Origin: Bacteroidota bacterium
Lineage (GTDB): Bacteria > Bacteroidota > Bacteroidia > UBA7662 > CANHCV01
DNA: 64,000 nt
Assembly: GCA_947501265.1 (NCBI GenBank)
Contig: CANMVY010000003.1
Span: forward strand, 204,676 to 268,675
Direction: 5' to 3'
How positions within the stretch are numbered: the first letter of the stretch is position 1; each line of letters starts with the position of its first letter. Positions 1-64,000 of this stretch are shown piece by piece. Position numbers and translations under genes: made by a program. The notes beneath the pieces were generated by a model. That model saw only the letters and a list, made by a program, of their open reading frames with translations. It did no database searches and had not been told where the DNA came from.

Positions 1-1092
1 AAAGCAAATGAATTAAAAAATTCTTTTTCAAGTAAACCAGAAGCAACTTATTTGTTAGGTAAGGCCTATTATTTGTCGGGGAATTACATCGAGGCTGCAA
101 AAATATTAGAATCTACTTTGCCTGAATATTCCGGTGCACAAACGTATGCGATGCTCGCTTTTATTTACAGCCAAAAGATTTTTGATTCAGAGAAATTTAA
201 TCTCTATGCCGAAAAAGCGCAACGTGAAAATCCGAATTCAAAAAACGCTCAGTTGATCGAATCGTATGCCTATCTGAACGAGAAAAAATACGATTTGGCC
301 ATAGCTGGATTTAAAAAATATTTGGATAAAAATGGTGATGATGCTATGGTTATCAGCAATTTGGCCTACTGTTACGAACAAACCAAACAGCTCCTGGAGG
401 CCAAATCCTTAAGAATTAAAAACACGCAAATTCAACCAGAAAACGGCAAAGTTTTTTATCAACTTGCAAACGTTTGCTACAAATTAAACGATTATCCTGC
501 GTCCAATGCGGCACTCATCCAATGCGTCAAACTCTCGCCCAATTACTACCAAGCCTACCTGCTCAAAGGAGTGGTTAGCTTGGCGCTGCAAGATTATGGA
601 ACCGGAAAGAAAGATTTGGAAATCGCCTTGAAAAATTTACCCGAAAAAGCTAGCGATATTTATCCGAATCTTGCCTTTGCAGCAGCTAAATTGGGAGACA
701 TGAGCGATGCTCTTCCGTATTTGACGGAATGGGAAAAGTTGGACCCGAAAAATGGGCTTGTTTTTTATACCCGCGGAAATTTGTATGCCGGAAAAGGATT
801 CTATGATAAAGCGTTGGCCAATTATTCAACTGCTATTGAACTCGATCCCAATAACCCTGATTATCTGTTGAATCGTGTAATTTTAAACATCAATCATTCG
901 CATTACCAAGAAGCTATTCAAGACGGAGAACGGCTATTGCTTCTGGATCAGAAAACAGCAGAGGTGTACTACAATCTTGGAGTAGCTTACATCAAGGACG
1001 GATCACAACTTTCCAAAGGTTGCGAGGCCATTAAAACAGCAAAAAGAATGGGGTATCCTCAAGCCGAGCAATGGCTTAGTAAATGCGACTAA
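1..1092 (+). CDS. TPR repeat-containing protein (5' end outside window)
   Basis: Frame is open from nt 1. Repeated TPR-like A/Y/L helices (e.g. AYYLSGNYIEAAKILE, YYNLGVAYIKDG). The track ORF at 52 begins on an internal TTG. Confidence 0.55.
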   Translation, partial: KANELKNSFSSKPEATYLLGKAYYLSGNYIEAAKILESTLPEYSGAQTYAMLAFIYSQKIFDSEKFNLYAEKAQRENPNSKNAQLIESYAYLNEKKYDLAIAGFKKYLDKNGDDAMVISNLAYCYEQTKQLLEAKSLRIKNTQIQPENGKVFYQLANVCYKLNDYPASNAALIQCVKLSPNYYQAYLLKGVVSLALQDYGTGKKDLEIALKNLPEKASDIYPNLAFAAAKLGDMSDALPYLTEWEKLDPKNGLVFYTRGNLYAGKGFYDKALANYSTAIELDPNNPDYLLNRVILNINHSHYQEAIQDGERLLLLDQKTAEVYYNLGVAYIKDGSQLSKGCEAIKTAKRMGYPQAEQWLSKCD

Positions 1093-2551
1093 TTTTTGTC
1101 CATAAAGACAATTCTTCAAAGTATTTTTCCCGCTGCGGATTCATCCCATCCAACTTCTTACCTTTCTTTTCGGGCTTTTGAAGTTTAATTTTCGGATTTT
1201 GTTGATACGATAGAAATTTAATTTTCCCACCTTCCCAAATGGCTTTGAGTTTCTCGGCATTTACCTCTGTTTCTCGTTCAATTTTCTTTCCCGATACATC
1301 GTAATAAATTGTCGAAATACGACCGCTGGCCAGCATTTCTTTAGACTGATCTTCATAAAAAGCGACAACAAGTGTGTCTGATTTTATTTGATTGGTATGG
1401 CAGCAATCTACCCATTGCAAAACAAAACAAGAATCATAACATTCCATCCATTGCTTGTTTTTCGACTTTTTTTGGACCATCCTTTGGGCAGAAATTTGAA
1501 ATTCATTGGTCCAAATCATGGGGCTCTTTTCTAAAAAAATGGTTGAATCTGCTTTTTTGTACTTCAAAAAACCACAAACACTCAACAATGAATCATTTTT
1601 CAAGTGATTTTCAGGGAAAGAAAAATACTCCAATGAGTTGCCAGTTAGGGTATCGGTGAATAAATAGGTGGTATCTTTTTCATCGATCCATCTTACCAAA
1701 ACATTTTTCGTGACGAAAATAGAGTCGTTCTCTGTCCACCGTTTCAAGTATTTTCCCCAAACACATTGGCTTTTTGAAGAATCTTGTAAAGAAAAGGCGC
1801 CGAAAACCTCCTGGAAATTCATCTTTTTGTTCCACACAAAGGTGTCGCATTGCAATTCATTCCCTGAACTATCGTTCATGCGAACCCCGTTCAATAATTT
1901 TGCTTGTTGATTTAGTTTTGAATAATATCCTCCGTTGCATATTCCTTTTTGTCCCTCCAACCAAAAAGTAGTCTTTTGGAAGAACAGCAACTGTTCTGTA
2001 TCTTTTTTAAATCCAATGCTATCTGCTTTTATTGTAACGGTTTTATCCTCTATTTGAGCATGGCCAATCAATAATACCAATGACTGATCCCGATAGAAAT
2101 ATCCAGAATCGGAAGTTGCGCGAATCCCGGGTGCATCAATTTGGCCTTTTGTTCGATAACTTCCTACACGGGTATCGGTCCGATATTCCACCCGATGGGT
2201 GCGTAAGCGTTGATTTCCTTCGGTTAACTGTACACCACCTTGCAATAACGCCAAGCGGGTTTCTCCCGAATAATCCAATTCAAAACAATTTGCCTTAAAC
2301 CCATCCTGAATGAGACGAACTTGGCCTTTTGCAAGCAATCGGTTCTGAGACGGATAAAAATACCCCGAATCGCAGTACAAATGAGCATCTCCCTGCTTGA
2401 AATGGATGTTCCCTTGCAGTTTTTGAGCACCAGGATACAGCGATTCGTCGACCGATGTACGATCAACGTTAACCACTTCAAGTGGGATGGATTGGGAAAA
2501 AAGGCAACTCACCGAAAATAAAAGAAGTAAACTGAAGATTCCTTTTTTCAT
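1076..2551 (-). CDS. OstA/LptD-N-like repeat protein (secreted)
   Basis: Signal peptide MKKGIFSLLLLFSVSCLFSQ at an internal Met. Repeated OstA-like motifs (GNIHFKQGDAHLYCDSGYFY, LLIGHAQIEDKTV). Family call is by eye. Confidence 0.5.
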   Translation of the reverse strand: MKKGIFSLLLLFSVSCLFSQSIPLEVVNVDRTSVDESLYPGAQKLQGNIHFKQGDAHLYCDSGYFYPSQNRLLAKGQVRLIQDGFKANCFELDYSGETRLALLQGGVQLTEGNQRLRTHRVEYRTDTRVGSYRTKGQIDAPGIRATSDSGYFYRDQSLVLLIGHAQIEDKTVTIKADSIGFKKDTEQLLFFQKTTFWLEGQKGICNGGYYSKLNQQAKLLNGVRMNDSSGNELQCDTFVWNKKMNFQEVFGAFSLQDSSKSQCVWGKYLKRWTENDSIFVTKNVLVRWIDEKDTTYLFTDTLTGNSLEYFSFPENHLKNDSLLSVCGFLKYKKADSTIFLEKSPMIWTNEFQISAQRMVQKKSKNKQWMECYDSCFVLQWVDCCHTNQIKSDTLVVAFYEDQSKEMLASGRISTIYYDVSGKKIERETEVNAEKLKAIWEGGKIKFLSYQQNPKIKLQKPEKKGKKLDGMNPQREKYFEELSLWTKISRIY

Positions 2552-2607
2552 ACTGCGAAATAACGAAAAAAAAGTGAAGAAAATTTTGGGAGATTGGCTC
2601 AAAATGT

Positions 2608-2615
2608 TATTTTTG
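2608..2615 (+). promoter_or_regulatory. Putative Bacteroidetes -7 box (TATTTTTG) for tRNA-His
   Basis: Matches TAnnTTTG 15 nt upstream of the mature tRNA 5' end. Confidence 0.35.
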
Positions 2616-2629
2616 CACCCACAAAATCT

Positions 2630-2704
2630 GGTGGCTATAGCTCAGTCGGTTAGAGTAGCGGGTTGTGGTTCCGTTGGTCGTGGGTTCGAATCCCATTAGT
2701 CACC
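2630..2704 (+). tRNA. tRNA-His (anticodon GTG), with G-1, no encoded CCA
   Basis: Hand-folded cloverleaf. Extra 5' G pairs with discriminator C. Acceptor GTGGCTA/TAGTCAC, D-arm GCTC-AGTCGGTTA-GAGT, anticodon loop TTGTGGT, T-arm GTGGG-TTCGAAT-CCCAT. Confidence 0.85.
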
Positions 2705-2708
2705 CGAA

Positions 2709-2737
2709 AAGAGGTCAGTTTTTGACCTCTTTTTTTA
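2709..2737 (+). terminator. Rho-independent terminator after tRNA-His
   Basis: GAGGTCAG-TTTT-TGACCTC hairpin followed by a run of seven T. Confidence 0.7.
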
Positions 2738-2749
2738 TGTGCAATTGTG

Positions 2750-2757
2750 TACTTTTG
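2750..2757 (+). promoter_or_regulatory. Putative -7 box (TACTTTTG) for the PPIase gene
   Basis: TAnnTTTG match 16 nt upstream of the ATG at 2773. Confidence 0.35.
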
Positions 2758-2772
2758 TAAAAAAATAAGAAC

Positions 2773-3537
2773 ATGAAAAAATTGCTCTTCCTTGGAATCG
2801 CCCTTCTTTCTTTATCGGTGTACAGTCAACCGAAAAAAACGGTTTCGACTTCTAAACCCAAAGGTGCTGTTACTTCCAAAACAACCCCTAAAACAACCCC
2901 TAAAATATCGTCAACTTCAAAACCTCAAAATTCAACTAAAATGACTAATACCCCTGATACTTTGGTAAAGATTTCAACCATTCATGGTGATATGGTTGTT
3001 CGTTTGTACGAAAATACTCCATTGCATCGTGCTAATTTCATTAAACTAGCCCAAGAAGGTTATTTCGATGGGACCATTTTTCATCGTGTAATTGGTAGCT
3101 TTATGATTCAGGGAGGCGATCCCGATTCAAAAAATCCAACACCGGGTTCTCAATACGGAATGGGTGGGCCGAGCTACACCATCCCAGCTGAATTTCGTGC
3201 GGAGTATATTCATAAAAAAGGTGCATTGGCCGCTGCTAGAACCAATAATCCAGAAAAAGCGTCCAGCGGCTCCCAGTTTTACATTGTTCAAGGTCAAAAA
3301 TATCCCGCCGCTCAACTTACTCAAATGGGCGCACAATCCGGTGTTCGTTATACGCCCGAACAAACGCAATCTTACGCTAATCTTGGAGGAACTCCCTTTT
3401 TAGATATGCAATACACCGTTTTTGGAGAGGTGATTGAGGGGTTGGATGTGATTGATAAAATTGCTGCAGAACCAACCATGCCCGGTGATCGCCCTAAAAA
3501 AGACATCGTCATGAAGGTTTCTGTAGTCGTAAAATAA
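2773..3537 (+). CDS. Peptidyl-prolyl cis-trans isomerase, cyclophilin type (secreted)
   Basis: Signal peptide and S/T/P-rich linker. Cyclophilin core motifs HRVIGSFMIQGGDP and FGEVIEGLDVIDKI. Confidence 0.85.
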   Translation: MKKLLFLGIALLSLSVYSQPKKTVSTSKPKGAVTSKTTPKTTPKISSTSKPQNSTKMTNTPDTLVKISTIHGDMVVRLYENTPLHRANFIKLAQEGYFDGTIFHRVIGSFMIQGGDPDSKNPTPGSQYGMGGPSYTIPAEFRAEYIHKKGALAAARTNNPEKASSGSQFYIVQGQKYPAAQLTQMGAQSGVRYTPEQTQSYANLGGTPFLDMQYTVFGEVIEGLDVIDKIAAEPTMPGDRPKKDIVMKVSVVVK

Positions 3538-4304
3538 TGAAAATACTTTCCTACAACGTCAACGGAATTCGCTCGGCTTCTTCAAAAGGACTCTTTGATT
3601 TTCTTCAAAAAGACAATCCAGATGTTGTTCTTTTTCAAGAAATTAAAGCATCAGATGATCAGATTCCGGTTGAATGGTATCAGCCACTAGGTTACCAAGC
3701 CATCTGGCACCCAGCTCAGAAAAAGGGTTACAGTGGGGTAGGAGTGCTTTTCAAAGCGAACGCGATCGGTTTTCAAATTGGTTCGGGTATGGAAGAGTTG
3801 GATCATGAAGGCCGATTTATTCGGGTTGATTTTGAACATTTTTCGGTGATGAGCCTTTACTTGCCCAGTGGAACTTCGGGAGAAGAAAGGCAAGCTTTCA
3901 AGATGGAAACACTTGTGAAGTTTATCAATTGGATCGAAGAAACGCGAAAGAATTTTCCCAAATTGGTCCTTGGCGGCGATTTCAATATTTGTCGTGAAGC
4001 CATCGATATCCATGATCCCGTTCGAAACAAAGACGTTAGCGGCTTTAAACCGGAGGAGCGACAATGGTTTGCATCATTTTTGGAATTAGGTTGGATTGAT
4101 TCCTTTCGTTATTTTCATCCGCATGCTGCACATCGCTACAGTTGGTGGACTTTCCGTGCTGGAGCCAGAGCGAACAACAAGGGTTGGAGAATTGATTACC
4201 TTTTGGTTACTAATAATTTGGAAAAACAGCTTGTTTCAGCTGATATTCTTCACGATATTGTTCATTCAGATCATTGTCCTGTTCAACTTGAATTGAAATT
4301 TTAA
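3537..4304 (+). CDS. xth: Exodeoxyribonuclease III (EEP family)
   Basis: MKILSYNVNGIRSA N-terminus. Catalytic LFQEIK, GGDFNI and SDHCPV motifs. ATGA overlap with upstream gene. Confidence 0.85.
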   Translation: MKILSYNVNGIRSASSKGLFDFLQKDNPDVVLFQEIKASDDQIPVEWYQPLGYQAIWHPAQKKGYSGVGVLFKANAIGFQIGSGMEELDHEGRFIRVDFEHFSVMSLYLPSGTSGEERQAFKMETLVKFINWIEETRKNFPKLVLGGDFNICREAIDIHDPVRNKDVSGFKPEERQWFASFLELGWIDSFRYFHPHAAHRYSWWTFRAGARANNKGWRIDYLLVTNNLEKQLVSADILHDIVHSDHCPVQLELKF

Positions 4305-4308
4305 AATA

Positions 4309-4842
4309 ATGAATAAAACAAATTGGATCATGGATCCTGCTCACTCTGAAATCGTGTTCAAAGTGCGCCACATGATGATTACCAATGTTTCTGGAACCTT
4401 CAATGAGTTTTCTGGAAAAATGTTGGCATCTAAAGAAGATTTTACCGATGCTGAAATTAGTTTTGAGGCCGATTTGAATTCGGTTAGTACCCGAAATGAA
4501 CAACGGGATGAGCATTTGAAAAGTCCTGATTTTTTCGATGTTACAAACTTTCCAAAACTCACCTTTACAGGTAAGGAACTCAAAAAAACTGCCGGAAACG
4601 AATATCAATTGATCGGCGAATTGGATTTGCACAAAGAAAAAAGAACCATTGTTTTGGATGTCGAATTCATGGGAGTGGCCATCGATCCATGGGGACAAGT
4701 GAAAGCTGGATTTGAAATTAAAGGATCCATTGATCGTTTTGACTACGGATTGAGTTGGAATTTAACTGCAGAAGACGGCACAGTGGTGGTTGATAAATCC
4801 ATCAAATTGGCCATCAATGCTCAATTCATCAAACAAATTTGA
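4309..4842 (+). CDS. YceI family protein
   Basis: WIMDPAHSEIVFKVRHMMITNVSGTF N-terminus typical of the YceI-like domain. About 177 aa. Confidence 0.75.
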   Translation: MNKTNWIMDPAHSEIVFKVRHMMITNVSGTFNEFSGKMLASKEDFTDAEISFEADLNSVSTRNEQRDEHLKSPDFFDVTNFPKLTFTGKELKKTAGNEYQLIGELDLHKEKRTIVLDVEFMGVAIDPWGQVKAGFEIKGSIDRFDYGLSWNLTAEDGTVVVDKSIKLAINAQFIKQI

Positions 4843-4848
4843 TGTTAA

Positions 4849-7395
4849 ATGGGCCTGATAGGAAATCCACTTCATTTCAGAGGTAACCAAAAAAAGTTTT
4901 TTCGGTTTGGTGTTGCCTTTGGATTTGTTTTTCCTATTCTGGGCACTGTTTTGGAATGTTCCTTGGCCAATGAGGGTTCATTTTCTTGGATGGAGTGTTT
5001 GGAGGTGCAAGCAAGTCGACCAGGAATTTGGCTGACGGATTTAGCGCCCATCATTATGGGATTCCTTTCCGCTTTTGCCGGGCGCTTACTCGATGAAGTC
5101 GAAAGAAAGAAGTCTCTAGCCGATAAAAGGTACGAGGAAATGCTCTCTTTGCGCCAAATTGCCGATCGTGCAAATCATGCAAAAAGCGAATTTTTGGCCA
5201 ACATGTCCCACGAAATTCGAACCCCCATGAATGCCATCATTGGCATGAATTACCTTCTAAGAAAAACCGAACTTTCCGATAAACAAGCGGAATATAACCA
5301 TAAAATTGAGGTTTCCGCCAAAAGTCTTTTGCGAATCATCGACGATATCCTCGATTTTTCCAAAATTGAGGCTGGTAAGCTTACCCTTGAAAATACGCCT
5401 CTTTTTATTGAAGAGTTGGTTCAGGAAGTTGCGGATACCGTGAATGTTAAGCTTCAGCGAAAGAAAGAGGTAGAATTGGTTACTCAAATTGATACAGATA
5501 TTCCAGCTATCATTTTAGGAGACACCATTCGATTGCGTCAAGTTCTATTGAATTTGGCTGACAATGCTGCCAAATTTACACATCAAGGAGAAATTGCCAT
5601 CCGAGTAAAGTTGGTTAGAAAGGTAGATTACGGAATTTTTCTTCATTTTAGCGTTAAAGACTCTGGAATTGGTATTTCCAAAGAACAAGCTAGAAAATTG
5701 TTTTCTCCTTTTCAGCAGGCTGATCTATCTACTACCAGAAAGTTTGGTGGAACCGGTTTAGGATTGGCCATTTGCAGAAAAATTGTAGAAATGATGGACG
5801 GAGAATTGGAAATGGAAAGTTCCCTGGGTAAGGGTTCCGAATTTCACTTCAATGCATTTTTCTCTTTACCCGTAGAAGAAGCTTTGCCCATTGCATTTTC
5901 AGAATCAATTCTGAAAGGTAAAAAAGCTCTGCTTGTAGATGATTCAGAAAGTGCCCGAATGGTTCTTGCTGAAATGTTGGGTACCATGGGGTTTCATGTT
6001 TTGGTGGCCAAAGATGCATACGAGGCCATTGAAATGTACGAAGCCGAGGATTTGGCACATCATCCCATTACACTTTTGGTGGTCGATTGGCAAATGCCAG
6101 GAATGGATGGTTTGCAATTGGTTCGTGAATTAAAAGCCAAACAAGGCCAAGAAATTCCGGCTATCCTTATGGTAACTGCGTACGGCCTTGATAGTGTGAA
6201 AGACGCTGCAAAAAATAAAGAGGTTGATGGAGTCATGTTGAAACCCATCAATCAAAGCGCTTTGCACGATACGTTGATTGAAATTCTGCATCTTAAACAA
6301 GGTAAAGACGCCATTAAACCTAAATTTGACCTCGATACGAATGTTTTGAAAGAGCATTTATTGGGAAAGAAAGTGCTTTTGGTAGAAGACAAAGAAATTA
6401 ACCGGGAATTGGCAACGGAACTATTGAACGAAGTTGGCATAAATGTCGAATCCGCTGAAAATGGAAAAATTGCCATTGAAATGGTTGAGCAAAATGCCTA
6501 TGATTTGGTTTTGATGGATATTCAAATGCCTGAAATGGATGGATTAACGGCCACGAAAATGATCCGCGCAACCGGTCGATTTTCAAATCTCCCAATCCTT
6601 GCGATGACGGCCCATGCCATGAAAGGCGAAGCCGAAAAAAGTATGGCTGCGGGGATGAATGAACACATCACCAAACCCATTGATCCCGTTTTTCTCTACA
6701 AAACCCTGTTTAAATACCTCTGCCCGCATATCACCATAGAGGATTTGAACAGTTCAGCCATGAGCAACTCCAATGAGAAAAATGAGCAGGAGGAGCAACT
6801 GATTTTGTCCATTCCAGGGATTGATACGAAAAATGGATTGAACAGAATTGGAAATAAGGCAGATGCCTATATCCGATTGTTGCAAACGTTTGCCAATACC
6901 TACAAATCCTCCGTTTCGGAAATTCAATCTTATTTCGATCTTCAAAAAAAATCTGAACTGGCTTCTTTCCTACATACTTTAGCCGGTGTTGCTGGGAATT
7001 TGGGAGCTCAAAAAGTGTATCAAATTTCCTACTCCCTTTCGGTTCGATTGAAAAATGAATCAAACGACTTCAATTGGGAGGACTTTTCCTTGGAAATTCA
7101 AGATTTGTTATCCGAAATGGAATCGATTATTTCTGAAATTCAGAAAATTGATGTCTCGGAAGGAAAAGGTCATGTTCCCCTTACCGATTTAACTCCAGAA
7201 GATATTCGATTGAAAATGGAGGAGTTAAAAATCTCCATTGAAGAAAATGACCCGGGTGCAGTTGATATTTGTCGCGAAGTTTTGAGTTCCTCTAACCTAA
7301 CGTCAATTCAAAAAAATGTTCTTCTTGAATTGCAAACCCTCTTAGCGGCGTTTGAATTTGATCAAGCGATGGTCATTATTCAGAAATTACCGTGA
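4849..7395 (+). CDS. Hybrid sensor histidine kinase/response regulator with two REC domains and a C-terminal Hpt
   Basis: H-box ANMSHEIRTPMNAIIGM. HATPase G-boxes DSGIGI and GGTGLGLAI. Two receiver domains (LLVDDSESARM with DWQMPGMDG; LLVEDKEINREL with DIQMPEMDGL). C-terminal Hpt-like helix bundle. Two short N-terminal TM helices. Confidence 0.85.
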   Translation: MGLIGNPLHFRGNQKKFFRFGVAFGFVFPILGTVLECSLANEGSFSWMECLEVQASRPGIWLTDLAPIIMGFLSAFAGRLLDEVERKKSLADKRYEEMLSLRQIADRANHAKSEFLANMSHEIRTPMNAIIGMNYLLRKTELSDKQAEYNHKIEVSAKSLLRIIDDILDFSKIEAGKLTLENTPLFIEELVQEVADTVNVKLQRKKEVELVTQIDTDIPAIILGDTIRLRQVLLNLADNAAKFTHQGEIAIRVKLVRKVDYGIFLHFSVKDSGIGISKEQARKLFSPFQQADLSTTRKFGGTGLGLAICRKIVEMMDGELEMESSLGKGSEFHFNAFFSLPVEEALPIAFSESILKGKKALLVDDSESARMVLAEMLGTMGFHVLVAKDAYEAIEMYEAEDLAHHPITLLVVDWQMPGMDGLQLVRELKAKQGQEIPAILMVTAYGLDSVKDAAKNKEVDGVMLKPINQSALHDTLIEILHLKQGKDAIKPKFDLDTNVLKEHLLGKKVLLVEDKEINRELATELLNEVGINVESAENGKIAIEMVEQNAYDLVLMDIQMPEMDGLTATKMIRATGRFSNLPILAMTAHAMKGEAEKSMAAGMNEHITKPIDPVFLYKTLFKYLCPHITIEDLNSSAMSNSNEKNEQEEQLILSIPGIDTKNGLNRIGNKADAYIRLLQTFANTYKSSVSEIQSYFDLQKKSELASFLHTLAGVAGNLGAQKVYQISYSLSVRLKNESNDFNWEDFSLEIQDLLSEMESIISEIQKIDVSEGKGHVPLTDLTPEDIRLKMEELKISIEENDPGAVDICREVLSSSNLTSIQKNVLLELQTLLAAFEFDQAMVIIQKLP

Positions 7396-7426
7396 TAATG
7401 GTTTCAATTTCAGTATTTTTGTGACA

Positions 7427-10400
7427 ATGAGTTCACTGTACAAAAGTAAAACCTGGGCGTTTTTTGCCTTTTCTTTGTTTTTTGTAATCCAGTCTTTGGC
7501 TCAACCTTTTTCCAATTCTTGGGTAAACCTCAATCAGACTTATCGGAAGATCAAAATTGGGAAAGAAGGCGTTTATAAAATCGATTTTCAAAAAATAGTC
7601 AATGGAGGTTTTCCTTCTACCATTGATCCTCGAAACATTCAGCTTTTTTGCAAAGGAATAGAGGTGCCGTTGTATGCTGAAGGACAGTCGGATGGACTTT
7701 TAGATCCATCGGATTTCTTTCTTTTTCACGGGACTTCCAACGACGGCTGGTTGGATAGTACTTTGTATGTTCCGCGAACGTCCCAGCCGCAATCCTTTGT
7801 TTCCCTTTATACCGATACGTCGGTTTATTTCTTAACGGTTGGAAATCAGCCCGGACTTCGTTTTCAGGATTTTGATGGATCCAATACCGTTGGGAATCCA
7901 GAATTATTTTATAATCACACGGTTACTCGAGTAGATACCAATGCCTATTATTTAGGAGTTCCCTACTTTTCCAATTATTTTAGTGAGATGGGGGAAGGCG
8001 AGGGTTGGATGGGGCAGCGGGTTCAAGTGATTAATAACCCTACTGCAGCACCGGTTCGGCAAGATGTAAATTTCAATTTTTCCTTTTTAACCCCTTTTAA
8101 ATCTACCCAAGCGGTTCCATGCACTTTGGATCTTCAATTTTATGGCGTTTCCAATGCCGATGTTTCCAATGTGCCTTCTGGTTACAACCATCACATTCAA
8201 GTGAAACAAGGAACAACGGTTTTATTGGATACTCTTTTTTATGGATTAACCCGAGTAAAAAAGATATTGCTTTTTCCTACTTTGGTCAACAATCCCACCT
8301 TTACATTAACCATTGTTGATGATCAAAATTTAGCCGTTGATGCCATTGCGTTTAGTTATGCCCAATTAACGTATCCCCGAACGTTTGAAATGAGCGATAC
8401 GACCCAACGGAGGTTCACTTTTGAAGGAACATCGGCTTCTCCTTACCTCCGCTTTTCACCGTTTAAAAATGCTGCTTTGGCCAGCCCCATGTTGTTCGAT
8501 CTTCAACAGCGATATGCCATTCGAGGAAGCGTTGTGGGGAATAGTTTCAATACCATGCTGCCTGGATCGGGTCCGGCTTTTCAATACTTTTTGTTCGATT
8601 ACTTCTCCCATCCTGAACTCATTGATAGTTTATGGCCGGTTAGAATGGTTAATCATCAAACGCCTGTGAATCCGCAGTACATCATGATTTTTCATCCGTC
8701 TTTGCAAAACGCAACCATTGCGCATGCCACTTACCGTTCCTCGGTACAAGGAGGCGGCTATCGGGTGGCATTGGTGAATATTCTTGATCTTTACGACCAA
8801 TTTTCCTTTGGAATTCAGCACCCGCTGGCCATTCGAAATTACATTCAATACTTATTTGGAACCCAATCCCAAGCTCCCCAATTCTTGTTGTTGGTAGGGA
8901 AAGGATATGTTTCCGATTATGTAAGAAAAAGAAGAGGAAGTATTACTGCTCAAAATAACTTGATCCCAACCATGGGAAACCCGGCCTCAGATATTCTACT
9001 GACTTCTGGATTAGGGGGTTCTCGTTTGGAGCCAGCCTTGCCAACCGGTCGAATTTCCGCACGAACCAATGCAGAAGCCGAATTCTTTTTGAGTAAAATT
9101 CGTTCCACGGAAACTTCACCGCCAGCCGTTTGGCAAAAAGAAATTGCATTGATTACGGGAGCAAAATCGGCCTTTGAATTGAACGACATTGCCCAATACC
9201 AAAATGCTTTTTTCGATTCCATCCGCGGAATCCCTTTTGGTGCCTTCTCCTACAAGGTGGAAAAAAACACCACACTTCCCGTTTCCAATAAATTAAAAGG
9301 AGAAATCATTGACAAGGTGAATCAAGGATTGGGAATTTTTAGTTATTTCGGACACGGATCTACGAACACCCTTGCCATTGATATCGGACAGCCAAGTGAG
9401 TACGGGAATCAAGGGAAATATCCATTCATGTTGTTCAATGGATGTTACGTTGGAAATGCCTTTGAAGATAATTCCTTAGGCGAAAAATTTACTTTGGCAA
9501 ACCAAATTGGGGCGTCTGGGTGGTTGGCACACAGCTATTTGGGACTTGTTCCGTATTTAGGTGAATTATCAAAACGATTTTTTGGAAGCGTTCAACGAAA
9601 TTATGGTCAACCTGTTGGAGTTCATCTACAGAATGCGATGCGAAGTTTTCAAGGTATTGGAGGAGAATATACCAAAATTCATATTCAACAAGCCATTTTT
9701 CAGGGTGATCCCGCAATGAGGTTATTCTCTCCACCAAAGCCAGACTTTTCCATTTCATCCCCTGACGTTTATTTGGACCCCGATCCTGCAAATGCCTTGA
9801 TGGATTCCATCTCATTGAAAATTTTGATCAATAATGCAGGTAGATCCACGGATGATAGCATCAATATTCACGTTGGAAGGAAAGTTGAAAATGGTATTGA
9901 TACTTTCGGAATTCCAATTCGTATCAAGCCTCCCTACAACAAAGGACTTTATTCCTACACGTTCCGATCTCCAGGTCAAAAGTATCAAGGAAGCAATCAG
10001 TTTACGGTTATTCTCGATTCGATCAATGAAGTTGATGAACTTGATAATTGGATTAACAATCGGGTTCAATACAAGTATTTTCTTCCAGGAAATGGAATAA
10101 CCGTTATTTCTCCAGCAGATTTCGATATCGTTGGAACCGACACCTTGAAAATTCTTCTGCAATATTCCGACCTAAAAAACATTTCAACCCCCGTTATTTT
10201 AGAGATTGATACCTTGCCCTCCTTTAATTCTGGATTCAGACAGCGTATTCTTCCGTCTTCTTCCAATAATTTAATTGAAGTGAATGTTCCTATTTCCGGA
10301 TTGCAGGACAGTTTGGTATTTTTCTTACGTGCTAAACTGGATCTGCCTGACACAGCTGGAGGTTATTGGATCAACCGAACCTTTACTCGATTGATTGGAC

Positions 10401-12445
10401 AAAAACCAGGATGGAGTCAAAGCCACCCCGAACATTGGAAAACAACGTCGTTGGACAGCTTGACTTTCAATCCTGTTTCAAAAATGTTCGCTTTTGATTC
10501 TCTCTCGGTTGAATTAAAGGTGTTAATGGAACGTTTTGCCACCTCAGGACGTGGTTTTTACATTTCTGGCAAACAGCCACCCGGTTCGGGATCGGTTAAC
10601 GGTGCCGGCGTTTGTGCTGGTCGTAACTTAATTGTGGCCGATTTTAACGGTAAAACTTTAGAGCCTAGTTATTATATAGCATGTGGTTCGACTACCAATT
10701 ACCGATCTTACGCTGCTTTCAACATGTCGCTACCGGCCGATCGAACTCGATTTGTGGATCATATCAATCGAACGATTCCAAATGGAAATTTCGTTTGCGT
10801 TTCTTCGTATTATCCAGGATCCACGAGCCGCCCCTTTATCCAAATTCAAAACTGGAATGATTCGGTGATGCAAGCCTTGGTAACCATTGGGGTAGATACC
10901 AACTTGGTTCGAGGGGTAACCAACGACTCAACCTCAATAGGGATTATTGGTCGAAAAGGATGGAGTTATGGAACTTCGAGTTTTGGTTCTTTGCTTGATA
11001 CCAACATTGCCAATGCCGGTTTAGATACTTTTGGATTAACCAGGGTCGTAAAAATTCCATTTTCAAAAGGTAGAATTACCAGTATTCCCATTGGACCGGT
11101 GAAAGAATGGGATTCGTTTACTTGGGATTGGAATACCTTAGATTCTGTTAGGATTGATCCATTTAAAAGTACCTTCGACACGGTTTCAGTTTCCATTGTT
11201 GGGATTGACTCTGCCGGACAAGAAGTTCATTTGTTGGGTCCGACTACGGATTCGTTGATTTATTTGAAATCAATTTCGGCCCAAGCTTACCCGAAGATAA
11301 AATTGGTTTTTGAAGGAATTGATCCTACCGATTTTAGCGCACCCCAATTGAAAATTTGGAGTGTTAATTTTCAGCCCTTGTTGGAAGGAACCATGCTCGC
11401 TGGAAATTATTACAGTTTTTATTCCGATTCCATTCAAGAAGGAGATTCCATTCAAATGGAATATGCTTTCAAGAATATTGGAAATGAAGTTCTTGCCGAT
11501 TATCAAATTCGTTACCGAATCACCAATGCCAATCGAGTAACAACAGAGGTTTTAAGTTCAAAATTGGATAGCTTGCTACCAAATCAACTGTTGCGTTTAA
11601 AACAGAAATTTCCAACGGAAGGGTTGGTGGGCTCAAATTCCATTGAGTTAAGCGTTTTGCCTAATCAGGCACAAGGCGAACGTATCCTTTCAAACAATTA
11701 TGCAAAAGATCGGTTTGTGGTTATTAAAGATCGAAAAGCACCACTGCTTGAAGTTGAATTGGATCAACAGCCACTCATTAATCAAGAAATCGTTTCTCCC
11801 AATCCAATTTTTCAGTTCAGAATAACCGATGAAAATCCGTTTTTCAGTTTAAACGATACCACTCATTTAAAGGTGTTTTTGAAAGTTCCAGGTGCATTTG
11901 ATTTTGAGCCGATTTATTTTGCAGGTGGTTTATTAAGGTGGGGAAATACAGGCAAAACCAACGTTGGCGAAGCAACTTTTTCCCCAAAAAGCTTGATCGA
12001 CGGGTGGTACGAGTTAAAAGTAGAAGGTTTTGATTATTCCGAAAATCCATCCGGCAAAGTATCGTATCAATCTACCTTCCAAGTAATTAACCAGTCAAGC
12101 ATCTCCAACTTTTTCCCTTATCCCAATCCGTTTACTACCCAAACCCGCTTTGTTTTTACCCTAACAGGTTCTGAAGTTCCAGATGAAATTTCCATTCAGA
12201 TTTATACCATTTCTGGCCGATTGGTTCGGGAAATAACCCAACGTGAAATTGGCCCGCTTCGCATTGGTCATAATGTGTCATCCTTTGCTTGGGATGGTAC
12301 TGATCAATTCGGTGATCGCCTTGGAAATGGGGTATATTTTTACCGTGTTTTGGTTAAGCAAAAAGGTGAAAAGATGAATGAGTTCAAAACCTCAGGTGAT
12401 CGGTTCTTTAAAAATGGGATGGGAAAACTTTATTTGATGCGATGA
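7427..12445 (+). CDS. C25 family (gingipain-like) cysteine peptidase with a T9SS type-A C-terminal sorting domain
   Basis: Signal peptide MSSLYKSKTWAFFAFSLFFVIQSLAQ at an internal Met (track ORF starts at 7352 inside the kinase). Catalytic His in YFGHGSTNT and Cys in MLFNGCYVGNAF, spaced as in gingipains. C-terminal FPYPNPF...YFYRVLV T9SS tail. Confidence 0.7.
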   Translation: MSSLYKSKTWAFFAFSLFFVIQSLAQPFSNSWVNLNQTYRKIKIGKEGVYKIDFQKIVNGGFPSTIDPRNIQLFCKGIEVPLYAEGQSDGLLDPSDFFLFHGTSNDGWLDSTLYVPRTSQPQSFVSLYTDTSVYFLTVGNQPGLRFQDFDGSNTVGNPELFYNHTVTRVDTNAYYLGVPYFSNYFSEMGEGEGWMGQRVQVINNPTAAPVRQDVNFNFSFLTPFKSTQAVPCTLDLQFYGVSNADVSNVPSGYNHHIQVKQGTTVLLDTLFYGLTRVKKILLFPTLVNNPTFTLTIVDDQNLAVDAIAFSYAQLTYPRTFEMSDTTQRRFTFEGTSASPYLRFSPFKNAALASPMLFDLQQRYAIRGSVVGNSFNTMLPGSGPAFQYFLFDYFSHPELIDSLWPVRMVNHQTPVNPQYIMIFHPSLQNATIAHATYRSSVQGGGYRVALVNILDLYDQFSFGIQHPLAIRNYIQYLFGTQSQAPQFLLLVGKGYVSDYVRKRRGSITAQNNLIPTMGNPASDILLTSGLGGSRLEPALPTGRISARTNAEAEFFLSKIRSTETSPPAVWQKEIALITGAKSAFELNDIAQYQNAFFDSIRGIPFGAFSYKVEKNTTLPVSNKLKGEIIDKVNQGLGIFSYFGHGSTNTLAIDIGQPSEYGNQGKYPFMLFNGCYVGNAFEDNSLGEKFTLANQIGASGWLAHSYLGLVPYLGELSKRFFGSVQRNYGQPVGVHLQNAMRSFQGIGGEYTKIHIQQAIFQGDPAMRLFSPPKPDFSISSPDVYLDPDPANALMDSISLKILINNAGRSTDDSINIHVGRKVENGIDTFGIPIRIKPPYNKGLYSYTFRSPGQKYQGSNQFTVILDSINEVDELDNWINNRVQYKYFLPGNGITVISPADFDIVGTDTLKILLQYSDLKNISTPVILEIDTLPSFNSGFRQRILPSSSNNLIEVNVPISGLQDSLVFFLRAKLDLPDTAGGYWINRTFTRLIGQKPGWSQSHPEHWKTTSLDSLTFNPVSKMFAFDSLSVELKVLMERFATSGRGFYISGKQPPGSGSVNGAGVCAGRNLIVADFNGKTLEPSYYIACGSTTNYRSYAAFNMSLPADRTRFVDHINRTIPNGNFVCVSSYYPGSTSRPFIQIQNWNDSVMQALVTIGVDTNLVRGVTNDSTSIGIIGRKGWSYGTSSFGSLLDTNIANAGLDTFGLTRVVKIPFSKGRITSIPIGPVKEWDSFTWDWNTLDSVRIDPFKSTFDTVSVSIVGIDSAGQEVHLLGPTTDSLIYLKSISAQAYPKIKLVFEGIDPTDFSAPQLKIWSVNFQPLLEGTMLAGNYYSFYSDSIQEGDSIQMEYAFKNIGNEVLADYQIRYRITNANRVTTEVLSSKLDSLLPNQLLRLKQKFPTEGLVGSNSIELSVLPNQAQGERILSNNYAKDRFVVIKDRKAPLLEVELDQQPLINQEIVSPNPIFQFRITDENPFFSLNDTTHLKVFLKVPGAFDFEPIYFAGGLLRWGNTGKTNVGEATFSPKSLIDGWYELKVEGFDYSENPSGKVSYQSTFQVINQSSISNFFPYPNPFTTQTRFVFTLTGSEVPDEISIQIYTISGRLVREITQREIGPLRIGHNVSSFAWDGTDQFGDRLGNGVYFYRVLVKQKGEKMNEFKTSGDRFFKNGMGKLYLMR

Positions 12446-13509
12446 AGGTGTTTTTGATGTGGTGGTATCGACTGGTTCTAAACACGTTTCAAAAGATCTT
12501 CTTTCGTCCAATCGCGCCAACAGAACAGGCCATTACGCTGCTCGTTTGGCGCGATGCTCATTTAGGAGATGGACTTCTTTCTTTACCATCTTTGCTTCGT
12601 ATCCGTCACAATTTCCCCAACGCCAAAATCATTCTCCTTTCGCACAACGATGGAATTCCAGGAATTCATTTTAAAGATTATCTCCAAGATGGCATTGCCG
12701 AAGAAATTTGGGATCGCTCGAATTGGACTTTGGGCCAACTCATTCAAACAATAAAAGAAAACAACCTTCTACACCTGATTGCCTTGATGCCCTATAGCGC
12801 ATCGCTTAAATGGAACATGGTTTCCATGGTGATGATGAAAATGGCGGGTATAAAACACGCCGGTGGTTGGAAAAAAGAAACTACCTTTCTGGCGAAGCGA
12901 TGGTTATCAAGATCTTCATTTCCATCAGAATTGGATCGTTTAGAGGGATTATTAACCGATTTGGATTTAACCAAGATTGGAAATTTGGATGCGTTGCCCA
13001 TTCAAGTCGATCGTCATGAGCAAAATCGTGAAGGTGGTCATTTCATCATCTTTGCGCCGTTCACCAAAGGAATAGCCAATGCTTGGCCCGATGAAAATTG
13101 GATTCAACTTGGAATCGAAATTCAAAGAAAGCAACCCATGCCTATCGTTATTGTTGGAGGGAAAGGAGATCGGACCAAAGCAGAGGAATGGATTCAAAAA
13201 TGGGGGAGTGGGAGATTCGAACATGTTCCCATCCCCGCCTTGCATACGTTGGTGATGCAGTCAAAAATGGTGATTGGTGCTGATTCTGGCGTGATTCATT
13301 TGGCTAATCTTCTGAAAAAGGAAAACATTGTTTTATTTGGAAATAGCGATTATCGAGGGAAATGGGCGCATCCTGAAAATCCAAATCAAACCATGTTGGC
13401 GCCTTCCAAATCGTGCATGAAGTGTTTAGGCAAACGAAATCGTCCCTGCCATTGCATGAATTACTTGTCCTTGGAAGCTGTTCTTACTGCAATGGCTTCA
13501 TACGATTGA
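12442..13509 (+). CDS. Glycosyltransferase family 9 (heptosyltransferase-like)
   Basis: GT9 motifs IIFAPFTKGIANAWP, IVIVGGKGD and MVIGADSGVIHLANLL. ATGA overlap with upstream gene. Confidence 0.7.
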   Translation: MKVFLMWWYRLVLNTFQKIFFRPIAPTEQAITLLVWRDAHLGDGLLSLPSLLRIRHNFPNAKIILLSHNDGIPGIHFKDYLQDGIAEEIWDRSNWTLGQLIQTIKENNLLHLIALMPYSASLKWNMVSMVMMKMAGIKHAGGWKKETTFLAKRWLSRSSFPSELDRLEGLLTDLDLTKIGNLDALPIQVDRHEQNREGGHFIIFAPFTKGIANAWPDENWIQLGIEIQRKQPMPIVIVGGKGDRTKAEEWIQKWGSGRFEHVPIPALHTLVMQSKMVIGADSGVIHLANLLKKENIVLFGNSDYRGKWAHPENPNQTMLAPSKSCMKCLGKRNRPCHCMNYLSLEAVLTAMASYD

Positions 13510-14584
13510 ATCAGGGTAGACCAATCGTGTTTTTTTGCCCAATTTCGGGCTGAAGTTGAAAATTCGGAGTAATGAGTCATGATTTTCTCGATGGCTTCAG
13601 CCAATTCTGCACTGTTTTTTTGATCGATTAGAAATCCGGTTTTCCCTTGTTCGATCGCATCAGCGATGCCAGAATTGCTGCTTCCTATGGCGGGCACTCC
13701 AAAAATATTGGCTTCCAACACAGCAATTCCGAAACCTTCGAAACTTCCGCTTGGGGTATGGTCGCTGAGCATGGCTTTGATATCGCTTCCGTGTAATTTT
13801 TCCATGAGTTCTTCTCTAGAAACCATTCCATGGAAGGTAAGGTGAGATGAAACCCCCAGTTCCTGAGCTTTTTTCTCCATGCGGATTCGCTCTGAGGGCT
13901 TGCCTACAATGTGGTAGTGAATCGAAGGGAAGTGGTTGAGTAGCACCGGTAAGGCCTCAATAACATTCATCTGTCCTTTTCGCTGACTAACATTTCCGAG
14001 CGTGATGATGGAGGGATTTCCCAATAGTTTTTTCGGCGTTTGTTGAAGTTCAAATTGAAATTCATCCGAAGTTATTCCATTGGGAATAATGGTGATTGGT
14101 TTTTGATTTTGAATGTTTTGAGGAATGAATTGAGCCGTATACCGAGAAACTGAGATGATTTCTGCCATTTTTGACAAGCTCCAAGTGGTTAATTTCTTTA
14201 GCCATTTATTTTTCAAATCCAATTCGCTTCCATGAACCACCGCAAAAAGAGCCTTTCTTCCTTTGATCAGTTGAAGAAGTGCGCCAGTCCAAAGTGAAAA
14301 TTTACCGCTGCATAGAACTACATCGTAGCTTTTTTGGTGCTGAATCGCTTTAAAAATTCGATGAATATAGGTTGATACCACGAATGAACTCCTTGGGATC
14401 CACTGAATTTTGAAAGGTTGTTGCTGTTCAAATTTCTTTAGATTTTCTTTCGTTTGCGTTAATGAATCTGCAATTACAAGAACATCATGTCCGTTTTTTG
14501 ACAAATTCAAAGCAACGTTATAACCGTGATTCCCAATTCCGCCAACATTTGGTGGAAATTCGGAAGAAAGAATCAGAATTTTCA
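13461..14584 (-). CDS. Glycosyltransferase family 4
   Basis: MKILILSSEFPPNVGGIGNH N-terminus (internal Met of track ORF). C-terminal EGFGIAVLEA motif. Confidence 0.7.
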
Positions 14585-15217
14585 TGGTGCAAAAATAGGG
14601 ATTACCTCGGCTATTGGATGGAAAAGAAACTGTTTCCCTGATGATTGTTCGGTACAAACGATTCTGGTACGTCTTTTTTCTCCTTTTTCGTAAATTTTAT
14701 CTCGGAATTCAAATTTTGTATGAAGTGGGAGCGAATCTAAATGAACAAATGGATGGTCTTCTTTTCGTTCGTCGTAAGATTTTAAGACCATCAGAAGGTG
14801 TGGGTCGGAACAGCTGGATGCTTTGACGCTTTTCAAATGTTTCTGCAATGCCAACTCAATGTCGTTAGGAAAAATGTGGTGTTTTATGAAGGGCTCCAAC
14901 ATGATTTTAAATTGGTTTTTCCATTCTTCACCGTGTGGGGGTACTGAATTTTTAAATTGAATGTAAGTGAAACAATGTGCGATTTCGTGAAGAAGGGTAA
15001 CCAAGAATTGGTAAGGATTTAGGGTGCCGTTGATGGATATTTGATGCCCTTTTCCGTTGAATGGCGACCGATAATCGCCCAATTTGGTACTGCGATCTCG
15101 GGTAATTCGAATGGAAATTTGATGATCGTAAATGAGTTTTACGAGGGGTTCAATGGTTACTGGAGGAAGATAGGGCGATAACCCTGTTCGCAGTTTTTCG
15201 ATGGTTAAGCTAGCCAT
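14582..15217 (-). CDS. SprT-like zinc metalloprotease family protein
   Basis: HEIAH zinc motif and SprT-like N-terminal region (ISIRITRDRSTKLGDYR). Confidence 0.55.
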   Translation of the reverse strand: MASLTIEKLRTGLSPYLPPVTIEPLVKLIYDHQISIRITRDRSTKLGDYRSPFNGKGHQISINGTLNPYQFLVTLLHEIAHCFTYIQFKNSVPPHGEEWKNQFKIMLEPFIKHHIFPNDIELALQKHLKSVKASSCSDPHLLMVLKSYDERKEDHPFVHLDSLPLHTKFEFRDKIYEKGEKRRTRIVCTEQSSGKQFLFHPIAEVIPIFAP

Positions 15218-17163
15218 TGGTAAACCAATAAAGAACTAAGGTACGCCAAAGCCGTTAAATACCCGAGTTGAATGAGGGGCCATTTCCAAGAATTGGTTTC
15301 TTTTTTGGTGACGGCCAGGGTGCTCATGCATTGCATGGCGAAAGCATAGAAAATGAGCAACGACCATACGGTGGCCTCTGAATACACCCGTTTTCCGGTT
15401 ACCGGATTGATTTCATTTCGAAGTTGTTCGGTAAGTGATTTCTCGGCATGATCGGTTTCTTCCAATGCGTAAATGGTACTCATGGTGCCAACAAACACTT
15501 CACGAGCCGCAAAAGAGGTAATAAGGCTAATTCCAATTTTCCAATCGAAACCAAGCGGTTGAATGAGGGGTTCAATGGATTTTCCCAATTGCCCTGCGTA
15601 CGATAGCTCTAATTTTTCTTTGGCTATTTGCAGGGCCTGCTGCTCATTTTGGGCCGTGGTGTTTTTCAGTTCTTGGAAGCGGTCGCTCGGTCCAAAACTT
15701 TGCAAAACCCATAAAACCAATGAAATCAATAAAATCACTTTTCCGGCTCCTCCAACAAAACTCATCGATTTATCGAAAACATTTTGAAATACGTTTTTCC
15801 ACCGTGGTTTTTGAAAAATGGGCAATTCTAAGATAAAAAACGAAACGCTTCGATCTGAAATGAAAAAATGAAAAACCCATGCCATCACTAAAGAGGCAAC
15901 AATTCCCAATAAATAAAACAGGGTAAGCATCATGCCACGATAGTCGAAAATCCACCAAGATTGTTCTTCTGTTTGGGAGAAAAGTCCTATCAGAACGGTG
16001 TAAACCGGTAAACGAGCCGAACAGCTCATCAATGGGGTAACTAAAATGGTGATGATGCGCTCTTTCCAACTTCCAATATTTCGGGTACTCATGATGGCCG
16101 GAACCGCACAAGCCATTCCACTTGAAAGTGGAACAATGGATTTTCCATTCAATCCGAAACGGCGAAGGGTTCGATCTAAAAGGAAACTTACGCGAGCCAT
16201 GTAGCCGCTTTCTTCCAAAATACTCAAAAAGAAAAACAACAAAGCAATTTGAGGAACAAACACAACAATTCCCCCAATTCCGCTTAATAATCCGTTGGTG
16301 ATTAAATCACTCCACCAAGTGGTTGGTAATAAATCACTAATTTTCTCAGAAACAAAAGAAAACCCCGTTTCAATCCACTCCATCGGGTAACTCGAAATCG
16401 AGAAAATCAATTGGAATTGAAGAAAGAAAATCAAAACAAAAATTACATAACCCCAAAAAGGATGAAGAATCCATCGGTCTAAGGTAGATGACTTGATTCT
16501 TCTAGTTACCTCTTGGTGTTTTTCAATTTTTTTGATTAACCCAGCAATAATTTTATACCGATCAAGTACTTCAAGGGATTTGGCTTTGCGGGTTTCTTCT
16601 CCGTTATCTTCCAAAGAACTTTTAAGAAAATCGCGGTAAGTGGTCTGATCTCCGCAAGATGAAATGCGAATTTTTCCAATTTTCGCTTGTTTAATGGTGT
16701 TTTTTAACCACAAAAGCGAATCCGATTGGCGGGCATTCATGAGAACCACTGGAATACCAAGGAGTTCTTCCATTCGATCGGTATCGATCACAATTCCTTC
16801 CTTTTCGGCAACGTCGGCCATGGTGAGCACCAGCATGGATGGAATGCCTAAATCGATGGCTTGGGTAATGAGAAGAAGATTTCGCTTCATGGTGGTGGCG
16901 TCGCCCACGATCATAACAACATGGGGTGTTTCCTCCAATAGGCTTCGGGTGGTGATTTCCTCGTCGGGAGACGATGGATGCAAGCTGTACAATCCTGGTA
17001 AATCTTCCAGAATGTACGATTCTCCTTGGGCCAAGAATGTTCCGGTTTTCTTTTCAACCGTTACACCTGAATAGTTGCCAACCTTTTGTTTTAATCCCGT
17101 TAATATGTTGAAAATGGAGGTTTTTCCGCAATTGGGATTTCCAACCAAAGCAATTTTTTTCAT
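15205..17163 (-). CDS. feoB: Ferrous iron transport protein B
   Basis: G-protein N-terminus MKKIALVGNPNCGKTSIFN. Large polytopic membrane C-terminal domain. Confidence 0.9.
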   Translation of the reverse strand: MKKIALVGNPNCGKTSIFNILTGLKQKVGNYSGVTVEKKTGTFLAQGESYILEDLPGLYSLHPSSPDEEITTRSLLEETPHVVMIVGDATTMKRNLLLITQAIDLGIPSMLVLTMADVAEKEGIVIDTDRMEELLGIPVVLMNARQSDSLLWLKNTIKQAKIGKIRISSCGDQTTYRDFLKSSLEDNGEETRKAKSLEVLDRYKIIAGLIKKIEKHQEVTRRIKSSTLDRWILHPFWGYVIFVLIFFLQFQLIFSISSYPMEWIETGFSFVSEKISDLLPTTWWSDLITNGLLSGIGGIVVFVPQIALLFFFLSILEESGYMARVSFLLDRTLRRFGLNGKSIVPLSSGMACAVPAIMSTRNIGSWKERIITILVTPLMSCSARLPVYTVLIGLFSQTEEQSWWIFDYRGMMLTLFYLLGIVASLVMAWVFHFFISDRSVSFFILELPIFQKPRWKNVFQNVFDKSMSFVGGAGKVILLISLVLWVLQSFGPSDRFQELKNTTAQNEQQALQIAKEKLELSYAGQLGKSIEPLIQPLGFDWKIGISLITSFAAREVFVGTMSTIYALEETDHAEKSLTEQLRNEINPVTGKRVYSEATVWSLLIFYAFAMQCMSTLAVTKKETNSWKWPLIQLGYLTALAYLSSLLVYQWLA

Positions 17164-17393
17164 GCCAATTCGGTTGGTAATACTTCAATGGTTTCTGCTT
17201 CCGACTTGCGAAGAGCCAAGGAATACCCAAGAATTTTAATGGCAATGGGATCTCCATAAGGAGCACAGTGGATGATCTCCAATTCTTCTCCTGGAAGGCA
17301 CCCCATCTCTAATAAACGATTTGAAAAAATAGCGTCATCAATGCTCACGATGGTGGCCTTTTGACCCATTTTCAAATCGGTTAATTTCATGTT
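17160..17393 (-). CDS. feoA: Ferrous iron transport protein A
   Basis: MKLTDLKMGQKATIVSI...GCLPGEELEIIH FeoA SH3-like fold. Start placed at internal Met; the track ORF's N-terminal extension is implausible. Confidence 0.75.
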   Translation of the reverse strand, partial: NMKLTDLKMGQKATIVSIDDAIFSNRLLEMGCLPGEELEIIHCAPYGDPIAIKILGYSLALRKSEAETIEVLPTELA

Positions 17394-17573
17394 GCAAAAG
17401 TCGGAATTATTTGGAAACTTTCTAAATAATTTTTCCCTATCGGCGCTTTTTTTGAGGCTGACCAGAGAAAGTTGGGCACCCACAGTCGTTCTTCTTTTTG
17501 GCGCTTTTTCCTTTGTGGGTGCTGGCACATCCTCCGAATAATCCAACCATAAAGATGAAAATCAATAGCTTTT

Positions 17574-17939
17574 TCACGATTCTTTCTCCTTTCGATGAGG
17601 CATCCAAAGCCAAACGGCTTGCGAGGTTAACGAAACAACCAACGTGGTCATTACCACTACTGCAGCGATGTAAAGAGAAGGGGAGGGCAGCCCAACGATG
17701 GAAGCAACCACTTCAGCAACGTTCCATAAATGATCATGGGTTGCCCCTAGGATTAAACCTAAAACATGGGCCAATGGGGTTTTCCACCAACTCCACGGAT
17801 TAGATCGAAGTACTCCAGCAAGAATTGCAGCAATGAGCGTAGTTATCCAAGAAGGAAAGAATTGATAAACCGAAGCAAAAATGAGAATTTGGATCAGCCA
17901 CAACATAAATACCCGGTGTTTAAGGATGAAATTCATAAA
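17574..17939 (-). CDS. Hypothetical small membrane protein
   Basis: Three to four hydrophobic helices. Start trimmed to MNFILKHRVFM to avoid overlapping the acylase gene. No recognisable family. Confidence 0.4.
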   Translation of the reverse strand, partial: FMNFILKHRVFMLWLIQILIFASVYQFFPSWITTLIAAILAGVLRSNPWSWWKTPLAHVLGLILGATHDHLWNVAEVVASIVGLPSPSLYIAAVVVMTTLVVSLTSQAVWLWMPHRKEKES

Positions 17940-20211
17940 CCATTCTTGATTTAAAGGTTGAACTGATTTGTTTGCGGTACAATCCATCCCTCCAAGGTTG
18001 AATTTGATCGGAATAATGCGGGGAAAAGGATCTTCCGCTCTGACCACCAAAGTTGATGGAATAACGAATGAAACCCGTTGGGGTGAAAATGACGGTATTC
18101 CTCATGGATGCTCCGTGAATTCCCTTGCCAATTCTCAAAACATTTACGCTTCTCGGAGATCCATTGAAGGTCCATTTTCCAGCACCAAGCGCCGGAATTT
18201 TGGTGATGTGTTGAACTTCAGCTTGGTGGATTTTTCCATACGTCCAATTCCTCCAATTTTTTCCATTCAATCGAATCAAAGAATCAATCCCCAAAATCAT
18301 GCTTTTCTCCCAAATTTTTGAAACGGATTCCTGTTGTTTTTTCCCTGTGACCCATTCATTCTGCAAAAGAATCACATTCAACCGATCCGAGTGTGGAGCA
18401 AATGGAACATCGCCCAAACAAGTGGCAATCAATTCTCGGTGTAAAAAAGCACGAACAACTGAAAAAAAGGCAGCTGGAACCGATGATTCAATCATTTCAC
18501 CATCCCAATTCGCCATTTCTTTTTTCAAATCAGGATAGCTCCTCGGAATTTTAGAGAGGAATCTGGTTTTAAAATCGCCCCATTCTTCATCCACTGTTTT
18601 GGTTTGCAAAGCGATGAGATTTTGCGGACTTAACGAAGGTTGCCCCAATCCGTTTTTGATTCCTTTTGCACGAGCTTCTGGGGCAAAACTGTTCGACAAA
18701 CTATGGATGCTAGAATGATTGGATTGTGCTTGGTTGGCCGAAAAAACAAATCCTCGTTCCGGATTTTTCTCTTTAAGAACGGCTTGAGCTTTAATCCAAG
18801 GAGTGGGGAAAATAGGAGAGGTTGAACCGAAGAAGCCACACGTGGCTTGGAAAACATTTCCCGAATGATCGGCGATTACAAAATTTTGAGGTGGGTGCCC
18901 ATAGTGCTGAAGCGCATTCTCAGCATCCTGAATCGTATTGCTGTGTTCCAATTCCCAAAAAGTGAGGGCTTCATTGCTTTCTTTTACTGGTGCATTTCCG
19001 ACCCATTGAATGAGATAATTCTGACCACGAAGCGTGTCTACAATTCCATATTCGCACCGCCGAACTGAAATTTCTAAGGGTGAACTCCCGCGAATTTCGA
19101 TGATTTCTTTTTCGAATTGAGTTGGGATAGCTTTTTGGTTGATCGAAATTTGATTTTTAGAAATTTTGGAAATGGGGAAAAAGTGGGTTAATGACCATGT
19201 GGCATTGGTAATTCCCCATGCAATGGAGTCGTTGTTGCCGCTGATGATGAACGGGGAACCAGGAAGAGTGAATCCAGCTTTTTTGCACATTGGGGTTTCC
19301 AAAACAGCTTCGTACCAGGTGTTGGGCAATTGCAATTTTAAATGGGGATCATTGGAAAGTGCCGCATTGGCTTCGGTCATTTTCCATTTTCCTACGGCCC
19401 AATTGTTGGAACCCGTTTCCGTTTTTCCCGATGGTTCCACCCAATTAATACCAGATGTTGGTGCGAAATGACCAGTGGAATGATTTATCATCATGTTTGA
19501 ATGGACACCCTCAATGGAAATAGGGTTAGAGAGAATAGGATGTTGAATGGGTTGAGATTTGGGATAAAACAAGTCGAATACTTCTTTGGGAAGTAAATTT
19601 TTAGTTTCTAGGAGTGCCAAAGCTCCCTCATCGTAATTCAACGAATAATCCATGTATCGAAGTAAGTAGAACAAATCTTGTTCTTGGAAATCGGCCGGTT
19701 CAAAATCAAGAATAAAAAATTCAATGGGTTTTTCGCTGGATTTTTGTTGTTTCCATTGATCGTTGATTCCTTTGGCATAGGCTCGAAAATAAGATTTCAA
19801 CGCCTTCGGTTGTTGAGCGTACCATGACCTCCATTTTTTCGAAAATTGAAATCTTCTCCAAAAAAGATCCGAAGAGAGCGCTTTTTCACCAACAACTTCA
19901 CAAAGCGTTCCTTGAACGGTCCGTCGAATCATTTCCATTTGAAAACGACGTTCAAGTCCATGCATCCAACCTAAAAGATACGCGGCGTCGTTTTCGTTTT
20001 TCGCTTGAATTCGAGGGACTCCGAATTCATCCAATTCAACTTTACCGGTGGTTTCGCTTAAAAAACTTTGATTTTCAGGAGATTTAATTTTCATGATAAG
20101 CGGTGACTCGGCCCACATCAATAGTTTAAACAAGCGAGGCGATTCGCCGAGTCTAAAAAAAAGCAGCCACCAAATGGCAGCTGCAAAAAGAATAAAAACT
20201 ATTTTTTTCAC
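17920..20211 (-). CDS. Penicillin acylase family protein (Ntn hydrolase, S45)
   Basis: Signal peptide. SNNWAV at the predicted beta-subunit N-terminal Ser. LLGWMHGLERRFQM region. Confidence 0.8.
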   Translation of the reverse strand: MKKIVFILFAAAIWWLLFFRLGESPRLFKLLMWAESPLIMKIKSPENQSFLSETTGKVELDEFGVPRIQAKNENDAAYLLGWMHGLERRFQMEMIRRTVQGTLCEVVGEKALSSDLFWRRFQFSKKWRSWYAQQPKALKSYFRAYAKGINDQWKQQKSSEKPIEFFILDFEPADFQEQDLFYLLRYMDYSLNYDEGALALLETKNLLPKEVFDLFYPKSQPIQHPILSNPISIEGVHSNMMINHSTGHFAPTSGINWVEPSGKTETGSNNWAVGKWKMTEANAALSNDPHLKLQLPNTWYEAVLETPMCKKAGFTLPGSPFIISGNNDSIAWGITNATWSLTHFFPISKISKNQISINQKAIPTQFEKEIIEIRGSSPLEISVRRCEYGIVDTLRGQNYLIQWVGNAPVKESNEALTFWELEHSNTIQDAENALQHYGHPPQNFVIADHSGNVFQATCGFFGSTSPIFPTPWIKAQAVLKEKNPERGFVFSANQAQSNHSSIHSLSNSFAPEARAKGIKNGLGQPSLSPQNLIALQTKTVDEEWGDFKTRFLSKIPRSYPDLKKEMANWDGEMIESSVPAAFFSVVRAFLHRELIATCLGDVPFAPHSDRLNVILLQNEWVTGKKQQESVSKIWEKSMILGIDSLIRLNGKNWRNWTYGKIHQAEVQHITKIPALGAGKWTFNGSPRSVNVLRIGKGIHGASMRNTVIFTPTGFIRYSINFGGQSGRSFSPHYSDQIQPWRDGLYRKQISSTFKSRMVYEFHP

Positions 20212-22596
20212 TTAACGAAGCAAAGTAATAATCCCTGTTTGTGTTTGAAATTGAGGACGATCGATGATGCTTTTCGGATCTGAAACATCAATTTTATAGT
20301 AGGCTCTCCAAAAGTAACGACCGCTCATGCAAGTTTTACCTTTGTGGTTACCATCCCATCCAATGTTCGGGTCAGTAGTTGAGAAAACAATTTGATTTTG
20401 GCGGGTGTAAACCTCAAATTTGAGTTCTGAAACCCCCGAAGAAACAATTTTCATTGTGTCGTTGAATCCGTCGTCGTTGGGAGTAAAGGCCGTTGGCATT
20501 TTAAAGAAGGGCTTACATTTTCCACGCAAATAGAAACTATCGCGTTGAACGCATCCTGTTTTAGAGGAAATGATAAAGTTGTGGTTTCCTGAATCTGAAT
20601 AAACGGCTGCGTATCCAGTTACACCGTTGCTCCATAATACTCCGCTTATTCCTTGGTTAGGATCAATTCTAAACGGAACCTGGTCTCCTGGACATGCAGA
20701 TTGGTCGGCAACCCGAATTTTAGGAAGGGAATCTTGGAAAACCACGGTTGAATCGGTAGCCACACAAGCTCCAATATTTACTTTAACAACGTATTTCTGA
20801 GCAGCGGTTGGGGCTAATTTTCCGGTTGTGGCGCCGTTGGACCAAGCATATTGGGCGTTCACATTGGCGCCGTTATTCGTGGCATCCAAAAACAAGGTTG
20901 AATCTGCACAGAAATAAGAAGTATCGGGAAATACTAATGTCGGTTTTACCAAATCCACTTGCAATTTAACGCTATCAGTTCCGTTGCATGAAGAGGTATT
21001 TACGTTAACCAAATAGGTGCCTGATCGATTTGCTGAAATGGTTTGGGAAGATCCAATGGCGTTGGTTAAATCGGGTAACAAATACCACTGGTATGTTGCA
21101 CCCGCAATTTTAGTGTCGAAGGTTACCGAATTTCCGGTGCAAATGCTGGTGTCGTTCCCCAATTCTAATGGAAGCGCTCTGAAAATCTCAACACTATCAG
21201 AGAAGGTGGCCGATTCGGAACAAGAGTTAGAAACGGTTAAAGTTACCTTGTATTTTCCTGGAGTAACATAGGTATGTGATGGATTTTGAGCATTAGAAAT
21301 ATTGTTAGCTCCGGAAGCGGGGTCACCGAAATTCCACAAACTGCTGGTATAATTGGTAAAGGAAGTATTGGTGAAAGATAATGGAAAGTTGAAACAAACA
21401 ATATTGGAAGTGAATTTGGCTTGGAGTGGCTGATTGTAAAGGTGTGTAAGTACGTTTGGAACTCCTGCACGAACCGTACTTCCAACTCTTAAATTTGAAT
21501 CAATTGTTACCTGACTTATTTGGGCATTAATGTTTGATATTCCAATGAGGTATGCATTGTGACCGAACGTCATGTAAATTTTCCCGTTAGGAGCGATATT
21601 CATGTCACCAAACCAAAAATAACCGGGAACAGAAAATGGTAAATTGTCAATTTTTGAAAATAAAACTCGTCCGGTTCTAAAATTTCCAGCGGTTAAATCG
21701 TATTGAACAATTTGGTTTTTAACGGCACTATTTCCTCCAATGGTGGTGTCTTTGGAGGTACTCGTGTATAGTTTGGAGTTGTCGGTAGAAAATGATGCTC
21801 CAAATTCACCGCCAAATGTAAATAGAGAAACCGGGTTAGATAGGGTAGGAGTAGAGCCATGGTTGATGTTAAAAACTTCTACCACATTATTGGTCGGGTT
21901 ACTTTGAACACAAACCAGACGCTGTTTGTCGGGAGAAACTTTAAGGACTCCCCTAGATGCGTTGGCGGTATTGGGAATGATGGAGCCTGAAGAAAGGTAG
22001 ATGGGGGTTCCAACACCAGACGAAGTAACAGGAATAAAAATGAAGCGGTTGCTTCCCAATTCGTGTGAAATGATATAAAAATCGCGGTTGTTGCACATCA
22101 TAACTGCCGTTAACTTCTCAACCACAGGGGTAGAAATGGCAGGAATATTTTTCTGACCGGATGCTACATCTCCATTGCCATTATCTAATGCCATATCCAC
22201 AACCGAATAGTAAAGGCCATTATTGAAGGCATAATTTTTGGTTGTGAAAACATAGTATTTGCCATTTCTTTGAGGACTTGGGACAATAACTACCGGTTGA
22301 GATCCGCTTTCTCCTCCGTTGATGCTGTTGCCATTCGGCATCATGGAGTTATTTCGATTGTAAATGGATCCTCCAAAACTAAAAAATAAACGATTTCCGG
22401 CAACTGAATCCGAAATGGTTGCGCAACCTCCTTCATCTCCAGAAAAGCCATTAATCCGGGTGTTTACTGGGGTTGGAGTATTGAAATTCACTTCATTGTC
22501 TTGAGCAATGACCCATTGATGAAAAGATTTATTTTGAGCAGTTGAAAATAAAGCTAAGAGAGAAAGAGATAAAATGAAAGTAATGCGAAGCATGTT
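20212..22596 (-). CDS. PKD-domain cell-surface protein with a T9SS type-B (gliding-motility-associated) C-terminal domain
   Basis: Signal peptide MLRITFILSLSLLALFSTAQ. C-terminal FKMPTAFTPNDDGFNDTMKIV...GIITLLR matches the type-B CTD hallmark (AFTPNGDGxND). Ig/PKD-like repeats. Confidence 0.7.
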   Translation of the reverse strand, partial: NMLRITFILSLSLLALFSTAQNKSFHQWVIAQDNEVNFNTPTPVNTRINGFSGDEGGCATISDSVAGNRLFFSFGGSIYNRNNSMMPNGNSINGGESGSQPVVIVPSPQRNGKYYVFTTKNYAFNNGLYYSVVDMALDNGNGDVASGQKNIPAISTPVVEKLTAVMMCNNRDFYIISHELGSNRFIFIPVTSSGVGTPIYLSSGSIIPNTANASRGVLKVSPDKQRLVCVQSNPTNNVVEVFNINHGSTPTLSNPVSLFTFGGEFGASFSTDNSKLYTSTSKDTTIGGNSAVKNQIVQYDLTAGNFRTGRVLFSKIDNLPFSVPGYFWFGDMNIAPNGKIYMTFGHNAYLIGISNINAQISQVTIDSNLRVGSTVRAGVPNVLTHLYNQPLQAKFTSNIVCFNFPLSFTNTSFTNYTSSLWNFGDPASGANNISNAQNPSHTYVTPGKYKVTLTVSNSCSESATFSDSVEIFRALPLELGNDTSICTGNSVTFDTKIAGATYQWYLLPDLTNAIGSSQTISANRSGTYLVNVNTSSCNGTDSVKLQVDLVKPTLVFPDTSYFCADSTLFLDATNNGANVNAQYAWSNGATTGKLAPTAAQKYVVKVNIGACVATDSTVVFQDSLPKIRVADQSACPGDQVPFRIDPNQGISGVLWSNGVTGYAAVYSDSGNHNFIISSKTGCVQRDSFYLRGKCKPFFKMPTAFTPNDDGFNDTMKIVSSGVSELKFEVYTRQNQIVFSTTDPNIGWDGNHKGKTCMSGRYFWRAYYKIDVSDPKSIIDRPQFQTQTGIITLLR

Positions 22597-22658
22597 GATG
22601 TTAATTTTGAAGCCTAAAGAAAATAAAAAGGAAACAAAACGCCAAAACAAAAGCAATG

Positions 22659-23129
22659 TTATTTCATTTTCTTCACAATATTTGAGGTGGATTTTCCTTC
22701 AACAAAGGGAAGCGTAGTTACCAAACCTCCATTTTTCATTACCACTTCATACCCAACAATTTCCTCAATCACGTAATCACCTCCCTTTACTAAAATATTC
22801 GGTAATAGGTGTTCAATCAAATGAATAGGGGTGTCTTCTTCGAATAGTACAACGGCATCTACACATTCCAATCCAGCCAAAATAAAAAGACGATCATCTT
22901 CATTTTGAATGGGCCGAGTTGGTCCTTTCAGCCTTGAAACCGAACGGTCAGAATTTACTCCAACGATGAGGAAATCTCCTAAACCCCGAGCATTTTGAAG
23001 GTAAGAAACGTGACCCCGATGCAGGATATCAAAACACCCATTTGTGAAGACCACTTTTTCGTTCTTTTTTTTCGAAAGAATCTCCTTTAAATCATTGAAA
23101 TCGAAAATTTTAGAATCAATGTTTCTCAT
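22659..23129 (-). CDS. D-glycero-beta-D-manno-heptose 1-phosphate adenylyltransferase (RfaE domain II-like)
   Basis: FTNGCFDILHRGHVSYL cytidylyltransferase motif. About 156 aa. Confidence 0.75.
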   Translation of the reverse strand: MRNIDSKIFDFNDLKEILSKKKNEKVVFTNGCFDILHRGHVSYLQNARGLGDFLIVGVNSDRSVSRLKGPTRPIQNEDDRLFILAGLECVDAVVLFEEDTPIHLIEHLLPNILVKGGDYVIEEIVGYEVVMKNGGLVTTLPFVEGKSTSNIVKKMK

Positions 23130-24105
23130 CGGTTTTTGAACTAAAGTACAGAAAAGAAATTCCCGAATAAATTCCTCCTAAAATGATCATTAACGTTTGG
23201 GTAATCCAAATAACCCACCCAAGGGCATACGATGGAATAGAAAGAAATCCGAAAGTAACCAAGGTGTCTTTAATGGCCGTAGGATAAACGCCCAATCCAC
23301 CCGACAAAATAATTAAGGTAATTCCTCCAACTACGAATGAAGCCAATACGGGGCCAATACCTGCTGAAGCCAATTCTGGAATGCTTAAAAAGCACAAATA
23401 ATGCATCAAAGCATAACAAGCCCAAATGAACAGGGAGTGCGCAATATACGCCCATGCATTTTTCATTTTAAAGATGGAAAGGGCTCCATGCAGCAAGCCA
23501 TCTTTAATTTGATGGATTTTTTTAAAAAATCCTTTTTCTTTCCATTTGTTCAAAAGGTAATTTCCTAAAAAAGCAAGTGCAATGAAAAGGAGCAGCCCCA
23601 ACAATAATCTGAGTCCAGGTTTTGATGCTCCTAATTTTTCAGATAAGATGGAAGATAAAATTTTGCCTTCAAGTAGTAAAACAATCCCTACGATGATGGA
23701 AAGGCAAAATAAATCGGCGATTCTTTCCGTTACCACGGTGCCAAAACTTTTGGATGGTGGTACTTTTTCAGTTTTGAATAAGACCGCGCTTCGGGTAATT
23801 TCTCCTCCTCGAGGAATGAAAATATTTACGAAATAACTCAACATGATTGAGTTGAAACTGTTTTTTAATTTGGGGTGGTAGCCCAAAGGCTCTAGGGTGT
23901 ATTTCCATCTAATGGATCTGGAAATATGGGAAATAAAACCAATGATTCCAGATAAAACAAGATAAAGTGGATTTGCTGATTTAATGGAGTTGAGAAGTTG
24001 ATTTTTTTCATCCTCCGACAATTGTTTGAGCTCGTATTGAATAGCAAAAATCCCAAGGGCTAAAGGGATCGCAATTTTCAGAAAGTTGAAAATTCCCTTT
24101 TTCAT
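23116..24105 (-). CDS. Lysylphosphatidylglycerol-synthase-TM-region / flippase-like membrane protein
   Basis: Polytopic membrane protein of about 330 aa. Family call by overall resemblance only. Confidence 0.5.
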
Positions 24106-24446
24106 GGCAATTTGTTCTCAACGGGATAAACCAATTGAGGTGAATAATTTTTTGCTTCTTCTGGAGTGAAGATTCCGTAGGCAATTACGATGATTAAATC
24201 GCCAACTTGTACTTTTCGAGCAGCAGGGCCATTTAAACAAATAATACCAGTGTTTCTTGCACCTTTAATGACGTAAGTCTCGAATCGTTCGCCGTTGTTA
24301 ATGTTTACAATGTGAACTTTCTCGTTTTCGATGAGCCCAGCAGCATCCATCAAATCTTCATCAATCGTAATGGACCCAACGTAATTGAGATTGGCCTCGG
24401 TAACTCGGGCACGATGTATTTTTCCTTTTAAAGCTTGAATGAGCAT
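24102..24446 (-). CDS. panD: Aspartate 1-decarboxylase
   Basis: [29 protein letters not shown] with the Gly-Ser autoprocessing site. Confidence 0.9.
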
Positions 24447-24465
24447 GCAGAAAATTTTAACAAAG

Positions 24466-25311
24466 TTAATTAGAAAGTGCCAAATTGTCGATAAGGCGAA
24501 TTCCTTCTAAATATGCTGCAACCAATAATACCCCTTTTTGGCTGTTATTTTGAAGCGGAAGCAAACTATTCCAATGGCGAATTTCGAAGTATTCAACTTG
24601 AAATCCTTCTAATTCCAACCGTTCTTTTCCTTGAATAGCTAACGTTTCCCAGTCGGTGGTTGAGAAATTTTCTTTCACCCAAATCATGGTTTTGAAAATT
24701 TCTGAAGCTTTTTCTTTTCCCGAGTTGGATAATCGCATGTTTCGGCTGCTCATGGCCAACCCACTTTCTTCCCTAACGGTTGGCAATACCACCAATATTT
24801 CGGATGGAACTTCCATTTGTTGAAGAAGGGATGCTACCACTTTGCATTGTTGAAGATCTTTTTCTCCCATGCACAGAAAATTAGGTTGAATGAGTTCCAA
24901 CAATCGAGATACTACTACTCCAACTCCTTTAAAATGCCCAGGACGAAATGCGCCTTCCAAAATTTCTTCCAAATAACCGAAAGAAAATCCAGGTTCTTGG
25001 TAGTCGGGAGGATACATTTCCTCTACGGTTGGCGCAAATAAATAATCGACACCAATGCCACTTAATAATTGCTCGTCGGCCGATAAATTTCGAGGATATT
25101 TCTCTAAATCTTCAATTTGATTGAATTGCTTGGGATTGACAAAAATAGATGCAAAAACGACATCCGCTTTTGCATGATTGGGCTGTTGAAATAGGGAAAG
25201 GTGGCCTTCATGCAGGGCTCCCATGGTTGGAACAAAGGCGATGGTTTTTTTTAGCTTTTTTATTTCCGAAATCGTGGTTTGAAGTTCGGAAATGGTCGTA
25301 ATGGTCTTCAA
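24466..25311 (-). CDS. panC: Pantoate--beta-alanine ligase
   Basis: [20 protein letters not shown]-type motif. About 281 aa. Confidence 0.9.
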
Positions 25312-25379
25312 TGAAAAAAGGTTATCGAATTGGAATTGCGAAACTACAAACGAAGCGGTTCTTTTTGCTTTATTTTTCG

Positions 25380-25387
25380 TATTTTTG
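25380..25387 (+). promoter_or_regulatory. Putative -7 box (TATTTTTG) for the glycogen-synthase-like gene
   Basis: TAnnTTTG match 25 nt upstream of the ATG at 25413. Confidence 0.35.
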
Positions 25388-25412
25388 CATCTTATTTACC
25401 AAAGTGAAATGT

Positions 25413-26222
25413 ATGAGTAAGGAACGTCTTCGAATTTTATTTGTTGCCCAAGAAATGAAACCCTATTTGGAGTTAACCCAAGTGGCTGAATTTGCTCGTT
25501 CGCTTCCACCTGCAATGCAGGACCGTGGATTTGAAATTCGAGTATTAATGCCCCGTTTTGGTGTGATCAACGAAAGACGTCACCGCCTCCATGAAGTGGT
25601 TCGATTATCGGGAATCAACATCATCATAGAAGATAACGATAATCCTTTGATCGTAAAGGTTGCTTCTCTTACACCTGCGAAAATGCAAGTTTACTTTTTG
25701 GATAACGACGAATATTTCTCCCGAAAAGACGATTTACGTGACAAGGATGGGAATTTCTGTGCGGATAACGACGAACGCATGGTGTTCTTTTGCAAAGGTT
25801 TGATTGAAACCGTAATCAAATTAGGATGGAATCCCGATATCGTTCAATTGAATGGTTGGTTAACTTCCTTGATTCCTTATTATCTAAAAACGCAATACGC
25901 AGATAATCCAGTTTTTCAAGATTCGAAAATCGTGACATCTTTGTATGAAAGTCAGTTCAGCGAAATAATGAATGCAGGAATGATTAACAAATTGGGTACT
26001 GAAACCGATACAGCCTCCGATTTGTCGGATTTTGATGGTTCTTGCAACAGTTTGTACAAAATTGCAGTTAAATATTCCGATGCAATAACGGTACACTCCT
26101 TTGATGTAGATGCTGACGTGTTATCGTTTGCTCAAACAACTTCCAAACCTATTTTTACTTCTACCGAACCCACTGAAAATTTCGATGAATTCAAGTCCTT
26201 TTACCAATCGCTTTTCGAATAA
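25413..26222 (+). CDS. Glycogen/starch synthase-like protein (short, N-terminal GT5 domain only)
   Basis: MSKERLRILFVAQEMKPYLELTQVAEFARSLP matches the GT5 N-terminus. Only about 270 aa. Start set at the internal Met. Confidence 0.6.
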   Translation: MSKERLRILFVAQEMKPYLELTQVAEFARSLPPAMQDRGFEIRVLMPRFGVINERRHRLHEVVRLSGINIIIEDNDNPLIVKVASLTPAKMQVYFLDNDEYFSRKDDLRDKDGNFCADNDERMVFFCKGLIETVIKLGWNPDIVQLNGWLTSLIPYYLKTQYADNPVFQDSKIVTSLYESQFSEIMNAGMINKLGTETDTASDLSDFDGSCNSLYKIAVKYSDAITVHSFDVDADVLSFAQTTSKPIFTSTEPTENFDEFKSFYQSLFE

Positions 26223-26223
26223 A

Positions 26224-27510
26224 TTGAAATTGAGGAAATTACTCTTCCCCCTGTTTGGGGTTATGCTGTTTTTTTCTTGTCGAAAAGATGGTGATGTCGG
26301 TCTATCATTGATTGGAGATGATTTAACCACTCATTTGGTTGATACTTTCCCACTTCAGTTTTCTATTCAAAGGGAAGATACCCTGCAAATTAAAAACACC
26401 GGTCGTCATTTGCTTGGGGTACTCAATGATCCTCAATTTGGAAGGACTTCTGCTCAATTTTGCACTCAAATTATTCCATCTACAGCGTTAACACCTAATT
26501 TTACTAACCTTAAACTCGATTCTGCATTTCTATCATTTCCTTACCTTGGATATTTTGGAGATACAACTTCGGTGCTTCAAGTTACCGTTAAAGTTTTAGC
26601 AAAGCGTATTTATTCAGATTCTATTTATTCTCAGTTTTCGGATTTTTCTACTCAACTTAATCGGGTAGGAGGTGCTACTTTTCGGAACATTCAACCTTCT
26701 GTTGCCAAGCAGTACCGTGAACCAACAGGATCAGGTGGAGATACCTTGGTAACAAGAAACGCCATGTTGCGCATTCCCATTGATACCGGTTTAGCGAAAA
26801 TCTTGATGCTCTCCAATAAAACCAGCTCATCGGCCGATTTTCTGAATTATTTCAATGGTTTTTCCGTAGAAGCCAAATTGATTTCTGGAAATGGGTTGGT
26901 GGTTTATTTGGCCCCAGCTCTTTCGCTTTCTGGGTTAAATATTTATTACCACGATGGAGGGCTTTTTAAACGGTATGATTTCAATGTGAATTCCTCCTGC
27001 GCGTGGAAGAATACCTTTAATTATCAATTTTTGAACTCAGAAGCTCAACGGGCCAAAAATTCCGGCCAGGTGAACCAAGATAAATTATTCGTTGAAGGAA
27101 TGGCCGGTTTTAAAACGAAAATGACCGTTTCCAATTTAAGAAGTATACTTACCAACAAAGATATTGTGATTCAAAAGGCCACTTTAGAATTTCCCGTTCA
27201 TCCCACTCAAATAAAAACATCCAATCAAATTACACCAAGAATTGGTATTGTTGCTATTGATTCCAATGGAAAATCAAACCCAATACCTGATCAGTTTTTT
27301 GATTATTTTGGAGGGCAGTTTAATTCAACCAAAAACGTTTACGAATTAAATCTTACACAATATTTTCAAAAACTTGTTTACCAATCGAACGATTACGGAT
27401 TTTATATTTTATCTTCGAATGGAATCCAGGACGGAACTCGAGTTGTTTTAAATTCAAACAAATCGATTAATCCACCCAAACTAACCATCATTTACACCAA
27501 AATACCATAA
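26224..27510 (+). CDS. DUF4270-like lipoprotein
   Basis: TTG start gives lipoprotein signal MKLRKLLFPLFGVMLFFSC. The track ORF's N-terminal extension overlaps the upstream gene. Confidence 0.45.
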   Translation: MKLRKLLFPLFGVMLFFSCRKDGDVGLSLIGDDLTTHLVDTFPLQFSIQREDTLQIKNTGRHLLGVLNDPQFGRTSAQFCTQIIPSTALTPNFTNLKLDSAFLSFPYLGYFGDTTSVLQVTVKVLAKRIYSDSIYSQFSDFSTQLNRVGGATFRNIQPSVAKQYREPTGSGGDTLVTRNAMLRIPIDTGLAKILMLSNKTSSSADFLNYFNGFSVEAKLISGNGLVVYLAPALSLSGLNIYYHDGGLFKRYDFNVNSSCAWKNTFNYQFLNSEAQRAKNSGQVNQDKLFVEGMAGFKTKMTVSNLRSILTNKDIVIQKATLEFPVHPTQIKTSNQITPRIGIVAIDSNGKSNPIPDQFFDYFGGQFNSTKNVYELNLTQYFQKLVYQSNDYGFYILSSNGIQDGTRVVLNSNKSINPPKLTIIYTKIP

Positions 27511-27513
27511 CGT

Positions 27514-29352
27514 ATGTGCGGAATTGTAGCTTATGTAGGGAAACAACAAGCCTCTCCCATCTTATTAAAAGGACTTCAACGACTCGAGTATCGAGGTTAT
27601 GATAGTGCAGGGATTTGTTTGAATCGCGATGAATCGTTTGTAGTTCATAAAACAGCCGGTAAGGTTTCTGATCTTCAAAAGTTGGTTGATGCCGGAGTTC
27701 ATGAAGGAACAATCGGAATTGGTCATACGCGTTGGGCCACTCACGGTGAACCCAACGATCGAAATGCACACCCTCACGTTTCTTTCCATAAAAGGTTAGT
27801 GATCGTACACAATGGTATTATCGAAAATTTTAGTGCCTTGAAAGTACGTCTTCAATCCAAAGGAGTTGAATTTGTAAGTGATACGGATACCGAAGTTCTC
27901 GTTAATTTTATTGAGGACATCATGTTGGAGGAAAATTTGCCTTTTGATGAAGCAGTTCGGATAGCCTTGAACGAAGTACATGGAGCCTATGCCATTGTGG
28001 TGATGGATACCCATGAACCACGCAAATTGGTGGCAGCCAGAAAAGGTAGCCCGCTGGTTTTAGGAGTTGGAATAGGAGAATTTTTCTTTGCTTCGGATGC
28101 TTCACCCATCATTGAATACACCAAAAAAGTCGTTTACATCAACGATTCTGAAATGGTGGTTTGCGATGATAAACACTTCATCGTAAAAACCATTCAAAAT
28201 GAGGTGAAAACAGCAAAAATTCAAGAAATTGAGATGGAATTGGAAGCCATAGAAAAAGGCGGTTACGATTCCTTCATGCTCAAAGAAATTTTTGAGCAAC
28301 CCAAAGCCATTACCGATTCTCTTCGTGGTCGTTTGGATTTGCATGGGGGAACCATAAAAATGGCGGGATTGGAAGAATACCGCGCTAAATTTCTTAATGC
28401 CAACCGAATTATCATCATTGCTTGTGGAACTTCCTGGCACGCCGGTTTGGTTGGGGAATACCTCATTGAAGAGTTTTCACGTATACCCGTTGAGGTAGAA
28501 TACGCATCAGAGTTCCGCTACCGCGATCCTGTTATCAATCAAAATGATGTAGTTATCGCTATTTCTCAATCGGGTGAAACGGCCGATACACTTGCTGCAA
28601 TTGATTTAGCTAAACAACGAGGCGCTACCATTTTTGGTATTTGCAATGTTATCGGTGCTTCTATTCCTCGTGCAACTCATGCAGGAGCATATACCCACGC
28701 CGGCCCCGAAATTGGTGTTGCTTCAACCAAAGCGTTTACCGCTCAGGTTTCTCTGCTAACCATGATTGCCATTTGGCTCGGAAGTGAAAAGGGGAATTTG
28801 TCGCAAACAGAAACGCTTTCTTTGATGACGGAATTGGAGCAGATCCCTTCTAAAATTGAAGAATGCTTGAAAGTTAATGCACTTGTTGAAGAGATTTCGG
28901 CAAAGTTCAAAGATTCTACCAATGCTCTTTACTTAGGAAGAGGCTATTTGTTCCCCGTGGCATTAGAAGGTGCATTGAAATTGAAGGAAATTTCGTACAT
29001 CCATGCTGAAGGATATCCCGCAGCCGAAATGAAACACGGACCGATTGCCCTAATTGACGAAGCGATGCCCGTTATTGTTGTAGCCCCGAAAGGAGCTCAA
29101 TACGATAAGTTGGTTAGCAATATTCAGGAAGTAAAAGCCCGAAAAGGAAATGTGATTGCCATCGTTACCGAGGGTGATACCGAAGTTAAAGCCTTGGCCG
29201 ATTACATCATCGAAATTCCTGATGCTCCAGATCCTTTGTTGCCTTTGCTAACAGTTGTGCCCTTACAATTGCTATCTTATCACATAGCCATGATGCGGGG
29301 GTGCAATGTAGATCAGCCTAGAAACCTTGCAAAATCGGTTACCGTAGAGTAA
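27514..29352 (+). CDS. glmS: Glutamine--fructose-6-phosphate aminotransferase (isomerizing)
   Basis: MCGIVAYVG Ntn amidotransferase start. Two SIS domains. C-terminal ...AKSVTVE. Confidence 0.95.
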   Translation: MCGIVAYVGKQQASPILLKGLQRLEYRGYDSAGICLNRDESFVVHKTAGKVSDLQKLVDAGVHEGTIGIGHTRWATHGEPNDRNAHPHVSFHKRLVIVHNGIIENFSALKVRLQSKGVEFVSDTDTEVLVNFIEDIMLEENLPFDEAVRIALNEVHGAYAIVVMDTHEPRKLVAARKGSPLVLGVGIGEFFFASDASPIIEYTKKVVYINDSEMVVCDDKHFIVKTIQNEVKTAKIQEIEMELEAIEKGGYDSFMLKEIFEQPKAITDSLRGRLDLHGGTIKMAGLEEYRAKFLNANRIIIIACGTSWHAGLVGEYLIEEFSRIPVEVEYASEFRYRDPVINQNDVVIAISQSGETADTLAAIDLAKQRGATIFGICNVIGASIPRATHAGAYTHAGPEIGVASTKAFTAQVSLLTMIAIWLGSEKGNLSQTETLSLMTELEQIPSKIEECLKVNALVEEISAKFKDSTNALYLGRGYLFPVALEGALKLKEISYIHAEGYPAAEMKHGPIALIDEAMPVIVVAPKGAQYDKLVSNIQEVKARKGNVIAIVTEGDTEVKALADYIIEIPDAPDPLLPLLTVVPLQLLSYHIAMMRGCNVDQPRNLAKSVTVE

Positions 29353-29497
29353 GTTCGAACATACGTTCCATCTACTACGTAGTTTTAATCGTTTGATTTA
29401 ATCCGGTTTTTATTCCTTTAAAAACCTTTTTAGGTTGAACCTTTTACTTGGCTTCTGTTTTTAATGACAGAGTTGGGTTTGTTATCAATGTTATCTT

Positions 29498-29743
29498 ATG
29501 AACGACTGGACGGAATCCAATCATGAACTTACGAAAACCTTTGTTTTTAAATCCTTTTTAGAAGCGATTCATTGGATGGTGAAAGCAAGTAGTGAAATGG
29601 AGAAACAGAACCATCATGCAATATGGACCAACGAATACAACAAGGTACATGTGCGTTTAACAACGCATGATGCTGGAAATACAATTACCCAAAAGGATCG
29701 AGCTCTTGCTGCTGCATTGGATATGATCGACATCAAGGAGTAA
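29498..29743 (+). CDS. 4a-hydroxytetrahydrobiopterin dehydratase (PCD/DCoH)
   Basis: 81 aa. WTE...HHA.W..EYNKVHVRLTTHDAG pterin-carbinolamine dehydratase pattern. Confidence 0.75.
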   Translation: MNDWTESNHELTKTFVFKSFLEAIHWMVKASSEMEKQNHHAIWTNEYNKVHVRLTTHDAGNTITQKDRALAAALDMIDIKE

Positions 29744-29837
29744 GGCTTTTGTCAGCTATTATTCCTATGGAAGCAACCTAGTAGTTAAGTTATTACAGCA
29801 TTATTGATGCTTTTCCCAAAAGGGGGGAATAGCAATT

Positions 29838-29862
29838 AAAAAACCGCCGAAAGGCGGTTTTT
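29838..29862. terminator. Bidirectional rho-independent terminator between convergent PCD and pyrB genes
   Basis: AAAAACCGCCGAAAGGCGGTTTTT: a GC hairpin flanked by an A-run and a T-run. Confidence 0.7.
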
Positions 29863-29871
29863 GGTAAACAA

Positions 29872-30795
29872 TTATTTTCTAATTTTTTCCGAAACGTGGA
29901 AGAGGCCTGCCATACGGGTTGCTACCCCGTTTTCAACCTGATCCAAAATAATACTAAATGGCCCATCTGCCACATCCGAGCTAATTTCAACGCCTCGATT
30001 GATGGGGCCAGGGTGCATAATGACCAAATCTTTCCCCACCTTTTCCAATCGTTGTCGATCAATTCCAAAATAAGTGCGGTATTCCCGTAATGAAGGGAAA
30101 TAGGAGGCTTCTTGCCGCTCAAGTTGGATTCGTAATACCATGGCAACATCGCACCATGCTAACGTTTCATCAACGTTGTGACTCACTTCAACACCCAAAC
30201 TTTGAATGTGCTTAGGAATAAGTGTTTTTGGTCCACAAACAACTACTTTCGCGCCTAATTTTTGAAGGCAGAAAATGTTAGATAACGCTACTCGGCTGTG
30301 AACGATATCGCCAATGATGGCCACTTTCACCTCTTCGAGTGTACCAAACTTCTCCCGAATGGAATAAGCATCTAAAATGGCTTGGGTTGGATGCTCGTGG
30401 GCGCCATCTCCCGCATTGATGATGCGAGCTTGAACCTCATTCGCAAGAAATTGTGCAGCTCCTGGATAAGAGTGTCGAATAACCACCACATCCACTTTCA
30501 TGGCGAGGATATTATTTACCGTATCTACCAACGACTCTCCTTTTTTTACAGAAGAGCTTGATGAAGTGAAGTTAATAATATCGGCACTCAATCGTTTTTC
30601 GGCTAACTCGAAACTCAGCTTGGTCCGGGTACTGTTTTCGAAAAACAAATTGGCAACCGTGATGTCGCGCAAGGAAGGTACTTTTTTGATAGGGCGATTG
30701 ATGACCGCTTTGAATTCGTCGGCAGTATTGAAAATAAGCTCCAAATCACTTTTCTGAAGCTCTTTTATGGAAATTAAATGATCGGTACTAAGCAT
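29872..30795 (-). CDS. pyrB: Aspartate carbamoyltransferase catalytic subunit
   Basis: FENSTRTKLSFELAEKRL, HPTQA and HPGP motifs. Confidence 0.9.
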   Translation of the reverse strand: MLSTDHLISIKELQKSDLELIFNTADEFKAVINRPIKKVPSLRDITVANLFFENSTRTKLSFELAEKRLSADIINFTSSSSSVKKGESLVDTVNNILAMKVDVVVIRHSYPGAAQFLANEVQARIINAGDGAHEHPTQAILDAYSIREKFGTLEEVKVAIIGDIVHSRVALSNIFCLQKLGAKVVVCGPKTLIPKHIQSLGVEVSHNVDETLAWCDVAMVLRIQLERQEASYFPSLREYRTYFGIDRQRLEKVGKDLVIMHPGPINRGVEISSDVADGPFSIILDQVENGVATRMAGLFHVSEKIRK

Positions 30796-31327
30796 CTAAT
30801 TCGGGATTAAAAATATGAACTTCGGATTGAGGGTGCCAAACTACTTTAACTTTTTGAGAACGAACGGTATCAACTTTTAGACCGCAATAATCGGCCTCGA
30901 TGGGAAATTGCCGCGATTTATTGCGGTCAATCAATACCAATAATTCCACAGATTCTGGTCGCCCAAAATCCATAAGTGCATCCAATCCAGAACGTATGGT
31001 ACGACCGGTAAAGAGAACATCATCGATCAGAATGACTTGTTTTCCTTCAATCAAAAAAGAAATATCTGTTTTTGAAGGTACCAAACCTCCAGAGTGTTGC
31101 CTGAAATCATCCCTGTGAAAGGTTACATCCAGTTCACCGTAGGGAAATGAAAATCCAACTTTTTCTTGCAAGGCAAAATGCAATTGCCGCGCGAATATAC
31201 TACCTCGTGGTTGGAGACCAACAAGAACAACATTCTGGTAATCGGGATGACGTTCCAGAATTTGAGCAATCAATCGCTGAATAATCAGGCTGATTTGAGT
31301 GGGATTAAGAATGATTTTCGGATTCAT
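30788..31327 (-). CDS. pyrR: Bifunctional pyr operon regulator/uracil phosphoribosyltransferase
   Basis: 179 aa. PRPP-binding VILIDDVLFTGRT. 8-nt overlap with pyrB suggests an operon. Confidence 0.85.
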   Translation of the reverse strand: MNPKIILNPTQISLIIQRLIAQILERHPDYQNVVLVGLQPRGSIFARQLHFALQEKVGFSFPYGELDVTFHRDDFRQHSGGLVPSKTDISFLIEGKQVILIDDVLFTGRTIRSGLDALMDFGRPESVELLVLIDRNKSRQFPIEADYCGLKVDTVRSQKVKVVWHPQSEVHIFNPELDA

Positions 31328-31344
31328 GAATCAAATGCAAACAT

Positions 31345-31377
31345 AAAAAAAAACCTCTCGATTTTCGAGAGGTTTTT
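31345..31377 (-). terminator. Terminator hairpin between rpsA and pyrR (rpsA terminator and/or pyr leader attenuator)
   Basis: On the minus strand: AAAAACCTCTCGAAAATCGAGAGGTTTTTTTTT. The stem contains GAGAGG, reminiscent of the PyrR RNA-binding motif. Lies 18 nt upstream of the pyrR start. Confidence 0.6.
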
Positions 31378-31381
31378 AGAA

Positions 31382-33340
31382 TTAAGCTTCTTCAGTATCT
31401 TCGGCATCAGCCTTCTTCTTTGTAGCTTTTTTGGGAGCTGCTTTTTCTTCCTCATCGAATTGAGCTTTCAATGCTGAAAGCGCATCCAATTCGCCCATGG
31501 TTGAAGGTCCAGAATCGGCAACAGTTGTTACCTTTTTCTTTTTCTTCAATTCATTTTTAGCTTCAGAGGAATCAGAGTGTGAATCTGCTTTGGTTTCTTC
31601 CCAAGTACGAGAGTGAGAAACCATGATTTTGCGAGAATCTTTATTGAATTCAATCACTTTGAAGGTAACGGCTGCACCATTTTCAAGGGTGTTGCCATCT
31701 TCCTGACGCAAGTGTTTCTTTGGGCAGAAAGCTTCAATGCCATGAGACAAAGCAACAATAGCTCCTTTATCTTCAACGCTTAAAACTTTACCATCGTGAG
31801 TGCTTCCTTCGTAGAAGATAGACTCATAGGTATCCCAAGGATTTTCTTCCAATTGTTTGTGACCTAGGCTCAAACGACGATTATCGGTGTCGATTTCAAG
31901 AACAACCACTTCCAATTCAGCACCTTTTTTGGTGAATTCAGATGGGTGATTGATTTTCTTGGTCCAAGACAAATCAGAAACGTGAACCAATCCGTCTACA
32001 CCTTCACCAAGTTCAACAAATAAGCCGAAATTGGTTAAGTTACGAACGATTCCTTTGTGTTTAGAGTTTACTGGGAAGCGATCAGCAATGTTGATCCATG
32101 GATCTGCAGAAAGTTGCTTGATGCCCAAAGACATCTTGCGATCTTCGCGATCGATCGATAGAACTACTGCTTCAACTTCGTCGTTTACTTGATGGAAATC
32201 TTGAGGATTGCGGAGGTGTTGGCTCCAGCTCATTTCAGAAACGTGGATTAATCCTTCAATTCCTGGCATGATTTCTAAGAAAGATCCGTAATCAGCAACG
32301 GTAACGATTTTACCTTTTACGATGCTACCTGCAACAACATCTTCTGGAAGAGAATTCCATGGATGTGGTTGCAATTGCTTCATACCAAGTGAAATGCGTT
32401 TTTTATCGTCGTCGAAGTCGAGTACAACCACCTGGATTGTTTCATCTAAGGAAACCATGTCGGATGGGTGGTTGATACGTCCCCAAGACATATCTGTGAT
32501 GTGCAACAAGCCGTCTACGCCACCAAGATCGATGAATACACCGAAATCGGTCATGTTTTTCACAACACCTTCGAGAACTTGACCTTTTTCCAAACGAGAA
32601 ATGATCTCCATTTTCTGAGCTTCCAAGTCGTTCTCGATCAATACTTTGTGAGAAACTACGGCATTGCGCAATACTTCGTTCACTTTTACAACCTTGAACT
32701 CCATGGTTTTGCCCACGTATTGGTCGTAATCGCGAATTGGTTTGATATCGATTTGTGAACCGGGTAAGAAGGTTTCGATGCCTTCCACTTCCACAACCAA
32801 ACCGCCTTTAGTACGAGTACGAACGCGACCAGTGATGATCTCGTCGTTCGCATGGGCGTGCTTGATGCGCTCCCAAGATTTCAACAAGCGAGCATTTCGG
32901 CGAGAAAGCACCAAATGACCGTCCTTGTTTTCTGGAGAGATAATCAAAACATCAACAACTTCGCCGATTTTGATTTCTTCCATGTCGCGGAACTCATTCA
33001 ATGGAATAAGACCGTCTGACTTGAATCCTACGTTTACAACCACATCGCGTTCGCCAACTGAAACGATGGTTCCTGGAACTATTTCACCTGTGTTAAGTGA
33101 AGATACCGAACCTTCGTACATTTTTTCGAACTTCTCACGGTCGTTGATGGAATAGTGATTCTGACCACGATAGTCGGAATCCCAATCGAAATCACCTTGT
33201 GTAGGAGCTTGGAACTTGGGAGATTCCATTTTGAGGGGTTCCTTTACCTCAGAATGGGTGGGAGCAGTTGAAGCTGTGGCTTCAGTGGCATTGGAAACAA
33301 CCTGTTCCAATTCCTTGTCATTTTGATTTTCTACTGACAT
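31382..33340 (-). CDS. rpsA: 30S ribosomal protein S1
   Basis: Six S1 domains (repeated GxV.G.V pattern). Acidic/K-rich C-terminus. Confidence 0.9.
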   Translation of the reverse strand: MSVENQNDKELEQVVSNATEATASTAPTHSEVKEPLKMESPKFQAPTQGDFDWDSDYRGQNHYSINDREKFEKMYEGSVSSLNTGEIVPGTIVSVGERDVVVNVGFKSDGLIPLNEFRDMEEIKIGEVVDVLIISPENKDGHLVLSRRNARLLKSWERIKHAHANDEIITGRVRTRTKGGLVVEVEGIETFLPGSQIDIKPIRDYDQYVGKTMEFKVVKVNEVLRNAVVSHKVLIENDLEAQKMEIISRLEKGQVLEGVVKNMTDFGVFIDLGGVDGLLHITDMSWGRINHPSDMVSLDETIQVVVLDFDDDKKRISLGMKQLQPHPWNSLPEDVVAGSIVKGKIVTVADYGSFLEIMPGIEGLIHVSEMSWSQHLRNPQDFHQVNDEVEAVVLSIDREDRKMSLGIKQLSADPWINIADRFPVNSKHKGIVRNLTNFGLFVELGEGVDGLVHVSDLSWTKKINHPSEFTKKGAELEVVVLEIDTDNRRLSLGHKQLEENPWDTYESIFYEGSTHDGKVLSVEDKGAIVALSHGIEAFCPKKHLRQEDGNTLENGAAVTFKVIEFNKDSRKIMVSHSRTWEETKADSHSDSSEAKNELKKKKKVTTVADSGPSTMGELDALSALKAQFDEEEKAAPKKATKKKADAEDTEEA

Positions 33341-33473
33341 TCATTAAAAATTCCTTTCTTGCTTCATTGGAAGCGGTCGCAAAGATAGGAACTTATCCAC
33401 ATAAGTCCAACCCTTTTAGAAATAAATAAAGCCCCAATTACTTGAGGCTTTATTCGGTGTAATTTTTTGATCA

Positions 33474-34883
33474 TCAAGGGAAAATGCCCAACAACTCGTA
33501 GGAAGTAGCAATTTTCTTAACGGCTACCATGAAAGCTGCTGTTCTTAAATCAGGACATCCTGCGGTAGACTTGTAGGTGTGACGAATTTCATGGTAGGCA
33601 TTGATCATGGTTTCTTCCAAGCCGGAATAAACCAAATCCTTTTCTCCTGCTCCTTGAATAATGGTTTTTCTTTGAATGTCGGTAGCTTTTTTACCGGTCA
33701 TTTCTTCAACCATTTTAAGGATATCGTTCGCACTGTTTTCTTCGAAGCGTTTGGTTAATCGTCCGAAACGTACGTGGCTTAGATTTTTCAGCCATTCGAA
33801 ATAGGAAACGGTTACACCACCAGCGTTCAAATACATGTCGGGAACAACAATGATTCCTTTTTGTGCCAAAATAGGTTCAGCATCTGCAGATACAGGACCA
33901 TTTGCAGCCTCTCCGATCATTTTTGCTTTGATTCGGGAAGCGTTTTCAGCTGTAATTTGGTTTTCCAATGCTGCGGGGATAAGAATATCACATTCCAATT
34001 CCAAAGCTGCATTTGAGTTTTCTAAGTTGGTAGCTCCTGGAAAGTTCAATAAACTTCCAGTTGCTTTTCGGTGTTGGAAAACGGCTTCATAATCCAATCC
34101 ATTTTCATTGTAAATGGCTCCTTCAAACTCGGCAATGGCCACAATTTTTGCTCCACCTTCAGCGAAAAACTTCGCCGTATGATATCCAACATTGCCCAAT
34201 CCTTGAATAACGGTTGTTTTTCCTTCAATTCCTTTGGTAAGTCCAATGGCGGTCATGTCTTCTTCGAAATTGCACACTTCGCGCATTCCGTAGAAAACAC
34301 CCAAACCGGTAGCTTCAGTACGACCTTGAATTCCTCCTTGCCCAACAGGTTTACCTGTAACGCATCCGAGGGCATCCAATTCTCCATCTTTGATGGAAGA
34401 ATAGGTGTCAACAATCCAGCTCATTTCGCGAGGTCCTGTTCCGTAATCGGGAGCAGGAACATCGATACCAGGACCGATGAAATTCTTTTTAATCAATTCC
34501 ATGGCGTATCGGCGAGTTACTCGCTCAAGCATTGAAACAGATGTGGTTCGTGAATTGATTTTAACGGCTCCTTTTGCGCCTCCGAAAGGAACATCCACAA
34601 CAGCGCATTTGAAGGTCATCAAAGCTGCGAGGGCCATTACTTCATCTTGATCTACGTTATCGGCGTAACGAATACCTCCTTTGGTTGGAAGTTTGTGGTG
34701 GGAGTGTTCAACTCGGTATGCTTCAATTAACTGAATCTTTCCTTCGTCGTCTTTAACGGGGAAGGACATTTTATAAACGCTATTGCATTCTTTGATAGTA
34801 GCCATAAGGCCTTCAGAATAGGGGAGAAACTGGGTTGCTTTTTCAAAGTTTCTCATCACATCTTGGTAAAAGCTGTGTGCCAT
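33474..34883 (-). CDS. Glu/Leu/Phe/Val dehydrogenase family (NAD(P)-glutamate dehydrogenase-like)
   Basis: KGGIRY substrate-binding motif, VPFGGAKG Lys site, GLGNVG Rossmann dinucleotide site. Confidence 0.85.
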   Translation of the reverse strand: MAHSFYQDVMRNFEKATQFLPYSEGLMATIKECNSVYKMSFPVKDDEGKIQLIEAYRVEHSHHKLPTKGGIRYADNVDQDEVMALAALMTFKCAVVDVPFGGAKGAVKINSRTTSVSMLERVTRRYAMELIKKNFIGPGIDVPAPDYGTGPREMSWIVDTYSSIKDGELDALGCVTGKPVGQGGIQGRTEATGLGVFYGMREVCNFEEDMTAIGLTKGIEGKTTVIQGLGNVGYHTAKFFAEGGAKIVAIAEFEGAIYNENGLDYEAVFQHRKATGSLLNFPGATNLENSNAALELECDILIPAALENQITAENASRIKAKMIGEAANGPVSADAEPILAQKGIIVVPDMYLNAGGVTVSYFEWLKNLSHVRFGRLTKRFEENSANDILKMVEEMTGKKATDIQRKTIIQGAGEKDLVYSGLEETMINAYHEIRHTYKSTAGCPDLRTAAFMVAVKKIATSYELLGIFP

Positions 34884-34893
34884 AATAAATGAA

Positions 34894-35109
34894 TTATTTC
34901 TTTTCGAGTTTGTTTAATTTTCTGTCTAAGTACACCAAAAAGGCTACTAGGCCGGCAAAAATAATGAGAATCACACCGATAACAACATAAATTTTACCTT
35001 CTTTTCTAAAAAGATCGGCCATTTGAGGCTCTTGAGCACTTGAATTCATCCATGTGAAAATGGAGGCTAACAAGGTAAGAAAGATTTTTTTGGTCATTTT
35101 GTTTGTCAT
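34894..35109 (-). CDS. CcmD-like small membrane protein
   Basis: 71 aa with a single TM helix, immediately downstream of ccmC with a 4-nt overlap. Confidence 0.5.
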   Translation of the reverse strand: MTNKMTKKIFLTLLASIFTWMNSSAQEPQMADLFRKEGKIYVVIGVILIIFAGLVAFLVYLDRKLNKLEKK

Positions 35110-35834
35110 GAAAGCATTTTTTTAATTTCCAAAACCTTGATCCGGAAATATTGATGGGTCATCCACAATCCTAACGAGAACCAGCCAAAAATAGCTGGCC
35201 AAAAAACCAGCCTCATGCGGTTGTCGAGATCGTATTTGTTAAAAGCTGGGTTTCCAACCGAACCTGAACCCTGTCCACCCGGGTGCAAGGAAAATTCAGC
35301 GTTTCGAGGAATGATGAATAGGAGGGGGATGAGGGAGAAAAAAGCCAAAATGTTGTAAACGGCGGCTACTCGAGCTCGTTGCTGTTGCTCGGCAATGGCG
35401 TTTCTTAAAACGAAATAGGCACCATAAACCAAAATAGAAGCCAGAGCGCAGATTTGTTTCACATCGCCGGCCCACCAATTTCCCCACGTGTATTGTGCCC
35501 ACAACATCCCCGTTGCAAATCCTAAAACACCAAAAACGGTAGAAGTAAGTGCAAACGATTCGGCCAATTGATCGGCTTCTGATTCTCCTTTTAACAAGTA
35601 AAAAACCGAAAAAAGAAAGGAGCAAAACGCCAATAATACCAAACCGAACCACATAGGAACATGGTAATACAAATTGCGAATGGTTTCTTCCAAATTTGGT
35701 TTTGCAGGAACAGGACCAATGAGACCCCATGTAAAAGCGTAAACCAAAAAGACCACGGCAATGATCCGATAAACCAGGTGCATTTTTTTTGCCCCCACTA
35801 CTTTCTGTACGAACGTTTTTGAACTCATATCCAA
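35106..35834 (-). CDS. ccmC: Heme exporter protein C / cytochrome c-type biogenesis protein
   Basis: WAQYTWGNWWAGD tryptophan-rich (WWD-like) motif. Six TM helices. Confidence 0.85.
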   Translation of the reverse strand: MDMSSKTFVQKVVGAKKMHLVYRIIAVVFLVYAFTWGLIGPVPAKPNLEETIRNLYYHVPMWFGLVLLAFCSFLFSVFYLLKGESEADQLAESFALTSTVFGVLGFATGMLWAQYTWGNWWAGDVKQICALASILVYGAYFVLRNAIAEQQQRARVAAVYNILAFFSLIPLLFIIPRNAEFSLHPGGQGSGSVGNPAFNKYDLDNRMRLVFWPAIFGWFSLGLWMTHQYFRIKVLEIKKMLS

Positions 35835-35835
35835 G

Positions 35836-36489
35836 TTAATCGCGCCAAAGGTAAGGAAACAGCAAAAAAGAAAGTGCCCCCGTTAATAAAATAATGCCCG
35901 AAATTTGCCCCATTTCGTGCATTGCCGTACTCCAGGGTAAACCATCCATTCCCATTTTAGAAATTTTTATCCCCAAAAGGATGGTGGGAATTAATACCGG
36001 AAAACTCAAAACAGCCATCACCGATGCTCCAGAACGAGCTTTGTGACTAATCGCACTTAAAAAAGTGAGCGCCACTGCAAGCCCGGTATTTCCTAAAAAT
36101 ATTCCGGTAAAAAATAAGTCATATTTCTGAACGGGAGATCCCAAAAGCAAACTGTAAAACCCTAAAAGAACCAAAGAAAGAAATAAAGACAGCAACCAAT
36201 GATAAATGATTTTGGCCGCCAAAACGCTTTTGCTGCTGAATAATGTGTAGAAGTAGGCCATGCCCGCTTTGCTTTCTCCAACAAAACTTTTGGTAATGGC
36301 ATTAACTGCCGTAAATAAACTCAGGATCCAAAACAAAGAAAGCCAAACAAACGGTTTCAAACTTCCAAACGCAAGGTAACACAAGAAAACAACGGTTAAA
36401 CTGTACCAAAAAACACCTTGAATGGCATATTTCTGACGCCACTCAACGGTCCATTCTTTGCGTAACAATTGTTTAACCTCTTGAATCAT
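35836..36489 (-). CDS. ccmB: Heme exporter protein B
   Basis: 217-aa polytopic permease directly upstream of ccmC. Confidence 0.75.
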   Translation of the reverse strand: MIQEVKQLLRKEWTVEWRQKYAIQGVFWYSLTVVFLCYLAFGSLKPFVWLSLFWILSLFTAVNAITKSFVGESKAGMAYFYTLFSSKSVLAAKIIYHWLLSLFLSLVLLGFYSLLLGSPVQKYDLFFTGIFLGNTGLAVALTFLSAISHKARSGASVMAVLSFPVLIPTILLGIKISKMGMDGLPWSTAMHEMGQISGIILLTGALSFLLFPYLWRD

Positions 36490-36704
36490 CCTTTATTTGA
36501 AGCTAAGAATCCGGCCTTACCTGCTTTTTCAACAACCAGAAAAGTTACCATAATTTGGTCTCCATCTTGCTTGAACAACAAAGGGTCTTTGTGAATGGTT
36601 TGTCCTTCTGGAAGTTTAGATTTGATTTGTTCGAAATCGATTTCGTTGACACTCATCAAATCGGAGTCGAATGACAAAGGAATTTTTACAGTAATGGTTT
36701 TCAT
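36486..36704 (-). CDS. Hypothetical 72-aa protein (operonic with ccmB)
   Basis: ATGA overlap with ccmB. Soluble, acidic. No recognisable family. No ccmA ATPase gene is present at this position. Confidence 0.4.
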   Translation of the reverse strand: MKTITVKIPLSFDSDLMSVNEIDFEQIKSKLPEGQTIHKDPLLFKQDGDQIMVTFLVVEKAGKAGFLASNKG

Positions 36705-36719
36705 CGTGATTGCAAATTT

Positions 36720-37658
36720 TCACCAAGTTTTTTCCAAATCCAAATGAATTCTCCACTTCTGCAATACTTCTTTGAGTTCTTGATGAAATTCATTTGGGAT
36801 GCTACTAAAGTCGTTCTCTTGAAATGGTGATAACTGAGCATCCCAATGTTGATTGAAATAATCCAAAGCATGGATGCACCCATTTCCTTTTGAATGAATT
36901 TTAAGGCCACTTTCAAACACCAAAGTGAATGCAGGATTCCTCCCGAACCTCCAATCTATCCCCTCCAATTCTTGGATCTTGGCACTCCATTTTTCCGACT
37001 CGGGGAGCTGTTGAACTTCTTCGAAATTCCCCCAATGCTCCTCATAAATGGATTTAACTTGGTGGAAAATTTCTTCCGAATGCTCCGGGAAGAGTTGGGT
37101 AGATTCTAAATTCATCACATTTGCTCGAACCGAAAGGGACGCGTTGCTTTCTATGTGATCGGAAACGGACAAAGCGTTTTCCAGAGCGAGCAAATTGGTA
37201 TGAAAAAGCAAAGAGCAATGGCTAATCATTCTTCCTCGACTTACTTTTTGAGCTGAACCACCAACTTTTTTGTCGTTCACCATCAATGAATTTCTGGGGT
37301 TGGTGAATGCTACAAATCCTTTTGATTGAAGAAATGAAATGAACGGGTGGAAGAAAAAATCCCATTTACCTACCCAATCGGTGCGGTGGGGAGTGATGAA
37401 AGAAAGGTTTAAACAGCCCAAATCATGATAAACGGTTCCACCGCCTGAAGTCCTACGAACAATGGGTAAATGATTCTCGTAGAGATAAGGCAGATTCAAT
37501 TCCTGAAAAAGGTTTTGGTTTTTTCCGATCACGGCGCATGGAGCATTGAAATAGCCCAAAAAAACAGGATGTTCCATGGCTTCTTCAAGCCAAACGTTCT
37601 CCAATGCCAGATTTTCCCAAGGATTTACCGATCGGGAGAAATGGAATTTCCAGTTCAT
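36720..37658 (-). CDS. Lipoate--protein ligase family protein (LplA/LipM-like)
   Basis: RRTSGGGTVYHDLG BPL/LPL catalytic motif. Start set at MNWKFHF to give a 4-nt overlap with ltaE. Confidence 0.75.
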   Translation of the reverse strand: MNWKFHFSRSVNPWENLALENVWLEEAMEHPVFLGYFNAPCAVIGKNQNLFQELNLPYLYENHLPIVRRTSGGGTVYHDLGCLNLSFITPHRTDWVGKWDFFFHPFISFLQSKGFVAFTNPRNSLMVNDKKVGGSAQKVSRGRMISHCSLLFHTNLLALENALSVSDHIESNASLSVRANVMNLESTQLFPEHSEEIFHQVKSIYEEHWGNFEEVQQLPESEKWSAKIQELEGIDWRFGRNPAFTLVFESGLKIHSKGNGCIHALDYFNQHWDAQLSPFQENDFSSIPNEFHQELKEVLQKWRIHLDLEKTW

Positions 37659-38680
37659 TGAGGTTGAAAATTCTGAATTACCGTCATGGCATGTTGGTGT
37701 TGTTCCTCCGAAATATCCAAATGAAACACGAATCGCACATGCATTTTGCCGAAACCGGCGCAACGAATGCCCAAAGCTGAAAGCTGTTCAATGACCTGTG
37801 CGCCTGAAAACGGAGAGCCCACCTCGAAAATGATGATGTTTGTTTCAATGGGATAAAGGAACTGAATCCATTCGCAATGCTTAAGCACATCGCCCATTTC
37901 TTTTGCTCTTCGATGATCTTCAGCTAATCGATCCACGTGGTGATTCAATGCATAAAACGCAGCCGAAGCCAAAATTCCCCCTTGTCTCATCCCTCCTCCT
38001 AAAACTTTTCGAACGCGGCGTGCCTCGTGAATAAAGGCCTCGCTTCCAACCAGAACCGAACCAACTGGAGCGCCTAGCCCTTTCGAGAAACAAATGGAAA
38101 TGCTATCGAATTCTTGACCAATTTCTTGCGTTGAATATCCTTTTGCGATGCAGGCATTGAAAATCCTAGCGCCATCCAAATGCAGGGATAGACCATGTTT
38201 TTGACATGATTTTCTGATTTTCCTGATTTCTTCCAAATCGTAACAACTTCCACCTCCTTTGTTCATGGTATTCTCCAAGGAGACCAATCGAGTTCTGGGG
38301 AAATGCACGTTTTCTGGATTGATATTTTCTTCGATAGCTTCTGCTGTAATTCGTCCGTAATCGCCTTCCAACAGTCGGAGGGAAACCGAAGAGAGAAATG
38401 CCGGGCCACCGCCTTCGTACAAATAAATGTGAGAATTTTTATGGCAGATAACTTCTTCCCTTGGTCGTGTATGAACTGCTAAGGCAATTTGATTGGTCAT
38501 GGTTCCTGAAGGACAAAATAGGCCGGCTTCGTGGTTGAATTGTTGAGCCGTTTCTTCCTCAAGTTGTACGATGGAGGGATCCTCTCCGAAAACATCATCG
38601 CCCAAAGGCGCTTTGAACATGAATTCTTTCATGCTGGAAGTTGGCTGCGTAACGGTATCGCTTCTGAAATCAATTTGCAT
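37655..38680 (-). CDS. ltaE: Low-specificity L-threonine aldolase
   Basis: MQIDFRSDTVTQPT start. PLP-fold motifs (FCPSGTMTNQIA, FSKGLGAPVGS). Confidence 0.85.
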   Translation of the reverse strand: MQIDFRSDTVTQPTSSMKEFMFKAPLGDDVFGEDPSIVQLEEETAQQFNHEAGLFCPSGTMTNQIALAVHTRPREEVICHKNSHIYLYEGGGPAFLSSVSLRLLEGDYGRITAEAIEENINPENVHFPRTRLVSLENTMNKGGGSCYDLEEIRKIRKSCQKHGLSLHLDGARIFNACIAKGYSTQEIGQEFDSISICFSKGLGAPVGSVLVGSEAFIHEARRVRKVLGGGMRQGGILASAAFYALNHHVDRLAEDHRRAKEMGDVLKHCEWIQFLYPIETNIIIFEVGSPFSGAQVIEQLSALGIRCAGFGKMHVRFVFHLDISEEQHQHAMTVIQNFQPQ

Positions 38681-38778
38681 GATGCGAAAATAGCGGTAAT
38701 TTTAGGCGTTCAAGGAACAAATTGAAGAAATTTGAAAAAAGAATTGGGAAACGCTTTGAAAGATGGTTTTTTTGAAGT

Positions 38779-38786
38779 TATCTTTG
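38779..38786 (+). promoter_or_regulatory. Putative -7 box (TATCTTTG) for rpsT
   Basis: TAnnTTTG match 21 nt upstream of the rpsT ATG. Confidence 0.4.
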
Positions 38787-38807
38787 CGTTCCAATTGAAA
38801 AGCAACT

Positions 38808-39062
38808 ATGGCTAATCATAAATCAGCACTTAAGAGAATTCGTCAAAATGCGGTACGTCGTCTGCGTAACCGTTATCAGCACAAAACAACCCGTACCTTG
38901 ATCAAGCGCTTGCGTTTGATGAAAGAAAAAGGATCAGCGGTAGAATTGTTGCCAACTGTAGTTTCGCACATCGACCGTTTGGCGAAGCGTAACATTATCC
39001 ACAAAAACAAAGCTTCAAACTTGAAATCCAGGTTAGCTAAACACATCAACCGTTTGGGATAA
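38808..39062 (+). CDS. rpsT: 30S ribosomal protein S20
   Basis: MANHKSALKRIRQNAVRRLRN start. 84 aa, basic. Confidence 0.9.
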   Translation: MANHKSALKRIRQNAVRRLRNRYQHKTTRTLIKRLRLMKEKGSAVELLPTVVSHIDRLAKRNIIHKNKASNLKSRLAKHINRLG

Positions 39063-39068
39063 AACGGG

Positions 39069-39086
39069 AAACGTTTATAAACGTTT
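39069..39086. repeat. 18-bp perfect palindrome AAACGTTTATAAACGTTT
   Basis: Self-complementary. Near-copies at 49604-49619 and 49624-49641. Confidence 0.6.
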
Positions 39087-39120
39087 AAAATGGCTTGCCC
39101 TAGGCAAGCCATTTTTATTT
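39087..39120 (+). terminator. Rho-independent terminator of rpsT
   Basis: AAAATGGCTTGCCCTAGGCAAGCCATTTTTATTTTT hairpin plus T-run. Confidence 0.75.
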
Positions 39121-39127
39121 TTGTGGC

Positions 39128-39817
39128 ATGGAAAAGAATGAAATGCCCCCCATGAAGAGGCTGGGCTTGCATGCAAAACAAAAATTTCAAACGTACGGAA
39201 GTCAGTACTTATCGGATGAGGAATTGCTGGAGTTGATCCTTTCGCCTTCTACCAAAAAAGGCCAATCCTACGAAAGTGCAAAATCGCTCATGGCCATGGC
39301 AGATGGAAATTTGAGTCAGTTGGCTAAACTGGATTATCTCGATTTTCAAGCCGTTGAGGGGGTGAATTTGAACGGTTCCCTGGCCCTTTCGGCCGGATTG
39401 GAATTGGCCCGTCGGAGACTTCAAGAGCCGGCACCTTCCGTCGTTATCCTCAATCACAGTGAAAAAGTCTTCCAACATTTCAAAGGGTATTTTCTTGATT
39501 TGGATCACGAGGAGTTCATGGTAGCCATGGTCAACAATCGAAATGAACTGATTCACTTTGAACGTATATCTATCGGTGGTATTACCAGCACCATTGTTGA
39601 TGTTCGATTAATCATTCGAAAAGCAATTATGCGTAAAGCCTTGGGATTTTTTTTGATGCATAATCATCCCAGCGGAAACATCATTCCAAGCTCAGCTGAT
39701 AAAGAATTGACAGCAAAATTGAAAAAAGGTGCAGAACTTTTTGATATAACTTTGATCGATCATATTATCTTCGCAAATCACAGGTACTATAGTTTCGCTG
39801 ATGAAGGAAAAATGTAA
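39128..39817 (+). CDS. radC: DNA repair protein RadC (JAMM family)
   Basis: JAMM motif HNHPSG...S..D. N-terminal helix-hairpin-helix region. Start may be the downstream Met (MKRLGL). Confidence 0.8.
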   Translation: MEKNEMPPMKRLGLHAKQKFQTYGSQYLSDEELLELILSPSTKKGQSYESAKSLMAMADGNLSQLAKLDYLDFQAVEGVNLNGSLALSAGLELARRRLQEPAPSVVILNHSEKVFQHFKGYFLDLDHEEFMVAMVNNRNELIHFERISIGGITSTIVDVRLIIRKAIMRKALGFFLMHNHPSGNIIPSSADKELTAKLKKGAELFDITLIDHIIFANHRYYSFADEGKM

Positions 39818-40136
39818 TCGGTTTTGGAAGTTTTTTTGGGTGTCAATTTTGTTGGCCTCCTTCCAGTTTTCCGTTGCACAAACCCGGGTTGTTATCAAAT
39901 GCTTCCCGAACCCTGTTTCAGATAATAGCATCAATCTTCAAATTTCAAAAGAAGGGAGATCCAGCGGTTCAGTTGAGATTTTCAACCTTTTAGGTCGACA
40001 AGTTTACAAAAAACGGATCGATACATCGATCGAAGTTTTAATCGTTCCCGTGGAAGATTTTCCGAAAGGGTTGTACATCGTGAAATATTTTGACGACAAC
40101 AACATTGTCGCCGTCAAAACATTCCAGAAGATTTGA
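39801..40136 (+). CDS. Small secreted protein consisting mostly of a T9SS type-A C-terminal sorting domain
   Basis: Signal peptide WVSILLASFQFSVAQ. Tail CFPNPVSDNSINLQ...GLYIVKY matches the Por-type CTD. Confidence 0.5.
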   Translation: MKEKCNRFWKFFWVSILLASFQFSVAQTRVVIKCFPNPVSDNSINLQISKEGRSSGSVEIFNLLGRQVYKKRIDTSIEVLIVPVEDFPKGLYIVKYFDDNNIVAVKTFQKI

Positions 40137-41180
40137 TTACTTAAGAAATCCGAAATTCCGCGGCACAATCCCTGCCATTAAACTATCGGTCAACGCCGCG
40201 TTCTGGTTCACCCGGTAAATGGTTCCTCGAGAACTGAAGTCTTTGGCATCTGAAATCCACCAGTGCTGGTCAGTTTCATTGTAACCCATTCCGTAAATTC
40301 CGCCGATTCCAGCATGGGAAAACCAAGGTGTTTCGGTAACTTGGGTAGATCCAGCAGACATTAACATTAATTTCCCATCTAACGCATAACCCAATTGATT
40401 GTTAGCATTTTTGCACAATAGGGTAGGATGGTAAGTCATTTGAGAGAAAACCGAGCGGCTGGTTTCGCTACCAAATTCAAAGAAATGAAGCGATCCAGCC
40501 GTTTCTTTTCCCTTCCAGCTCGGATTTCCACCGCATAAAACTGCAAATTTGCTTCCGCCTAAAGCTACTATGCTGTTGGGATTCTGATTGACTTCCATGG
40601 TTTTCTCCAAGGATTGATTTGCGATGTTGACGTAAGAAATGGTGCTGTCGCCACTATTGACCACCGCAAGGTGAGTGCCATTCACCACCGCCATTTTACT
40701 TGGAGTTACCCCCACCGAAATTCGCTTCAAAATGGTTCCGGCATAGGGGTCAACGATCACAACATTTCCACGATCTCCGTTGAAATTCACCCATTCCGTC
40801 ACAAATAACTTCCCATCCCAATAGAGAATTTCATCCGGTAAATTCAAACCGTATTGGGTTCCTTCCGATTTAAACGTTTTTCGGTTAACGATTTCAATTT
40901 TATTGCTGTTGTTCACCACAATGAAGACCTGATCATTACTGAAAGCCACACTTTGAGCGATGCTCCCAATGGGGCGATTGTTCACCGAGTCAAAAACCTG
41001 ATTCCAAAGTTCCTTCGTACTCGAGTTGTAAAATTGGATGTTACCTGAACCGCCCGAAAAAAGGCCCTCATTCACAATAATGACTCCTTGAGAATAATCA
41101 CGATCATGACCTGAATGTCCACGATCACGACATGCGAACATCGTTAATCCAACGAGTAAGCTAAAAATTATTTTCTTCAT
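40137..41180 (-). CDS. YncE-like beta-propeller cell-surface lipoprotein (DUF5074-like), partner of the upstream TonB-dependent receptor
   Basis: Lipoprotein signal MKKIIFSLLVGLTMFAC. Repeated VxVN/IxVVN beta-blade motifs. ATGA overlap with the receptor gene. Confidence 0.6.
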   Translation of the reverse strand: MKKIIFSLLVGLTMFACRDRGHSGHDRDYSQGVIIVNEGLFSGGSGNIQFYNSSTKELWNQVFDSVNNRPIGSIAQSVAFSNDQVFIVVNNSNKIEIVNRKTFKSEGTQYGLNLPDEILYWDGKLFVTEWVNFNGDRGNVVIVDPYAGTILKRISVGVTPSKMAVVNGTHLAVVNSGDSTISYVNIANQSLEKTMEVNQNPNSIVALGGSKFAVLCGGNPSWKGKETAGSLHFFEFGSETSRSVFSQMTYHPTLLCKNANNQLGYALDGKLMLMSAGSTQVTETPWFSHAGIGGIYGMGYNETDQHWWISDAKDFSSRGTIYRVNQNAALTDSLMAGIVPRNFGFLK

Positions 41181-42966
41181 AAAAATTGGTATTGAATTTG
41201 AATTTGTGTTTGATATCGAGGGGCAGGTAAATAAGGCATGTACCAAACCTGATTCCCCAAAATATTTTGAATGCCTAATTTCCCGCTTAATCCTTTGGGC
41301 AATTTCTCACTGAAATCTATCCATAGATTAACTTGTCCTTGGTTCGGAAGCTGAACGGAAGCGTCGGTAGTAACATTGCGTTTTCCTTGGGCTACCATGC
41401 TCAATTCGCCCTTCAGCCCTTTCCAATTCGTAGCCCATTTCGACTGAATTTTCCAATCGGGTTGATAAAGAAGAGGAATCCAAGCATTTTTCCATTGGCG
41501 TGGTTGCTGGTAAGTTCCATTGAATTCGCCTACAAATCGACCCACACGAATTTGATTGATTTTCCATTCAAGGCCAATACTGCGGGATTGACCAACATTT
41601 TCAGCTTTCCAAAATCCGGCGGAGGTGGGAATCCACAGGATTTGATTGGATAGAAATGTGCCGAAAATGGTTGCTTCAAAATTTTTAACCACTCCTCCCC
41701 ATTCAGCATTCCAACCCTCTTCAGGTTTTAACGAAGGATTTCCGCCAGGAACCCAATACCAATCATTCAAGGTAGGGAATCGAAAAACTTGTCCGATATG
41801 AATTTTCGTCGTAAAGTTAGCTGCCTTTTTTTGAATAAAACCATCCAAAATCCAGGGTGAAAACGATTGTTGGAATTGTTCTTTTCGAACGAGAAAATGG
41901 CCTTGAATGCTGGAATCCTCACTCTCAAAGTTCCACTTTCCTAGTGCATTCCATCTCAATCCATTGAAATCTTGGGCATAATAGGGAGAACGAGCCCAAT
42001 ACCCTTGCCAACCGTTTTCTAAAATAAATAAATGACGTCCTTTGTGAATTTTCCAACGCTGCTGGCTACCCAACCAACCGCAGTGATTGGTATCGTTGAG
42101 TGAAATTTTCGCATCTTCGTATTGATTCCATTCATAACTTCCAAACTCCTCCAATTCCCATTGGTGGTTATTTTTTCTCCAAATTTGCCCATCTTGGAAA
42201 CGAATCATTTTATCGGTTTGTATCGCAGTTCCTTTTCCAGCAACTACAGAAATGGGCAAATGTCGAATGGTATTGGAGGCATGTAACCAACCTTGTTTTC
42301 CCCAACTCATTTGAAATGCCGTTCGCTTCATTTGGGAATTTTCCAGTCGGTTGTTTGGGCTTAGCCCGTTAAGAGATTTGGGAAGGGAGTAATTGAGTTG
42401 ATTTTCTTCCTTAAAGAAGGCGAGATTTAAATTCTTACCCAATGAAACTTTTGTCCCTATGGCGTATGAGCCAAAACTTCCACCTTGCAGGAGAATTGAA
42501 TTTCGCTTGGATTGATCGGGAAGGAGTTGAATATTTCCTCCAACAGCTCCGCCTCCAAAGCTACCGCCAGAGCCTCCCGGTTGAAGGTGAATGGCCCCTA
42601 AGAAGAAGGCCGGAATCAGATTCAAATCGAACACTCCATTGATGGGACTATTGATGGGTTGATTTCCCAGAAGGATTTGGGTGCCAACTCCGGGTAAACC
42701 TCGAAAAGATGCGGTTTGAAGGGCCATCGGGCCGTAACCCCGAATGGTTGCCATGGAGTTCTGGTCTAAAAGGGAAGCAGCTGAAAGGGCGTCCATGCTC
42801 AAAGAGTTGGAGCGATCTAAGGTGGTTGCTGGTGCTGCGGTTGGATAGCTTTTGGGTTTCCGCCGAGTAATGATATCGGCAGGGGCAAGGGTGTCGATTT
42901 TCTGAGAGAAAACCGAAAGAAATCCCGAAGCGAAAATCGCCACGAGCAGGAGTTTTTTTAGCATGT
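41177..42966 (-). CDS. btuB: TonB-dependent receptor, BtuB-like (cobalamin-riboswitch controlled)
   Basis: Signal peptide MLKKLLLVAIFASGFLSVFSQ. Plug and beta-barrel architecture. C-terminal aromatic ...YQF. Cobalamin riboswitch in its 5' leader. Confidence 0.8.
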
Positions 42967-42994
42967 TTTTTCGTTTGGGCATCTCAATCCACGA

Positions 42995-43168
42995 AGATGC
43001 AGGCCTCACATCGCTTTCGGCAGGTCTTCCGACTTTCCTCAGTATTTGTTCCCTTCCCATTCCGGTAGAACAGTGGTACGAACAAATCCTTTCGAGGATT
43101 ACGGCAGCGGGACTGTTCAGGATTTTCACCTGATTCCCTTTTCATCCATGCTTCCATGGAACCGAAAA
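42995..43168 (-). promoter_or_regulatory. Cobalamin (B12) riboswitch
   Basis: Minus strand reads AGGGAATCAGGTGAAAATCCTGAACAGTCCCGCTGCCGTAATCC...GTACCACTGTTC...AGTCGGAAGACCTGCC. This is the GGGAA-GGTG-AA-TCC / CCCGC-CGTAA core, a CCACTG element and a B12 box. Confidence 0.85.
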
Positions 43169-43175
43169 CTGAAAC

Positions 43176-43183
43176 AAAGGTAA
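43176..43183 (-). promoter_or_regulatory. Putative -7 box (TACCTTTG on minus strand) driving the B12 riboswitch/btuB transcript
   Basis: TAnnTTTG match a few nt upstream of the riboswitch 5' end. Confidence 0.4.
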
Positions 43184-43208
43184 TTTAAAATGAGGAATTG
43201 AGCAAGAA

Positions 43209-45578
43209 TTATTTCAACCTCAACAGGGTAATTCCATCGCCACCACGGTCGGCGTGCTCGCTTTCGTAACTTTCTACATTCGGATGTCGCCTCAATTGCT
43301 CTCGAATTAATTTTCTTAAAATTCCATCGCCTCGGCCGTGCAAAATGCTCAAATTCCCAGCCCCGGTTAAAACACAACGATCTAACCATGCATCTAATGC
43401 AGTGATTGCTTCTGGCCCCCTAAATCCTCTTAGATCCAAATTAGAACTTAAGTTTTCCATGGGGTTGGTGATGGAAATAGTTACCTTTTGGGTCGACGTA
43501 TTTTTATGATTTTTGATGGGAATCAATAGCTGTGGATCAACCATCATTCGAATGTCATCAAATTCAACAAAGGCACGTTTGTTTTTCAGTTCTATGATTC
43601 TTCCTTTTCCACCTGTTGGTTGGTATTTTACCCACCCTCCAATGGTTAACGCATCGGAAGAAGCTTTGGGTGGAGGAGGAGGAGGGAGCTTTTTAAGCTC
43701 GTCTTTGATTTTACTTTTTTGAACTTCGAAGGATTGACGAATGACTTTTATTTTTTCTTTTTCAGCACCAGTCGATAAAATGTCTTGAACCGTTTTTTCT
43801 ACTACCCGTTGCGCATCTTGTAGAATTTTGGCAGCTTCTTCTTTGGCTTTCCGAATGATTTCTTTTTCGGTTTGCTTTTGAACAACTTCAGCATTTTTAT
43901 TGATTTGAATGAGTTCTTCCAACAAATCGTCTTTTACAGCATTGCCTTCAATCAATCGCTTTAATTCTTGTTCTCTTCTTTGAAGGTCGATCATCAAAGA
44001 ATCAACGTCTTTTTGTTTTCTTCCGGCCTTATGTTCTGCTTTTTGAATGACCGATGGTGGAATGCCCATTTTTTGAGCAATTTCGAGCGCGTAGGAACTT
44101 CCAGGAATTCCCTGCTCAAATTGAAATCTGGGCTCCAAAGTTTTCAAATTGAAGCTCATGGATGCGTTTTCAATGCCCGGATGTTGTGCAGCAAAGGTTT
44201 TTAAGTTGGAAAAGTGGGTGTTGATCATTCCCCAACAATGCTGCTCGATCAATACCTCTAAAATGGCTTCGGCAATAGCACCGCCAAAAGTAGGGTCTGT
44301 TCCCATCCCAAATTCGTCGATGAGAATGAGGGTTTTATCGTTGCCTTCAGCCATGAATTTACGCATGGTTGCGAGGTGGGCCGAATACGTTGAAAGTTCA
44401 TTTGAAACCGACTGATTGTCGCCCAAATCAACAAAAAATTGTTCGAACCACTTTAAATGAGTCCCAACCTTCGCAGGAATGGGCAGCCCCGATTGTGCCA
44501 TGAGCTGGATCAGTCCTACCGTTTTTAATGCTACCGATTTACCTCCAGCGTTCGGACCCGAAACCAAAATCAGCGATTTTTCTTGATTGGTTTTCAAGGA
44601 CAAGGGAATGGTTGGGCGGTGACGTTTTTGGTTTTGAATAAAAAGAACGGGATTGGTGGCTTCTACCAATTCAAAACCCGTCTCGGAAAATTCAGGAATG
44701 ATGGTTTCTAAATCGCCCAGGGCAGCTGTGACCGAGCGGAAAAAATCCAAAAGGGTGAAAAGCTTAAAAGATTGTTGAAACAGTTGAATTTTGGAACGAA
44801 TCTCTTGGCTCAATTTTGCGAGGATGATTCGTTTTTCCCGTTCCATTTCATACTCGATGTTTTTAAGCTCGTTGTTCAACTCAAAAACTTCATTGGGTTC
44901 GAGGTAAATGGTTTTTCCAGTTGCCGATTCATCGTGAATAACCCCAGGAAATTTACGTTTGTGTTCCACCAATAACGGCATGACCATTCTTCCATTTCGG
45001 ATGGTGATGGAAGGCTCCGTAGTGTAGTTGTTTTCTTTCGCAATTTTGAATAATTGATTTAGGCGACTCCGTGTTTCGTCTTCTTTAACCAAATGACGTT
45101 GGTTCGCCTTTTTCAATTCCGTTGACGCATCGGGTTTGATTTTCCCCTCTTTCGAAATGCATCGGTCAATTTCCTTCAACCAAATTAAATCGAAATGAAA
45201 AGAAGATAAAAACCGATTCAAATGTTCAAAACCTTCGACTTGTTTATCCAAGAATTTCTTGAATTTAACCAGGTTTCTGGCTGATTTTGCGATCAGAAAA
45301 ATGTCATACTCTCCAAGCATGAAACCTTCAATCGCTGCTTCTTTCAATATGGGATTGAGGTCGGGGGTCTCTTCGAAAAAAACATCACCGCCTGAAGTGA
45401 GAAGGGTCCTTAATTCTTCAATGCAATGCATTTGGTGAAGGGCATCTTCCTCGGATTCTAATAAGGGCAGGTGAAGTGCAAATTCTCGAGAAGCCACTCC
45501 TCGACCGTAATGGGAAATGTGCGATTTTAATGCAGAGAAATCGAGTTTATCGATTAAGTATTCGGGATATAGTTTCAC
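43209..45578 (-). CDS. mutS2: Endonuclease MutS2 (MutS domain V ATPase plus C-terminal Smr)
   Basis: Walker A GPNAGGKS. C-terminal Smr domain LDLRGFRGPEAI...LSILHGRGDGILR. Confidence 0.85.
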   Translation of the reverse strand: MKLYPEYLIDKLDFSALKSHISHYGRGVASREFALHLPLLESEEDALHQMHCIEELRTLLTSGGDVFFEETPDLNPILKEAAIEGFMLGEYDIFLIAKSARNLVKFKKFLDKQVEGFEHLNRFLSSFHFDLIWLKEIDRCISKEGKIKPDASTELKKANQRHLVKEDETRSRLNQLFKIAKENNYTTEPSITIRNGRMVMPLLVEHKRKFPGVIHDESATGKTIYLEPNEVFELNNELKNIEYEMEREKRIILAKLSQEIRSKIQLFQQSFKLFTLLDFFRSVTAALGDLETIIPEFSETGFELVEATNPVLFIQNQKRHRPTIPLSLKTNQEKSLILVSGPNAGGKSVALKTVGLIQLMAQSGLPIPAKVGTHLKWFEQFFVDLGDNQSVSNELSTYSAHLATMRKFMAEGNDKTLILIDEFGMGTDPTFGGAIAEAILEVLIEQHCWGMINTHFSNLKTFAAQHPGIENASMSFNLKTLEPRFQFEQGIPGSSYALEIAQKMGIPPSVIQKAEHKAGRKQKDVDSLMIDLQRREQELKRLIEGNAVKDDLLEELIQINKNAEVVQKQTEKEIIRKAKEEAAKILQDAQRVVEKTVQDILSTGAEKEKIKVIRQSFEVQKSKIKDELKKLPPPPPPKASSDALTIGGWVKYQPTGGKGRIIELKNKRAFVEFDDIRMMVDPQLLIPIKNHKNTSTQKVTISITNPMENLSSNLDLRGFRGPEAITALDAWLDRCVLTGAGNLSILHGRGDGILRKLIREQLRRHPNVESYESEHADRGGDGITLLRLK

Positions 45579-45975
45579 GGAGTTTGGTCGAGTCGGTAAT
45601 GGGAGTTTTGGGTGTTGTGATCTGTGATTTTTTCAGATTGATTATGGAATCCAATTGTTGAACAACTGCTTGAAGAATTTGTTCGAACGCTTTTGGATTG
45701 GCTTTTTGATAATATTCCATGGTTTTAAAAAAGGAAGCCGAATCGGTTTGGTGTTTTTTAAAAACCGATAAAAAGATCTGCTTTTTCTCTTGTGGGTTAA
45801 ATTGATGAAATTGGTACACCACGTCGGCATTTTTTACCGATTCAGCCAAGTGAAGATCCAGCAAAGTTGCTGTGAATTTTTCTTGGCTGAGTTCGGGTTG
45901 TAAATCAGAATACGGGGTCGATTCACAACCGAACAAAAAAAGGATCAGCGCAATTTTCGTGTATTTTTGCATCAA
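45547..45975 (-). CDS. Hypothetical lipoprotein (DUF4296-like)
   Basis: Lipobox LILFLFGC. 142 aa. Overlaps the mutS2 start by 32 nt. Confidence 0.45.
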   Translation of the reverse strand: MMQKYTKIALILFLFGCESTPYSDLQPELSQEKFTATLLDLHLAESVKNADVVYQFHQFNPQEKKQIFLSVFKKHQTDSASFFKTMEYYQKANPKAFEQILQAVVQQLDSIINLKKSQITTPKTPITDSTKLRETISRILNR

Positions 45976-46626
45976 AAAATGTCCATGAATTCAACAAAGG
46001 TAAGGAGCATCCTTGAAAGTTTGGAGGAGAAACAGGTAACCCTCATTGCAGTAACCAAACTTCATACCGTTAAAGAAATTCAGCCGTTGTACGATTTAGG
46101 AATTCGGAATTTTGGGGAAAACCGGGTTCAGGAGTTGATGGAAAAAGTGGATCATTTTCCCGGAGTTCACTGGCATTTGATTGGCCACCTCCAACGCAAT
46201 AAGGTAAAATACATTGCTCCATTCATTTCGTGCATTCATTCCATCGATTCTGAAGATTTACTGCAAGAAATCAACAAGCAAGCCGAGCGAAACAACCGAG
46301 TGATCGATGGCTTGTTACAGGTTCATGTGGCCCAAGAGGAGTCGAAATTTGGTTTTCCGGCTTCTACCTTTTTGCAACAAATCCGCGAAATCGATTTTCA
46401 GAATTATCCGCATGTTCGTATTCGCGGAATCATGGGAATGGCTTCAATGGTCACAGATCAAGACCAAATTCGATCTGAATTTCAACAAATAAAATCGCTA
46501 TTTGAAACGTTGAAAACGGAGTTTCCTGAACATTTCAATACCGTTTCTATGGGAATGTCGGGCGATTATGAGCTCGCTATTCAAGAAGGTTCGACCATGG
46601 TTCGCTTGGGAAGTATTTTGTTTTAA
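45967..46626 (+). CDS. YggS family pyridoxal-phosphate-binding protein
   Basis: AVTKLHTV (PLP Lys), GENRVQEL and HLIGHLQRNK motifs. Confidence 0.85.
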   Translation: MHQKMSMNSTKVRSILESLEEKQVTLIAVTKLHTVKEIQPLYDLGIRNFGENRVQELMEKVDHFPGVHWHLIGHLQRNKVKYIAPFISCIHSIDSEDLLQEINKQAERNNRVIDGLLQVHVAQEESKFGFPASTFLQQIREIDFQNYPHVRIRGIMGMASMVTDQDQIRSEFQQIKSLFETLKTEFPEHFNTVSMGMSGDYELAIQEGSTMVRLGSILF

Positions 46627-46674
46627 GGGTAAACTTTTTTTTTAAAAAGGGAGTTTCGAAAAAGCATTTGGTTA

Positions 46675-46682
46675 TACATTTG
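46675..46682 (+). promoter_or_regulatory. Putative -7 box (TACATTTG) for the TPP riboswitch transcript
   Basis: TAnnTTTG match directly upstream of the riboswitch. Confidence 0.4.
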
Positions 46683-46685
46683 CAC

Positions 46686-46815
46686 CACTCTGGGGTGCTT
46701 CATTTTCCATCAAGGCGCCAAAATGGAAAATGTTGCTGAGAACAAACCCAAGAAGTCTCTTTTAAGTGAGGCTTCGGTACCTGATCCAGATAATGCTGGC
46801 GGAGGGACTGAGGGA
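46686..46815 (+). promoter_or_regulatory. TPP (thiamine pyrophosphate) riboswitch
   Basis: GGGGTGC...CTGAGA...ACCTGATCCAGATAATGCTGGCGGAGGGA matches the THI-element consensus (GGGGUGC / CUGAGA / ACCUGAUCUGGAUAAUGCCAGCGUAGGGA). Lies 64 nt upstream of the receptor ATG. Confidence 0.85.
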
Positions 46816-46878
46816 ACTAATCGGTGGTTCGATACCCCATCGTACCGCTACAGTTTCTAACTTAAATTTCAAAAGAAA

Positions 46879-49329
46879 ATGAAAAATTTTTGGTTCGGGA
46901 TCACCTTACTTTTCCCAGCCTTGGCTTTCAGCCAATTCAAAATTACCGGGAATGTAGGGACTTTGGAAGAAAATAGCCGGATGATTGAAAATGCTCTCGT
47001 TCAGGAGAACGGGAATCTCTCAAACACCGTAAAAACCAATGAAAATGGATATTTTGAAATCAATGTATCCTCGCTTCCTTCTAAACTGAAGTTTTCAAGG
47101 ATTGGTTTTCAAACCTTTCTCCTTGAAATCAGAGAAGGTGGAAACATTTCGGTCGGTTTGGCCTATCAACCTCTAGAAACGGAGGAAGTTCTTATCACGG
47201 CAGGAACCAACGTAAGAAAAAATACTCCCGTTGCGGTTACAAATCTGACATCCAAAGACATTCAACCGCTTAATCTCGGGCAAGACATTCCGTTTCTTCT
47301 TCGATTCACTCCTTCGGTGGTGGTTACCTCCGATAATGGAACAGGAATTGGTTACACCGGAATGCGTATTCGTGGTTCCGACGCAACCCGAGTGAATGTT
47401 GCGATCAATGGAGTGCCGTTGAACGATCCTGAAAGTCAGGGTGTTTTTTGGGTAAACATGCCCGATTTTGCTAGTTCTCTTTCTAACATTCAGATTCAGC
47501 GCGGGGTGGGTTCTTCGGTAAACGGTGCAGGTGCATTTGGAGGTACCGTTAACTTGCGTACAGATCAACCCAATCATTTGAACTATGCGGAGTACAGCAT
47601 TTCAGGGGGATCCTTTGGTACGCTTAAGAATACCTTGAAATTCAACGTGAAAACAAATAATTTTCGTTGGAACCTGGAAGGTAGGGTTAGCGATATTCGA
47701 TCAGAAGGCTACATCGACCGAGCCTCTTCTCTCTTGCAAAGTTATTATTTTGCTGCCACCCGTTCCGGTTCCAAATCGGTTCTTAAAATCATGCAGTTTT
47801 CTGGAAAAGAAAGAACGTACCAAAGTTGGTACGGCACGCCGGAATCTCGGGTAAAAAATGACTCTTTGGGAATGATTGCCTATGCTGATCGGAATTATTT
47901 GTCGGACAAAGACCGCAGTAATTTGTTGAACTCGGGTAGATCGTACAATTATTACACCTATCAAAATGAAGTGGATCAATACCAGCAGGACCATGCTCAG
48001 ATTCATTATGGGTATCGATTTAATTCGAAACTTAACTTTCAAACGGCATTGCATTTTACGCATGGGGCCGGGTTTTTTGAGCAGTTCAGAAATGATGATG
48101 ATTTTTCCAACTACCTATTGCCTGCTGTGGTGGTTGGATCTGACTCCATTACTTCCGGAGATTTTATTCGTCGCCGTTGGTTGAATAACTACTTTGGTGG
48201 ATTAACTTTTTCGTTGGACAAAACCTCTACGTTATTCGGGAAAAAGTTTCACGGAATTTTAGGAGGTGCTGTTAACTCCTACACTGGAAACCATTTTGGT
48301 GAAATCATTTGGGCCGAGTGGGCTTCGGTGGCGCCCTTAGGAAAAGAGTATTACCGTTCTCGAGCACGAAAAGTAGATGCCAACATCTACTACAAAGCCG
48401 AGCATCAAGTTTCTGAAAAATGGAACACTTGGTTGGATGTTCAGGTAAGAAGGGTGCTTTATACGGGAACTGGAATCGATAACACCTTGTTACCGGCCGT
48501 TTTCAATGGCGATTATTTGTTCGTTAACCCCAAGGCCGGATTAAATTATCAGCTTTCAAAGAACCAACGTTTGTTTGCATCGGCAGCTGTTGGACAGAAA
48601 GAGCCTATTCGTTCCGATTTTGTTGATAACGCAACTGGAACCGTCCCCAATCCCGAAAAAATGCTCGATTTGGAGTTGGGATATTCCAAAAGAACCCAAA
48701 AATGGATGGTGGAAGCCAACGCGTATTGGATGATTTATCGAGATCAGTTGGTGTTAACCGGCGCGTTGAATGATGTGGGTGCTCCTTTGAGAATCAATGT
48801 TCCCGAATCATTCCGCCGAGGACTTGAAATTCAAGCCGGTTGGAGCATCATTCCTAACAAATTGGAAATCATGGGAAATGTTACCCTAAGTCAGAATAAA
48901 ATTCCGCATTTTACCGAGATGGTTTTCAATTACGATAACATGGCCTACGATTCTACCAAGCATCATCATACCGACATTGCCTTTTCACCGGCTATGGTTG
49001 GAAGTGCTCAATTGGCATGGTCGCCTATGAAGAACATGAAGGCGGTTTGGATGAGTCAACGCGTTGGGAAACAGTACTTAGATAATACCTCGAGCGAAAG
49101 CAGAAAAATGGATGCTTATTGGGTGAATGACTTGCGATTCGAATACAATTTTGGTAGGGTTGGAGATGTTCAAATACGAATGAATGCCTTGGTAAACAAT
49201 GTTTTGAATGCTCAGTTTTCTTCCAACGGTTACACGTTTTCTTATGTTTCAGGAAGCCGGGTTACAGAGAATTTCTTCTATCCGCAAGCCGGAAGGAATT
49301 TACTCGTTGGGGTGACGTTAGGATTTTGA
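46879..49329 (+). CDS. TonB-dependent receptor (TPP-riboswitch regulated; predicted thiamine or thiamine-precursor uptake)
   Basis: Signal peptide. N-terminal carboxypeptidase-regulatory-like domain. Plug motifs (NVAINGVPLND). C-terminal ...VGVTLGF aromatic residue. Confidence 0.85.
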   Translation: MKNFWFGITLLFPALAFSQFKITGNVGTLEENSRMIENALVQENGNLSNTVKTNENGYFEINVSSLPSKLKFSRIGFQTFLLEIREGGNISVGLAYQPLETEEVLITAGTNVRKNTPVAVTNLTSKDIQPLNLGQDIPFLLRFTPSVVVTSDNGTGIGYTGMRIRGSDATRVNVAINGVPLNDPESQGVFWVNMPDFASSLSNIQIQRGVGSSVNGAGAFGGTVNLRTDQPNHLNYAEYSISGGSFGTLKNTLKFNVKTNNFRWNLEGRVSDIRSEGYIDRASSLLQSYYFAATRSGSKSVLKIMQFSGKERTYQSWYGTPESRVKNDSLGMIAYADRNYLSDKDRSNLLNSGRSYNYYTYQNEVDQYQQDHAQIHYGYRFNSKLNFQTALHFTHGAGFFEQFRNDDDFSNYLLPAVVVGSDSITSGDFIRRRWLNNYFGGLTFSLDKTSTLFGKKFHGILGGAVNSYTGNHFGEIIWAEWASVAPLGKEYYRSRARKVDANIYYKAEHQVSEKWNTWLDVQVRRVLYTGTGIDNTLLPAVFNGDYLFVNPKAGLNYQLSKNQRLFASAAVGQKEPIRSDFVDNATGTVPNPEKMLDLELGYSKRTQKWMVEANAYWMIYRDQLVLTGALNDVGAPLRINVPESFRRGLEIQAGWSIIPNKLEIMGNVTLSQNKIPHFTEMVFNYDNMAYDSTKHHHTDIAFSPAMVGSAQLAWSPMKNMKAVWMSQRVGKQYLDNTSSESRKMDAYWVNDLRFEYNFGRVGDVQIRMNALVNNVLNAQFSSNGYTFSYVSGSRVTENFFYPQAGRNLLVGVTLGF

Positions 49330-49350
49330 TCAAGATGCCCTCGAAAAATC

Positions 49351-49381
49351 GGGGGCTTATTTCTTCCACTTTAAGGAGCGG
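49351..49381. repeat. Direct repeat copy 1 (31 bp), a pseudo-3'-end of gldD
   Basis: GGGGGCTTATTTCTTCCACTTTAAGGAGCGG. Identical at 29 of 31 positions to 49898-49928. Reverse complement encodes ...SLKWKK plus stop. Confidence 0.8.
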
Positions 49382-49897
49382 AATCTTAAAAGGAGTTACT
49401 TGAGTTTTTCGTTTCGTCTAGTAATAGATTTTTTTTAAATGGAATTGACTTAACTGGTTAATAAACTTTAACTTAACTCAGGTGCCGCCCTTCGGTAAAC
49501 TCAGGGAGCCGTTGCCCTAAAAATAATAAATTTTTCCATGGGGGATAAATCCCCACCCCCACCGAGAGCAATTTACGGCTTTTTTCGGGGTTAGCCGTAA
49601 ATGAAACGTTTATAAACGTAAGTAAACGATTATAAACGTTTACGATACGACTACGATCATGAAATGCCGTAAATTTGACTTGGGTAGGGGGCGGTAGCCC
49701 CCGTTTCCTCGAGCTTTTGAATTTTTTTCGAAAACAATATTTGCCCCCGTTTACGACTATGGGCGGTCCCTGAGGCAACTCGAAGGGAGCGGGGCGGTGT
49801 CTTCGAGAGCCTCAGACACCGAAAGTGAGAGCCTCAGACACCGGAAATAAGACCCTCAAACACCGTACATATTCCGGTTTCCTCAAAGGCAATTGCT
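49382..49897. mobile_element. About 516-bp gene-free structured insert (MITE-like or remnant of a site-specific integrated element) flanked by 31-bp direct repeats
   Basis: No credible ORF. Imperfect terminal inverted repeats (49479-49517 vs 49761-49799). Hairpins GGGGATAAATCCCC, ATTTACGGC/GCCGTAAAT and GGGGGCGGTAGCCCCC. Two copies of the AAACGTTTATAAACG palindrome. Tandem 22-mers GAGAGCCTCAGACACCG at 49805-49865. Confidence 0.45.
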
Positions 49898-49928
49898 GGG
49901 GGCTTATTTCTTCCACTTCAAGGAGCCG
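49898..49928. repeat. Direct repeat copy 2 (31 bp), the true 3' end of gldD
   Basis: GGGGGCTTATTTCTTCCACTTCAAGGAGCCG. Overlaps the gldD stop codon. Confidence 0.8.
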
Positions 49929-50485
49929 ATCAATTCAATGACGTCCTTTGAAACGTATTGGGTATAAGGTTTAAGCGAATCGGCATTGGGTTCGGTGAAG
50001 AAATAAAGAGCACCTCGAAGGAAATGATTGGTGCTATCGGTCACCCAAAATTGCATGGGCGAGGCTGCATTGCCAGAAACCGAAAACAATAGCCCATGCA
50101 CTCGATTTTCATCGTTATGAATGACGTTTTCCGAAATGCCATTGGCTCTTTGCTGGTGTTTGCTGGTGAAGAGGTAGGCATCGTTCATCATTTCCTGCAA
50201 TTTTGATTTACCTTCGAATTGCTTGTAGCTCAAATGGATTTTCGCTTTGATGGTTGGATACTCGATGTCCAAAAAATAATCTCCCGGGTTAGATGGTTTT
50301 TTCCGAGGGTAAGAAGATTTAGCGATGTTTGCTGAAAAGGGAATCGAATCGGCCAAAGGTTGGTACCCAGCCGGAGGCAATTCCACTTTCGGATAGCCGA
50401 TGGGTTTAGGCGCATAAGAATCGTTGGTGCACGCACCCAATAGAATGGCAGCGCCGAGGCTACATCGATAAATGTACTTTTTCAA
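49904..50485 (-). CDS. gldD: Gliding motility lipoprotein GldD
   Basis: Sits immediately downstream of gldE in the conserved mutY-ssb-gldE-gldD order. Lipoprotein signal MKKYIYRCSLGAAILLGAC if a TTG start at about 50485 is used; the track ORF extends to 50569 inside gldE. Confidence 0.6.
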   Translation of the reverse strand: MKKYIYRCSLGAAILLGACTNDSYAPKPIGYPKVELPPAGYQPLADSIPFSANIAKSSYPRKKPSNPGDYFLDIEYPTIKAKIHLSYKQFEGKSKLQEMMNDAYLFTSKHQQRANGISENVIHNDENRVHGLLFSVSGNAASPMQFWVTDSTNHFLRGALYFFTEPNADSLKPYTQYVSKDVIELIGSLKWKK

Positions 50486-51749
50486 TTTTTTTGTCGTTAG
50501 CTTTTGCGATGCAAAGTTGCAATTTTTCGTATTGGTAACAATCGCCTTCATTTGGAATGATTTTGGCAATTTCCAAAATTAACCCTCCTAAAGTTTCTAC
50601 CTCACCTTCAAACGGTGCAAAGTAATCTTCGCGCAAATGAAAATATTTGATGAGGTCACCAAGGCTAGCCGAGGCATTCACCTCCCACTGATGATCAGAA
50701 ATTTCTTTGATCCACGATTCAACCACATCATGCTCGTCGTTGATTTCCCCGAAGATTTCTTCCAAAACATCTTCCATGGTCACCAATCCTTCCACTTCTC
50801 CGTATTCATTTAAGACCACGGCCATGTGGTTGCGCTGAAGCTGCATATCACGAAAAAGATCGTCGATTTTCTTGGTTTCGGGTACCATGAAAACCGGACG
50901 TACCAAGGATTTCCATGACTGATTGGGTTTGAAGTATAAATCTTTTACATGAAGAACACCCGTAAATTCTTCGTAATCGTCTTTGCGAATGGGTACGCGA
51001 GAGAATTTCTGCTCGGCAACGAATGCGTGAACTTCTTCTAGGGTAGCGCTTTCTTTGAGGTAAACGATTTTGTGATGGGGCTGCATGATTTGCGCTGCAG
51101 TTCTGGTTCCAAAATTCACCACTCCTTTTAGCAGCGCTCTTTCTTCCAAATCGGTTACGTCGTTTTCAAAAGCAATTTCAATGGCTTGATTTAAATCGTG
51201 AACGCTTACCGAGGCCGACCGTTGCTCGCTGGTTTTATCAATAAATCGGGTGGTAGAAGCCAAAAGGCGAGCAGGGTAGTAGTTGATTCGAAGCATCCAG
51301 CCAATCAAAGGATATCCCCAACGAATGGTTTTTATTCGATGGTGGTAGGCATAATGCTTGGGTACAACTTCTGCGAAAACAACAATCAATAGCGTTGCTA
51401 CGGTAGATTGCAACAAAAAGTGCCAGAAATTATTGGGATCGAGCGGTAGTGTTTTGAAGCCAATGTAATACGTTGCAACAACCGATGAAATGTTGAGAAT
51501 ATTGGAAGTGAGCAACAGGGTTCCAATCAAAATTCGGGTTGAAAACGGATCCGAATCCAACAGCTTTTTTAACCGCTCATCAATTTTTTCTGACAAAAGC
51601 GATTGTTTTTCATCGGATTTCAAAGAGAAAATGGCCACTTCCATGGAAGAGGTCACTGCCGAAAGAAGAATAAGTAGAATTAGAACTGCTAGACCGATCA
51701 AAAGAGGGGTAAGCAGAATACCGGGCAGGGCAGGGGAAGGGTCGTCCAA
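50460..51749 (-). CDS. gldE: Gliding motility-associated protein GldE (DUF21-CBS-CorC/HlyC family)
   Basis: N-terminal DUF21 TM domain, paired CBS domains and a C-terminal CorC_HlyC domain. Position upstream of gldD. Confidence 0.8.
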   Translation of the reverse strand: MDDPSPALPGILLTPLLIGLAVLILLILLSAVTSSMEVAIFSLKSDEKQSLLSEKIDERLKKLLDSDPFSTRILIGTLLLTSNILNISSVVATYYIGFKTLPLDPNNFWHFLLQSTVATLLIVVFAEVVPKHYAYHHRIKTIRWGYPLIGWMLRINYYPARLLASTTRFIDKTSEQRSASVSVHDLNQAIEIAFENDVTDLEERALLKGVVNFGTRTAAQIMQPHHKIVYLKESATLEEVHAFVAEQKFSRVPIRKDDYEEFTGVLHVKDLYFKPNQSWKSLVRPVFMVPETKKIDDLFRDMQLQRNHMAVVLNEYGEVEGLVTMEDVLEEIFGEINDEHDVVESWIKEISDHQWEVNASASLGDLIKYFHLREDYFAPFEGEVETLGGLILEIAKIIPNEGDCYQYEKLQLCIAKANDKKIEKVHLSM

Positions 51750-51752
51750 AGC

Positions 51753-52193
51753 TTATGTTAATTCGTCAAAACCAGAGTCGTCGCCGGAGCTCCAACCCAT
51801 TCCACCTTCGTTTAAATTTCCGCCACCCGATCCAGAATTGGGTTCACGGTTTTCTTCACGGCGCTCGGTTGACATGAGAACAATATGCTCAGCAACCACT
51901 TCGTGAATGTATTTTTTAATGCCGTTTTGGTCTTCGAAAGAGCGAGAGGTAAGTTTTCCTTCGATGAAGACTTGTTTTCCTTTTCGAAGGTATTTTTCAG
52001 CTAGGTTAGCCAAACCGCGCCACATCACAATGTTGTGCCATTCGGTTCGCTCTTGGCGTGCACCGTCGGCAGACTTGTATACTTCAGTGGTGGCAAGTGG
52101 AAAAGAAGCTTTTACCGCTCCATTGTCCATGTGGCGAATCTCGGGGTCTTTCCCCAAGTTTCCAATGAGCATTACTTTGTTTAGCGAACCCAT
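51753..52193 (-). CDS. ssb: Single-stranded DNA-binding protein
   Basis: MGSLNKVMLIGNLGKDPEIR OB-fold start. Gly-rich linker. Acidic C-terminal tail DDSGFDEL. Confidence 0.9.
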   Translation of the reverse strand: MGSLNKVMLIGNLGKDPEIRHMDNGAVKASFPLATTEVYKSADGARQERTEWHNIVMWRGLANLAEKYLRKGKQVFIEGKLTSRSFEDQNGIKKYIHEVVAEHIVLMSTERREENREPNSGSGGGNLNEGGMGWSSGDDSGFDELT

Positions 52194-52197
52194 AATA

Positions 52198-53304
52198 TTA
52201 GAAAGTTGCGATCAATGATTCGATGATTTTTGGAACGGGGAGTTCGTGGATTTGTTCAAGTGGAATCCACTTTTCTTCCCTTTCAAGTTGTAAGATAGGA
52301 ACAAAATCCACAAAACAAAAAAATGGTTGAATTTTTCGATGGGATAGCAAATGAAACGACTGTTTTGCAACGGAATGAACGGTACTTACCCTTGAATTTT
52401 TTGATATTTCTTCGAGAATATCCATTTCACTATTCCAATGGGATGGGAATATCATTTCCGGAAAATCGTACATGTTCGCCCAAATCGTATTTTCGGCACG
52501 TTTCTTCATCAATACTTTTCCATCGCTTTTCGAAATGAGGTAAACCAACGTCAAGGGCTTTACCTTCGTTTTTTTCTCTTTGAATGGTAAATTTACCCAA
52601 GCTCCAGAGGGGAAAGAAAAGCATTGGGATTGAAGGGGGCATTGTTCGCATTTGGGTTGTTTTGGGGTACAAATTCCCGAGCCCAAATCCATCATTGCGT
52701 TGTTAAAAACAGAAGGTTGTTGTACCACCCAATCTTTCCAGAGCTCTTGGGTTAATTCCATGGTTTTCTTGGAAGGGAATTCGTTGTTGAGCCCAAAAAA
52801 TCGAGAAGTAACGCGCCAAATGTTTCCATCCGCTGCCACTTCAGGTTTTGAAAAAGCAAAGGCCAAAATAGCCCGGGCGGTGTAGGGCCCAACTCCAGGT
52901 ATTTTGATCAATTCATTGAAATTACTCGGGAAAATTCCCTGATGAATTTCCATCAAATGCTTCGCTGCCTTGTGCAAATTTCGAGCTCGCGAATAATATC
53001 CGAGGCCTTGCCATAGCTTTAGTACCTCCTCTTCGGAAGCATTGGCCAAATCTTGAACGGTTGGAAACGTATCCATAAACCGATGGAAATAGGCAAGTCC
53101 TTGTTCAACACGCGTTTGCTGTAAAATAACTTCAGATAAAAACACAGGGTAGGGTTCAGGTTGTTCCCTCCACGGAAGAGACCTTCCTTCTTGGTGGTAC
53201 CAGTTGAAAAATTGCTCGATCACGGTAAAAAAATTGTTTGCAATGTTATGACCTATTTTTTTAAAAGTTGTTTTCTTTTTGAAGGAAAAAAAGTATCTTT
53301 GCAA
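52198..53304 (-). CDS. mutY: A/G-specific adenine glycosylase
   Basis: HhH-GPD motifs (IPGVGPYTARAIL). Fe-S cluster Cys ligands C..C..C. C-terminal NUDIX-like domain. Start codon uncertain. Confidence 0.8.
   Translation of the reverse strand: MQRYFFSFKKKTTFKKIGHNIANNFFTVIEQFFNWYHQEGRSLPWREQPEPYPVFLSEVILQQTRVEQGLAYFHRFMDTFPTVQDLANASEEEVLKLWQGLGYYSRARNLHKAAKHLMEIHQGIFPSNFNELIKIPGVGPYTARAILAFAFSKPEVAADGNIWRVTSRFFGLNNEFPSKKTMELTQELWKDWVVQQPSVFNNAMMDLGSGICTPKQPKCEQCPLQSQCFSFPSGAWVNLPFKEKKTKVKPLTLVYLISKSDGKVLMKKRAENTIWANMYDFPEMIFPSHWNSEMDILEEISKNSRVSTVHSVAKQSFHLLSHRKIQPFFCFVDFVPILQLEREEKWIPLEQIHELPVPKIIESLIATF
53294..53301 (+). promoter_or_regulatory. Putative -7 box (TATCTTTG) for the HU gene
   Basis: TAnnTTTG match 38 nt upstream of the GTG start. 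Confidence 0.35.
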
Positions 53305-53339
53305 TCCTTTGAAAACCCATCATTTTAAATTTTAATACA

Positions 53340-53639
53340 GTGACTAAAGCAGACGTAATCAATCAGATTGCCGAGAAGACCGGAGTAGAGCGTATCGATG
53401 TTCAACAAGTTGTAGAATCCTTTTTTGAAGTAATCAAGGACAATATGGCTCAGGGAGACAACGTGTATGTGCGTGGATTTGGATCTTTTGTGGTGAAAAA
53501 ACGTGCACAAAAAGTGGCTCGCAAAGTCATCAAAAAAGGACAAAAAGGAGAGCCAATGGTAATTCCAGCACACTTTGTACCTACTTTCAAAGCTTCTAAA
53601 ATGTTCATTTCTCAAGTGAAGGGTTCTGTTAAAGCATGA
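53340..53639 (+). CDS. HU family DNA-binding protein
   Basis: GTG start. MTKADVINQIAEKTG...GFGSFVVKKR HU/IHF fold with a short basic insertion. Confidence 0.8.
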   Translation: MTKADVINQIAEKTGVERIDVQQVVESFFEVIKDNMAQGDNVYVRGFGSFVVKKRAQKVARKVIKKGQKGEPMVIPAHFVPTFKASKMFISQVKGSVKA

Positions 53640-54469
53640 ATTTAAGAATTTGGCTTATTGTTGGTGGAGTTGCGGTAGGAGGGGCATTGTACTTTCTACC
53701 TAAAACCCATGTTTCCAACGAAAAGAGTCAAACCAATACCGAACAAGTTGCCAAAGAACTCACATCTGATGAAGTTTATGCTCATCATTTTGGTTCTTTA
53801 GATAGCTTAACGAAACAAAAACTTTCGGACATTGACCAATTGATGGAAAATGCCGAAGGGGCACAACGAGATAGCTTGTTGTTCCAAAAAATAAAAATCT
53901 GGGAGAAGCAAAATGATTTGTTGATGACCGGAATTTTATTCTCACAGCTTGCAAAAAGCGCTAACGATAACGGTCCATACCTGCTCGAGTCGGGAACGCG
54001 CTTCTTAGGAGCCATGGATAATGCGGTTGATTCTGCGGAAAGAAATTTCGCAGCTCAATCAGCCATCCAATCATTGGAATTGGCCACCAAAGCTGATCCC
54101 CAAAATTTGGATTATCAAGCCTCTTTTGCGCAAGCAGTAGCACTAACCGATCCAGCTCCTTTGAAAGGAGTTTCCATGTTAAGGGAGATTTTGAAAAAAG
54201 ATCCCAAACATCAAAAAACATGGTACATTCTCGGTGTGCTCGCCATCCAATCCAACCAATTGGATAAAGCAAATGGTCGATTTTCATTTCTCAATGAAAA
54301 TTATCCGAACTTCCCCGACGCTTGGTACTACCGTGCTCAAGTGTTGTATAGCTTAGGTAAAAACGATAGCACGGTGATTTGTCTTCAAAAATTCAAATCA
54401 CTGATCAACGACCCTGTGCTCAAAAAGGAAGTGCAAAAACAAATTGAAGAAGTAAAAACTAAAAGTTAA
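53636..54469 (+). CDS. Tetratricopeptide repeat protein (N-terminal TM anchor)
   Basis: TM helix WLIVGGVAVGGALYFL followed by TPR-like repeats (WYILGVLAIQSNQLDKA; AWYYRAQVLYSLGKN). Confidence 0.5.
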   Translation: MNLRIWLIVGGVAVGGALYFLPKTHVSNEKSQTNTEQVAKELTSDEVYAHHFGSLDSLTKQKLSDIDQLMENAEGAQRDSLLFQKIKIWEKQNDLLMTGILFSQLAKSANDNGPYLLESGTRFLGAMDNAVDSAERNFAAQSAIQSLELATKADPQNLDYQASFAQAVALTDPAPLKGVSMLREILKKDPKHQKTWYILGVLAIQSNQLDKANGRFSFLNENYPNFPDAWYYRAQVLYSLGKNDSTVICLQKFKSLINDPVLKKEVQKQIEEVKTKS

Positions 54470-54486
54470 ACACTAAATCCAAAACT

Positions 54487-54579
54487 ATGCCCTGCGGAAA
54501 AAAACGTAAGCGTCATAAGATCGCTACTCACAAGCGTAAGAAGCGTCTTAGAAAGAATCGCCACAAGAAGAAGAAATAA
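54487..54579 (+). CDS. Putative 30-aa K/R-rich small ribosomal protein (bS22/AURKAIP1-like). Not in the ORF track.
   Basis: MPCGKKRKRHKIATHKRKKRLRKNRHKKKK. Strong terminator immediately downstream. Resembles the tiny basic bS22 proteins of Actinobacteria and Bacteroidota. Confidence 0.45.
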   Translation: MPCGKKRKRHKIATHKRKKRLRKNRHKKKK

Positions 54580-54597
54580 TTATTTCTAACCCTAGGA

Positions 54598-54631
54598 TAA
54601 GGGCGAATTTCCATTCGCCCTATTTCTGTTT
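54598..54631 (+). terminator. Rho-independent terminator after the small basic ORF, 12 nt upstream of the RNase E/G start
   Basis: AGGGCGAATTTCCATTCGCCCT hairpin followed by TATTTCTGTTT. Confidence 0.6.
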
Positions 54632-56191
54632 ATGGCTATAAAATCACTCTACATACAATCCTCCAACAACTCGATGGAAATTGCTCTTTGTGAAAACAAA
54701 AAGCTGGTCGAGTTTACCCGTGATGCATCCCACAAGGGTTTGCAAGTGGGAGATATATGCTTGGGAAGAGTTAAAAAACTTTCCACCTCCCTAAATGCCT
54801 CATTTGTAGATGTTGGCACCGAAAAAGATGGTTTCTTGCATTACCTCGATCTCGGTCCTCAATACAACTCCTATCGGAAGTTTGTTCAAGACCGATTGCA
54901 AGGCAAACGCAACCACAGTACCCTGAAAAATTTTCAAATCCAAACGCCCATCGATAAAGGTGGTAAAATTTCCGATTTGATGAATAAAGGAGAATTGGTG
55001 ATGGTGCAAGTGGTTAAAGAACCCATCAGTTCGAAAGGCCCACGGCTAACCTCCGAAATTTCCATTCCAGGAAGATTCATGGTTTTAATGCCATTCACCG
55101 ATTCCGTAACGGTATCGAAAAAAATTAAAGAACTTGAAGAACGAAAGCGGATCAAACAAGCCGTTTTAGCCGTAAAACCCAAGAACTACGGGTTTATTCT
55201 TCGTACTGCAGCCGAAAATGCTAGTGTTGACGATATTCAAAAAGAAGTAAATACCCTTTTGGAGAAATGGGAAAAGGCGTTCGCCAATATCCATGTAACC
55301 ATGGCCTCAAAATGCATTCTCAAAGAAGAAGATCGGTCAATTGGTTTGCTTCGCGATCTATTAAGTGACTCATTCGAGGAAATTGTGGTTGATCAAGAAA
55401 CCCTGTTTCAAGATCTGAAAAAATACGTCACCGAAATTTCTCCAGATCTCCAAAACATCATCAAGCATTACCGAAAAAAGGATAAATCATTGTTTGAAGT
55501 TTACGAAATTGATCGTCAAATTCGTAACTCCTTCGGTCGGTCCGTCACCTTTGTTGGTGGCGCATATTTGGTGATTGATCATACCGAAGCCATGCACGTG
55601 ATCGATGTGAATTCAGGAAACCGAATTCGAAAGGAAGAAGATCAAGAAATGAATGTCTTGAACATCAACCTTGATGCTTGCGAAGAAGTTGCTCGTCAGC
55701 TTCGCCTGCGCGATATGGGAGGTTTGATCATGATCGATTTCATTGACATGAAGCGCCCAACCCACCGAAAAATGGTTTTTGATAAAATGGAGGAATTGCT
55801 GAATTTGGACAGAGCAACTTCTTCCGTTTCTCCCATCGGTAAGTTTGGCGTGATGGAGCTAACCCGCGAGAGGGTTCGTCCAGAAACCAACGTTGAAGTA
55901 ACTGAAAGTTGTCCCTCTTGCAATGGGACTGGGACCATTCAATCATCAATGAAATTGATGGATGAATTAGAACTCCACCTTAAGCAAATCTTTTTTGAGC
56001 AGAATGAAAAAATTATTCAACTTCGGGTGAATCCATTTATTCATGCTTACCTCACCAAAGGCCTTATTTCTCAGAGGATGAAATGGTTCTTTAAATACAG
56101 TAAATGGATCAAACTGGATTCTGATTCAACCTTTTCAGTGAATCAATATCAGTTTTTGAATGGCTCAGGAGAATCCATGATCATGGATTAA
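54632..56191 (+). CDS. Ribonuclease E/G family protein
   Basis: N-terminal S1 domain (NIYKGRV-like ICLGRVKKLSTSLNASFVDVG). Catalytic-domain motifs. Zn-link CPSCNGTG. Confidence 0.85.
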   Translation: MAIKSLYIQSSNNSMEIALCENKKLVEFTRDASHKGLQVGDICLGRVKKLSTSLNASFVDVGTEKDGFLHYLDLGPQYNSYRKFVQDRLQGKRNHSTLKNFQIQTPIDKGGKISDLMNKGELVMVQVVKEPISSKGPRLTSEISIPGRFMVLMPFTDSVTVSKKIKELEERKRIKQAVLAVKPKNYGFILRTAAENASVDDIQKEVNTLLEKWEKAFANIHVTMASKCILKEEDRSIGLLRDLLSDSFEEIVVDQETLFQDLKKYVTEISPDLQNIIKHYRKKDKSLFEVYEIDRQIRNSFGRSVTFVGGAYLVIDHTEAMHVIDVNSGNRIRKEEDQEMNVLNINLDACEEVARQLRLRDMGGLIMIDFIDMKRPTHRKMVFDKMEELLNLDRATSSVSPIGKFGVMELTRERVRPETNVEVTESCPSCNGTGTIQSSMKLMDELELHLKQIFFEQNEKIIQLRVNPFIHAYLTKGLISQRMKWFFKYSKWIKLDSDSTFSVNQYQFLNGSGESMIMD

Positions 56192-56982
56192 TGAGCCTGA
56201 AAACTATTTGGTAAATTCCCTTTCAATTTAGAAATAAAAACCGTGTCGTTTTCCGAATGACTGGATAACGGATTTTGATTAAAATCTACCGGATTGTTAC
56301 CGAAAAAATATCGATGTAAATCGTGTTTGATTCGAATTTTGGGGACGTTATTCAAAACGGTTAATGGGTTAATGGGAAGTTCAACTGTGGTTCGGTTGAT
56401 CAAACCGCCTAAATGAAAGGAAAATCCACTTTCTTGTCCGCCCCGAATGATTTTCCCCTCGGTTGCATGAAAAATGTAGCCACCCAACCACCCCCAATGC
56501 AACTGTCCATAAGAGGGATCGAGAGGGTGGTACTTGGGCCATCGTTGCGGATCGCCGTGATTTTCTAAAGAATCCAATCCAACCTGAAAACGAACCGATG
56601 AATAGGTGCCATTTGGAATGTTTTTTAGATAAAAGGAATCAACTCCTAAATTTAGATTGATTAATCCATATTGTTCGGGAAACGAAACCCAGTTCCCCAA
56701 CTGATTCTTTAACTCAAGCTTTGAAACAATGTACTTGATGTTGGTGAATTTAAAAGAAAACCGAAAACTACTGTCCGATTGAAACCGACGATCAAGTCCA
56801 TCGATGGAATCGTTCCAAAAAAAATGAGAAAATTGCATCAGCATTCCATTCGCCTTAGGAGCTTTTACGTGCTCTGGAATTTTTGGCCAAACGGTATTAG
56901 TTACAGGAATGTAAGGTGTATCGTCTTTGCAAGATGTGATTCCAACGCTTATAAAAAAGAGAATGAGCCAACGCATTCTCAA
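56188..56982 (-). CDS. Hypothetical lipoprotein (possibly MbnP-like)
   Basis: Lipobox ISVGITSC. Trp/His-rich. 4-nt overlap with the RNase gene. Family call is tentative. Confidence 0.4.
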   Translation of the reverse strand: MRMRWLILFFISVGITSCKDDTPYIPVTNTVWPKIPEHVKAPKANGMLMQFSHFFWNDSIDGLDRRFQSDSSFRFSFKFTNIKYIVSKLELKNQLGNWVSFPEQYGLINLNLGVDSFYLKNIPNGTYSSVRFQVGLDSLENHGDPQRWPKYHPLDPSYGQLHWGWLGGYIFHATEGKIIRGGQESGFSFHLGGLINRTTVELPINPLTVLNNVPKIRIKHDLHRYFFGNNPVDFNQNPLSSHSENDTVFISKLKGNLPNSFQAH

Positions 56983-57052
56983 AACTACAACTTTTTCTTT
57001 TTGTTTTGATATTTTAAAAACTGTTTATATATTGCATCTTCGATTCGTAAAT

Positions 57053-58483
57053 ATGTTGCTGAAATTCAGGGTATTATTTTCATTATTAACAATGATGTTT
57101 CTTTTTTCTTGTTCTACAAAACAAGAGGAATCGGAAACCCTGCCCCGCAACCTGAGTCAGGTTGTAGAGAATTCGTTGCGAAATACCCACGAATTGTTGG
57201 ATTCTAATCATCAAATCCCATCCAATCAAAGTATTTCATCGCTTTATTCCAACGGGATCAAGGCGTGTCGGGTTGGTTCCATTCGAAATGCACTTCGTTT
57301 GGGAGATTTGTGTTTTGAGTTGGCTCAACAATCTAGGGAGGATAGCGATTTCACGTTGGCGTACCATTTGATGGGTAAAGGAAGTTCTCTTTCAAAGAAT
57401 TACGAGAAAGCCAATGAAAGTTTTACCAAAGCAGTAGAGTTTGCCCAAAAATCCAAATTTGACTTGGTTTTGCCCTACATCTATTCCGATTTGGCTGAAT
57501 TACAAATTCATCTTCAAAAGCCAGGAATTGGCTTGGACCTTCTCAAAAAAGTAGAGGTTTCGCCCGAGTTTCAAAAAAGTTTGCCTTTGAAATTGGCTTA
57601 TTATGAACTTCGCTCAAACGCCTATTCACAGTTAAATCAAATCAAATTAGCGCAAAAAGAGGCTCTTACTCATTTAGAATTGGCCCAAAATAACCAAGAT
57701 TTAAATCGAATTTCCCACGCAAAAAATCAGCTTTGCTCCGTTGAAATTAAGCAAGGTAATTGGATCGAAGCAAATCGTTGGTACAATGAATCGGCTCAAT
57801 TGGTTCAGAATTCAAAAGATTTTAAGGTTAAAGAACAAACTTATTTATTGGGAATTCAACTTGCAAAAGCTCAAAATGATGTTCCCAAGATTTTGGCCAG
57901 CCAAGAAAAGCTGCTTGCCTTGAAAGATCAGTTAATCAATGAAGAAAGAACGGGTCATCAGGAGGCATTTTTCAATTCGCTTCAGTGGGGAGCCGTGGAA
58001 CAAGAACGATCTCAAATGGTTGAACTTACCGAACGCAACCGGTTATTGATGATCATTGGAGGGCTTATTTTGGCGTTCGTGTCTACATCGTTGATTCTAT
58101 CGTATCGACTTAGTCGAAAAATGAAATTGGCTAACCTCAAGCTAACAGCAAAAAACCGTGAAATCCATCGAAAAAACGAGGAAATTGAAAAGAAATCGGA
58201 GGAATTGAATCGCCTTAACCGCGTATTAGAGGCCAAAATTCAAGAACGAACACAAAAACTTATTCATCAAAACAACAAGCTTCGTGAGGTCGCTTACTAC
58301 AATTCTCACCGTGTTCGTGGTCCTCTATCCACCATCATGGGACTGGTGGATTTGTACCAGGGAAAAATGATGGACGACGTTCAATTGCTGATGAACGAAA
58401 TTGATAATCACAGCCGCGAATTGGATCGCAATTTATTTGAAATCAACGAAGTCCTGAAAAAAGAGGATCCGACTTCCAATTAA
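57053..58483 (+). CDS. TPR-repeat membrane protein with a C-terminal histidine-kinase H-box (DHp) but no ATPase domain
   Basis: Lipoprotein-like signal MLLKFRVLFSLLTMMFLFSC. TPR region. TM helix LLMIIGGLILAFVSTSLILSY. Coiled coil. H-box YNSHRVRGPLSTIMGLVDL. Stop 45 aa later. Confidence 0.55.
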   Translation: MLLKFRVLFSLLTMMFLFSCSTKQEESETLPRNLSQVVENSLRNTHELLDSNHQIPSNQSISSLYSNGIKACRVGSIRNALRLGDLCFELAQQSREDSDFTLAYHLMGKGSSLSKNYEKANESFTKAVEFAQKSKFDLVLPYIYSDLAELQIHLQKPGIGLDLLKKVEVSPEFQKSLPLKLAYYELRSNAYSQLNQIKLAQKEALTHLELAQNNQDLNRISHAKNQLCSVEIKQGNWIEANRWYNESAQLVQNSKDFKVKEQTYLLGIQLAKAQNDVPKILASQEKLLALKDQLINEERTGHQEAFFNSLQWGAVEQERSQMVELTERNRLLMIIGGLILAFVSTSLILSYRLSRKMKLANLKLTAKNREIHRKNEEIEKKSEELNRLNRVLEAKIQERTQKLIHQNNKLREVAYYNSHRVRGPLSTIMGLVDLYQGKMMDDVQLLMNEIDNHSRELDRNLFEINEVLKKEDPTSN

Positions 58484-59091
58484 CGGATCGGAGTTCTTAA
58501 CAATTCCTGACCTTCCAAAAATCCAATCAATTCATCTCCCGAGTTTACCGGACCTACGCCGGCTGGAGTACCCGTGAAAATGATGTCGCCCATCTTCAAC
58601 GTAAAATACTGGCTGATGGTATGAATCAAAAAATCAAATTGAAACATCAAATCTTTGGTCCATCCTTCTTGCACTTTTTCTCCATTTTTGGTGAGATAAA
58701 AATGAATGTTTTCTGGATTTTGAAGCGTTTCTTTTGGAATAAATTGCCCAACCACCGCCGATTGATCGAAGCCTTTCGCTAATTCCCAAGGGTGGCCTTT
58801 GCTCTTCAACTCATTTTGCAATTCCCGGGCTGTAAAATCAATTCCCAAGCCTACTTCATCGTAATACTTGTGGGCGAATTCACGATCGATGCATTTCCCA
58901 TTCCGATTGATCTTTAAAATAATCTCCAATTCGTGGTGAATGGGCCCCAAATGATCAGGCAGAATAAAAATCTTTCCATTTTGGAGTAGAGCACTTTCGG
59001 GCTTTAGAAAAATAAGTGGCCGCTCTTCCATTTTGTTGCCTAACTCCTTAACGTGATCGGCGTAATTTCTTCCAATGCAAATGAATTTCAT
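58480..59091 (-). CDS. Fumarylacetoacetate hydrolase family protein
   Basis: MKFICIGRNYADH N-terminus and FAH-fold metal-binding E...E...D pattern. 203 aa. Confidence 0.8.
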   Translation of the reverse strand: MKFICIGRNYADHVKELGNKMEERPLIFLKPESALLQNGKIFILPDHLGPIHHELEIILKINRNGKCIDREFAHKYYDEVGLGIDFTARELQNELKSKGHPWELAKGFDQSAVVGQFIPKETLQNPENIHFYLTKNGEKVQEGWTKDLMFQFDFLIHTISQYFTLKMGDIIFTGTPAGVGPVNSGDELIGFLEGQELLRTPIR

Positions 59092-59159
59092 AACCCGAAA
59101 TTAAATCATTTTTGCTAAGCATTTTCCACCCTGCTAAATTTCGAAGTACCTTTGTAAAC

Positions 59160-61208
59160 ATGGATCGTTCAATTTTAGAAAAGGCTTGGCGTTTGATGTG
59201 CACTGCACGTGCTATGGCCGATTTGTATGATGAAAATAGGGATATTGCCAAATACGTACATTCTACGTCCAAAGGACACGAAGCCATTCAATTGGCAACA
59301 GCATTTCACCTGAATCCGGTTGATTTCGTTAGTTTGTACTACCGCGATGAATCGGTTTTGCTGGGTCTTGGCCTTTCGCCCTACGAATTGATGTTACAAC
59401 TCTTGGCCAAGAACGACGATCCATTCTCTGGAGGAAGAACGTATTATGGACACCCTTCTTTAAAAAGAGATGGTTTTCCTACCATTCCCCACCAATCTTC
59501 GGCAACGGGAATGCAAGCCATTCCTGCTACGGGCATGGCCCAAGGTATTCAATACATGGAAAGGCAGGGGTTGATGCACCATGAAATTGCTCCAATTGCA
59601 CTTTGCTCCTTGGGCGACGGTAGCGTTACCGAAGGGGAAGTGTCTGAAGCTTTTCAAATGGCTGTTTTGCACCAAATGCCCATTGTTTATTTAATTCAAG
59701 ATAACGATTGGGGCATCTCTGCAACGGGCAAAGAGATGAGAGCGATGGACGCTTTCGAATATGCTTCGGGATTCAAAGGAATGAAGCGGATGCGTATCAA
59801 TGGAAGCAGTTTCTCTGAAAGTTACGATGGGATGAAAACCGCCATTGAATTTGTTCGAGAGAAACGTAAGCCCATTTTAGTACATGCCGCAGTGCCCTTG
59901 TTGGGGCATCACACTTCTGGTGTAAGGAAAGAATGGTACCGAAGTGAAGATGATCTGGCTTCACATACCACCAAAGATCCATTCCCTGTATTGAAAAAAG
60001 AATGTTTGGCAGCCGGAATGACCATCGATACGCTGGAGGCCATTCAAATTGAATCTGAAATTCGGGTGAAAGCCGACTGGAACAAAGCTGTTGCTGCACC
60101 TAATCCGCCATTAGAATCTGTTCTAGAAAACGAATTCGCGCCAACGCCCATTACAACAGAAGTAGGGGAGCGCTCCCCGGAGGGAAGAACTCCCGTGGTG
60201 ATGGTGGATGCGGCCCTTCATGCGTGTGAAGAGATTTTAGCCAAACATCCCGAGGCCTTGTTATACGGACAAGACGTTGGGCGCACCTTGGGTGGTGTTT
60301 TTCGAGAAGCAGCTACTTTGGCAGAAAAGTTCGGCGATGATCGAGTTTTCAATACGCCCATTCAAGAAGCGTATTTGGTGGGATCAACGGCAGGGATGGC
60401 AGCCGTTGGTACAAAACCCATGGTGGAAATTCAATTTGCTGATTACATTTGGTCGGGGGTGAATCAATTGGTGGTGGAACTGTCTAAGAGTTGCTATTTA
60501 ACTCGTGGTAAATTCCCCATTTCCAGTGTTATTCGTGTTCCTTGTGGTGCCTACGGCAGCGGAGGCCCATACCACAGTGGTTGTATTGAAAGTGCTATTT
60601 TAAGCGTTCGAGGGATAAAAGTAGTTTACCCATCGAATGCGGCAGATATGAAAGGATTGTTGAAAGCTGCTTATTACGACCCCAATCCGGTGGTTGTTTT
60701 TGAACACAAAGGGTTGTATTGGAGCAAAGTGCCTGGAACAGCCGGCGCAAAAACCGTTGAGCCAGACGAGCATTATGTGGTGCCAATTGGAAAAGGACGA
60801 GTTCATTTGAATTGCAGTTCAGATGCTTTAGAAGATGGCGATTCTTGTGCTGTGATTACCTATGGCATGGGAGTTTATTGGGCTGAAGCAGCCGCCAAGA
60901 AGTTTCCGGGCAGAGTAGAGGTGATTGATTTGAGAAGTTTGTATCCGTGCGACGAGAAATTGGTGATGGAGACAGTCAAAAAGCACGGGAAAGTGTTGGT
61001 TCTCACCGAGGAACAGCGCTTGAATTCCTTTGCAGAAGCTTTGGCTGGCCGAATCAATGAGCAGTGTTTCCGATACCTCGATCAGCCGGTGCGCGTCTTT
61101 GGAGCTTTGAATTTACCTGCGATTCCGCTGAACGAATTTTTAGAAAAAGAAATGTTGCCCTCAGCGGAAAAGGTGGAAAAAGAACTGCAGATTTTATTGG
61201 AGTCCTAA
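59160..61208 (+). CDS. Alpha-ketoacid dehydrogenase E1 component, fused alpha/beta subunits (TPP-dependent)
   Basis: Start at MDRSILEKAWRL. TPP-binding GDGS...N motif in the alpha part. Transketolase-like beta part. About 680 aa, as in the Bacteroidota fusion form. Confidence 0.8.
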   Translation: MDRSILEKAWRLMCTARAMADLYDENRDIAKYVHSTSKGHEAIQLATAFHLNPVDFVSLYYRDESVLLGLGLSPYELMLQLLAKNDDPFSGGRTYYGHPSLKRDGFPTIPHQSSATGMQAIPATGMAQGIQYMERQGLMHHEIAPIALCSLGDGSVTEGEVSEAFQMAVLHQMPIVYLIQDNDWGISATGKEMRAMDAFEYASGFKGMKRMRINGSSFSESYDGMKTAIEFVREKRKPILVHAAVPLLGHHTSGVRKEWYRSEDDLASHTTKDPFPVLKKECLAAGMTIDTLEAIQIESEIRVKADWNKAVAAPNPPLESVLENEFAPTPITTEVGERSPEGRTPVVMVDAALHACEEILAKHPEALLYGQDVGRTLGGVFREAATLAEKFGDDRVFNTPIQEAYLVGSTAGMAAVGTKPMVEIQFADYIWSGVNQLVVELSKSCYLTRGKFPISSVIRVPCGAYGSGGPYHSGCIESAILSVRGIKVVYPSNAADMKGLLKAAYYDPNPVVVFEHKGLYWSKVPGTAGAKTVEPDEHYVVPIGKGRVHLNCSSDALEDGDSCAVITYGMGVYWAEAAAKKFPGRVEVIDLRSLYPCDEKLVMETVKKHGKVLVLTEEQRLNSFAEALAGRINEQCFRYLDQPVRVFGALNLPAIPLNEFLEKEMLPSAEKVEKELQILLES

Positions 61209-61251
61209 AGCTGATTTTTATCATAACTTTTCCATCTTTTATACCTTTCCT

Positions 61252-62163
61252 TTGAAGAAAAAAAAGATGAAAAAGTTTATTTTCTTGGTTCTATTGTTGA
61301 ATTTGGTTGTTGGGTTAGAGGCCCAGAATGTTGATTCTAGTCAAATCGTTTCGGTATTGCAAACGGATGGGACTAAATGGATCGGCCAAATTCTTTCCAG
61401 TAATTCTCGCGAAATTCTATTTAAAACCCAGGAGGGGAGGGAGCTGTATATTCCTCAATTTGTGATTTCAAAAATTGACCTGGTCAAATTATCGGAGTTC
61501 AGTGAAAGTGGAAATTACATAGGGGAAGAGAAGTTTTGTACGAGGTATTTTTTAACCACCAATGGATTGCCTTTGAAAAAGAAAACAGGGTACATTCAGT
61601 GGAATTTATTCGGTCCTGACATTCAATTTAGTGTAACGGATAAGTTGGGAGTAGGATTAATGACGAGTTGGGTGGGAATTCCGATGATTGCTACCATCAA
61701 GTATTCCACCGAAATTTCAGATAACCTTCACATTGCCTTAGGAGGATTGATTGGCACGGGCACTTGGGCTGCTCCCGATTATGGAGGTATCCTTCCTTTT
61801 GCGGCGATTACGCTTGGCAATGAGAAGCGTAACATTAACTTTAGCAGCGGTTACGGTGCTATTTGGACCGAGGGAGAGCGCGATGGCAGGACGTTGGTTT
61901 CTTTGGCTGGAATGTCGAAAATCGGCAAAAAGGTATCTTTGGTTTTTGATTCGTTCATTATTTTGCCGAAATCTGCAACGGAATTGGATCCGTTTGGAAA
62001 TCCGATAGCTACCACCAAAAATGGTTTGGCCATCATTACTCCGGGATTACGATTCCATCAATCGGAGACGTCTGCCTTCCAATTTGGATTTACCGGCATG
62101 TATGCGAACAGCGAATGGCTTCCAATACCCATTCCCATGGTTCAGTGGTACAGAGCGTTTTAA
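61252..62163 (+). CDS. Hypothetical secreted protein (possible outer-membrane beta-barrel)
   Basis: Signal peptide MKKFIFLVLLLNLVVGLEAQ. Alternating amphipathic beta-strand pattern. C-terminal aromatic ...YRAF. Confidence 0.4.
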   Translation: MKKKKMKKFIFLVLLLNLVVGLEAQNVDSSQIVSVLQTDGTKWIGQILSSNSREILFKTQEGRELYIPQFVISKIDLVKLSEFSESGNYIGEEKFCTRYFLTTNGLPLKKKTGYIQWNLFGPDIQFSVTDKLGVGLMTSWVGIPMIATIKYSTEISDNLHIALGGLIGTGTWAAPDYGGILPFAAITLGNEKRNINFSSGYGAIWTEGERDGRTLVSLAGMSKIGKKVSLVFDSFIILPKSATELDPFGNPIATTKNGLAIITPGLRFHQSETSAFQFGFTGMYANSEWLPIPIPMVQWYRAF

Positions 62164-62192
62164 ACCCATGGAATTATCGCAAGAATCAAGTT

Positions 62193-62212
62193 GTGGGCTA
62201 AATGTGGGCTAG
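62193..62212. repeat. Tandem TGTGGGCTA(A/G)A repeats (2 copies)
   Basis: TGTGGGCTAAATGTGGGCTA. The same 11-mer occurs three times at 62397-62429. Confidence 0.7.
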
Positions 62213-62213
62213 A

Positions 62214-62254
62214 ATTAAAAAGAAGAAGCCTCACGATGTGAGGCTTCTTCTTTT
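62214..62254 (-). terminator. Rho-independent terminator following the tRNA 3' fragment (minus strand)
   Basis: AGAAGAAGCCTCAC-GATG-GTGAGGCTTCTTCT hairpin with a T-run on the minus strand. Confidence 0.65.
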
Positions 62255-62282
62255 TGGTGATCCCGCTGGGACCCGAACCCAT
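62255..62282 (-). other. Displaced tRNA 3'-end fragment (T-arm, acceptor 3' strand, ACCA): likely attachment-site remnant of an integrated element
   Basis: Minus strand reads ATGGGTTCGGGTCCCAGCGGGATCACCA. Upstream sequence lacks D and anticodon arms and the matching 5' acceptor strand GATCCCG. Confidence 0.55.
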
Positions 62283-62396
62283 TATTTACTATTCATCCTT
62301 ATTCATCCTTATTTTATTCTAAATGACTTTAAATCAGCAAATTAATTGTTATTAAAAATGATCAAAGATGAATGGTGTTGATAAATAATAAGGAGA

Positions 62397-62429
62397 TGTG
62401 GGCTAAATGTGGGCTAAATGTGGGCTAAA
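62397..62429. repeat. Tandem TGTGGGCTAAA repeats (3 copies) directly upstream of the integrase gene
   Basis: Three perfect 11-bp units. Candidate integrase/Xis arm-type binding sites. Confidence 0.7.
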
Positions 62430-62459
62430 ATTTTTTAAGTTTGTACCAAGTTAATCACT

Positions 62460-63722
62460 ATGGCAACGGTAAAATTTATCATTCAAGCAAACTCAAATAA
62501 TTCCAGGGTTTACCTAAGGTTCCGTGATGGAAGAGGGGTAGATATTAAGTTAAAAACCGATTATATCATCTCTGTAAATCAATGGGATCTTCAGAGAGGA
62601 TTCCCTAAAAGAGCTGGAGATGAAATAGCAAAGTTTATCAATGCAGAATTAAAAACACTCGAAGCAACGATTTATGAAAGATATAATCGAACGGATAGAT
62701 CGGTTGTAATTGATACAAATTGGTTAAAAGAAATTGTCAATACAGGTCAAAGTGTTAATCATGTCGTCAAAAAGAAAGATTCTGCGTTGTTTTCTAGCCA
62801 AGTCGATAAGTATGTATTAGCCAAAAGGAAATTGGTTAAAGCATCTGCTATAAGAAAATATAAACGAACCAATGAAATCGTTCAAGAAATTGGAAAATTA
62901 TTGCAAAAAAAAATCAAAGTAAAGGATATTGATTGGGATTTTAAGGCACAATTTGATGATTATTGTAACGTTCAAGCGTACAGTCCTTCCTATATTCGTA
63001 AAGTGTTCAAGAATATCAAAACAATTGCTGAGTTTGCTTTTATCCAAGATGGAGTAGAGATTCATCCAATGCTAAGGGGGAGGGTGCCTTATTCAGAAAG
63101 TGAAAACAAGGCGATTTTTCTTTCATTTGAAGAGATTGAGAGAATTGAAAACTTTGATTTTGAAAATGAAAGGTTAAATAATGTCCGAGATTGGTTAATC
63201 ATTAGCTGTGGAACAGGTGCGAGGATCTCGGATTTTATGAATTTTTCACCTCAAATGATTGAAAAGTATATTTCAAACGGAAAAGTGGTAAGGGATATCA
63301 AGTATCGCCAAGTGAAAACAAATCAACAAATATTGAGTGGAATTTATGAAAATACTCCAATGTATAGAACTTTAAAACGTTTGGGTTGGACGTTCCCTCC
63401 CAAGATATCAAGTCAGAAATATAATGATTATCTTAAAGAGATTGGTAAATTAGCCGGATTGGATGACGTAGTTGAAGGGGATAAAATAGATCCGAATACC
63501 AAACGAAAGGTAAGGGGACGTTTTAAAAAGTTTGAGTTATTAACCTCCCATATTGGAAGACGAAGTTTTGCAACCAACTATTATGGGAAAATCCCAACCT
63601 CAGATTTAATGGTATTAACTGGGCATAAAAGTGAAGGAATGCTTTTGAAATATATCCGAAAAAGCGGAGAAGAGAAAAATGTTGAAGCGGTCAATAAAGT
63701 AAGAAAATGGTTACATTCATAA
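62460..63722 (+). CDS. Site-specific tyrosine integrase (Bacteroidota CTn/ICE-type with N-terminal arm-binding domain)
   Basis: N-terminal MATVKFIIQANSNNSRVYLRFRDG, typical of Bacteroidota integrase arm-binding domains. C-terminal catalytic region with HIGRRSFAT and LTGHKSEGMLLKY (R..H..R..Y). Confidence 0.85.
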   Translation: MATVKFIIQANSNNSRVYLRFRDGRGVDIKLKTDYIISVNQWDLQRGFPKRAGDEIAKFINAELKTLEATIYERYNRTDRSVVIDTNWLKEIVNTGQSVNHVVKKKDSALFSSQVDKYVLAKRKLVKASAIRKYKRTNEIVQEIGKLLQKKIKVKDIDWDFKAQFDDYCNVQAYSPSYIRKVFKNIKTIAEFAFIQDGVEIHPMLRGRVPYSESENKAIFLSFEEIERIENFDFENERLNNVRDWLIISCGTGARISDFMNFSPQMIEKYISNGKVVRDIKYRQVKTNQQILSGIYENTPMYRTLKRLGWTFPPKISSQKYNDYLKEIGKLAGLDDVVEGDKIDPNTKRKVRGRFKKFELLTSHIGRRSFATNYYGKIPTSDLMVLTGHKSEGMLLKYIRKSGEEKNVEAVNKVRKWLHS

Positions 63723-64000
63723 ACTGGCTTAATGGGGAAGTAGAAATTTCTGGGTCTGACTTAAATTTCCACGTAACGAATATTCCTAATTTTGTTTCTA
63801 TTAGCGATTTTTCTGAAGATGACCAAGTTCAGATAGTAAATCACCTAAAAGAGTTGTTTGAAAGATATGTAGATGAGTCTTTTTGCCAATTTAAAACTAA
63901 TTGTGAAGCTCAACTTGAAAATTCTCAAGAAAAGAAAGCATTAATCACGAAGAATATTCAGCAAATTACCGAGATTCTAAATGGGGACATCCATTTTACA
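63707..64000 (+). CDS. Hypothetical protein, 3' end outside window (first cargo gene of the putative element)
   Basis: ORF open to the window end (MVTFINWLNGEVEISGSDLNF...). Overlaps the integrase stop by 16 nt. Not in the ORF track because it is truncated. Confidence 0.3.
   Translation, partial: MVTFINWLNGEVEISGSDLNFHVTNIPNFVSISDFSEDDQVQIVNHLKELFERYVDESFCQFKTNCEAQLENSQEKKALITKNIQQITEILNGDIHFT

What the first reader, a model, noticed from the sequence alone, without database searches (positions are those of the whole stretch)
40137..43183. Cobalamin riboswitch controls a btuB-like receptor and a YncE-like beta-propeller lipoprotein
On the minus strand at 42995-43168 there is an unmistakable B12 riboswitch. 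It carries the GGGAAtcaGGTGaAAaTCC and CCCGCtgCCGTAA core, a CCACTG element and a B12 box AGTCGGAAGACCTGCC. It lies in the leader of a TonB-dependent receptor gene. That gene overlaps by 4 nt a gene for a surface lipoprotein with YncE/DUF5074-like beta-propeller repeats. In gut Bacteroides, B12 capture needs accessory surface lipoproteins (BtuG-type beta-propellers) alongside BtuB. This two-gene module may be the analogous system here. No btuF/CD genes sit in the operon.
Basis: partly seen in the sequence, partly recalled or inferred. Interest (0 to 1): 0.55.

Follow-up and report, generated by a model that had tools for sequence, protein, structure and literature searches.

The report
Riboswitch-controlled BtuB–BtuG vitamin B12 uptake operon
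This is an ordinary vitamin B12 uptake module of an uncultured freshwater Bacteroidota bacterium: a B12-sensing RNA switch in front of an outer-membrane transporter (BtuB) and its surface lipoprotein lid (BtuG), the same system already solved structurally in gut Bacteroides.

Summary
Rfam places a full-length cobalamin riboswitch at 43002-43181 (-) (108 bits, cut-off 31.5). It lies directly in front of a TonB-dependent receptor gene (42982-41177). That gene overlaps a lipoprotein gene (41180-40137) by ATGA.

- Its best PDB sequence matches cover the full length and are B. thetaiotaomicron BtuG3 and BtuG2 (E 5e-19 to 7e-16).
- Its AlphaFold model (pLDDT 94) has BtuG1/2/3 as its top 16 Foldseek hits (TM about 0.8).
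- BtuG2 itself belongs to Pfam DUF5074.

The receptor's only PDB sequence matches below E 0.001 are the Bacteroides BtuB chains. It keeps the aromatic tip of extracellular loop 8 (W458).

Among 80 related loci from Bacteroidota species genomes, 69 carry a cobalamin riboswitch upstream, and only 2 lack one despite having enough upstream sequence. Nearly all have a homologous receptor just upstream.

A hairpin 2 nt after the aptamer (43000-42979) holds the AUG in its 3' arm. It is the local version of a conserved L13-type kissing-loop hairpin, which points to translational repression.

Lineage-specific details are an Arg-to-Asp change at a corrin-contact position and a bulged L13 loop. No btuFCD genes lie in the 64 kb.

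Verdict: a new member of a known kind, of low interest.

The parts
43175..43205 (-). Putative Bacteroidota-type promoter: TTG at 43205-43203, a 20-nt spacer, then TAnnTTTG (TACCTTTG) at 43182-43175. It starts 4 nt after the mutS2 stop codon.
   Evidence: Read from the sequence. In L005 only an 'nn' position of the box differs (TATCTTTG), while TA, TTTG and the upstream TTG are invariant in L005 and L006. The consensus is from my own knowledge of Bacteroides/Flavobacterium promoters. The sigma-70 scan does not cover this promoter type. Inferred, not shown.
43002..43181 (-). Cobalamin riboswitch aptamer (RF00174) with a P6 extension. The B12 box is at 43034-43019 and the L5 loop reads GUCCCGC.
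   Evidence: 108.2 bits, E 3.8e-26, full model; 97% identical in L005 and L006, with a compensatory G-C to A-U change in the P6 extension.
42979..43000 (-). Expression-platform hairpin (P13/L13-like). The 5' arm is GCAUCUU (43000-42994), the loop is CGUGGAUU (42993-42986), and the 3' arm is GAGAUGC (42985-42979). The 3' arm contains the first AUG (42982-42980). No U-tract follows.
   Evidence: It appears in both the MFE and centroid folds. A hairpin with a UCGGGA-type loop lies mostly 19-39 nt after the B12 box in 61 of 67 related loci, against 10.5% of random 110-nt windows. L5 and L13 are complementary, with some covariation (UUCCG with CGGAA, UCCCG with CGGGA).
41177..42982 (-). btuB-type TonB-dependent transporter, 601 aa from ATG 42982 or 595 aa from ATG 42964. 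It has a signal peptide, a TonB-box-like DTLAPADIIT, a plug (residues about 48-149), a barrel, the motif RFPTLNDWYW..PGGNPSLKPE, and the EL8 tip TSAGFW with W458 (codon 41611-41609).
   Evidence: Pfam Plug and barrel above their cut-offs; the only PDB sequence hits with E<0.001 are chains from the B. theta BtuBG entries 8P98_A, 8P97_A and 8BMX_C (E about 2e-25). W458 aligns to BtuB3 Tyr538; that position is W in 51 of 56 partner receptors.
40137..41180 (-). btuG: a BtuG/DUF5074-family seven-bladed beta-propeller lipoprotein of 347 aa. The lipidated Cys17 has its codon at 41132-41130. It is translationally coupled to btuB through an ATGA overlap.
   Evidence: full-length matches to BtuG3 and BtuG2, E 5e-19 to 7e-16. 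AF2 pLDDT 94.3, pTM 0.89; the top 16 Foldseek PDB hits are BtuG1/2/3, TM 0.76-0.81 on the query. Cys17 is present in 73 of 75 relatives, and contact residues E38, G39, F41, Q76, N90, S176 and Y296 are conserved.
40016..40031 (-). Possible operon terminator: a hairpin (GATCGATGTATCGATC) followed by a T-run, 106 nt past the btuG stop and inside the convergent gene.
   Evidence: The number of such sites in the region (3) is not above the shuffle expectation (5.1), so this is weak.

Best explanation
The locus is a minimal Bacteroidota BtuBG corrinoid-uptake operon under a cobalamin riboswitch.

Proposed mechanism. A promoter just after mutS2 drives a leader that folds into a class-I-type (AdoCbl-type architecture) cobalamin aptamer. 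When intracellular cobalamin is high, the ligand-bound aptamer presents its L5 loop (UCCCG). L5 then pairs with the loop of the hairpin 2 nt downstream (CG(U)GGA). That pairing locks the hairpin, whose 3' arm contains the AUG, and blocks translation initiation of btuB. Because btuG is coupled to btuB through the ATGA overlap, btuG is blocked as well. When cobalamin is low, both proteins are made. BtuB forms a 22-strand TonB-dependent barrel. BtuG is lipid-anchored at Cys17 on the cell surface and sits on BtuB as a hinged lid. Its propeller pocket captures corrinoids with very high affinity. On lid closure the BtuB loop EL8, with W458 at its tip, pushes the ligand out of BtuG into BtuB for TonB-driven import. 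Passage across the inner membrane must use genes outside this window.

What is shown and what is inferred. Shown here: the identity of the riboswitch, the homology and fold of both proteins, the operon anatomy, and the conservation of the three-part architecture across the phylum. Inferred from the B. thetaiotaomicron work and from sequence comparison: the lid mechanism, B12 binding, surface exposure and the kissing-loop translational control.
For: Riboswitch.

BtuG homology and fold. Searches identify the matched PDB entries as BtuG1-3 and BtuB1-3 (PMC10404256). One search shows BtuG2 is a DUF5074 member.

BtuB. One search shows the EL8 Trp and the RxPT(L/F)ND..PGGNP motif are conserved in partner receptors.

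Architecture across the phylum:
- Rfam finds RF00174 about 2 kb upstream in 10 of 11 diverse loci.
- An nhmmer profile finds it in 69 of 80 loci. Only L018 and L034 lack it despite having enough upstream sequence.
- A homologous receptor lies immediately upstream in nearly every locus.

Contact residues: E38, G39, F41, Q76, N90, S176 and Y296 are identical to BtuG2 E55, G56, F58, Q93, N107, S195 and Y316. W130 probably corresponds to W149 after a one-residue shift.

Platform.

Published function of BtuBG: PMC6143338 and PMC10404256.
Against: - Nothing here was tested biochemically, and the organism is uncultured (MAGs only).
- Identity to the characterised BtuGs is only about 23%.
- Four to six of the 14 published BtuG2 contact positions differ. 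One is a charge reversal, Arg to Asp116, at a position that is Arg in 68 of 75 relatives. Trp194 is absent, as it is in BtuG1.
- The residues after Cys17 (RDRGH) are not a clearly acidic lipoprotein export signal, so surface exposure is not established.
- The protein falls below the Pfam PF16819.11 cut-off (21.2 against 27.2), and the receptor is far below the NCBIfam BtuB cut-offs.
- The L13 loop deviates from the family consensus by an inserted U, and the leader is invariant among the three close relatives, so this particular hairpin has no covariation support.
- Which of the two AUGs is used is unknown.
Confidence: 0.87

Rival explanations
1. The machinery is the same, but the preferred ligand has shifted. 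The small 'LPDE' clade (the window plus its relatives at 35-85% identity) has altered the BtuG pocket (Arg to Asp116, Ser to Leu114, Tyr to Glu117, no Trp194). It may favour a different corrinoid, such as cobinamide, pseudocobalamin or another cobamide common in freshwater, or it may bind and release with different kinetics.
For:: Asp is found only in the window and P0002-P0005, while 68 of 75 relatives have Arg; in BtuG1-3, substitutions at pocket positions (W272A, A261W) change cobinamide affinity 10- to 100-fold, and BtuG1 lacks Trp194. The MAGs come from pond and reservoir samples.
Against: Most hydrogen-bonding contacts to the corrin amides are retained. BtuG2 does not contact the lower ligand and binds many corrinoids, so selectivity in this family is low to begin with. 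The assignment of the Arg rests on my reading of the 8BN0 numbering (R133), whereas the preprint names 'Arg135'. No structure with ligand was modelled.
Confidence: 0.1
2. The riboswitch acts mainly at the level of transcription or RNA stability (Rho-dependent termination or RNase access), or also on read-through transcripts from mutS2. It would not act through kissing-loop occlusion of the start codon.
For: No terminator separates mutS2 from the leader. In many related loci the conserved hairpin lies 100-200 nt upstream of the start codon, so other mechanisms must exist in the family.
Against: In the window only 20 nt separate the aptamer from the AUG. The single hairpin has no U-tract, so there is no intrinsic terminator. 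The AUG sits inside the hairpin arm. L5 and L13 are complementary across the family.
Confidence: 0.1
3. The propeller lipoprotein is a generic YncE/YVTN-type protein unrelated to B12 capture (for example periplasmic, or binding something else), and it is merely co-transcribed with the receptor.
For: Weak hits to YncE, PQQ-associated propellers and hydrazine synthase beta. It is below the DUF5074 cut-off in this Pfam copy. The export signal is non-canonical.
Against: Full-length homology and the best structural matches are to BtuG1-3, well ahead of YVTN or YncE proteins. YncE scores 32 bits against a cut-off of 400. The family is linked to a cobalamin riboswitch in 69 of about 71 informative loci. 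The NEGxF, Q76, N90 and Y296 ligand contacts are conserved. The partner receptor keeps the EL8 aromatic residue that exists to empty BtuG.
Confidence: 0.03

Closest known systems
Bacteroides thetaiotaomicron BtuB2-BtuG2 (BT1953-BT1954), BtuB3-BtuG3 and BtuB1-BtuG1 (PDB 8BN0, 8BMX, 8BMY, 8P97, 8P98, 8BLW, 3DSM; Wexler 2018, Abellon-Ruiz 2023)
   Same: - A cobalamin riboswitch lies upstream.
- The TonB-dependent BtuB gene is adjacent to the BtuG lipoprotein gene.
- BtuG has the same seven-bladed propeller fold (TM about 0.8).
- The N-terminal lipid Cys is present.
- The NEGxF, Q, N and Y corrin contacts are conserved.
- The BtuB EL8 aromatic tip and the RFPTLND..PGGNP motif are conserved.
   Different: - Identity is only about 23% for BtuG, and the receptor matches only in patches.
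- The receptor is about 100 aa shorter (601 aa against 693-713), which is the normal size for non-Bacteroides relatives.
- The operon holds just two genes, with no btuH, btuFCD or other accessory binders.
- The pocket differs: Arg to Asp116, Trp272 to His (the consensus outside Bacteroides), and no Trp194.
- The host is an uncultured freshwater bacterium, not a gut commensal.
Escherichia coli btuB and its leader riboswitch
   Same: A cobalamin riboswitch controls a TonB-dependent B12 receptor. The platform is a hairpin at the translation start, thought to be locked by an L5-L13 kissing loop (own knowledge). The TonB box is similar (DTLVVTA in E. coli, from my own knowledge; DTLAPADIIT here).
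   Different: E. coli BtuB works without a lipoprotein lid. The window receptor does not reach the NCBIfam BtuB cut-offs (21.9 against 836) and does not hit E. coli BtuB in the PDB search at E<=1.
SusCD / RagAB 'pedal-bin' transporter-lid complexes of Bacteroidota
   Same: The concept is the same: a surface lipoprotein caps a TonB-dependent barrel and opens like a lid (PMC10404256).
   Different: The lid fold is different (SusD is a helical TPR-like protein, from my own knowledge; BtuG is a beta-propeller). The receptor is not SusC-type. BtuG affinity is extremely high, which is why the EL8 ejection loop is needed.
E. coli YncE and archaeal YVTN propellers
   Same: They share the seven-bladed YVTN-type beta-propeller fold (1L0Q is Foldseek rank 17).
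   Different: There is no orthology (NCBIfam YncE 32 bits against 400). Those proteins are neither lipoproteins in B12 operons nor paired with a receptor.

Membership tests
Cobalamin riboswitch (Rfam RF00174) | Covariance-model score at or above the curated gathering score, over the full model | tested here: met
   108.2 bits against 31.5, model positions 1-189 of 189, E 3.8e-26.
Cobalamin riboswitch (Rfam RF00174) | B12 box and conserved core (GGGAA..GGUG..CC, CCACUG, AGxCxGxAGACCUGCC) | tested here: met
   the B12 box is at 43034-43019, and the core motifs are present and aligned with high posterior probability.
Cobalamin riboswitch (Rfam RF00174) | Expression platform coupled to the aptamer (an L5-L13 kissing loop that occludes the start site) | tested here: inconclusive
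   A hairpin at 43000-42979 holds the AUG. The homologous hairpin is present in 61 of 67 loci. L5 and L13 are complementary, with UCCG/CGGA against CCCG/CGGG covariation. However, the window loop needs a bulged U, and there is no covariation among its close relatives.
Cobalamin riboswitch (Rfam RF00174) | Binds a cobalamin and represses the downstream gene | not testable with these tools
   Needs in-line probing or ITC, and reporter assays.
BtuG (Bacteroidota B12-capturing surface lipoprotein; Pfam DUF5074) | Seven-bladed beta-propeller whose closest structures are BtuG | tested here: met
   pLDDT 94.3. Foldseek ranks 1-16 are all BtuG2, BtuG3 or BtuG1, E 1e-26 to 8e-17, TM 0.76-0.81 on the query.
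BtuG (Bacteroidota B12-capturing surface lipoprotein; Pfam DUF5074) | Full-length sequence homology to characterised BtuG, and membership of PF16819 | tested here: inconclusive
   PDB phmmer gives E 5e-19 to 7e-16 over residues 11-343, so homology is met. PF16819.11 scores 21.2 bits, below its cut-off of 27.2, although the precomputed PF16819.12 annotation lists it. BtuG2 itself scores 73.9 bits.
BtuG (Bacteroidota B12-capturing surface lipoprotein; Pfam DUF5074) | Lipoprotein signal peptide with a lipidated Cys | tested here: met
   The product begins MKKIIFSLLVGLTMFAC. The Cys column is conserved in 73 of 75 relatives and aligns near BtuG2 Cys32.
BtuG (Bacteroidota B12-capturing surface lipoprotein; Pfam DUF5074) | Surface exposure (a lipoprotein export signal after the Cys) | tested here: inconclusive
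   The residues after Cys are RDRGHSGHDRD, with only one acidic residue in the first four. Relatives mostly have SxDDD. BtuG2 and BtuG3 also lack a scoring export signal, yet BtuG2 is surface exposed.
BtuG (Bacteroidota B12-capturing surface lipoprotein; Pfam DUF5074) | Encoded next to btuB in a cobalamin-riboswitch locus | tested here: met
   for the window. For the family: 69 of 80 loci have the riboswitch, only 2 informative loci lack it, and a receptor homologue lies upstream in nearly all.
BtuG (Bacteroidota B12-capturing surface lipoprotein; Pfam DUF5074) | Conservation of the corrin-contact residues of BtuG2 | tested here: inconclusive
   Identical: E55, G56, F58, Q93, N107, S195, Y316, and probably W149. 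Conservative: Q219N, Y335F. Different: S131L, R133D, W272H, and W194 absent.
BtuG (Bacteroidota B12-capturing surface lipoprotein; Pfam DUF5074) | High-affinity corrinoid binding and a stable complex with BtuB | not testable with these tools
   No multimer prediction or biochemistry was available.
BtuB, Bacteroidota type (TonB-dependent B12 transporter partnered with BtuG) | Plug domain plus TonB-dependent beta-barrel | tested here: met
   PF07715 scores 25.6 bits (cut-off 23.9) and PF00593 scores 36 bits (cut-off 27).
BtuB, Bacteroidota type (TonB-dependent B12 transporter partnered with BtuG) | Specific similarity to the characterised Bacteroides BtuB1-3 | tested here: met
   the only PDB hits with E<0.001 are 8P98_A, 8BMX_C and 8P97_A (E about 2e-25), in the plug and in the RFPTLND..PGGNP..EL8 region.
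BtuB, Bacteroidota type (TonB-dependent B12 transporter partnered with BtuG) | Extracellular loop 8 with an aromatic tip residue that displaces B12 from BtuG | tested here: met
   W458 aligns to BtuB3 Tyr538 (the role is described in PMC10404256). The column is W in 51, F in 3 and Y in 1 of 56 partner receptors.
BtuB, Bacteroidota type (TonB-dependent B12 transporter partnered with BtuG) | TonB box near the mature N-terminus | tested here: inconclusive
   QKIDTLAPADIITRR resembles the E. coli DTLVVTA (own knowledge). Relatives have D(T/S)xxxLxxVxV at the same place. No formal test was made.
BtuB, enterobacterial equivalog (NCBIfam NF007926 / TIGR01779) | Score at or above the curated equivalog cut-off | tested here: not met
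   21.9 bits against 836, and 18.8 bits against 599.7. It is not filed as an E. coli-type BtuB equivalog.
YncE (NCBIfam NF052280) | Score at or above the curated equivalog cut-off | tested here: not met
   32 bits against 400, matching only residues 83-205.

The most novel reading that the evidence does not exclude
The window's small freshwater clade (BtuG with LPDE in place of the near-universal xPRY, no Trp194, and an L13 loop with a bulged U) is a functionally shifted BtuBG. Its pocket chemistry would be tuned to a different corrinoid pool, for example cobinamide or pseudocobalamin from cyanobacteria. It would work as a stand-alone two-gene outer-membrane module, and so would represent the minimal or ancestral form of the lid-assisted B12 uptake system.
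Probability: 0.1. Interest if true: 0.35.

Novelty: new member of a known kind. Interest (0 to 1): 0.15.

Why it matters
The locus adds little that is new in concept. It shows that the BtuB-BtuG lid system characterised in gut Bacteroides, together with its riboswitch and a conserved L13-type hairpin, exists as a compact two-gene operon in uncultured freshwater Bacteroidota and across all major orders of the phylum.

There are three practical uses.
- Annotation: proteins labelled 'YncE family', 'YVTN' or 'DUF5074' that lie after a riboswitch-controlled receptor should be called BtuG.
- Gene calling: existing gene calls start this btuB inside the riboswitch.
- Ecology: the locus marks B12 scavenging in freshwater plankton.

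The Arg-to-Asp pocket change gives a small, testable lead on corrinoid selectivity.

Tried and rejected
- YncE orthology was rejected (32 bits against a cut-off of 400).
- The E. coli-type BtuB equivalog was rejected.
- An intrinsic terminator in the leader was not found. The sigma-70 and terminator scan gave counts at or below the shuffle expectation, and the only hairpin after the aptamer has no U-tract.
- I looked for btuFCD, cobalamin biosynthesis genes or B12-dependent enzymes among all ORFs of 150 aa or more in the window. None were found.
- I tried to obtain a more diverged leader from the 51%-identical relative P0004. Both of its contigs are cut just upstream of btuG.
- A literature search for BtuG work on environmental Flavobacteria found nothing relevant in the held library.
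- A regex-based extraction of L5 loops parsed only about half of the loci, so the L5-L13 covariation is indicative and not a statistical test.
- I did not model the receptor. That would have cost another whole-database search, and the PDB sequence hits were already specific.
- The 650-aa (GTG 43129) and 627-aa gene-caller versions of the receptor were rejected as start-site artefacts, because they run into the aptamer.
Full report
OBSERVATION. Rfam finds a full-length cobalamin riboswitch (RF00174) at 43002-43181 on the minus strand. It scores 108.2 bits against a gathering score of 31.5, with E 3.8e-26. The only other Rfam hit in the window is a tRNA. The aptamer sits in the 226-nt gap between the mutS2 stop (43209) and a TonB-dependent receptor gene. 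The receptor's first ATG is at 42982, a second in-frame ATG is at 42964, and its stop ends at 41177. The mechanical 650-aa ORF and the 627-aa gene call in public metagenomes both begin inside the aptamer, so they are start-site artefacts. The receptor stop overlaps the start of the next gene by ATGA (41180-41177). That gene (41180-40137) encodes a 347-aa protein beginning MKKIIFSLLVGLTMFAC. The gene after it (39801-40136) is convergent, so the operon has two genes.

WHAT THE PROTEINS ARE: LIPOPROTEIN. Family libraries give only weak labels for the lipoprotein. DUF5074 scores 21.2 bits, below its cut-off of 27.2. YncE scores 32 bits against a cut-off of 400. A search of PDB sequences is decisive. 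The best matches cover the full length (residues 11-343) at E 5e-19 to 7e-16. They are 8P97_B/8P98, 8OKV, 8PUJ, 8BN0, 8BMX, 8BMY, 8BAZ, 8BAI and 3DSM. The papers identify these entries as B. thetaiotaomicron BtuG3 and BtuG2, and BtuG1 (8PTD, 8PTF, 8BLW) matches more weakly. The BtuGs are the surface lipoproteins that capture B12 and cap BtuB (PMC10404256; PMC6143338; bioRxiv 2024.02.16.580637). An AlphaFold model built on 75 homologues is confident (pLDDT 94.3, pTM 0.89). Its first 16 Foldseek matches in the PDB are all BtuG2, BtuG3 or BtuG1 (E 1e-26 to 8e-17, TM 0.76-0.81 on the query). These rank ahead of the archaeal YVTN propeller and BtuK1. BtuG2 itself scores 73.9 bits on Pfam DUF5074.

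WHAT THE PROTEINS ARE: RECEPTOR. The receptor has Pfam Plug and barrel domains above their cut-offs. Its only PDB sequence matches below E 0.001 are the receptor chains of B. thetaiotaomicron BtuBG entries (8P98_A, 8P97_A, 8BMX_C; E about 2e-25). They match in the plug and in a barrel segment that holds the motif RFPTLND(L/W)Y..PGGNP.L and extracellular loop 8. In BtuB3 the EL8 tip residue Tyr538 (Trp in BtuB1, Phe in BtuB2) helps push B12 out of BtuG. The window protein has Trp458 at the aligned position, and that column is Trp in 51 of 56 receptors encoded next to BtuG homologues. The receptor does not reach the NCBIfam cut-offs for the enterobacterial BtuB equivalog.

HOW GENERAL THE ARCHITECTURE IS. 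The exact lipoprotein occurs in several pond, lake and reservoir metagenomes and in MAGs labelled only 'Bacteroidota bacterium'. Its relatives fall at 85, 82 and 51% identity and then at 37% or less. A scan of one genome per species found at least 494 relatives, and 80 loci were fetched. They span Flavobacteriales, Cytophagales, Chitinophagales/Saprospiraceae, Sphingobacteriales and Bacteroidales.
- Rfam finds RF00174 about 2 kb upstream, on the same strand, in 10 of 11 diverse loci.
- An nhmmer profile of those riboswitches finds one in 69 of the 80 loci. Nine of the 11 negatives have less than 1.4 kb of upstream sequence, so only L018 and L034 truly lack it.
- A homologue of the window receptor lies directly upstream of the btuG homologue in nearly every locus.
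- Those receptors are typically 600-660 aa, so the window's 601 aa is normal outside Bacteroides. Many loci likewise have no same-strand gene right after btuG.

LIGAND POCKET. I mapped the published BtuG2 contacts through the 8BN0 alignment and the 75-sequence alignment.
- Identical: E55, G56, F58, Q93, N107, S195 and Y316 (window E38, G39, F41, Q76, N90, S176, Y296).
- Probably conserved after a one-residue shift: W149, as W130.
- Conservative changes: Q219 to N200 and Y335 to F315.
- W272 is His251, which is the consensus of the non-Bacteroides relatives. BtuG3 has Ala at this position.
- W194 is absent, as in BtuG1.
- S131 is Leu114.
- The Arg of the xPRY motif is Asp116. This is R133 in 8BN0 numbering. 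The preprint says Arg135, and every other residue it lists fits the 8BN0 numbering, so I take it to be this Arg, but that is unverified.

That Arg is kept in 68 of 75 relatives. Asp occurs only in the window and its four nearest relatives (P0002-P0005, motif LPDE). This is the one lineage-specific oddity of the protein. It may be neutral, since an acidic side chain can still hydrogen-bond a corrin amide, or it may shift selectivity.

REGULATION: PROMOTER AND HAIRPIN. Upstream of the aptamer, TTG (43205-43203), a 20-nt spacer and TACCTTTG (43182-43175) fit the Bacteroidota TTG / TAnnTTTG promoter consensus, which I know from memory. In L005 only an 'nn' position of that box differs, and the box and the upstream TTG are unchanged in L006. 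The Rfam match ends at 43002, only 20 nt before the first AUG. The single structure in between is a 7-bp hairpin, GCAUCUU-CGUGGAUU-GAGAUGC (43000-42979). Its 3' arm contains the AUG at 42982, and no U-tract follows. This excludes an intrinsic terminator and points to translational control.

REGULATION: COMPARISON WITH RELATED LOCI. Across the related loci, a small hairpin with a UCGGGA-type loop lies mostly 19-39 nt after the B12 box in 61 of 67 cases, against 10.5% of random 110-nt windows. Where I could parse the aptamer's L5 loop, it is complementary to that loop. UUCCCG pairs with CGGGAA, UUCCG pairs with CGGAA, and UCCCCG pairs with CGG(A)GGA with a bulge. This is the pattern expected of the L5-L13 kissing loop known from other cobalamin riboswitches (own knowledge). 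The window's pair, UCCCG with CG(U)GGA, fits with one bulged U. The leader is 97% identical in the 95%- and 84%-identity relatives, more conserved than the coding sequence. It shows a compensatory G-C to A-U change in the P6 extension but no variation in the platform. The kissing-loop model is therefore well supported for the family and only inferred for this locus. The ATGA overlap suggests that btuG translation is coupled to btuB.

REST OF THE WINDOW. Pfam scans of all ORFs of 150 aa or more found housekeeping genes, type IX secretion and gliding genes, and cell-envelope genes. These include mutS2, radC, yggS-like, ccmB/C, gdhA, rpsA, glmS, feoB, gldD, a C25 peptidase and a second receptor. 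There is no FecCD, Peripla_BP_2 or ABC-type btuFCD, no cobalamin biosynthesis gene and no B12-dependent enzyme. The inner-membrane step and the reason the cell needs B12 cannot be read from this window.

VERDICT. What is there is the well-characterised Bacteroidota BtuBG system in its minimal, riboswitch-controlled two-gene form. It is a divergent new member from an uncultured freshwater lineage, not a new kind of system. Interest is low. The modest leads are the Arg-to-Asp pocket change, the bulged L13 loop, and the usefulness of renaming 'YncE family/DUF5074' proteins in this context as BtuG.

Noticed in passing
window 39801-40136 (+): A 111-aa protein that consists only of a signal peptide followed directly by a type IX secretion C-terminal sorting domain (Por_Secre_tail, E 1.7e-10), with no cargo domain. 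Its stop codon abuts the btuG stop (convergent, 0 nt apart). A 121-aa counterpart holds the same position next to the 51%-identical btuG in L085 and L086.
   Followed up: partly
window 43060-43129 region; L001 8121-10004: Public gene calls give the receptor 627 aa, and the mechanical ORF gives 650 aa from GTG 43129. Both start inside the riboswitch aptamer. The plausible starts are ATG 42982 or ATG 42964, the latter preceded by an A-rich tract.
   Followed up: partly
L016 3951-4153: In a Bernardetiaceae MAG the cobalamin riboswitch ends about 50 nt before the btuG homologue itself. No receptor gene lies between them, and no receptor hit appears in the 4 kb upstream.
   Followed up: no
L029 6001-8079; L037, L045, L071, L082: There are variants of the lid gene. 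Aequorivita capsosiphonis has two btuG-like genes in tandem. Several Maribacter-type loci encode 466-474-aa BtuG proteins with an N-terminal extension, and database relatives of that size carry a Calx-beta domain (PF03160) before DUF5074.
   Followed up: no
L051 and L078: About 2 kb of extra sequence, presumably another gene, lies between the riboswitch-controlled receptor and the btuG homologue.
   Followed up: no
window 7352-12445 (+): A 1697-aa ORF with a Peptidase_C25 (gingipain/PorU-type) domain and a weak FlgD_ig-like C-terminus. It sits directly after a hybrid histidine kinase/response regulator (4849-7395).
   Followed up: no
window 46879-49329 (+): A second TonB-dependent receptor (816 aa, with an N-terminal CarboxypepD_reg-like domain) about 3.7 kb from the riboswitch, on the other strand. 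No riboswitch and no adjacent lipoprotein were detected.
   Followed up: no
window 62460-63722 (+): A tyrosine recombinase/integrase (Phage_int_SAM_5 plus Phage_integrase) near the right end of the window, preceded by a 303-aa ORF with no Pfam hit (61252-62163). This may be the edge of a mobile element.
   Followed up: no
window 56188-56982 (-): An MbnP-family protein (E 2.8e-29). From my own knowledge this family is usually paired with MbnH in copper-related periplasmic systems. No partner was looked for.
   Followed up: no
window 42940-43215 versus L005 and L006: The 276-nt leader is 97% identical in relatives whose BtuB and BtuG proteins are only 83-84% identical (L006). The RNA is therefore under stronger constraint than the coding sequence.
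   Followed up: yes
window 2631-2704 (+): A tRNA gene (61.7 bits). The anticodon loop reads UUGUGGU, which suggests tRNA-His (GUG). This was not checked with ARAGORN.
   Followed up: no

What the first reader, a model, noticed from the sequence alone, without database searches (positions are those of the whole stretch)
49330..49930. 516-bp structured, gene-free insert flanked by 31-bp direct repeats duplicating the 3' end of gldD
The last 8 codons of gldD plus about 7 nt downstream (GGGGGCTTATTTCTTCCACTT[C/T]AAGGAGC[C/G]G) occur twice, 547 bp apart. The upstream copy still reads RSLKWKK-stop on the minus strand. A 31-bp duplication of a gene end is far longer than a transposase target-site duplication. 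It is the signature expected from site-specific recombination into the 3' end of a gene. The intervening DNA has no plausible ORF but is very rich in secondary structure. It has imperfect about 38-bp inverted repeats (49479-49517 / 49761-49799) that could be TIRs of a MITE. It has three GCCGTAAAT-containing hairpins, a GGGGGCGGTAGCCCCC hairpin, two tandem 22-mers (GAGAGCCTCAGACACCG) and two copies of the AAACGTTTATAAACG palindrome. It could be a decayed or miniature integrative element, or it could encode a structured non-coding RNA. I could not match it to tmRNA, RNase P, SRP RNA or a retron msr/msd by eye.
Basis: seen in the sequence. Interest (0 to 1): 0.7.

Follow-up and report, generated by a model that had tools for sequence, protein, structure and literature searches.

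The report
Gene-free repeat insert behind gldD
A 515-bp non-coding block built from this lineage's own small palindromic repeats sits in the 28-bp gap between two converging genes, bracketed by a duplicated copy of the gldD gene end; related strains have the same site empty or filled with other DNA, so it is a small passenger-less mobile insert, not an RNA gene.

Summary
Two 32-nt direct repeats (49351-49382 and 49898-49929, 30/32 identical) bracket 515 bp with no credible ORF and no Rfam match.

It is a real, derived insertion.
- The TBDT|gldD junction is only 27-28 nt ("empty") in one strain of the same species and in an ~80%-identical outgroup lineage.
- Other strains carry a 748-nt variant, an unrelated ~290-nt insert, or a 2-kb allele with a protein gene at the same junction.

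The block is a mosaic.
- A ~175-bp palindromic, MITE-like core occurs at six or more other loci in a related MAG.
- REP-like 22-24-nt hairpin units are present, one of them triplicated.
- Two arms were seen only at this locus.

The repeat duplicates DNA that both genes use. It holds gldD's last 8 codons and stop codon, which also form the T-tract and half the stem of the TBDT terminator.

In a MAG of a second species (~85% identical flanks), the insert and its TBDT-side repeat are 95-100% identical to the window. The switch falls at the repeat edge.

I read this as a recombinase-less miniature integrative module that recombines through the repeat, att-like. Long target-site duplication is the main rival. 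There is no support for a structured RNA. Interest is modest.

The parts
46879..49329 (+). TonB-dependent receptor gene (816 aa), converging on gldD
   Evidence: NCBIfam partial TonB-receptor hits. Pfam Plug and TonB_dep_Rec_b-barrel on the identical protein.
49337..49366 (+). Intrinsic terminator of the TBDT gene ('W-type'): hairpin GCCCTCGAAAAATCGGGGGC (49337-49356) plus T-tract TTATTTCTTC (49357-49366). The right half-stem and the T-tract lie inside repeat copy A.
   Evidence: Terminator scan. The same hairpin abuts the gldD stop in the empty alleles L007, L077 and L081.
49351..49382 (.). Direct repeat copy A (TBDT side). It is a non-coding duplicate of the gldD 3' end and reads RSLKWKK-stop on the minus strand.
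   Evidence: (D3). It is 23/23 identical in L015 (E1_MAG), where it follows a different hairpin. L079 and L080 carry the same copy with one difference at the T/C site.
49383..49478 (.). Right arm of the insert, seen only at this locus in the DNA examined. It contains two TTNACTTAACT repeats.
   Evidence: (D12). It is 96/99 identical in E1_MAG but only about 72% identical in that MAG's conspecific L059.
49479..49517 (.). REP-like hairpin unit (CCCTTCGGTAAACTCAGGG), the inverted partner of 49761-49799
   Evidence: Units of the same type occur singly and in tandem in other loci.
49535..49712 (.). Palindromic MITE-like core. It has imperfect terminal inverted repeats (CCCCCTACCCAAGTCAAATTTACGGC / GCCGTAAATTGCTCTCGGTGGGGG), G5/C5 end hairpins and a central array.
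   Evidence: It folds as one long hairpin on both strands, z = -5.6 and -6.0. Six contigs of MAG E1_MAG_00028 carry it, one of them twice. Logan contigs from both sides end at or inside it.
49604..49642 (.). Four phased 10-nt units (AAACGTTTAT), equivalent to two 18-nt operator-like palindromes 20 nt apart. This is the most conserved part of the core.
49687..49702 (.). GGGGGCGGTAGCCCCC hairpin at the core's edge. In other alleles a 23-nt REP-like unit is inserted in its loop.
   Evidence: L006, L011, L012b.
49761..49799 (.). REP-like hairpin unit (CCCTTCGAGTTGCCTCAGGGAC on the minus strand). It is also the breakpoint of the 2-kb gene-carrying allele.
   Evidence: L078 rejoins the window at 49761.
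49805..49870 (.). 22-nt minisatellite, about 3 copies. This module is replaced by an unrelated ~205-nt module in 'L006-type' strains.
   Evidence: (D1).
49868..49897 (.). Left arm (CATATTCCGGTTTCCTCAAAGGCAATTGCT). It is 30/30 identical in the 82%-identical E species but altered at 4-5 positions in one conspecific strain type (L003).
49898..49929 (.). Direct repeat copy B: GGGGGC followed by the functional last 8 codons and stop of gldD
49904..50485 (-). gldD (gliding-motility lipoprotein, 193 aa), last gene of the mutY-ssb-gldE-gldD row
   Evidence: TIGR03512, E=2.5e-57. Gene calls.

Best explanation
The block is a derived, non-coding, non-autonomous insertion in the very short junction between the convergent TBDT and gldD genes.

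Ancestrally, a single hairpin and its T-tract lay between the two stop codons, 27-28 nt apart. The T-tract is the reverse complement of gldD's last codons.

The inserted DNA carries no gene. It is assembled from small palindromic repeat families of this Bacteroidota lineage:
- a ~175-bp MITE-like core;
- REP-like 22-24-nt hairpin units that insert into hairpin loops and amplify in tandem;
- two arms seen only at this locus.

The 31-32-bp repeat duplicates exactly the stretch that both genes need. After insertion, copy A still terminates the TBDT transcript and copy B still encodes the GldD C-terminus.

I think the unit most likely entered, and can leave, by conservative recombination through this sequence. 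That means an attP x attB-type (Campbell) event on a small circular form carrying one repeat copy. The event would be catalysed in trans, by a tyrosine recombinase encoded elsewhere or, less specifically, by host homologous recombination. That makes it a recombinase-less miniature integrative module.

Afterwards the resident small repeats kept remodelling it, which explains the many alleles.

Shown here: the insertion is derived, the repeat is real, the block is a mosaic, the core is multi-copy, the unit is shared between species with a breakpoint at the repeat, and there is no coding or RNA-family signal.

Inferred: the circular intermediate, the enzyme, and the direction of transfer.
For: (1) Empty sites.
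- L007 is from the same species (gldD 99% identical). It joins window 50600..49898 directly to 49382..48629 through a single repeat copy. It is a MEGAHIT k141 contig, so the junction should come from reads rather than from collapse of a 31-nt repeat (my inference from the k-mer size).
- L077 and L081 are from a ~80%-identical outgroup lineage. Their junction is 28 nt with the same hairpin.
- The sister lineage L076 (~90% identical) lacks the unit.

(2) The repeat is far beyond chance: 32 nt against a maximum of 18 nt in shuffles.

(3) Copy A doubles as the TBDT terminator's T-tract and half-stem.

(4) The unit crosses species with a sharp breakpoint.
- In E1_MAG (L015) the TBDT end is 88.5% identical to the window and 97.6% identical to its conspecific L059.
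- From copy A inward, L015 is 23/23, 96/99, 51/53 and 63/66 identical to the window, but only 70-90% identical to L059.
- Mismatches are 8/241 in the insert against 14.8% over 7.2 kb of flank, Fisher p = 1e-8.

(5) On the gldD side of the E species (L011, L059), the left arm is 30/30 identical to the window. gldD itself is 82% identical, with four-fold degenerate sites near saturation at 25/69.

(6) The differences between copies A and B sit at the element-proximal end of copy A (GAGCGGAATC against GAGCCGATC). They are the same in the window, L015 and L080. That pattern is expected for imperfect attP/attB homology and is not expected for an initially perfect target duplication.

(7) The GGGG(G)C next to copy B accompanies the insert into chromosomes whose own hairpin lacks it (L011, L059, L080).

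(8) The block's outer ends have no clear terminal inverted repeats by eye and no TGT...ACA ends (the repeat finder, reported no such pair).

(9) No transposase or integrase lies inside the block or next to the dispersed core copies.
Against: - No autonomous partner element with the same att sequence was found. Viral-contig scans for the repeat, the arms and the core gave 0 hits. Phage and plasmid BLAST gave nothing. The metagenome scan added only one relative.
- No circular junction or tandem form was seen.
- The repeat has no obvious pair of inverted core-binding sites (by eye).
- The gldD end of E1_MAG itself was not recovered, so point (4) leans on its conspecifics L011 and L059.
- In L011 and L059, copy A is degenerate (16/23), separated from the arm by 100 extra nt, and resembles that species' own gldD end at two diagnostic positions. 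That fits a target duplication as well as an att event.
- The E-type hairpin was seen only with filled alleles, so part of the history may be replacement of the whole spacer rather than integration between the repeats.
- The site also took an unrelated insert with only a ~9-nt repeat (L076). A gene-bearing allele (L078) lacks copy A. So the site is a general hotspot.
- Precise loss between 31-bp repeats needs no dedicated recombinase.
Confidence: 0.5

Rival explanations
1. Transposition with an unusually long target-site duplication. A non-autonomous (MITE-type) element was inserted by a transposase that makes cuts staggered by ~23-31 nt, as the IS1202 group does. The two repeat copies were identical at first and have drifted since.
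For: - IS1202-group elements make 16-28-bp target duplications (PMC10132070, read).
- The repeat abuts the insert on both sides.
- The inner core is a genuine dispersed palindromic repeat.
- In L011 and L059 both repeat copies look like that species' own gldD end at two diagnostic positions.
- An unrelated insert at the same junction has a short (~9-nt) duplication, so transposable DNA does land here.
Against: - The outer ends of the block have no clear terminal inverted repeats and lack the TGT...ACA ends of IS1202/Tn7-like elements.
- The dispersed core copies are not flanked by long duplications.
- Copy A in E1_MAG is 23/23 identical to the window's copy A, while the gldD end of its conspecifics differs from it at about 4 positions.
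- The copy A / copy B differences cluster at one end and are shared by all alleles.
- Under this model the GGGGGC on both sides would be a coincidence.
- No transposase was found in any locus examined.
Confidence: 0.2
2. Scar of a larger integrative element. A prophage, genomic island or ICE once integrated at the gldD 3' end through a tyrosine integrase. An internal deletion removed all its genes and left only the two attP arms, which later collected local repeats.
For: - The repeat length and its position at a gene's 3' end are typical of integrase att sites (established knowledge).
- One allele of the same site carries 1.87 kb with a 462-aa Fib_succ_major gene (L078 and L066). This shows that larger DNA can occupy the site.
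- A tyrosine integrase island lies 12.5 kb away in the window.
Against: - None of the ~30 contigs examined shows an integrase or other mobility gene at this site.
- The gene-bearing allele lacks copy A and the hairpin. It breaks at a REP-like unit, not at the repeat.
- The nearby integrase sits beside what I read as a tRNA 3' fragment, with unrelated repeats.
- The ~0.5-kb unit is conserved as such across two species.
Confidence: 0.15
3. No insertion mechanism at all. The spacer is an old, fast-evolving intergenic region, or a functional structured RNA or 3' UTR. The repeat arose by a small local duplication, and the empty alleles are deletions between the repeats.
For: - Most sampled contigs of the species are filled.
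- Precise deletion between 31-bp repeats is easy.
- The region folds much better than shuffles, z about -4.7 to -6.
- The insert is more conserved between species than four-fold sites of gldD and gldE.
Against: - The outgroup lineage (L077, L081) has the compact empty junction, and the sister lineage (L076) lacks the unit.
- Phylogenetic affinity switches at the repeat edge.
- No Rfam family reaches threshold. The best match is a 35-bit fungal snoRNA model against a gathering score of 60.
- Both strands fold equally well, and 8 core copies give a covariation term of +0.39 with 1 of 33 pairs compensated.
- A tandem duplication followed by an insertion exactly at the boundary between the two copies is improbable (my estimate: a few per cent).
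Confidence: 0.1

Closest known systems
CIMEs (cis-mobilizable elements, e.g. CIME19258 and CIME302 of Streptococcus thermophilus at the 3' end of fda)
   Same: No recombinase of their own. Bounded by attL/attR direct repeats that duplicate the 3' end of a protein gene. Presence/absence polymorphism at one fixed site. Thought to move only with help in trans. (My background knowledge of the family. The reviews listed, PMC5704250 and PMC7563491, were not read.)
   Different: CIMEs are kb-sized, carry ORFs, and derive recognisably from a known ICE whose integrase acts on them. Here the unit is 0.5 kb, has no ORF, is made of dispersed repeats, and no partner element or integrase is identified.
MITEs, in particular BrickBuilt of Porphyromonas gingivalis (a MITE that trapped a 23-nt minisatellite)
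   Same: Phylum Bacteroidota; non-coding; strictly intergenic; multi-copy. Conserved leader and tail with inverted repeats plus an internal 22-23-nt tandem array. No transposase inside (PMC4596501). The inner core here matches this description.
   Different: No sequence similarity was looked for against BrickBuilt itself. The whole 515-bp block has no clear terminal inverted repeats at its ends, and its flanking repeat is 31 bp, not a short target duplication. The core's own target duplication could not be defined.
IS1202-group insertion sequences (long target-site duplications)
   Same: Direct repeats of 16-28 bp flank the element (PMC10132070). This is the only well-documented bacterial transposition class in this length range.
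   Different: Those elements are 1.3-1.7 kb, encode a TnsB-like DDE transposase, and have 24-26-bp terminal inverted repeats ending in TGT...ACA. None of these features is present here.
REP/BIME-type extragenic palindromes
   Same: Short GC-stemmed hairpin units near gene 3' ends, in both orientations and in tandem clusters, that overlap or replace terminators (background from the abstract of PMC3733652, and my own knowledge).
   Different: The unit sequence (CCCTTCG-N-CTCAGGGAC) is different. No RAYT-type transposase was sought or found. REPs do not explain the 31-bp duplication.
Xer-dependent elements (IMEX) and pdif modules
   Same: Modules without a recombinase, bounded by ~28-bp recombination sites and moved by a host tyrosine recombinase. 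(My background knowledge; PMC10132070 mentions dif modules.)
   Different: The repeat here is a gene end, not a dif-like site. By eye it has no two 11-bp inverted arms around a 6-8-bp spacer.

Membership tests
MITE | Terminal inverted repeats at the element's ends | tested here: not met
   For the whole 515-bp block: the ends AATCTTAAAAGGAG... and ...CAAAGGCAATTGCT are not clearly inverted copies of each other by eye, and the repeat finder reported no such pair. For the inner core (49535-49712): met, with ~25-nt imperfect inverted ends and a long hairpin fold.
MITE | Multiple dispersed copies in a genome | tested here: inconclusive
   Core: six contigs of E1_MAG_00028, one of them with two copies. 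Only one copy lies in this 64-kb window. Logan contigs break at or inside it, which suggests more copies in the source species. Whole block with both arms: seen only at the gldD site.
MITE | Short target-site duplication typical of a known transposase family | tested here: not met
   The flanking repeat is 31-32 nt (23 nt in E-type alleles). No flanking duplications of 16 nt or more were found around the dispersed core copies.
MITE | No coding capacity | tested here: met
   No conserved ORF and no Pfam hit. Indels that are not multiples of three separate the alleles.
Integrative element / CIME (att-bounded, recombinase in trans) | Direct repeats (attL/attR) at both ends that overlap the 3' end of the target gene and keep the gene intact | tested here: met
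   The GldD protein is identical in filled and empty alleles (P0123 in L003-L010).
Integrative element / CIME (att-bounded, recombinase in trans) | Empty target site (attB) with one repeat copy in relatives | tested here: met
   L007, L077 and L081.
Integrative element / CIME (att-bounded, recombinase in trans) | One repeat copy travels with the element (attP) | tested here: inconclusive
   Copy A in E1_MAG is identical to the window's and unlike the gldD end of its conspecifics. However, E1_MAG's own gldD end was not recovered, and L011/L059 show the opposite pattern.
Integrative element / CIME (att-bounded, recombinase in trans) | A cognate site-specific recombinase or related autonomous element using the same att | tested here: not met
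   None was found in about 30 contigs of the locus, in viral contigs, or in phage and plasmid collections. The integrase at 62460-63722 is tied to what I read as a tRNA-fragment att site. Whole genomes could not be searched.
Integrative element / CIME (att-bounded, recombinase in trans) | Excision to a circle and re-integration | not testable with these tools
   Needs reads or an experiment.
IS1202-group derivative | TGT...ACA outer ends and 24-26-bp terminal inverted repeats | tested here: not met
   Ends read. Criteria taken from PMC10132070.
Known structured RNA family (Rfam 15) | Covariance-model match at or above the gathering score | tested here: not met
   No match in 49250-50000. The best is a 35.4-bit snoRNA model against a gathering score of 60.
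Novel structured RNA | Strand-specific fold with compensatory base changes among homologues | tested here: not met
   Both strands fold equally well. Covariation term +0.39, with 1 of 33 pairs compensated. Expression was not testable.
Diversity-generating retroelement (VR/TR pair at a gene's 3' end) | Template repeat near a reverse transcriptase, with adenine-specific differences between the two repeats | tested here: not met
   The two differences between the copies are T/C and G/C on the plus strand (A/G and C/G in gldD sense), so only one involves an adenine. The adjacent genes are TBDT, gldE, ssb and mutY. The rest of the window was not scanned for a reverse transcriptase.

The most novel reading that the evidence does not exclude
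The unit would represent an undescribed class of 'att-MITEs'. These would be sub-kilobase, gene-free integrative modules built from lineage-specific palindromes. They would carry only an attachment sequence that mimics a gene's 3' end, be shuttled between species by a recombinase encoded elsewhere, and seed hypervariable hotspots at convergent gene junctions.

A related possibility concerns the CCGTAAAT-tagged palindromes with phased AAACGTTTAT units. They could be the binding or processing sites of an unrecognised DNA-handling protein (an HUH/RAYT-like enzyme or an HTH regulator) that drives this plasticity.
Probability: 0.15. Interest if true: 0.6.

Novelty: new variant of a known kind. Interest (0 to 1): 0.38.

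Why it matters
If the att-type reading is right, a mobile unit can be reduced to an attachment site plus selfish repeats, with no cargo and no enzyme, and still spread between species. That would sit between MITEs, which depend on transposases, and CIME- or IMEX-type elements, which depend on recombinases.

It also shows a simple rule. When two convergent genes share their 3' signals in about 30 bp, the insertions that survive are those that duplicate that stretch.

There are practical consequences too:
- The locus is a strain-typing marker, with at least six alleles in one uncultured freshwater Bacteroidota clade.
- It is a recurrent break-point in metagenome assemblies.
- It produces spurious ORF calls: 81-86-aa 'genes' were called inside it in several assemblies.

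None of this changes what is known about gliding motility. GldD itself is unaffected.

Tried and rejected
- **Rfam.** Gathering thresholds over the whole window and E-value mode over 49250-50000 gave only a sub-threshold fungal snoRNA and isrK noise. ARAGORN found no tRNA or tmRNA there.
- **Coding potential.** The 101-aa ORF and the small ORFs called in other assemblies have no Pfam hits and are not conserved.
- **Phage or plasmid origin.** Nothing in the INPHARED or PLSDB collections in distant mode. Nothing in IMG/VR for the repeat, the double palindrome, the core or the arm. The six IMG/VR hits to the bare 18-nt palindrome have unrelated flanks; most sit just upstream of apparent gene starts.
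- **Metagenome scan with the repeat pattern.** 43 of 44 hits were chance matches. One (L059) was a relative.
- **Long flanking duplications around the dispersed core copies.** None found.
- **A longer decayed gldD fragment downstream in L011.** Only a 19/23 match was found. On its own it is not better than shuffles; only its position is meaningful.
- **Relation between the L076 insert and this one.** None beyond the shared terminator.
- **Mobility genes next to core copies.** The neighbours are housekeeping genes.
- **Sigma-70 promoter scan.** 0 sites. A Bacteroidetes-type -7 box (TAAATTTG, 49668-49675) is present, but I judged the spacing to any -33-like TTTG wrong (about 25 nt) and dropped the idea.
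- **A 12-nt inverted match of the repeat inside the insert (49844-49855).** It is part of the degenerate third 22-mer, is not conserved in L011, and was treated as chance.
- **DGR, CRISPR-type ectopic integration, Xer/dif and tandem-duplication models.** Considered and set aside for the reasons given in the membership table and the rival explanations.
Full report
**1. What is in the sequence**

The region between the TonB-dependent receptor gene (46879-49329, plus strand) and gldD (49904-50485, minus strand; TIGR03512, E=2.5e-57) is 574 nt long. gldD is the last gene of a mutY-ssb-gldE-gldD row.

Two direct repeats of 32 nt, 30/32 identical, lie at 49351-49382 (copy A) and 49898-49929 (copy B). 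In 60 shuffles of the region, the longest repeat with 2 or fewer mismatches was 18 nt.

Copy B contains GGGGGC plus the last 8 codons and stop of gldD. Copy A keeps the same reading (RSLKWKK-stop) but is non-coding.

The 515 bp between the copies have G+C 43.7%, against 41.1% for the window.

The structure is not an assembly artefact. An ENA assembly reproduces 8.4 kb around it at 100% (L062). Logan contigs from several runs reproduce the gldD side at 98.9-100%.

**2. It is an insertion, and the site is a hotspot**

I used the exact GldD and TBDT proteins, and members of their 90% clusters, to fetch about 30 contigs of this junction. The distance from the TBDT stop to the gldD stop varies as follows.

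| Allele | Distance | Contigs | Notes |
|---|---|---|---|
| Empty, same species | 27 nt | L007 | gldD 99% identical to the window |
| Empty, outgroup (~80% identical) | 28 nt | L077, L081 | |
| Unrelated insert, sister lineage (~90%) | 323 nt | L076 | ~290-nt insert with a ~9-nt repeat |
| Window type | 574 nt | window, L062 | |
| Variant, same species | 748 nt | L080 (L079 has the TBDT side only) | different terminator hairpin, 'E-type', and a different internal module |
| E species (82-88% identical) | 798 nt | L011, L059 | |
| Gene-bearing, same species | 2013 nt | L078 (L066 matches its gldD-side end) | 1.87 kb with a 462-aa Fib_succ_major gene; rejoins the window at 49761; lacks copy A |

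Sources.

All three empty alleles, and also L076, have the same compact layout. The TBDT stop is followed by about 8 nt, then the hairpin GCCCTCRARAAATCGGGGSY, and then directly the reverse complement of gldD's last codons.

The terminator scan calls that hairpin plus TTATTTCTTC as the TBDT terminator. So the T-tract of one gene's terminator is the C-terminal coding sequence of the other gene.

The empty state is therefore ancestral. The 31-32-bp repeat is a duplication of the one stretch that both genes need. After the insertion, copy A still terminates the TBDT transcript and copy B still encodes the GldD C-terminus.

**3. What the insert is made of**

A scan of one genome per species (GTDB) for 21 nt of the central part found six contigs. 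All are from a single MAG, E1_MAG_00028. One is the homologous TBDT/gldD locus (L015). The others are unrelated intergenic regions between housekeeping genes, and several lie at contig ends.

Alignment and a profile search define a ~175-nt palindromic core (window 49535-49712). It has imperfect inverted ends containing GCCGTAAAT, G5/C5 end hairpins and a nearly invariant centre. The centre is four phased AAACGTTTAT units, which equal two 18-nt palindromes.

The core folds as one long hairpin equally well on both strands (z = -5.6 and -6.0). Eight copies show no covariation. Logan contigs from both sides of the window's locus stop at or inside this core, as expected if it is repeated in that genome too.

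Around the core are REP-like units of 22-24 nt (CCCTTCG-N-CTCAGGGAC):
- one related unit triplicated as the 22-nt array;
- in other alleles, a 23-nt unit inserted in the loop of the GGGGGC...GCCCCC hairpin;
- 16-, 23- and 24-nt tandem arrays at other loci.

Only the two arms (49383-49478 and 49868-49897) were not seen anywhere else. The block is therefore a mosaic of small selfish repeats. A described analogue is BrickBuilt of P. gingivalis, a MITE that trapped a 23-nt minisatellite (PMC4596501).

**4. How it got there**

The key evidence is where phylogenetic affinity changes.

E1_MAG (L015) belongs to the same species as L059: 97% identity over 6.2 kb and 97.6% in the last 87 aligned nt of TBDT. 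It is about 85-88% identical to the window in flanking genes.

From copy A inward, L015 becomes 23/23, 96/99, 51/53 and 63/66 identical to the window, and only 70-90% identical to L059. The switch lies between the hairpin and copy A. Mismatches are 8/241 in the insert against 14.8% in the flank (p = 1e-8).

On the other side, in L011 and L059, the left arm is 30/30 identical to the window. gldD is 82% identical, with four-fold sites near saturation at 25/69.

So the repeat-bounded DNA has been exchanged between species, with endpoints at or within the repeats. General homologous recombination in 82-88%-identical flanks would not be expected to give this.

Three further details point the same way:
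- The differences between copies A and B cluster at the element-proximal end of copy A and are identical in all alleles.
- The GGGG(G)C next to copy B accompanies the insert into chromosomes whose own hairpin lacks it.
- The block's ends have no clear inverted repeats and no TGT...ACA termini.

I therefore favour conservative recombination through the repeat (attP x attB, Campbell-type), with the enzyme supplied in trans. That makes the unit a recombinase-less miniature integrative module.

**5. Caveats and rivals**

- No partner element, integrase or circle junction was found.
- E1_MAG's own gldD end is missing.
- L011 and L059 carry a degenerate copy A that looks like their own gldD end, and it sits 100 nt away from the arm.
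- The E-type hairpin was seen only with filled alleles, so whole-spacer replacement may be part of the history.
- The site also accepts unrelated DNA.

A long target-site duplication is known for the IS1202 group (16-28 bp; PMC10132070) and remains possible. It fails the end-sequence tests. A scar of a larger island is also possible, but no allele shows mobility genes. The RNA reading has no support.

**6. Verdict**

The object is ordinary in kind: selfish non-coding DNA at a hypervariable junction. Its unusual feature is a long, functionally meaningful duplication. I rate it a new variant of a known kind, with modest interest.

Noticed in passing
window 62180-63722 (to the window's end): A tyrosine integrase gene (62460-63722; Pfam Phage_int_SAM_5 and Phage_integrase) is preceded by five GTGGGCTAAAT-type repeats (62190-62215 and 62396-62430), a terminator hairpin, and a ~27-nt stretch that I read as the 3' end of a tRNA on the minus strand (about 62257-62284). 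ARAGORN finds no whole tRNA there. It looks like one end of a separate genomic island integrated at a tRNA gene and running off the window.
   Followed up: partly
window 39069-39086: A perfect copy of the 18-nt palindrome AAACGTTTATAAACGTTT lies between the rpsT (S20) stop codon and its terminator hairpin. It is the only other copy in the window. It could be a solo remnant of the core or a protein-binding site. Most of the unrelated IMG/VR contigs carrying the same 18-mer have it just upstream of apparent gene starts (L070-L075).
   Followed up: partly
L078 4952-6823 (NCBI GCA_041168205.1); the end of the same segment also in L066: In some strains of the same species, 1.87 kb replace the right part of the insert, copy A and the TBDT terminator. 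The segment carries a 462-aa gene with a Fib_succ_major domain. The breakpoints are right at the TBDT stop codon and at the REP-like unit at window 49761.
   Followed up: partly
L076 4985-5275 (ENA ERZ27263785; two similar places not shown): In a ~90%-identical sister lineage, an unrelated ~290-nt non-coding insert sits at exactly the same junction, with a ~9-nt repeat (TTATTTTTT / TTACTTTTT). It contains one ATCCGTTTATAAGCGGAT palindrome reminiscent of the core's centre.
   Followed up: partly
L015 6905-6958, L079 4328-4378, L080 2756-2806, L059 about 2655-2700: There is an alternative TBDT terminator hairpin ('E-type': ATTTAATGGTAGG...CCTACCGTAAAT). It was seen only in alleles that carry the insert, in two species. 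It ends in the same CCGTAAAT motif as the core's inverted ends, so it may itself be a small mobile palindrome.
   Followed up: partly
L016 4611-4674 and 4881-4958; L017 212-259; L012 3092-3208: Next to core copies in E1_MAG_00028 there are tandem arrays of 16-nt (GCGGTAGCCCCCGTTT, 3 copies), 23-nt and 24-nt REP-like units. L012 has two copies of a 31-nt unit 86 nt apart. A 23-nt unit is inserted in the loop of the GGGGGCTACC/GCCCCC hairpin in L006, L011 and L012 relative to the window.
   Followed up: partly
window 43002-43181 (minus strand): Cobalamin riboswitch (Rfam RF00174, 108 bits), apparently upstream of the ORF at 41177-43129, which was not annotated here.
   Followed up: no
L006 2905-3165, L068 1204-1449, L080 3225-3470, L011 7127-7318: Public gene calls of 63-86 aa lie inside the repeat mosaic. 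The two tested (L006, L011) have no Pfam hit. The mosaic differs between alleles by indels that are not multiples of three. They are probably spurious ORFs created by the repeats.
   Followed up: partly
L002 about 6800-6890: In a ~70%-identical lineage, what I read by eye as a tRNA gene on the opposite strand follows gldD, then a different neighbour gene. So the TBDT-gldD adjacency is not universal.
   Followed up: no
L012 3221-3684: One dispersed core copy lies directly downstream of a small two-gene pair. By eye the 84-aa product looks like a RelE/ParE-type toxin preceded by an antitoxin-like ORF. These were not checked against any library.
   Followed up: no

What the first reader, a model, noticed from the sequence alone, without database searches (positions are those of the whole stretch)
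62164..64000. Boundary of an integrated element: tyrosine integrase, orphan tRNA 3' fragment with its own terminator, and TGTGGGCTAAA tandem repeats
On the minus strand at 62255-62282 there is a perfect tRNA 3' end (T-arm, 7-nt acceptor strand, discriminator, CCA). It is followed by a strong terminator, but the rest of the tRNA is missing. This is the classic displaced 3' fragment left when an element with a tRNA-3'-end attP integrates. It is bracketed by 2 and 3 tandem copies of TGTGGGCTAAA, which are candidate arm-type sites. Directly after it comes a CTn/ICE-type tyrosine integrase, then an unknown ORF running off the window. A genomic island, ICE or prophage therefore probably begins at about 62.2 kb and extends to the right. 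Its cargo is not visible here.
Basis: partly seen in the sequence, partly recalled or inferred. Interest (0 to 1): 0.65.

Follow-up and report, generated by a model that had tools for sequence, protein, structure and literature searches.

The report
Genomic island inserted in tRNA-Lys gene
This is the left edge of a mobile genomic island that has inserted into the end of a lysine tRNA gene in an uncultured Bacteroidota bacterium; it is a well-known kind of element, documented here in unusual detail with an empty site, three different occupants and conserved integrase-binding repeats.

Summary
Bases 62255-62281 (minus strand) match the last 27 nt of tRNA-Lys(UUU), including CCA, at 26 of 27 positions (A58 is G). 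A related genome (L111) shows the unoccupied site: the same upstream gene, TGTGGGCTAAA pair and hairpin, then an intact tRNA-Lys and an amidohydrolase gene.

The island begins exactly at 62257. To the left, a second host lineage is about 86% identical. To the right it is 100% identical for at least 3 kb. The same element also sits behind a third, unrelated flank.

The integrase has an intact catalytic set and a predicted lambda-like three-domain fold.

In complete relatives, a tandem pair of an element-specific 10-11-nt motif lies before int and again, with a hairpin, beside the intact tRNA. The three copies at 62397-62429 are therefore probable arm-type sites that overlap the int promoter. 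The left pair and hairpin lie outside the present island and remain at the empty site, so I read them as a relic arm of an earlier element.

Cargo seen on other contigs is a conserved 292-aa ORF and a giant DUF6443/RHS-family protein. No tra or phage genes were seen. The right end was not reached.

Verdict: ordinary in kind, a new member.

The parts
61267..62163 (+). Last host gene before the junction (298 aa, no known family). It is context, not part of the island.
   Evidence: It is conserved in synteny with the E1 dehydrogenase and FAA hydrolase genes in all related hosts, whether the site is occupied or empty. It is 86-88% identical at the nucleotide level between hosts.
62192..62213 (+). 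Host-flank tandem pair TGTGGGCTAAA / TGTGGGCTAGA. Interpreted as a relic P-arm pair of arm-type sites left by an earlier element of the same family.
   Evidence: It is present at the unoccupied site L111, L116 and L105-110, and beside a different element in L026/L027. It is absent from the L003/4/6 host, which has a 56-nt indel. It has the same order (pair, hairpin, tRNA 3' end) as the right arms of complete relatives. It is 21-22 of 22 conserved while the adjacent spacer is 67-74%.
62217..62255 (.). Perfect 18-bp hairpin with a 3-nt loop, an A-run on the left and a T-run on the right. It is a bidirectional intrinsic terminator for the host gene (+) and for tRNA-Lys (-).
   Evidence: An identical hairpin directly follows the intact tRNA-Lys in L111. 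The simple terminator scan did not list it. The likely reason, which I did not verify, is that the T-run lies inside the stem.
62255..62281 (-). Displaced 3' fragment of tRNA-Lys(UUU), tRNA positions 50-76: part of the T-stem, the T-loop, the 3' acceptor strand, discriminator A and CCA. It serves as the att core.
   Evidence: It matches the L111 tRNA-Lys(ttt) at 26 of 27 positions and the L008 tRNA-Lys. The single mismatch is at 62273 (position 58). No 5' part of a tRNA follows.
62257..62271 (.). Outer boundary of the island (62256|62257) and the inferred strand-exchange zone (tRNA positions 74-60).
   Evidence: Identity among all carriers of the element begins at 62257. The G58 variant at 62273 travels with the element in three different flanks. 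A third element at this site (L117) shares only GGTGATCCCGCTGGGA. Direct repeats in relatives are 13-21 nt long and start at the same tRNA position. The exchange zone itself is an inference.
62257..64000 (+). Left-hand 1.74 kb of the integrated island, which continues beyond the window.
   Evidence: It is 100% identical in hosts that are about 86% identical to the left of 62257. G+C is 33% against 41% for the host.
62290..62309 (+). TATTCATCCT x2 directly beside the core. Possible core-proximal accessory site; function unknown.
   Evidence: repeat D19. L026/L027 have a different short repeat (TTCGT...TTCGT) at the same place. Not tested further.
62397..62429 (+). Three exact tandem copies of TGTGGGCTAAA with an 11-bp period. 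Probable arm-type (P' arm) binding sites for the integrase N-terminal domain, overlapping the int promoter.
   Evidence: The closest relative (int 55-56% identical) has TACGGGCTAAA x2.5-3.5 at the same position. 26 of 67 family loci have a period-10/11 tandem pair within 110 nt of the int ATG, against 15 of 292 control windows (p=9e-12). The same motif recurs on the other arm in complete relatives.
62436..62443 (+). TAAGTTTG, which matches the Bacteroidetes -7 promoter consensus TAnnTTTG, 24 nt before the int ATG.
   Evidence: The motif is found within 60 nt of the int ATG in 28 of 67 family loci against 8 of 310 controls, mostly at -24 to -32. The consensus itself comes from established knowledge and was not tested here.
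62460..63722 (+). Tyrosine integrase, 420 aa, three-domain (arm-binding, core-binding, catalytic).
   Evidence: PF13102 and PF00589; PHROG integrase. R255, K286, H364, R367, H389 and Y398 are invariant in 55 homologues. The AlphaFold model (pLDDT 89.5) has an N-terminal 3-strand sheet plus helix and a flexible linker at 97-104. The best PDB match is full-length lambda Int, 1z1b.
63707..64000 (+). First 98 codons of a 292-aa ORF that overlaps int by 16 nt. It is a conserved partner of this integrase clade, of unknown family.
   Evidence: The full ORF is seen on L002 at 1504-2382. The L026/L027 element has a 291-aa homologue (32% identity, E=7e-32) in the same overlapping arrangement. There is no hit in Pfam, PHROGs, PADLOC or NCBIfam.

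Best explanation
Positions 62257 to 64000 and beyond are the left end of a site-specifically integrated genomic island. The island entered the 3' end of a tRNA-Lys(UUU) gene that lies on the minus strand just downstream of a host gene.

Mechanism. The island's heterobivalent tyrosine integrase (62460-63722) recombined an attP whose core copies tRNA positions about 50-74 with the chromosomal tRNA-Lys. Strand exchange took place within the 3' acceptor strand / T-stem part (about 62257-62271). This left the original tRNA 3' end and its terminator stranded at 62217-62281, next to int. The 5' body of the tRNA, now completed by island-borne sequence, should lie at the far end.

Repeats. The three 11-bp-spaced TGTGGGCTAAA copies, 30 nt before int, are arm-type sites bound by the integrase N-terminal domain. 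Because they cover the -33 region of the int promoter, they probably also let Int repress its own gene. The two copies left of the hairpin, together with the hairpin, are not part of the present island. They have the exact layout of the other (P) arm of such elements. They are best read as a relic of an earlier element of the same family that stayed attached to the tRNA when the rest was lost.

Cargo. Visible cargo is a conserved 292-aa partner ORF, a 64-aa ORF and a giant (>=2210 aa) DUF6443/RHS-family protein.

What is shown: the boundary, the tRNA identity, the empty site, the polymorphic occupancy, the integrase architecture and the family-wide repeat layout. What is inferred: the exchange zone, Int binding to the repeats, autoregulation and the relic origin.
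For: Boundary.
- Window against L003: 74-95% identity per 100-nt bin left of 62100, and 100% from 62300 on. The last difference is at 62256.
- There are 0 mismatches over 2.9-3.05 kb from the int start among L001, L002, L003 and L005.
- L002 has an unrelated left flank that joins at the same base.
- G+C drops from 41% to 33% at the boundary.

tRNA identity and empty site.
- L111 reads: gene298, pair, identical hairpin, tRNA-Lys(ttt) at 4505-4580(-), amidohydrolase. Rfam scores the tRNA at 71.5 bits.
- L116 and L105-110 also continue into the tRNA body.
- The L111, L026 and L117 hosts are 98-99% identical to one another, yet the site is empty, occupied by a 56%-identity-integrase element, or occupied by a third insert.

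Family architecture.
- 6 of 6 relatives with a downstream minus-strand tRNA carry a 13-21-nt direct repeat of its 3' end upstream of int. These elements are 6.8-10 kb long.
- In L047, L049, L050, L064 and L085 the same motif pair lies on both arms, with a hairpin between the P-arm pair and the tRNA.
- Period-10/11 pairs before int: 26 of 67 loci against 15 of 292 controls, p=9e-12.
- A TAnnTTTG box follows the repeats in 28 of 67 loci against 8 of 310 controls.

Integrase.
- Domains. Catalytic residues. Model and lambda Int match.

Cargo.
-.
- The giant protein is 58% identical to the DUF6443 giant protein of the L026-type island. It is therefore conserved island cargo rather than host DNA.
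Against: - The right end of this element, with its intact tRNA-Lys, was never seen. Every contig stops inside the giant gene, and the source genome was not retrievable.
- No excised circular form or attP has been observed.
- No excisionase-like gene was recognised. Distant relatives have an HTH_17 gene, but this clade does not within the visible part.
- The Pfam arm-binding model PF17293 scores below its threshold (14.8 against 22.6 bits), so the arm-binding domain rests on a predicted structure.
- Binding of Int to the repeats is untested. The repeats before int could be purely regulatory.
- The relic reading of the left pair does not easily explain why the pair and hairpin are better conserved between hosts (63 of 65) than the neighbouring gene (88%) or spacer (74%).
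- The L002 flank is only 53 nt long, so it is unknown whether it is another tRNA-Lys locus or another species.
Confidence: 0.88

Rival explanations
1. The tandem TGTGGGCTAAA copies before int are only operator or promoter elements, bound by Int or another regulator to control int transcription. They play no architectural part in recombination.
For: They sit 7-39 nt upstream of a TAnnTTTG -7-like box, so they cover the -33 region. Across the family the pairs lie at -25 to -71 from the ATG. KplE1 IntS is a known case in which integrase gene control works through sites at the attachment region (title and abstract).
Against: In five complete relatives the same element-specific motif pair occurs again 5-9 kb away, 55-75 nt from the tRNA on the other arm and far from any int promoter. 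That is the layout of arm-type sites. The two roles are not exclusive.
Confidence: 0.15
2. The host-flank pair and hairpin (62192-62256) are not a dead relic. They are a maintained, functional extension of the attachment site. An attB that carries arm-type sites would act as a 'landing pad' that makes this tRNA-Lys a preferred target. Alternatively, the block may form a roughly 90-nt extended direct repeat with the island's own P arm, through which host flank and element are homogenised.
For: The pair and hairpin are 63 of 65 identical between hosts whose adjacent gene is 88% and whose spacer is 74% identical. The pair is 22 of 22 between L111 and L105, whose spacer is 74% identical. Three different elements use this site. 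The pair carries the motif of the window-type element even where the resident element uses TACGGGCTAAA.
Against: The same window-type element is integrated in the L003/4/6 host and behind the L002 flank, and both lack the pair. The pair is therefore not required. Left flanks of the six complete relatives show no such pair. Host DNA has no obvious reason to keep sites for the benefit of an element. The counts are small.
Confidence: 0.2
3. The island is an integrative conjugative element or a prophage, with its transfer or virion genes lying beyond the visible part.
For: The integrase belongs to the Bacteroidota type used by CTnDOT and NBU elements and, distantly (about 28% identity), by Cellulophaga and Bacteroides phages. 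The right end is unseen. The related L026-type island is longer than 21 kb.
Against: No PHROG, Pfam, PADLOC or NCBIfam match to any transfer, mobilisation, replication or virion protein was found in the 9.8 kb seen of the window-type island or the 21 kb seen of the L026-type island. What is there are giant DUF6443/RHS-family and other unknown giant proteins.
Confidence: 0.15
4. The tRNA-like stretch is a chance resemblance or a decayed tRNA duplicate unrelated to integration, and the int region spread between genomes by homologous recombination of flanking DNA.
For: ARAGORN and Rfam call nothing at 62255-62282. The fragment has a non-canonical G at T-loop position 58.
Against: - The 22-mer occurs once in the window, with 0 expected.
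- It equals the end of the tRNA-Lys that occupies exactly this position in the empty site.
- Identity between carriers begins at the tRNA's position 74, in three unrelated or diverged flanks.
- Six relatives show the full arrangement of fragment, int, cargo and tRNA.
Confidence: 0.02

Closest known systems
NBU1 / NBU2 mobilisable elements of Bacteroides (IntN1, IntN2), within the IntCTnDOT subgroup of arm-binding tyrosine recombinases
   Same: Both have a Bacteroidota-type integrase with an N-terminal arm-binding domain, an enlarged core-binding domain (PF13102) and a catalytic domain. Both integrate site-specifically into the 3' end of a tRNA gene, and the catalytic Arg I is retained as in the NBU integrases. 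The subgroup description is in PMC8138268. The tRNA-Leu and tRNA-Ser targets of NBU1 and NBU2 are from my own knowledge.
   Different: No mob gene, oriT or primase was seen here. The target is tRNA-Lys. The cargo is a giant RHS-family protein. The integrase has no close relatives: 56% identity to one clade, then 41% or less. No sequence comparison with IntN1 itself was possible.
Riemerella anatipestifer 10K genomic island (PMC6764341)
   Same: It is a small island in a member of the Flavobacteriales, with an IntN1-like tyrosine integrase, sited next to a tRNA (Arg) gene and flanked by direct repeats. It is present in some strains and absent in others, and it excises as a circle.
   Different: Its direct repeat is 53 bp and lies downstream of the tRNA, whereas here a 25-nt core lies inside the tRNA 3' end. 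Tandem arm repeats were not described there. The cargo differs.
Phage lambda Int / attP, the paradigm of heterobivalent integrases
   Same: Both have a three-domain integrase; the best structural matches of the model are full-length lambda Int, 1z1b and 1z1g. In both, short arm-type sites lie on both sides of a core, separate from the core sites. Here this is shown in relatives.
   Different: Here the arm sites are strictly tandem, 11-bp-spaced pairs or triplets in direct orientation on both arms. The core is a tRNA 3' end. The P arm carries a terminator hairpin for the rebuilt tRNA. Sequence identity to lambda Int is only about 15%.
KplE1 prophage intS regulation (PMC2951348)
   Same: That system is described as a paradigm in which integrase expression is tightly controlled at the attachment region. 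The layout here, with arm repeats over the int promoter, would allow the same kind of control.
   Different: For this element it is inferred only from positions. I did not read that paper beyond its abstract.
Small P4-like or satellite-like islands of marine and freshwater Bacteroidota (distant relatives L047-L085 found here)
   Same: They share the integrase family (28-36% identity), the same order of parts (tRNA 3' repeat, arm pair, int, cargo, arm pair, hairpin, tRNA) and the same orientation.
   Different: Those elements are 6.8-10 kb and carry an HTH_17 Xis-like gene and a DUF5906 primase/helicase-like gene. The window-type island and its 56% relative instead carry the ORF292 partner and giant proteins, and are at least 9.8 kb and more than 21 kb long respectively.

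Membership tests
Tyrosine recombinase (integrase) superfamily | Catalytic R-K-H-R-H/W pentad plus the tyrosine nucleophile in a PF00589 domain | tested here: met
   PF00589 scores 27.9 bits against a cut-off of 27.1. R255, K286, H364, R367, H389 and Y398 are invariant in alignments of 16 and 55 homologues.
Heterobivalent, arm-binding integrases (IntCTnDOT / NBU-type subgroup) | SAM-like enlarged core-binding domain (PF13102) | tested here: met
   PF13102, E=7e-9, residues 111-203.
Heterobivalent, arm-binding integrases (IntCTnDOT / NBU-type subgroup) | N-terminal arm-binding domain | tested here: inconclusive
   PF17293 scores only 14.8 bits against a cut-off of 22.6. The AlphaFold model shows strands 3-8, 14-22 and 28-38 plus helix 55-77, separated from the rest by a low-confidence linker at 97-104. 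Full-length lambda Int is the best PDB match. Some homologues carry a precomputed PF17293. The domain is structurally supported, but no binding test was possible.
Heterobivalent, arm-binding integrases (IntCTnDOT / NBU-type subgroup) | Phylogenetic placement with CTnDOT/NBU integrases | not tested
The hosts are Bacteroidota, as for that subgroup.
tRNA-gene-targeting integrative island | A sequence at the junction identical to the 3' end of a tRNA gene | tested here: met
   62255-62281 matches 26 of 27 positions of the L111 tRNA-Lys(ttt) 3' end.
tRNA-gene-targeting integrative island | An unoccupied site with an intact tRNA in related genomes | tested here: met
   L111 shows it completely. L116 and L105-110 show it partially.
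tRNA-gene-targeting integrative island | An intact tRNA plus a direct repeat at the opposite end of the same element | not testable with these tools
   All contigs end within the giant gene. The feature is met in 6 of 6 family relatives that have a downstream tRNA.
tRNA-gene-targeting integrative island | Evidence of recent mobility: the same element in different hosts or flanks | tested here: met
   The element is 100% identical in hosts that are 86% identical, and behind a third flank.
Arm-type integrase binding sites | The same short motif repeated on both arms of attP, element-specific, separate from the core | tested here: inconclusive
   Shown for the relatives L047, L049, L050, L064 and L085, and as a family-wide enrichment before int. 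For this element only the int-side arm is visible. The second set (62192-62213) lies in host-side DNA.
Arm-type integrase binding sites | Binding by the integrase N-terminal domain | not testable with these tools
   This needs EMSA or footprinting.
Integrative conjugative element (CTn) / prophage | Conjugation (T4SS, relaxase) or virion (capsid, terminase) genes inside the element | tested here: not met
   None were found in the 9.8 kb of the window-type island or the 21 kb of the L026-type island that could be read. The remainder is unseen.
RHS / YD-repeat polymorphic toxin (cargo gene, outside the window) | DUF6443 N-terminal region, RHS repeats, RHS core and a variable C-terminal toxin | tested here: inconclusive
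   DUF6443 is met (29.3 bits). The homologues at E down to 1e-147 are annotated as RHS repeat proteins. No PF05593 hit was found in the part seen, and the C-terminus was never seen.

The most novel reading that the evidence does not exclude
The TGTGGGCTAAA pair and hairpin in the host flank may be a conserved, functional P-arm-like module that stays with the chromosomal tRNA-Lys. In effect this would be an attB carrying arm-type sites. It would turn this tRNA into a shared landing pad for a family of RHS-toxin-carrying islands, and it would be kept homogeneous with the islands' own arms by recombination across an extended direct repeat of about 90 nt.
Probability: 0.2. Interest if true: 0.6.

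Novelty: new member of a known kind. Interest (0 to 1): 0.38.

Why it matters
The finding gives a precisely mapped example of island integration in an uncultured freshwater-type Bacteroidota lineage. The example includes the boundary to the base, the target tRNA, an empty site, three alternative occupants and probable arm sites.

It also yields a simple signature for annotating attP arms across a large and poorly described family of Bacteroidota integrases. The signature is tandem 11-bp-spaced motif pairs before int and again, with a terminator, beside the tRNA.

The island moves a giant RHS-family (toxin-like) gene between species that differ by about 14-17% in DNA sequence. That is relevant to how such genes spread.

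None of this changes current understanding of site-specific integration.

Tried and rejected
1. Finding the source genome. A genome-contig scan with the 22-nt core returned only partial tRNA-Lys copies in an unrelated Bacteroidota MAG. The 270-kb NCBI contig that carries these proteins was never returned by the contig look-ups.

2. Reaching the right end.
- A search with the partial giant protein found only relatives of 31% identity or less.

3. Empty site through distant homologues of the upstream gene (P0013, P0015). These loci are not syntenic. P0002 and P0003 had no DNA.

4. Viral-contig scans.
- A scan for GGGCTAAATGTGGGCTA gave six hits, all in the same position inside what reads as a coding stretch of related viral contigs. 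I treat these as coincidence.
- A scan for the native tRNA-Lys end found one unrelated viral contig that ends in tRNA-Lys.

5. Rfam. Nothing meaningful was found in the intergenic region; all hits were hairpin-driven and far below threshold. Nothing was found on L002 or L026.

6. Function of ORF292 and of the other cargo ORFs. There were no matches in Pfam, PHROGs, PADLOC or NCBIfam.

7. Phage and plasmid collections contained only integrases of 30% identity or less.

8. The idea that the island ends in the 627-bp gap after ORF292 is rejected. The 100% identity between hosts continues to at least 80 nt into the giant gene, and the giant gene is conserved in the related island.
Full report
**1. 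The observation**

- TGTGGGCTAAA occurs at 62192-62202. A one-mismatch copy follows directly at 62203-62213, and three exact copies lie at 62397-62429.
- The only other near-match in 64 kb is a one-mismatch copy at 45791. Six matches compare with 1.05 expected, and none of 100 shuffles reached six.
- Positions 62217-62234 and 62238-62255 form a perfect 18-bp hairpin with a 3-nt loop, an A-run on its left and a T-run on its right. It can therefore terminate transcripts from both strands, including the upstream + strand gene 61267-62163.
- ARAGORN finds no tRNA here; the only tRNA in the window is tRNA-His at 2631-2705. Rfam gives no tRNA match even at E<=10.
- The ORF at 62460-63722 carries PF13102 and PF00589.
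- A further ORF starts at 63707, overlaps int by 16 nt and leaves the window.

**2. Is the fragment really a tRNA end, and of which tRNA?**

A closely related genome supplies the answer. Locus L111 (NCBI assembly GCA_027488715.1) has the following order:
- the orthologue of the upstream gene;
- a 31-nt spacer;
- TGTGGGCTAAATGTGGGCTAAA;
- the identical hairpin;
- an intact tRNA-Lys(ttt) on the minus strand at 4505-4580;
- a + strand amidohydrolase gene.

The evidence for this is, and Rfam scores the tRNA at 71.5 bits.

Window positions 62255-62281 equal the last 27 nt of that tRNA (positions 76 to 50) with one difference. Position 62273, T-loop position 58, is G in the window and A in the tRNA. 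At 62282 the similarity ends, so the first T-stem pair is missing.

'Perfect' is therefore slightly overstated, but the identification is secure. The 22-mer core is unique in the window, with zero expected by chance. The same tRNA-Lys end is seen in another Bacteroidota MAG (L008).

**3. Where the island begins**

The same integrase (100% protein identity) is encoded on several metagenome contigs.
- L003, L004 and L006 have the same upstream gene, but their host DNA is only about 86% identical to the window. From 62257 rightwards they are 100% identical to the end of the window and beyond, and the last difference is at 62256.
- From the int start there are no mismatches over 2.9-3.05 kb among L001, L002, L003 and L005.
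- L002 has a completely different left flank, with another hairpin, that joins at the same base.
- G+C falls from 41% (host) to 33%.

This is the signature of a recently transferred element whose outer boundary is tRNA position 74/75.

The encoded CCA belongs to the window host's flank. The other flanks read ...ATCACGA.

The G at position 58 travels with the element in all three flanks. It is therefore part of the element's attP. Strand exchange must then lie to its left, that is within 62257-62271. This last step is an inference.

It agrees with a third kind of insert at the same site (L117), which shares only GGTGATCCCGCTGGGA with the tRNA. It also agrees with the 13-21-nt repeats of relatives described below.

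**4. The site is polymorphic and a hot spot**

The hosts of L111, L026/L027/L112 and L117 are 98-99% identical to each other. Despite this, the site differs among them:
- it is empty in L111 (L116 and L105-110 also read into the tRNA body; the host identity of those contigs to L111 was not measured);
- it is occupied by an element whose integrase is 55-56% identical to the window's (L026, L027, L112);
- it is occupied by a third insert (L117).

The window host is about 83% identical to that species.

**5. The integrase**

R255, K286, H364, R367, H389 and Y398 are invariant in 55 homologues.

An AlphaFold model (mean pLDDT 89.5) has three parts:
- an N-terminal three-stranded sheet plus helix (residues 3-77);
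- a disordered linker (97-104);
- a helical core-binding domain followed by the catalytic domain.

The best PDB matches are full-length lambda integrase, 1z1b and 1z1g. The Pfam arm-binding model PF17293 is only weakly matched, at 14.8 bits.

The protein is isolated in sequence space. There is one 100% cluster and one clade at 56%, and everything else is at 41% or below. Phage and plasmid collections hold only relatives of 30% identity or less.

It fits the Bacteroidota arm-binding integrases described as the IntCTnDOT subgroup, which includes NBU1 (PMC8138268). I could not place it phylogenetically.

**6. The family architecture and the repeats**

A metagenome scan returned 79 loci with related integrases.

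In all six loci that contain a minus-strand tRNA 5-8.5 kb downstream of int, a 13-21-nt direct repeat of the tRNA's 3' end lies upstream of int. The tRNAs are Arg, Pro, Leu and others. The repeat begins at the same tRNA position as the window boundary and lies about 150-210 nt before the int start codon (up to about 700 nt from the tblastn match start), giving elements of 6.8-10 kb.

In five of these elements (L047, L049, L050, L064, L085) a tandem pair of an element-specific 10-11-nt motif lies in two places. One pair lies 25-70 nt before the int ATG. The same motif lies again, in the same orientation, 55-75 nt before the intact tRNA's 3' end, with a terminator-like hairpin between that pair and the tRNA.

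Across the family, 26 of 67 loci have a period-10/11 tandem pair within 110 nt of the int ATG, against 15 of 292 control windows (Fisher p=9e-12).

The motif changes with the element. Examples are TACGGGCTAAA in the 56% relative, TGTGGACTAAC, GGTTGGGAAAT, ATCGTACAAAA and TTGTGTGCAA.

Element-specific motifs on both arms, away from the core, are what arm-type sites look like. The caveat is that binding is untested.

The repeats are followed by TAAGTTTG at 62436-62443. This matches the Bacteroidetes -7 promoter consensus TAnnTTTG, which I know from the literature rather than from a test here. The same box follows the repeats in 28 of 67 family loci against 8 of 310 controls. Int bound to these sites would sit on the -33 region of its own promoter. 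Autoregulation is therefore likely, but it is an inference. The KplE1 intS system is a described precedent for integrase control at the attachment region.

**7. The left pair**

The two copies at 62192-62213 are not part of the present island.
- They lie left of the transfer boundary.
- They are absent from the L003/4/6 host (a 56-nt indel) and from the 53 nt of the L002 flank.
- They are present at the empty site (L111, L116, L105-110) and beside the other element, whose own repeats read TACGGGCTAAA.

Their layout (pair, then hairpin, then tRNA 3' end, with 43 nt between pair and tRNA) is that of the P arm of complete family members. Host flanks of those members show no such pair.

The simplest history has three steps. 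An earlier element with the TGTGGGCTAAA motif integrated here. Its P arm stayed attached to the rebuilt tRNA while the rest was deleted. Later elements then integrated into that tRNA.

One thing remains unexplained. The pair and hairpin are 63 of 65 identical between the window host and the L111 species, although the adjacent gene is 88% and the spacer 74% identical. The pair is 22 of 22 between L111 and L105, whose spacer is 74% identical. This suggests either constraint or continuing exchange with the P arms of resident elements. I list that as the most novel reading not excluded.

**8. Cargo and kind of element**

On L002 the island continues as follows:
- the 292-aa ORF, of which 98 codons are in the window;
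- a 627-bp gap;
- a 64-aa ORF;
- a protein of at least 1612 aa with DUF6443, whose homologues are annotated as RHS repeat proteins.

Other contigs show that the giant protein is at least 2210 aa, so the island is at least 9.8 kb long.

The 56% relative has a 291-aa ORF in the same overlapping position (32% identity). About 14 kb further on, after ORFs of 715, 368, 196, 2173 and 246 aa, it has a DUF6443 protein 58% identical to the window-type one. The int/ORF29x pair and the giant DUF6443 gene are thus conserved parts of this island clade. That island is longer than 21 kb.

No match to transfer, mobilisation, replication, virion or defence families was found in any visible ORF. 'ICE or prophage' is therefore not supported by what can be seen, and how the island moves between cells is unknown.

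More distant relatives are different. They are small islands with an HTH_17 Xis-like gene and a DUF5906 primase/helicase-like gene.

**9. Comparison with known systems, and verdict**

The closest described systems are:
- the NBU-type elements and the CTnDOT integrase subgroup;
- the Riemerella 10K island next to tRNA-Arg (PMC6764341);
- lambda, for the logic of arm sites.

Everything shown here fits that known kind. The target (tRNA-Lys), the integrase clade, the ORF292 partner and the RHS-type cargo are new members rather than a new mechanism.

The right end, the excised form and DNA binding were not testable. Interest is moderate to low. The relic or landing-pad arm at the empty site is the one feature worth a further look.

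Noticed in passing
L007 2270-2355 and L008 6560-6625 (MAG Bacteroidota SP4G1.39): These are partial tRNA-Lys copies with the anticodon arm, T arm and 3' acceptor strand but no 5' acceptor strand or D arm. They carry exactly the same A58-to-G T-loop variant as the window fragment. Each lies next to a related ORF; the L008 copy (about 80 aa, L008 6290-6533, minus strand) looks GIY-YIG-like by eye, which was not tested against Pfam. In L008 they lie beside a genuine tRNA-Lys(ttt) at 6737-6812. This could be a separate small mobile cassette that duplicates part of the tRNA.
   Followed up: partly
window 62290-62309: TATTCATCCT occurs twice in tandem, immediately inside the island next to the core. 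The 56% relative has a different short repeat (TTCGT...TTCGT) at the same place. This is a possible accessory-protein site.
   Followed up: no
window 62235-62237 compared with L105 and L003: The hairpin loop reads GAT in the window, L111 and L026, but ATC (its reverse complement) in L105 and L003. The stems are otherwise homologous.
   Followed up: no
L001, L003 and L005 ends (L002 coordinates about 3197-3308); L105-110, L113 and L116 ends: Independent assemblies repeatedly stop either inside tRNA-Lys or at the start of the giant DUF6443 gene. This suggests repeated copies or population heterogeneity at both points.
   Followed up: no
L117 1323-1931: This is a third kind of insert at the same tRNA-Lys. 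It shares only 16 nt with the tRNA end. It has a single GGGCTAAA about 30 nt inside and a 75-aa minus-strand ORF.
   Followed up: no
L125 4600-6740 (= L026 10000-12150) and L125 10597-17118: The related island has 2.1 kb without an ORF of 70 aa or more. It also has a 2173-aa protein with no Pfam match, followed by a 246-aa ORF and the DUF6443 giant gene. The layout is vaguely reminiscent of multi-component toxin loci, but this was not tested.
   Followed up: partly
L002 3228-8063 compared with L002 257-3227: The giant gene has 45% G+C. The int/ORF292/gap module has 29-34% and the host 41%. The island looks like a mosaic.
   Followed up: no
window 61267-62163: The upstream host gene (298 aa, with an N-terminus that looks like a signal peptide) has hundreds of homologues in Crocinitomicaceae-like Bacteroidota but no Pfam or NCBIfam family.
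   Followed up: no
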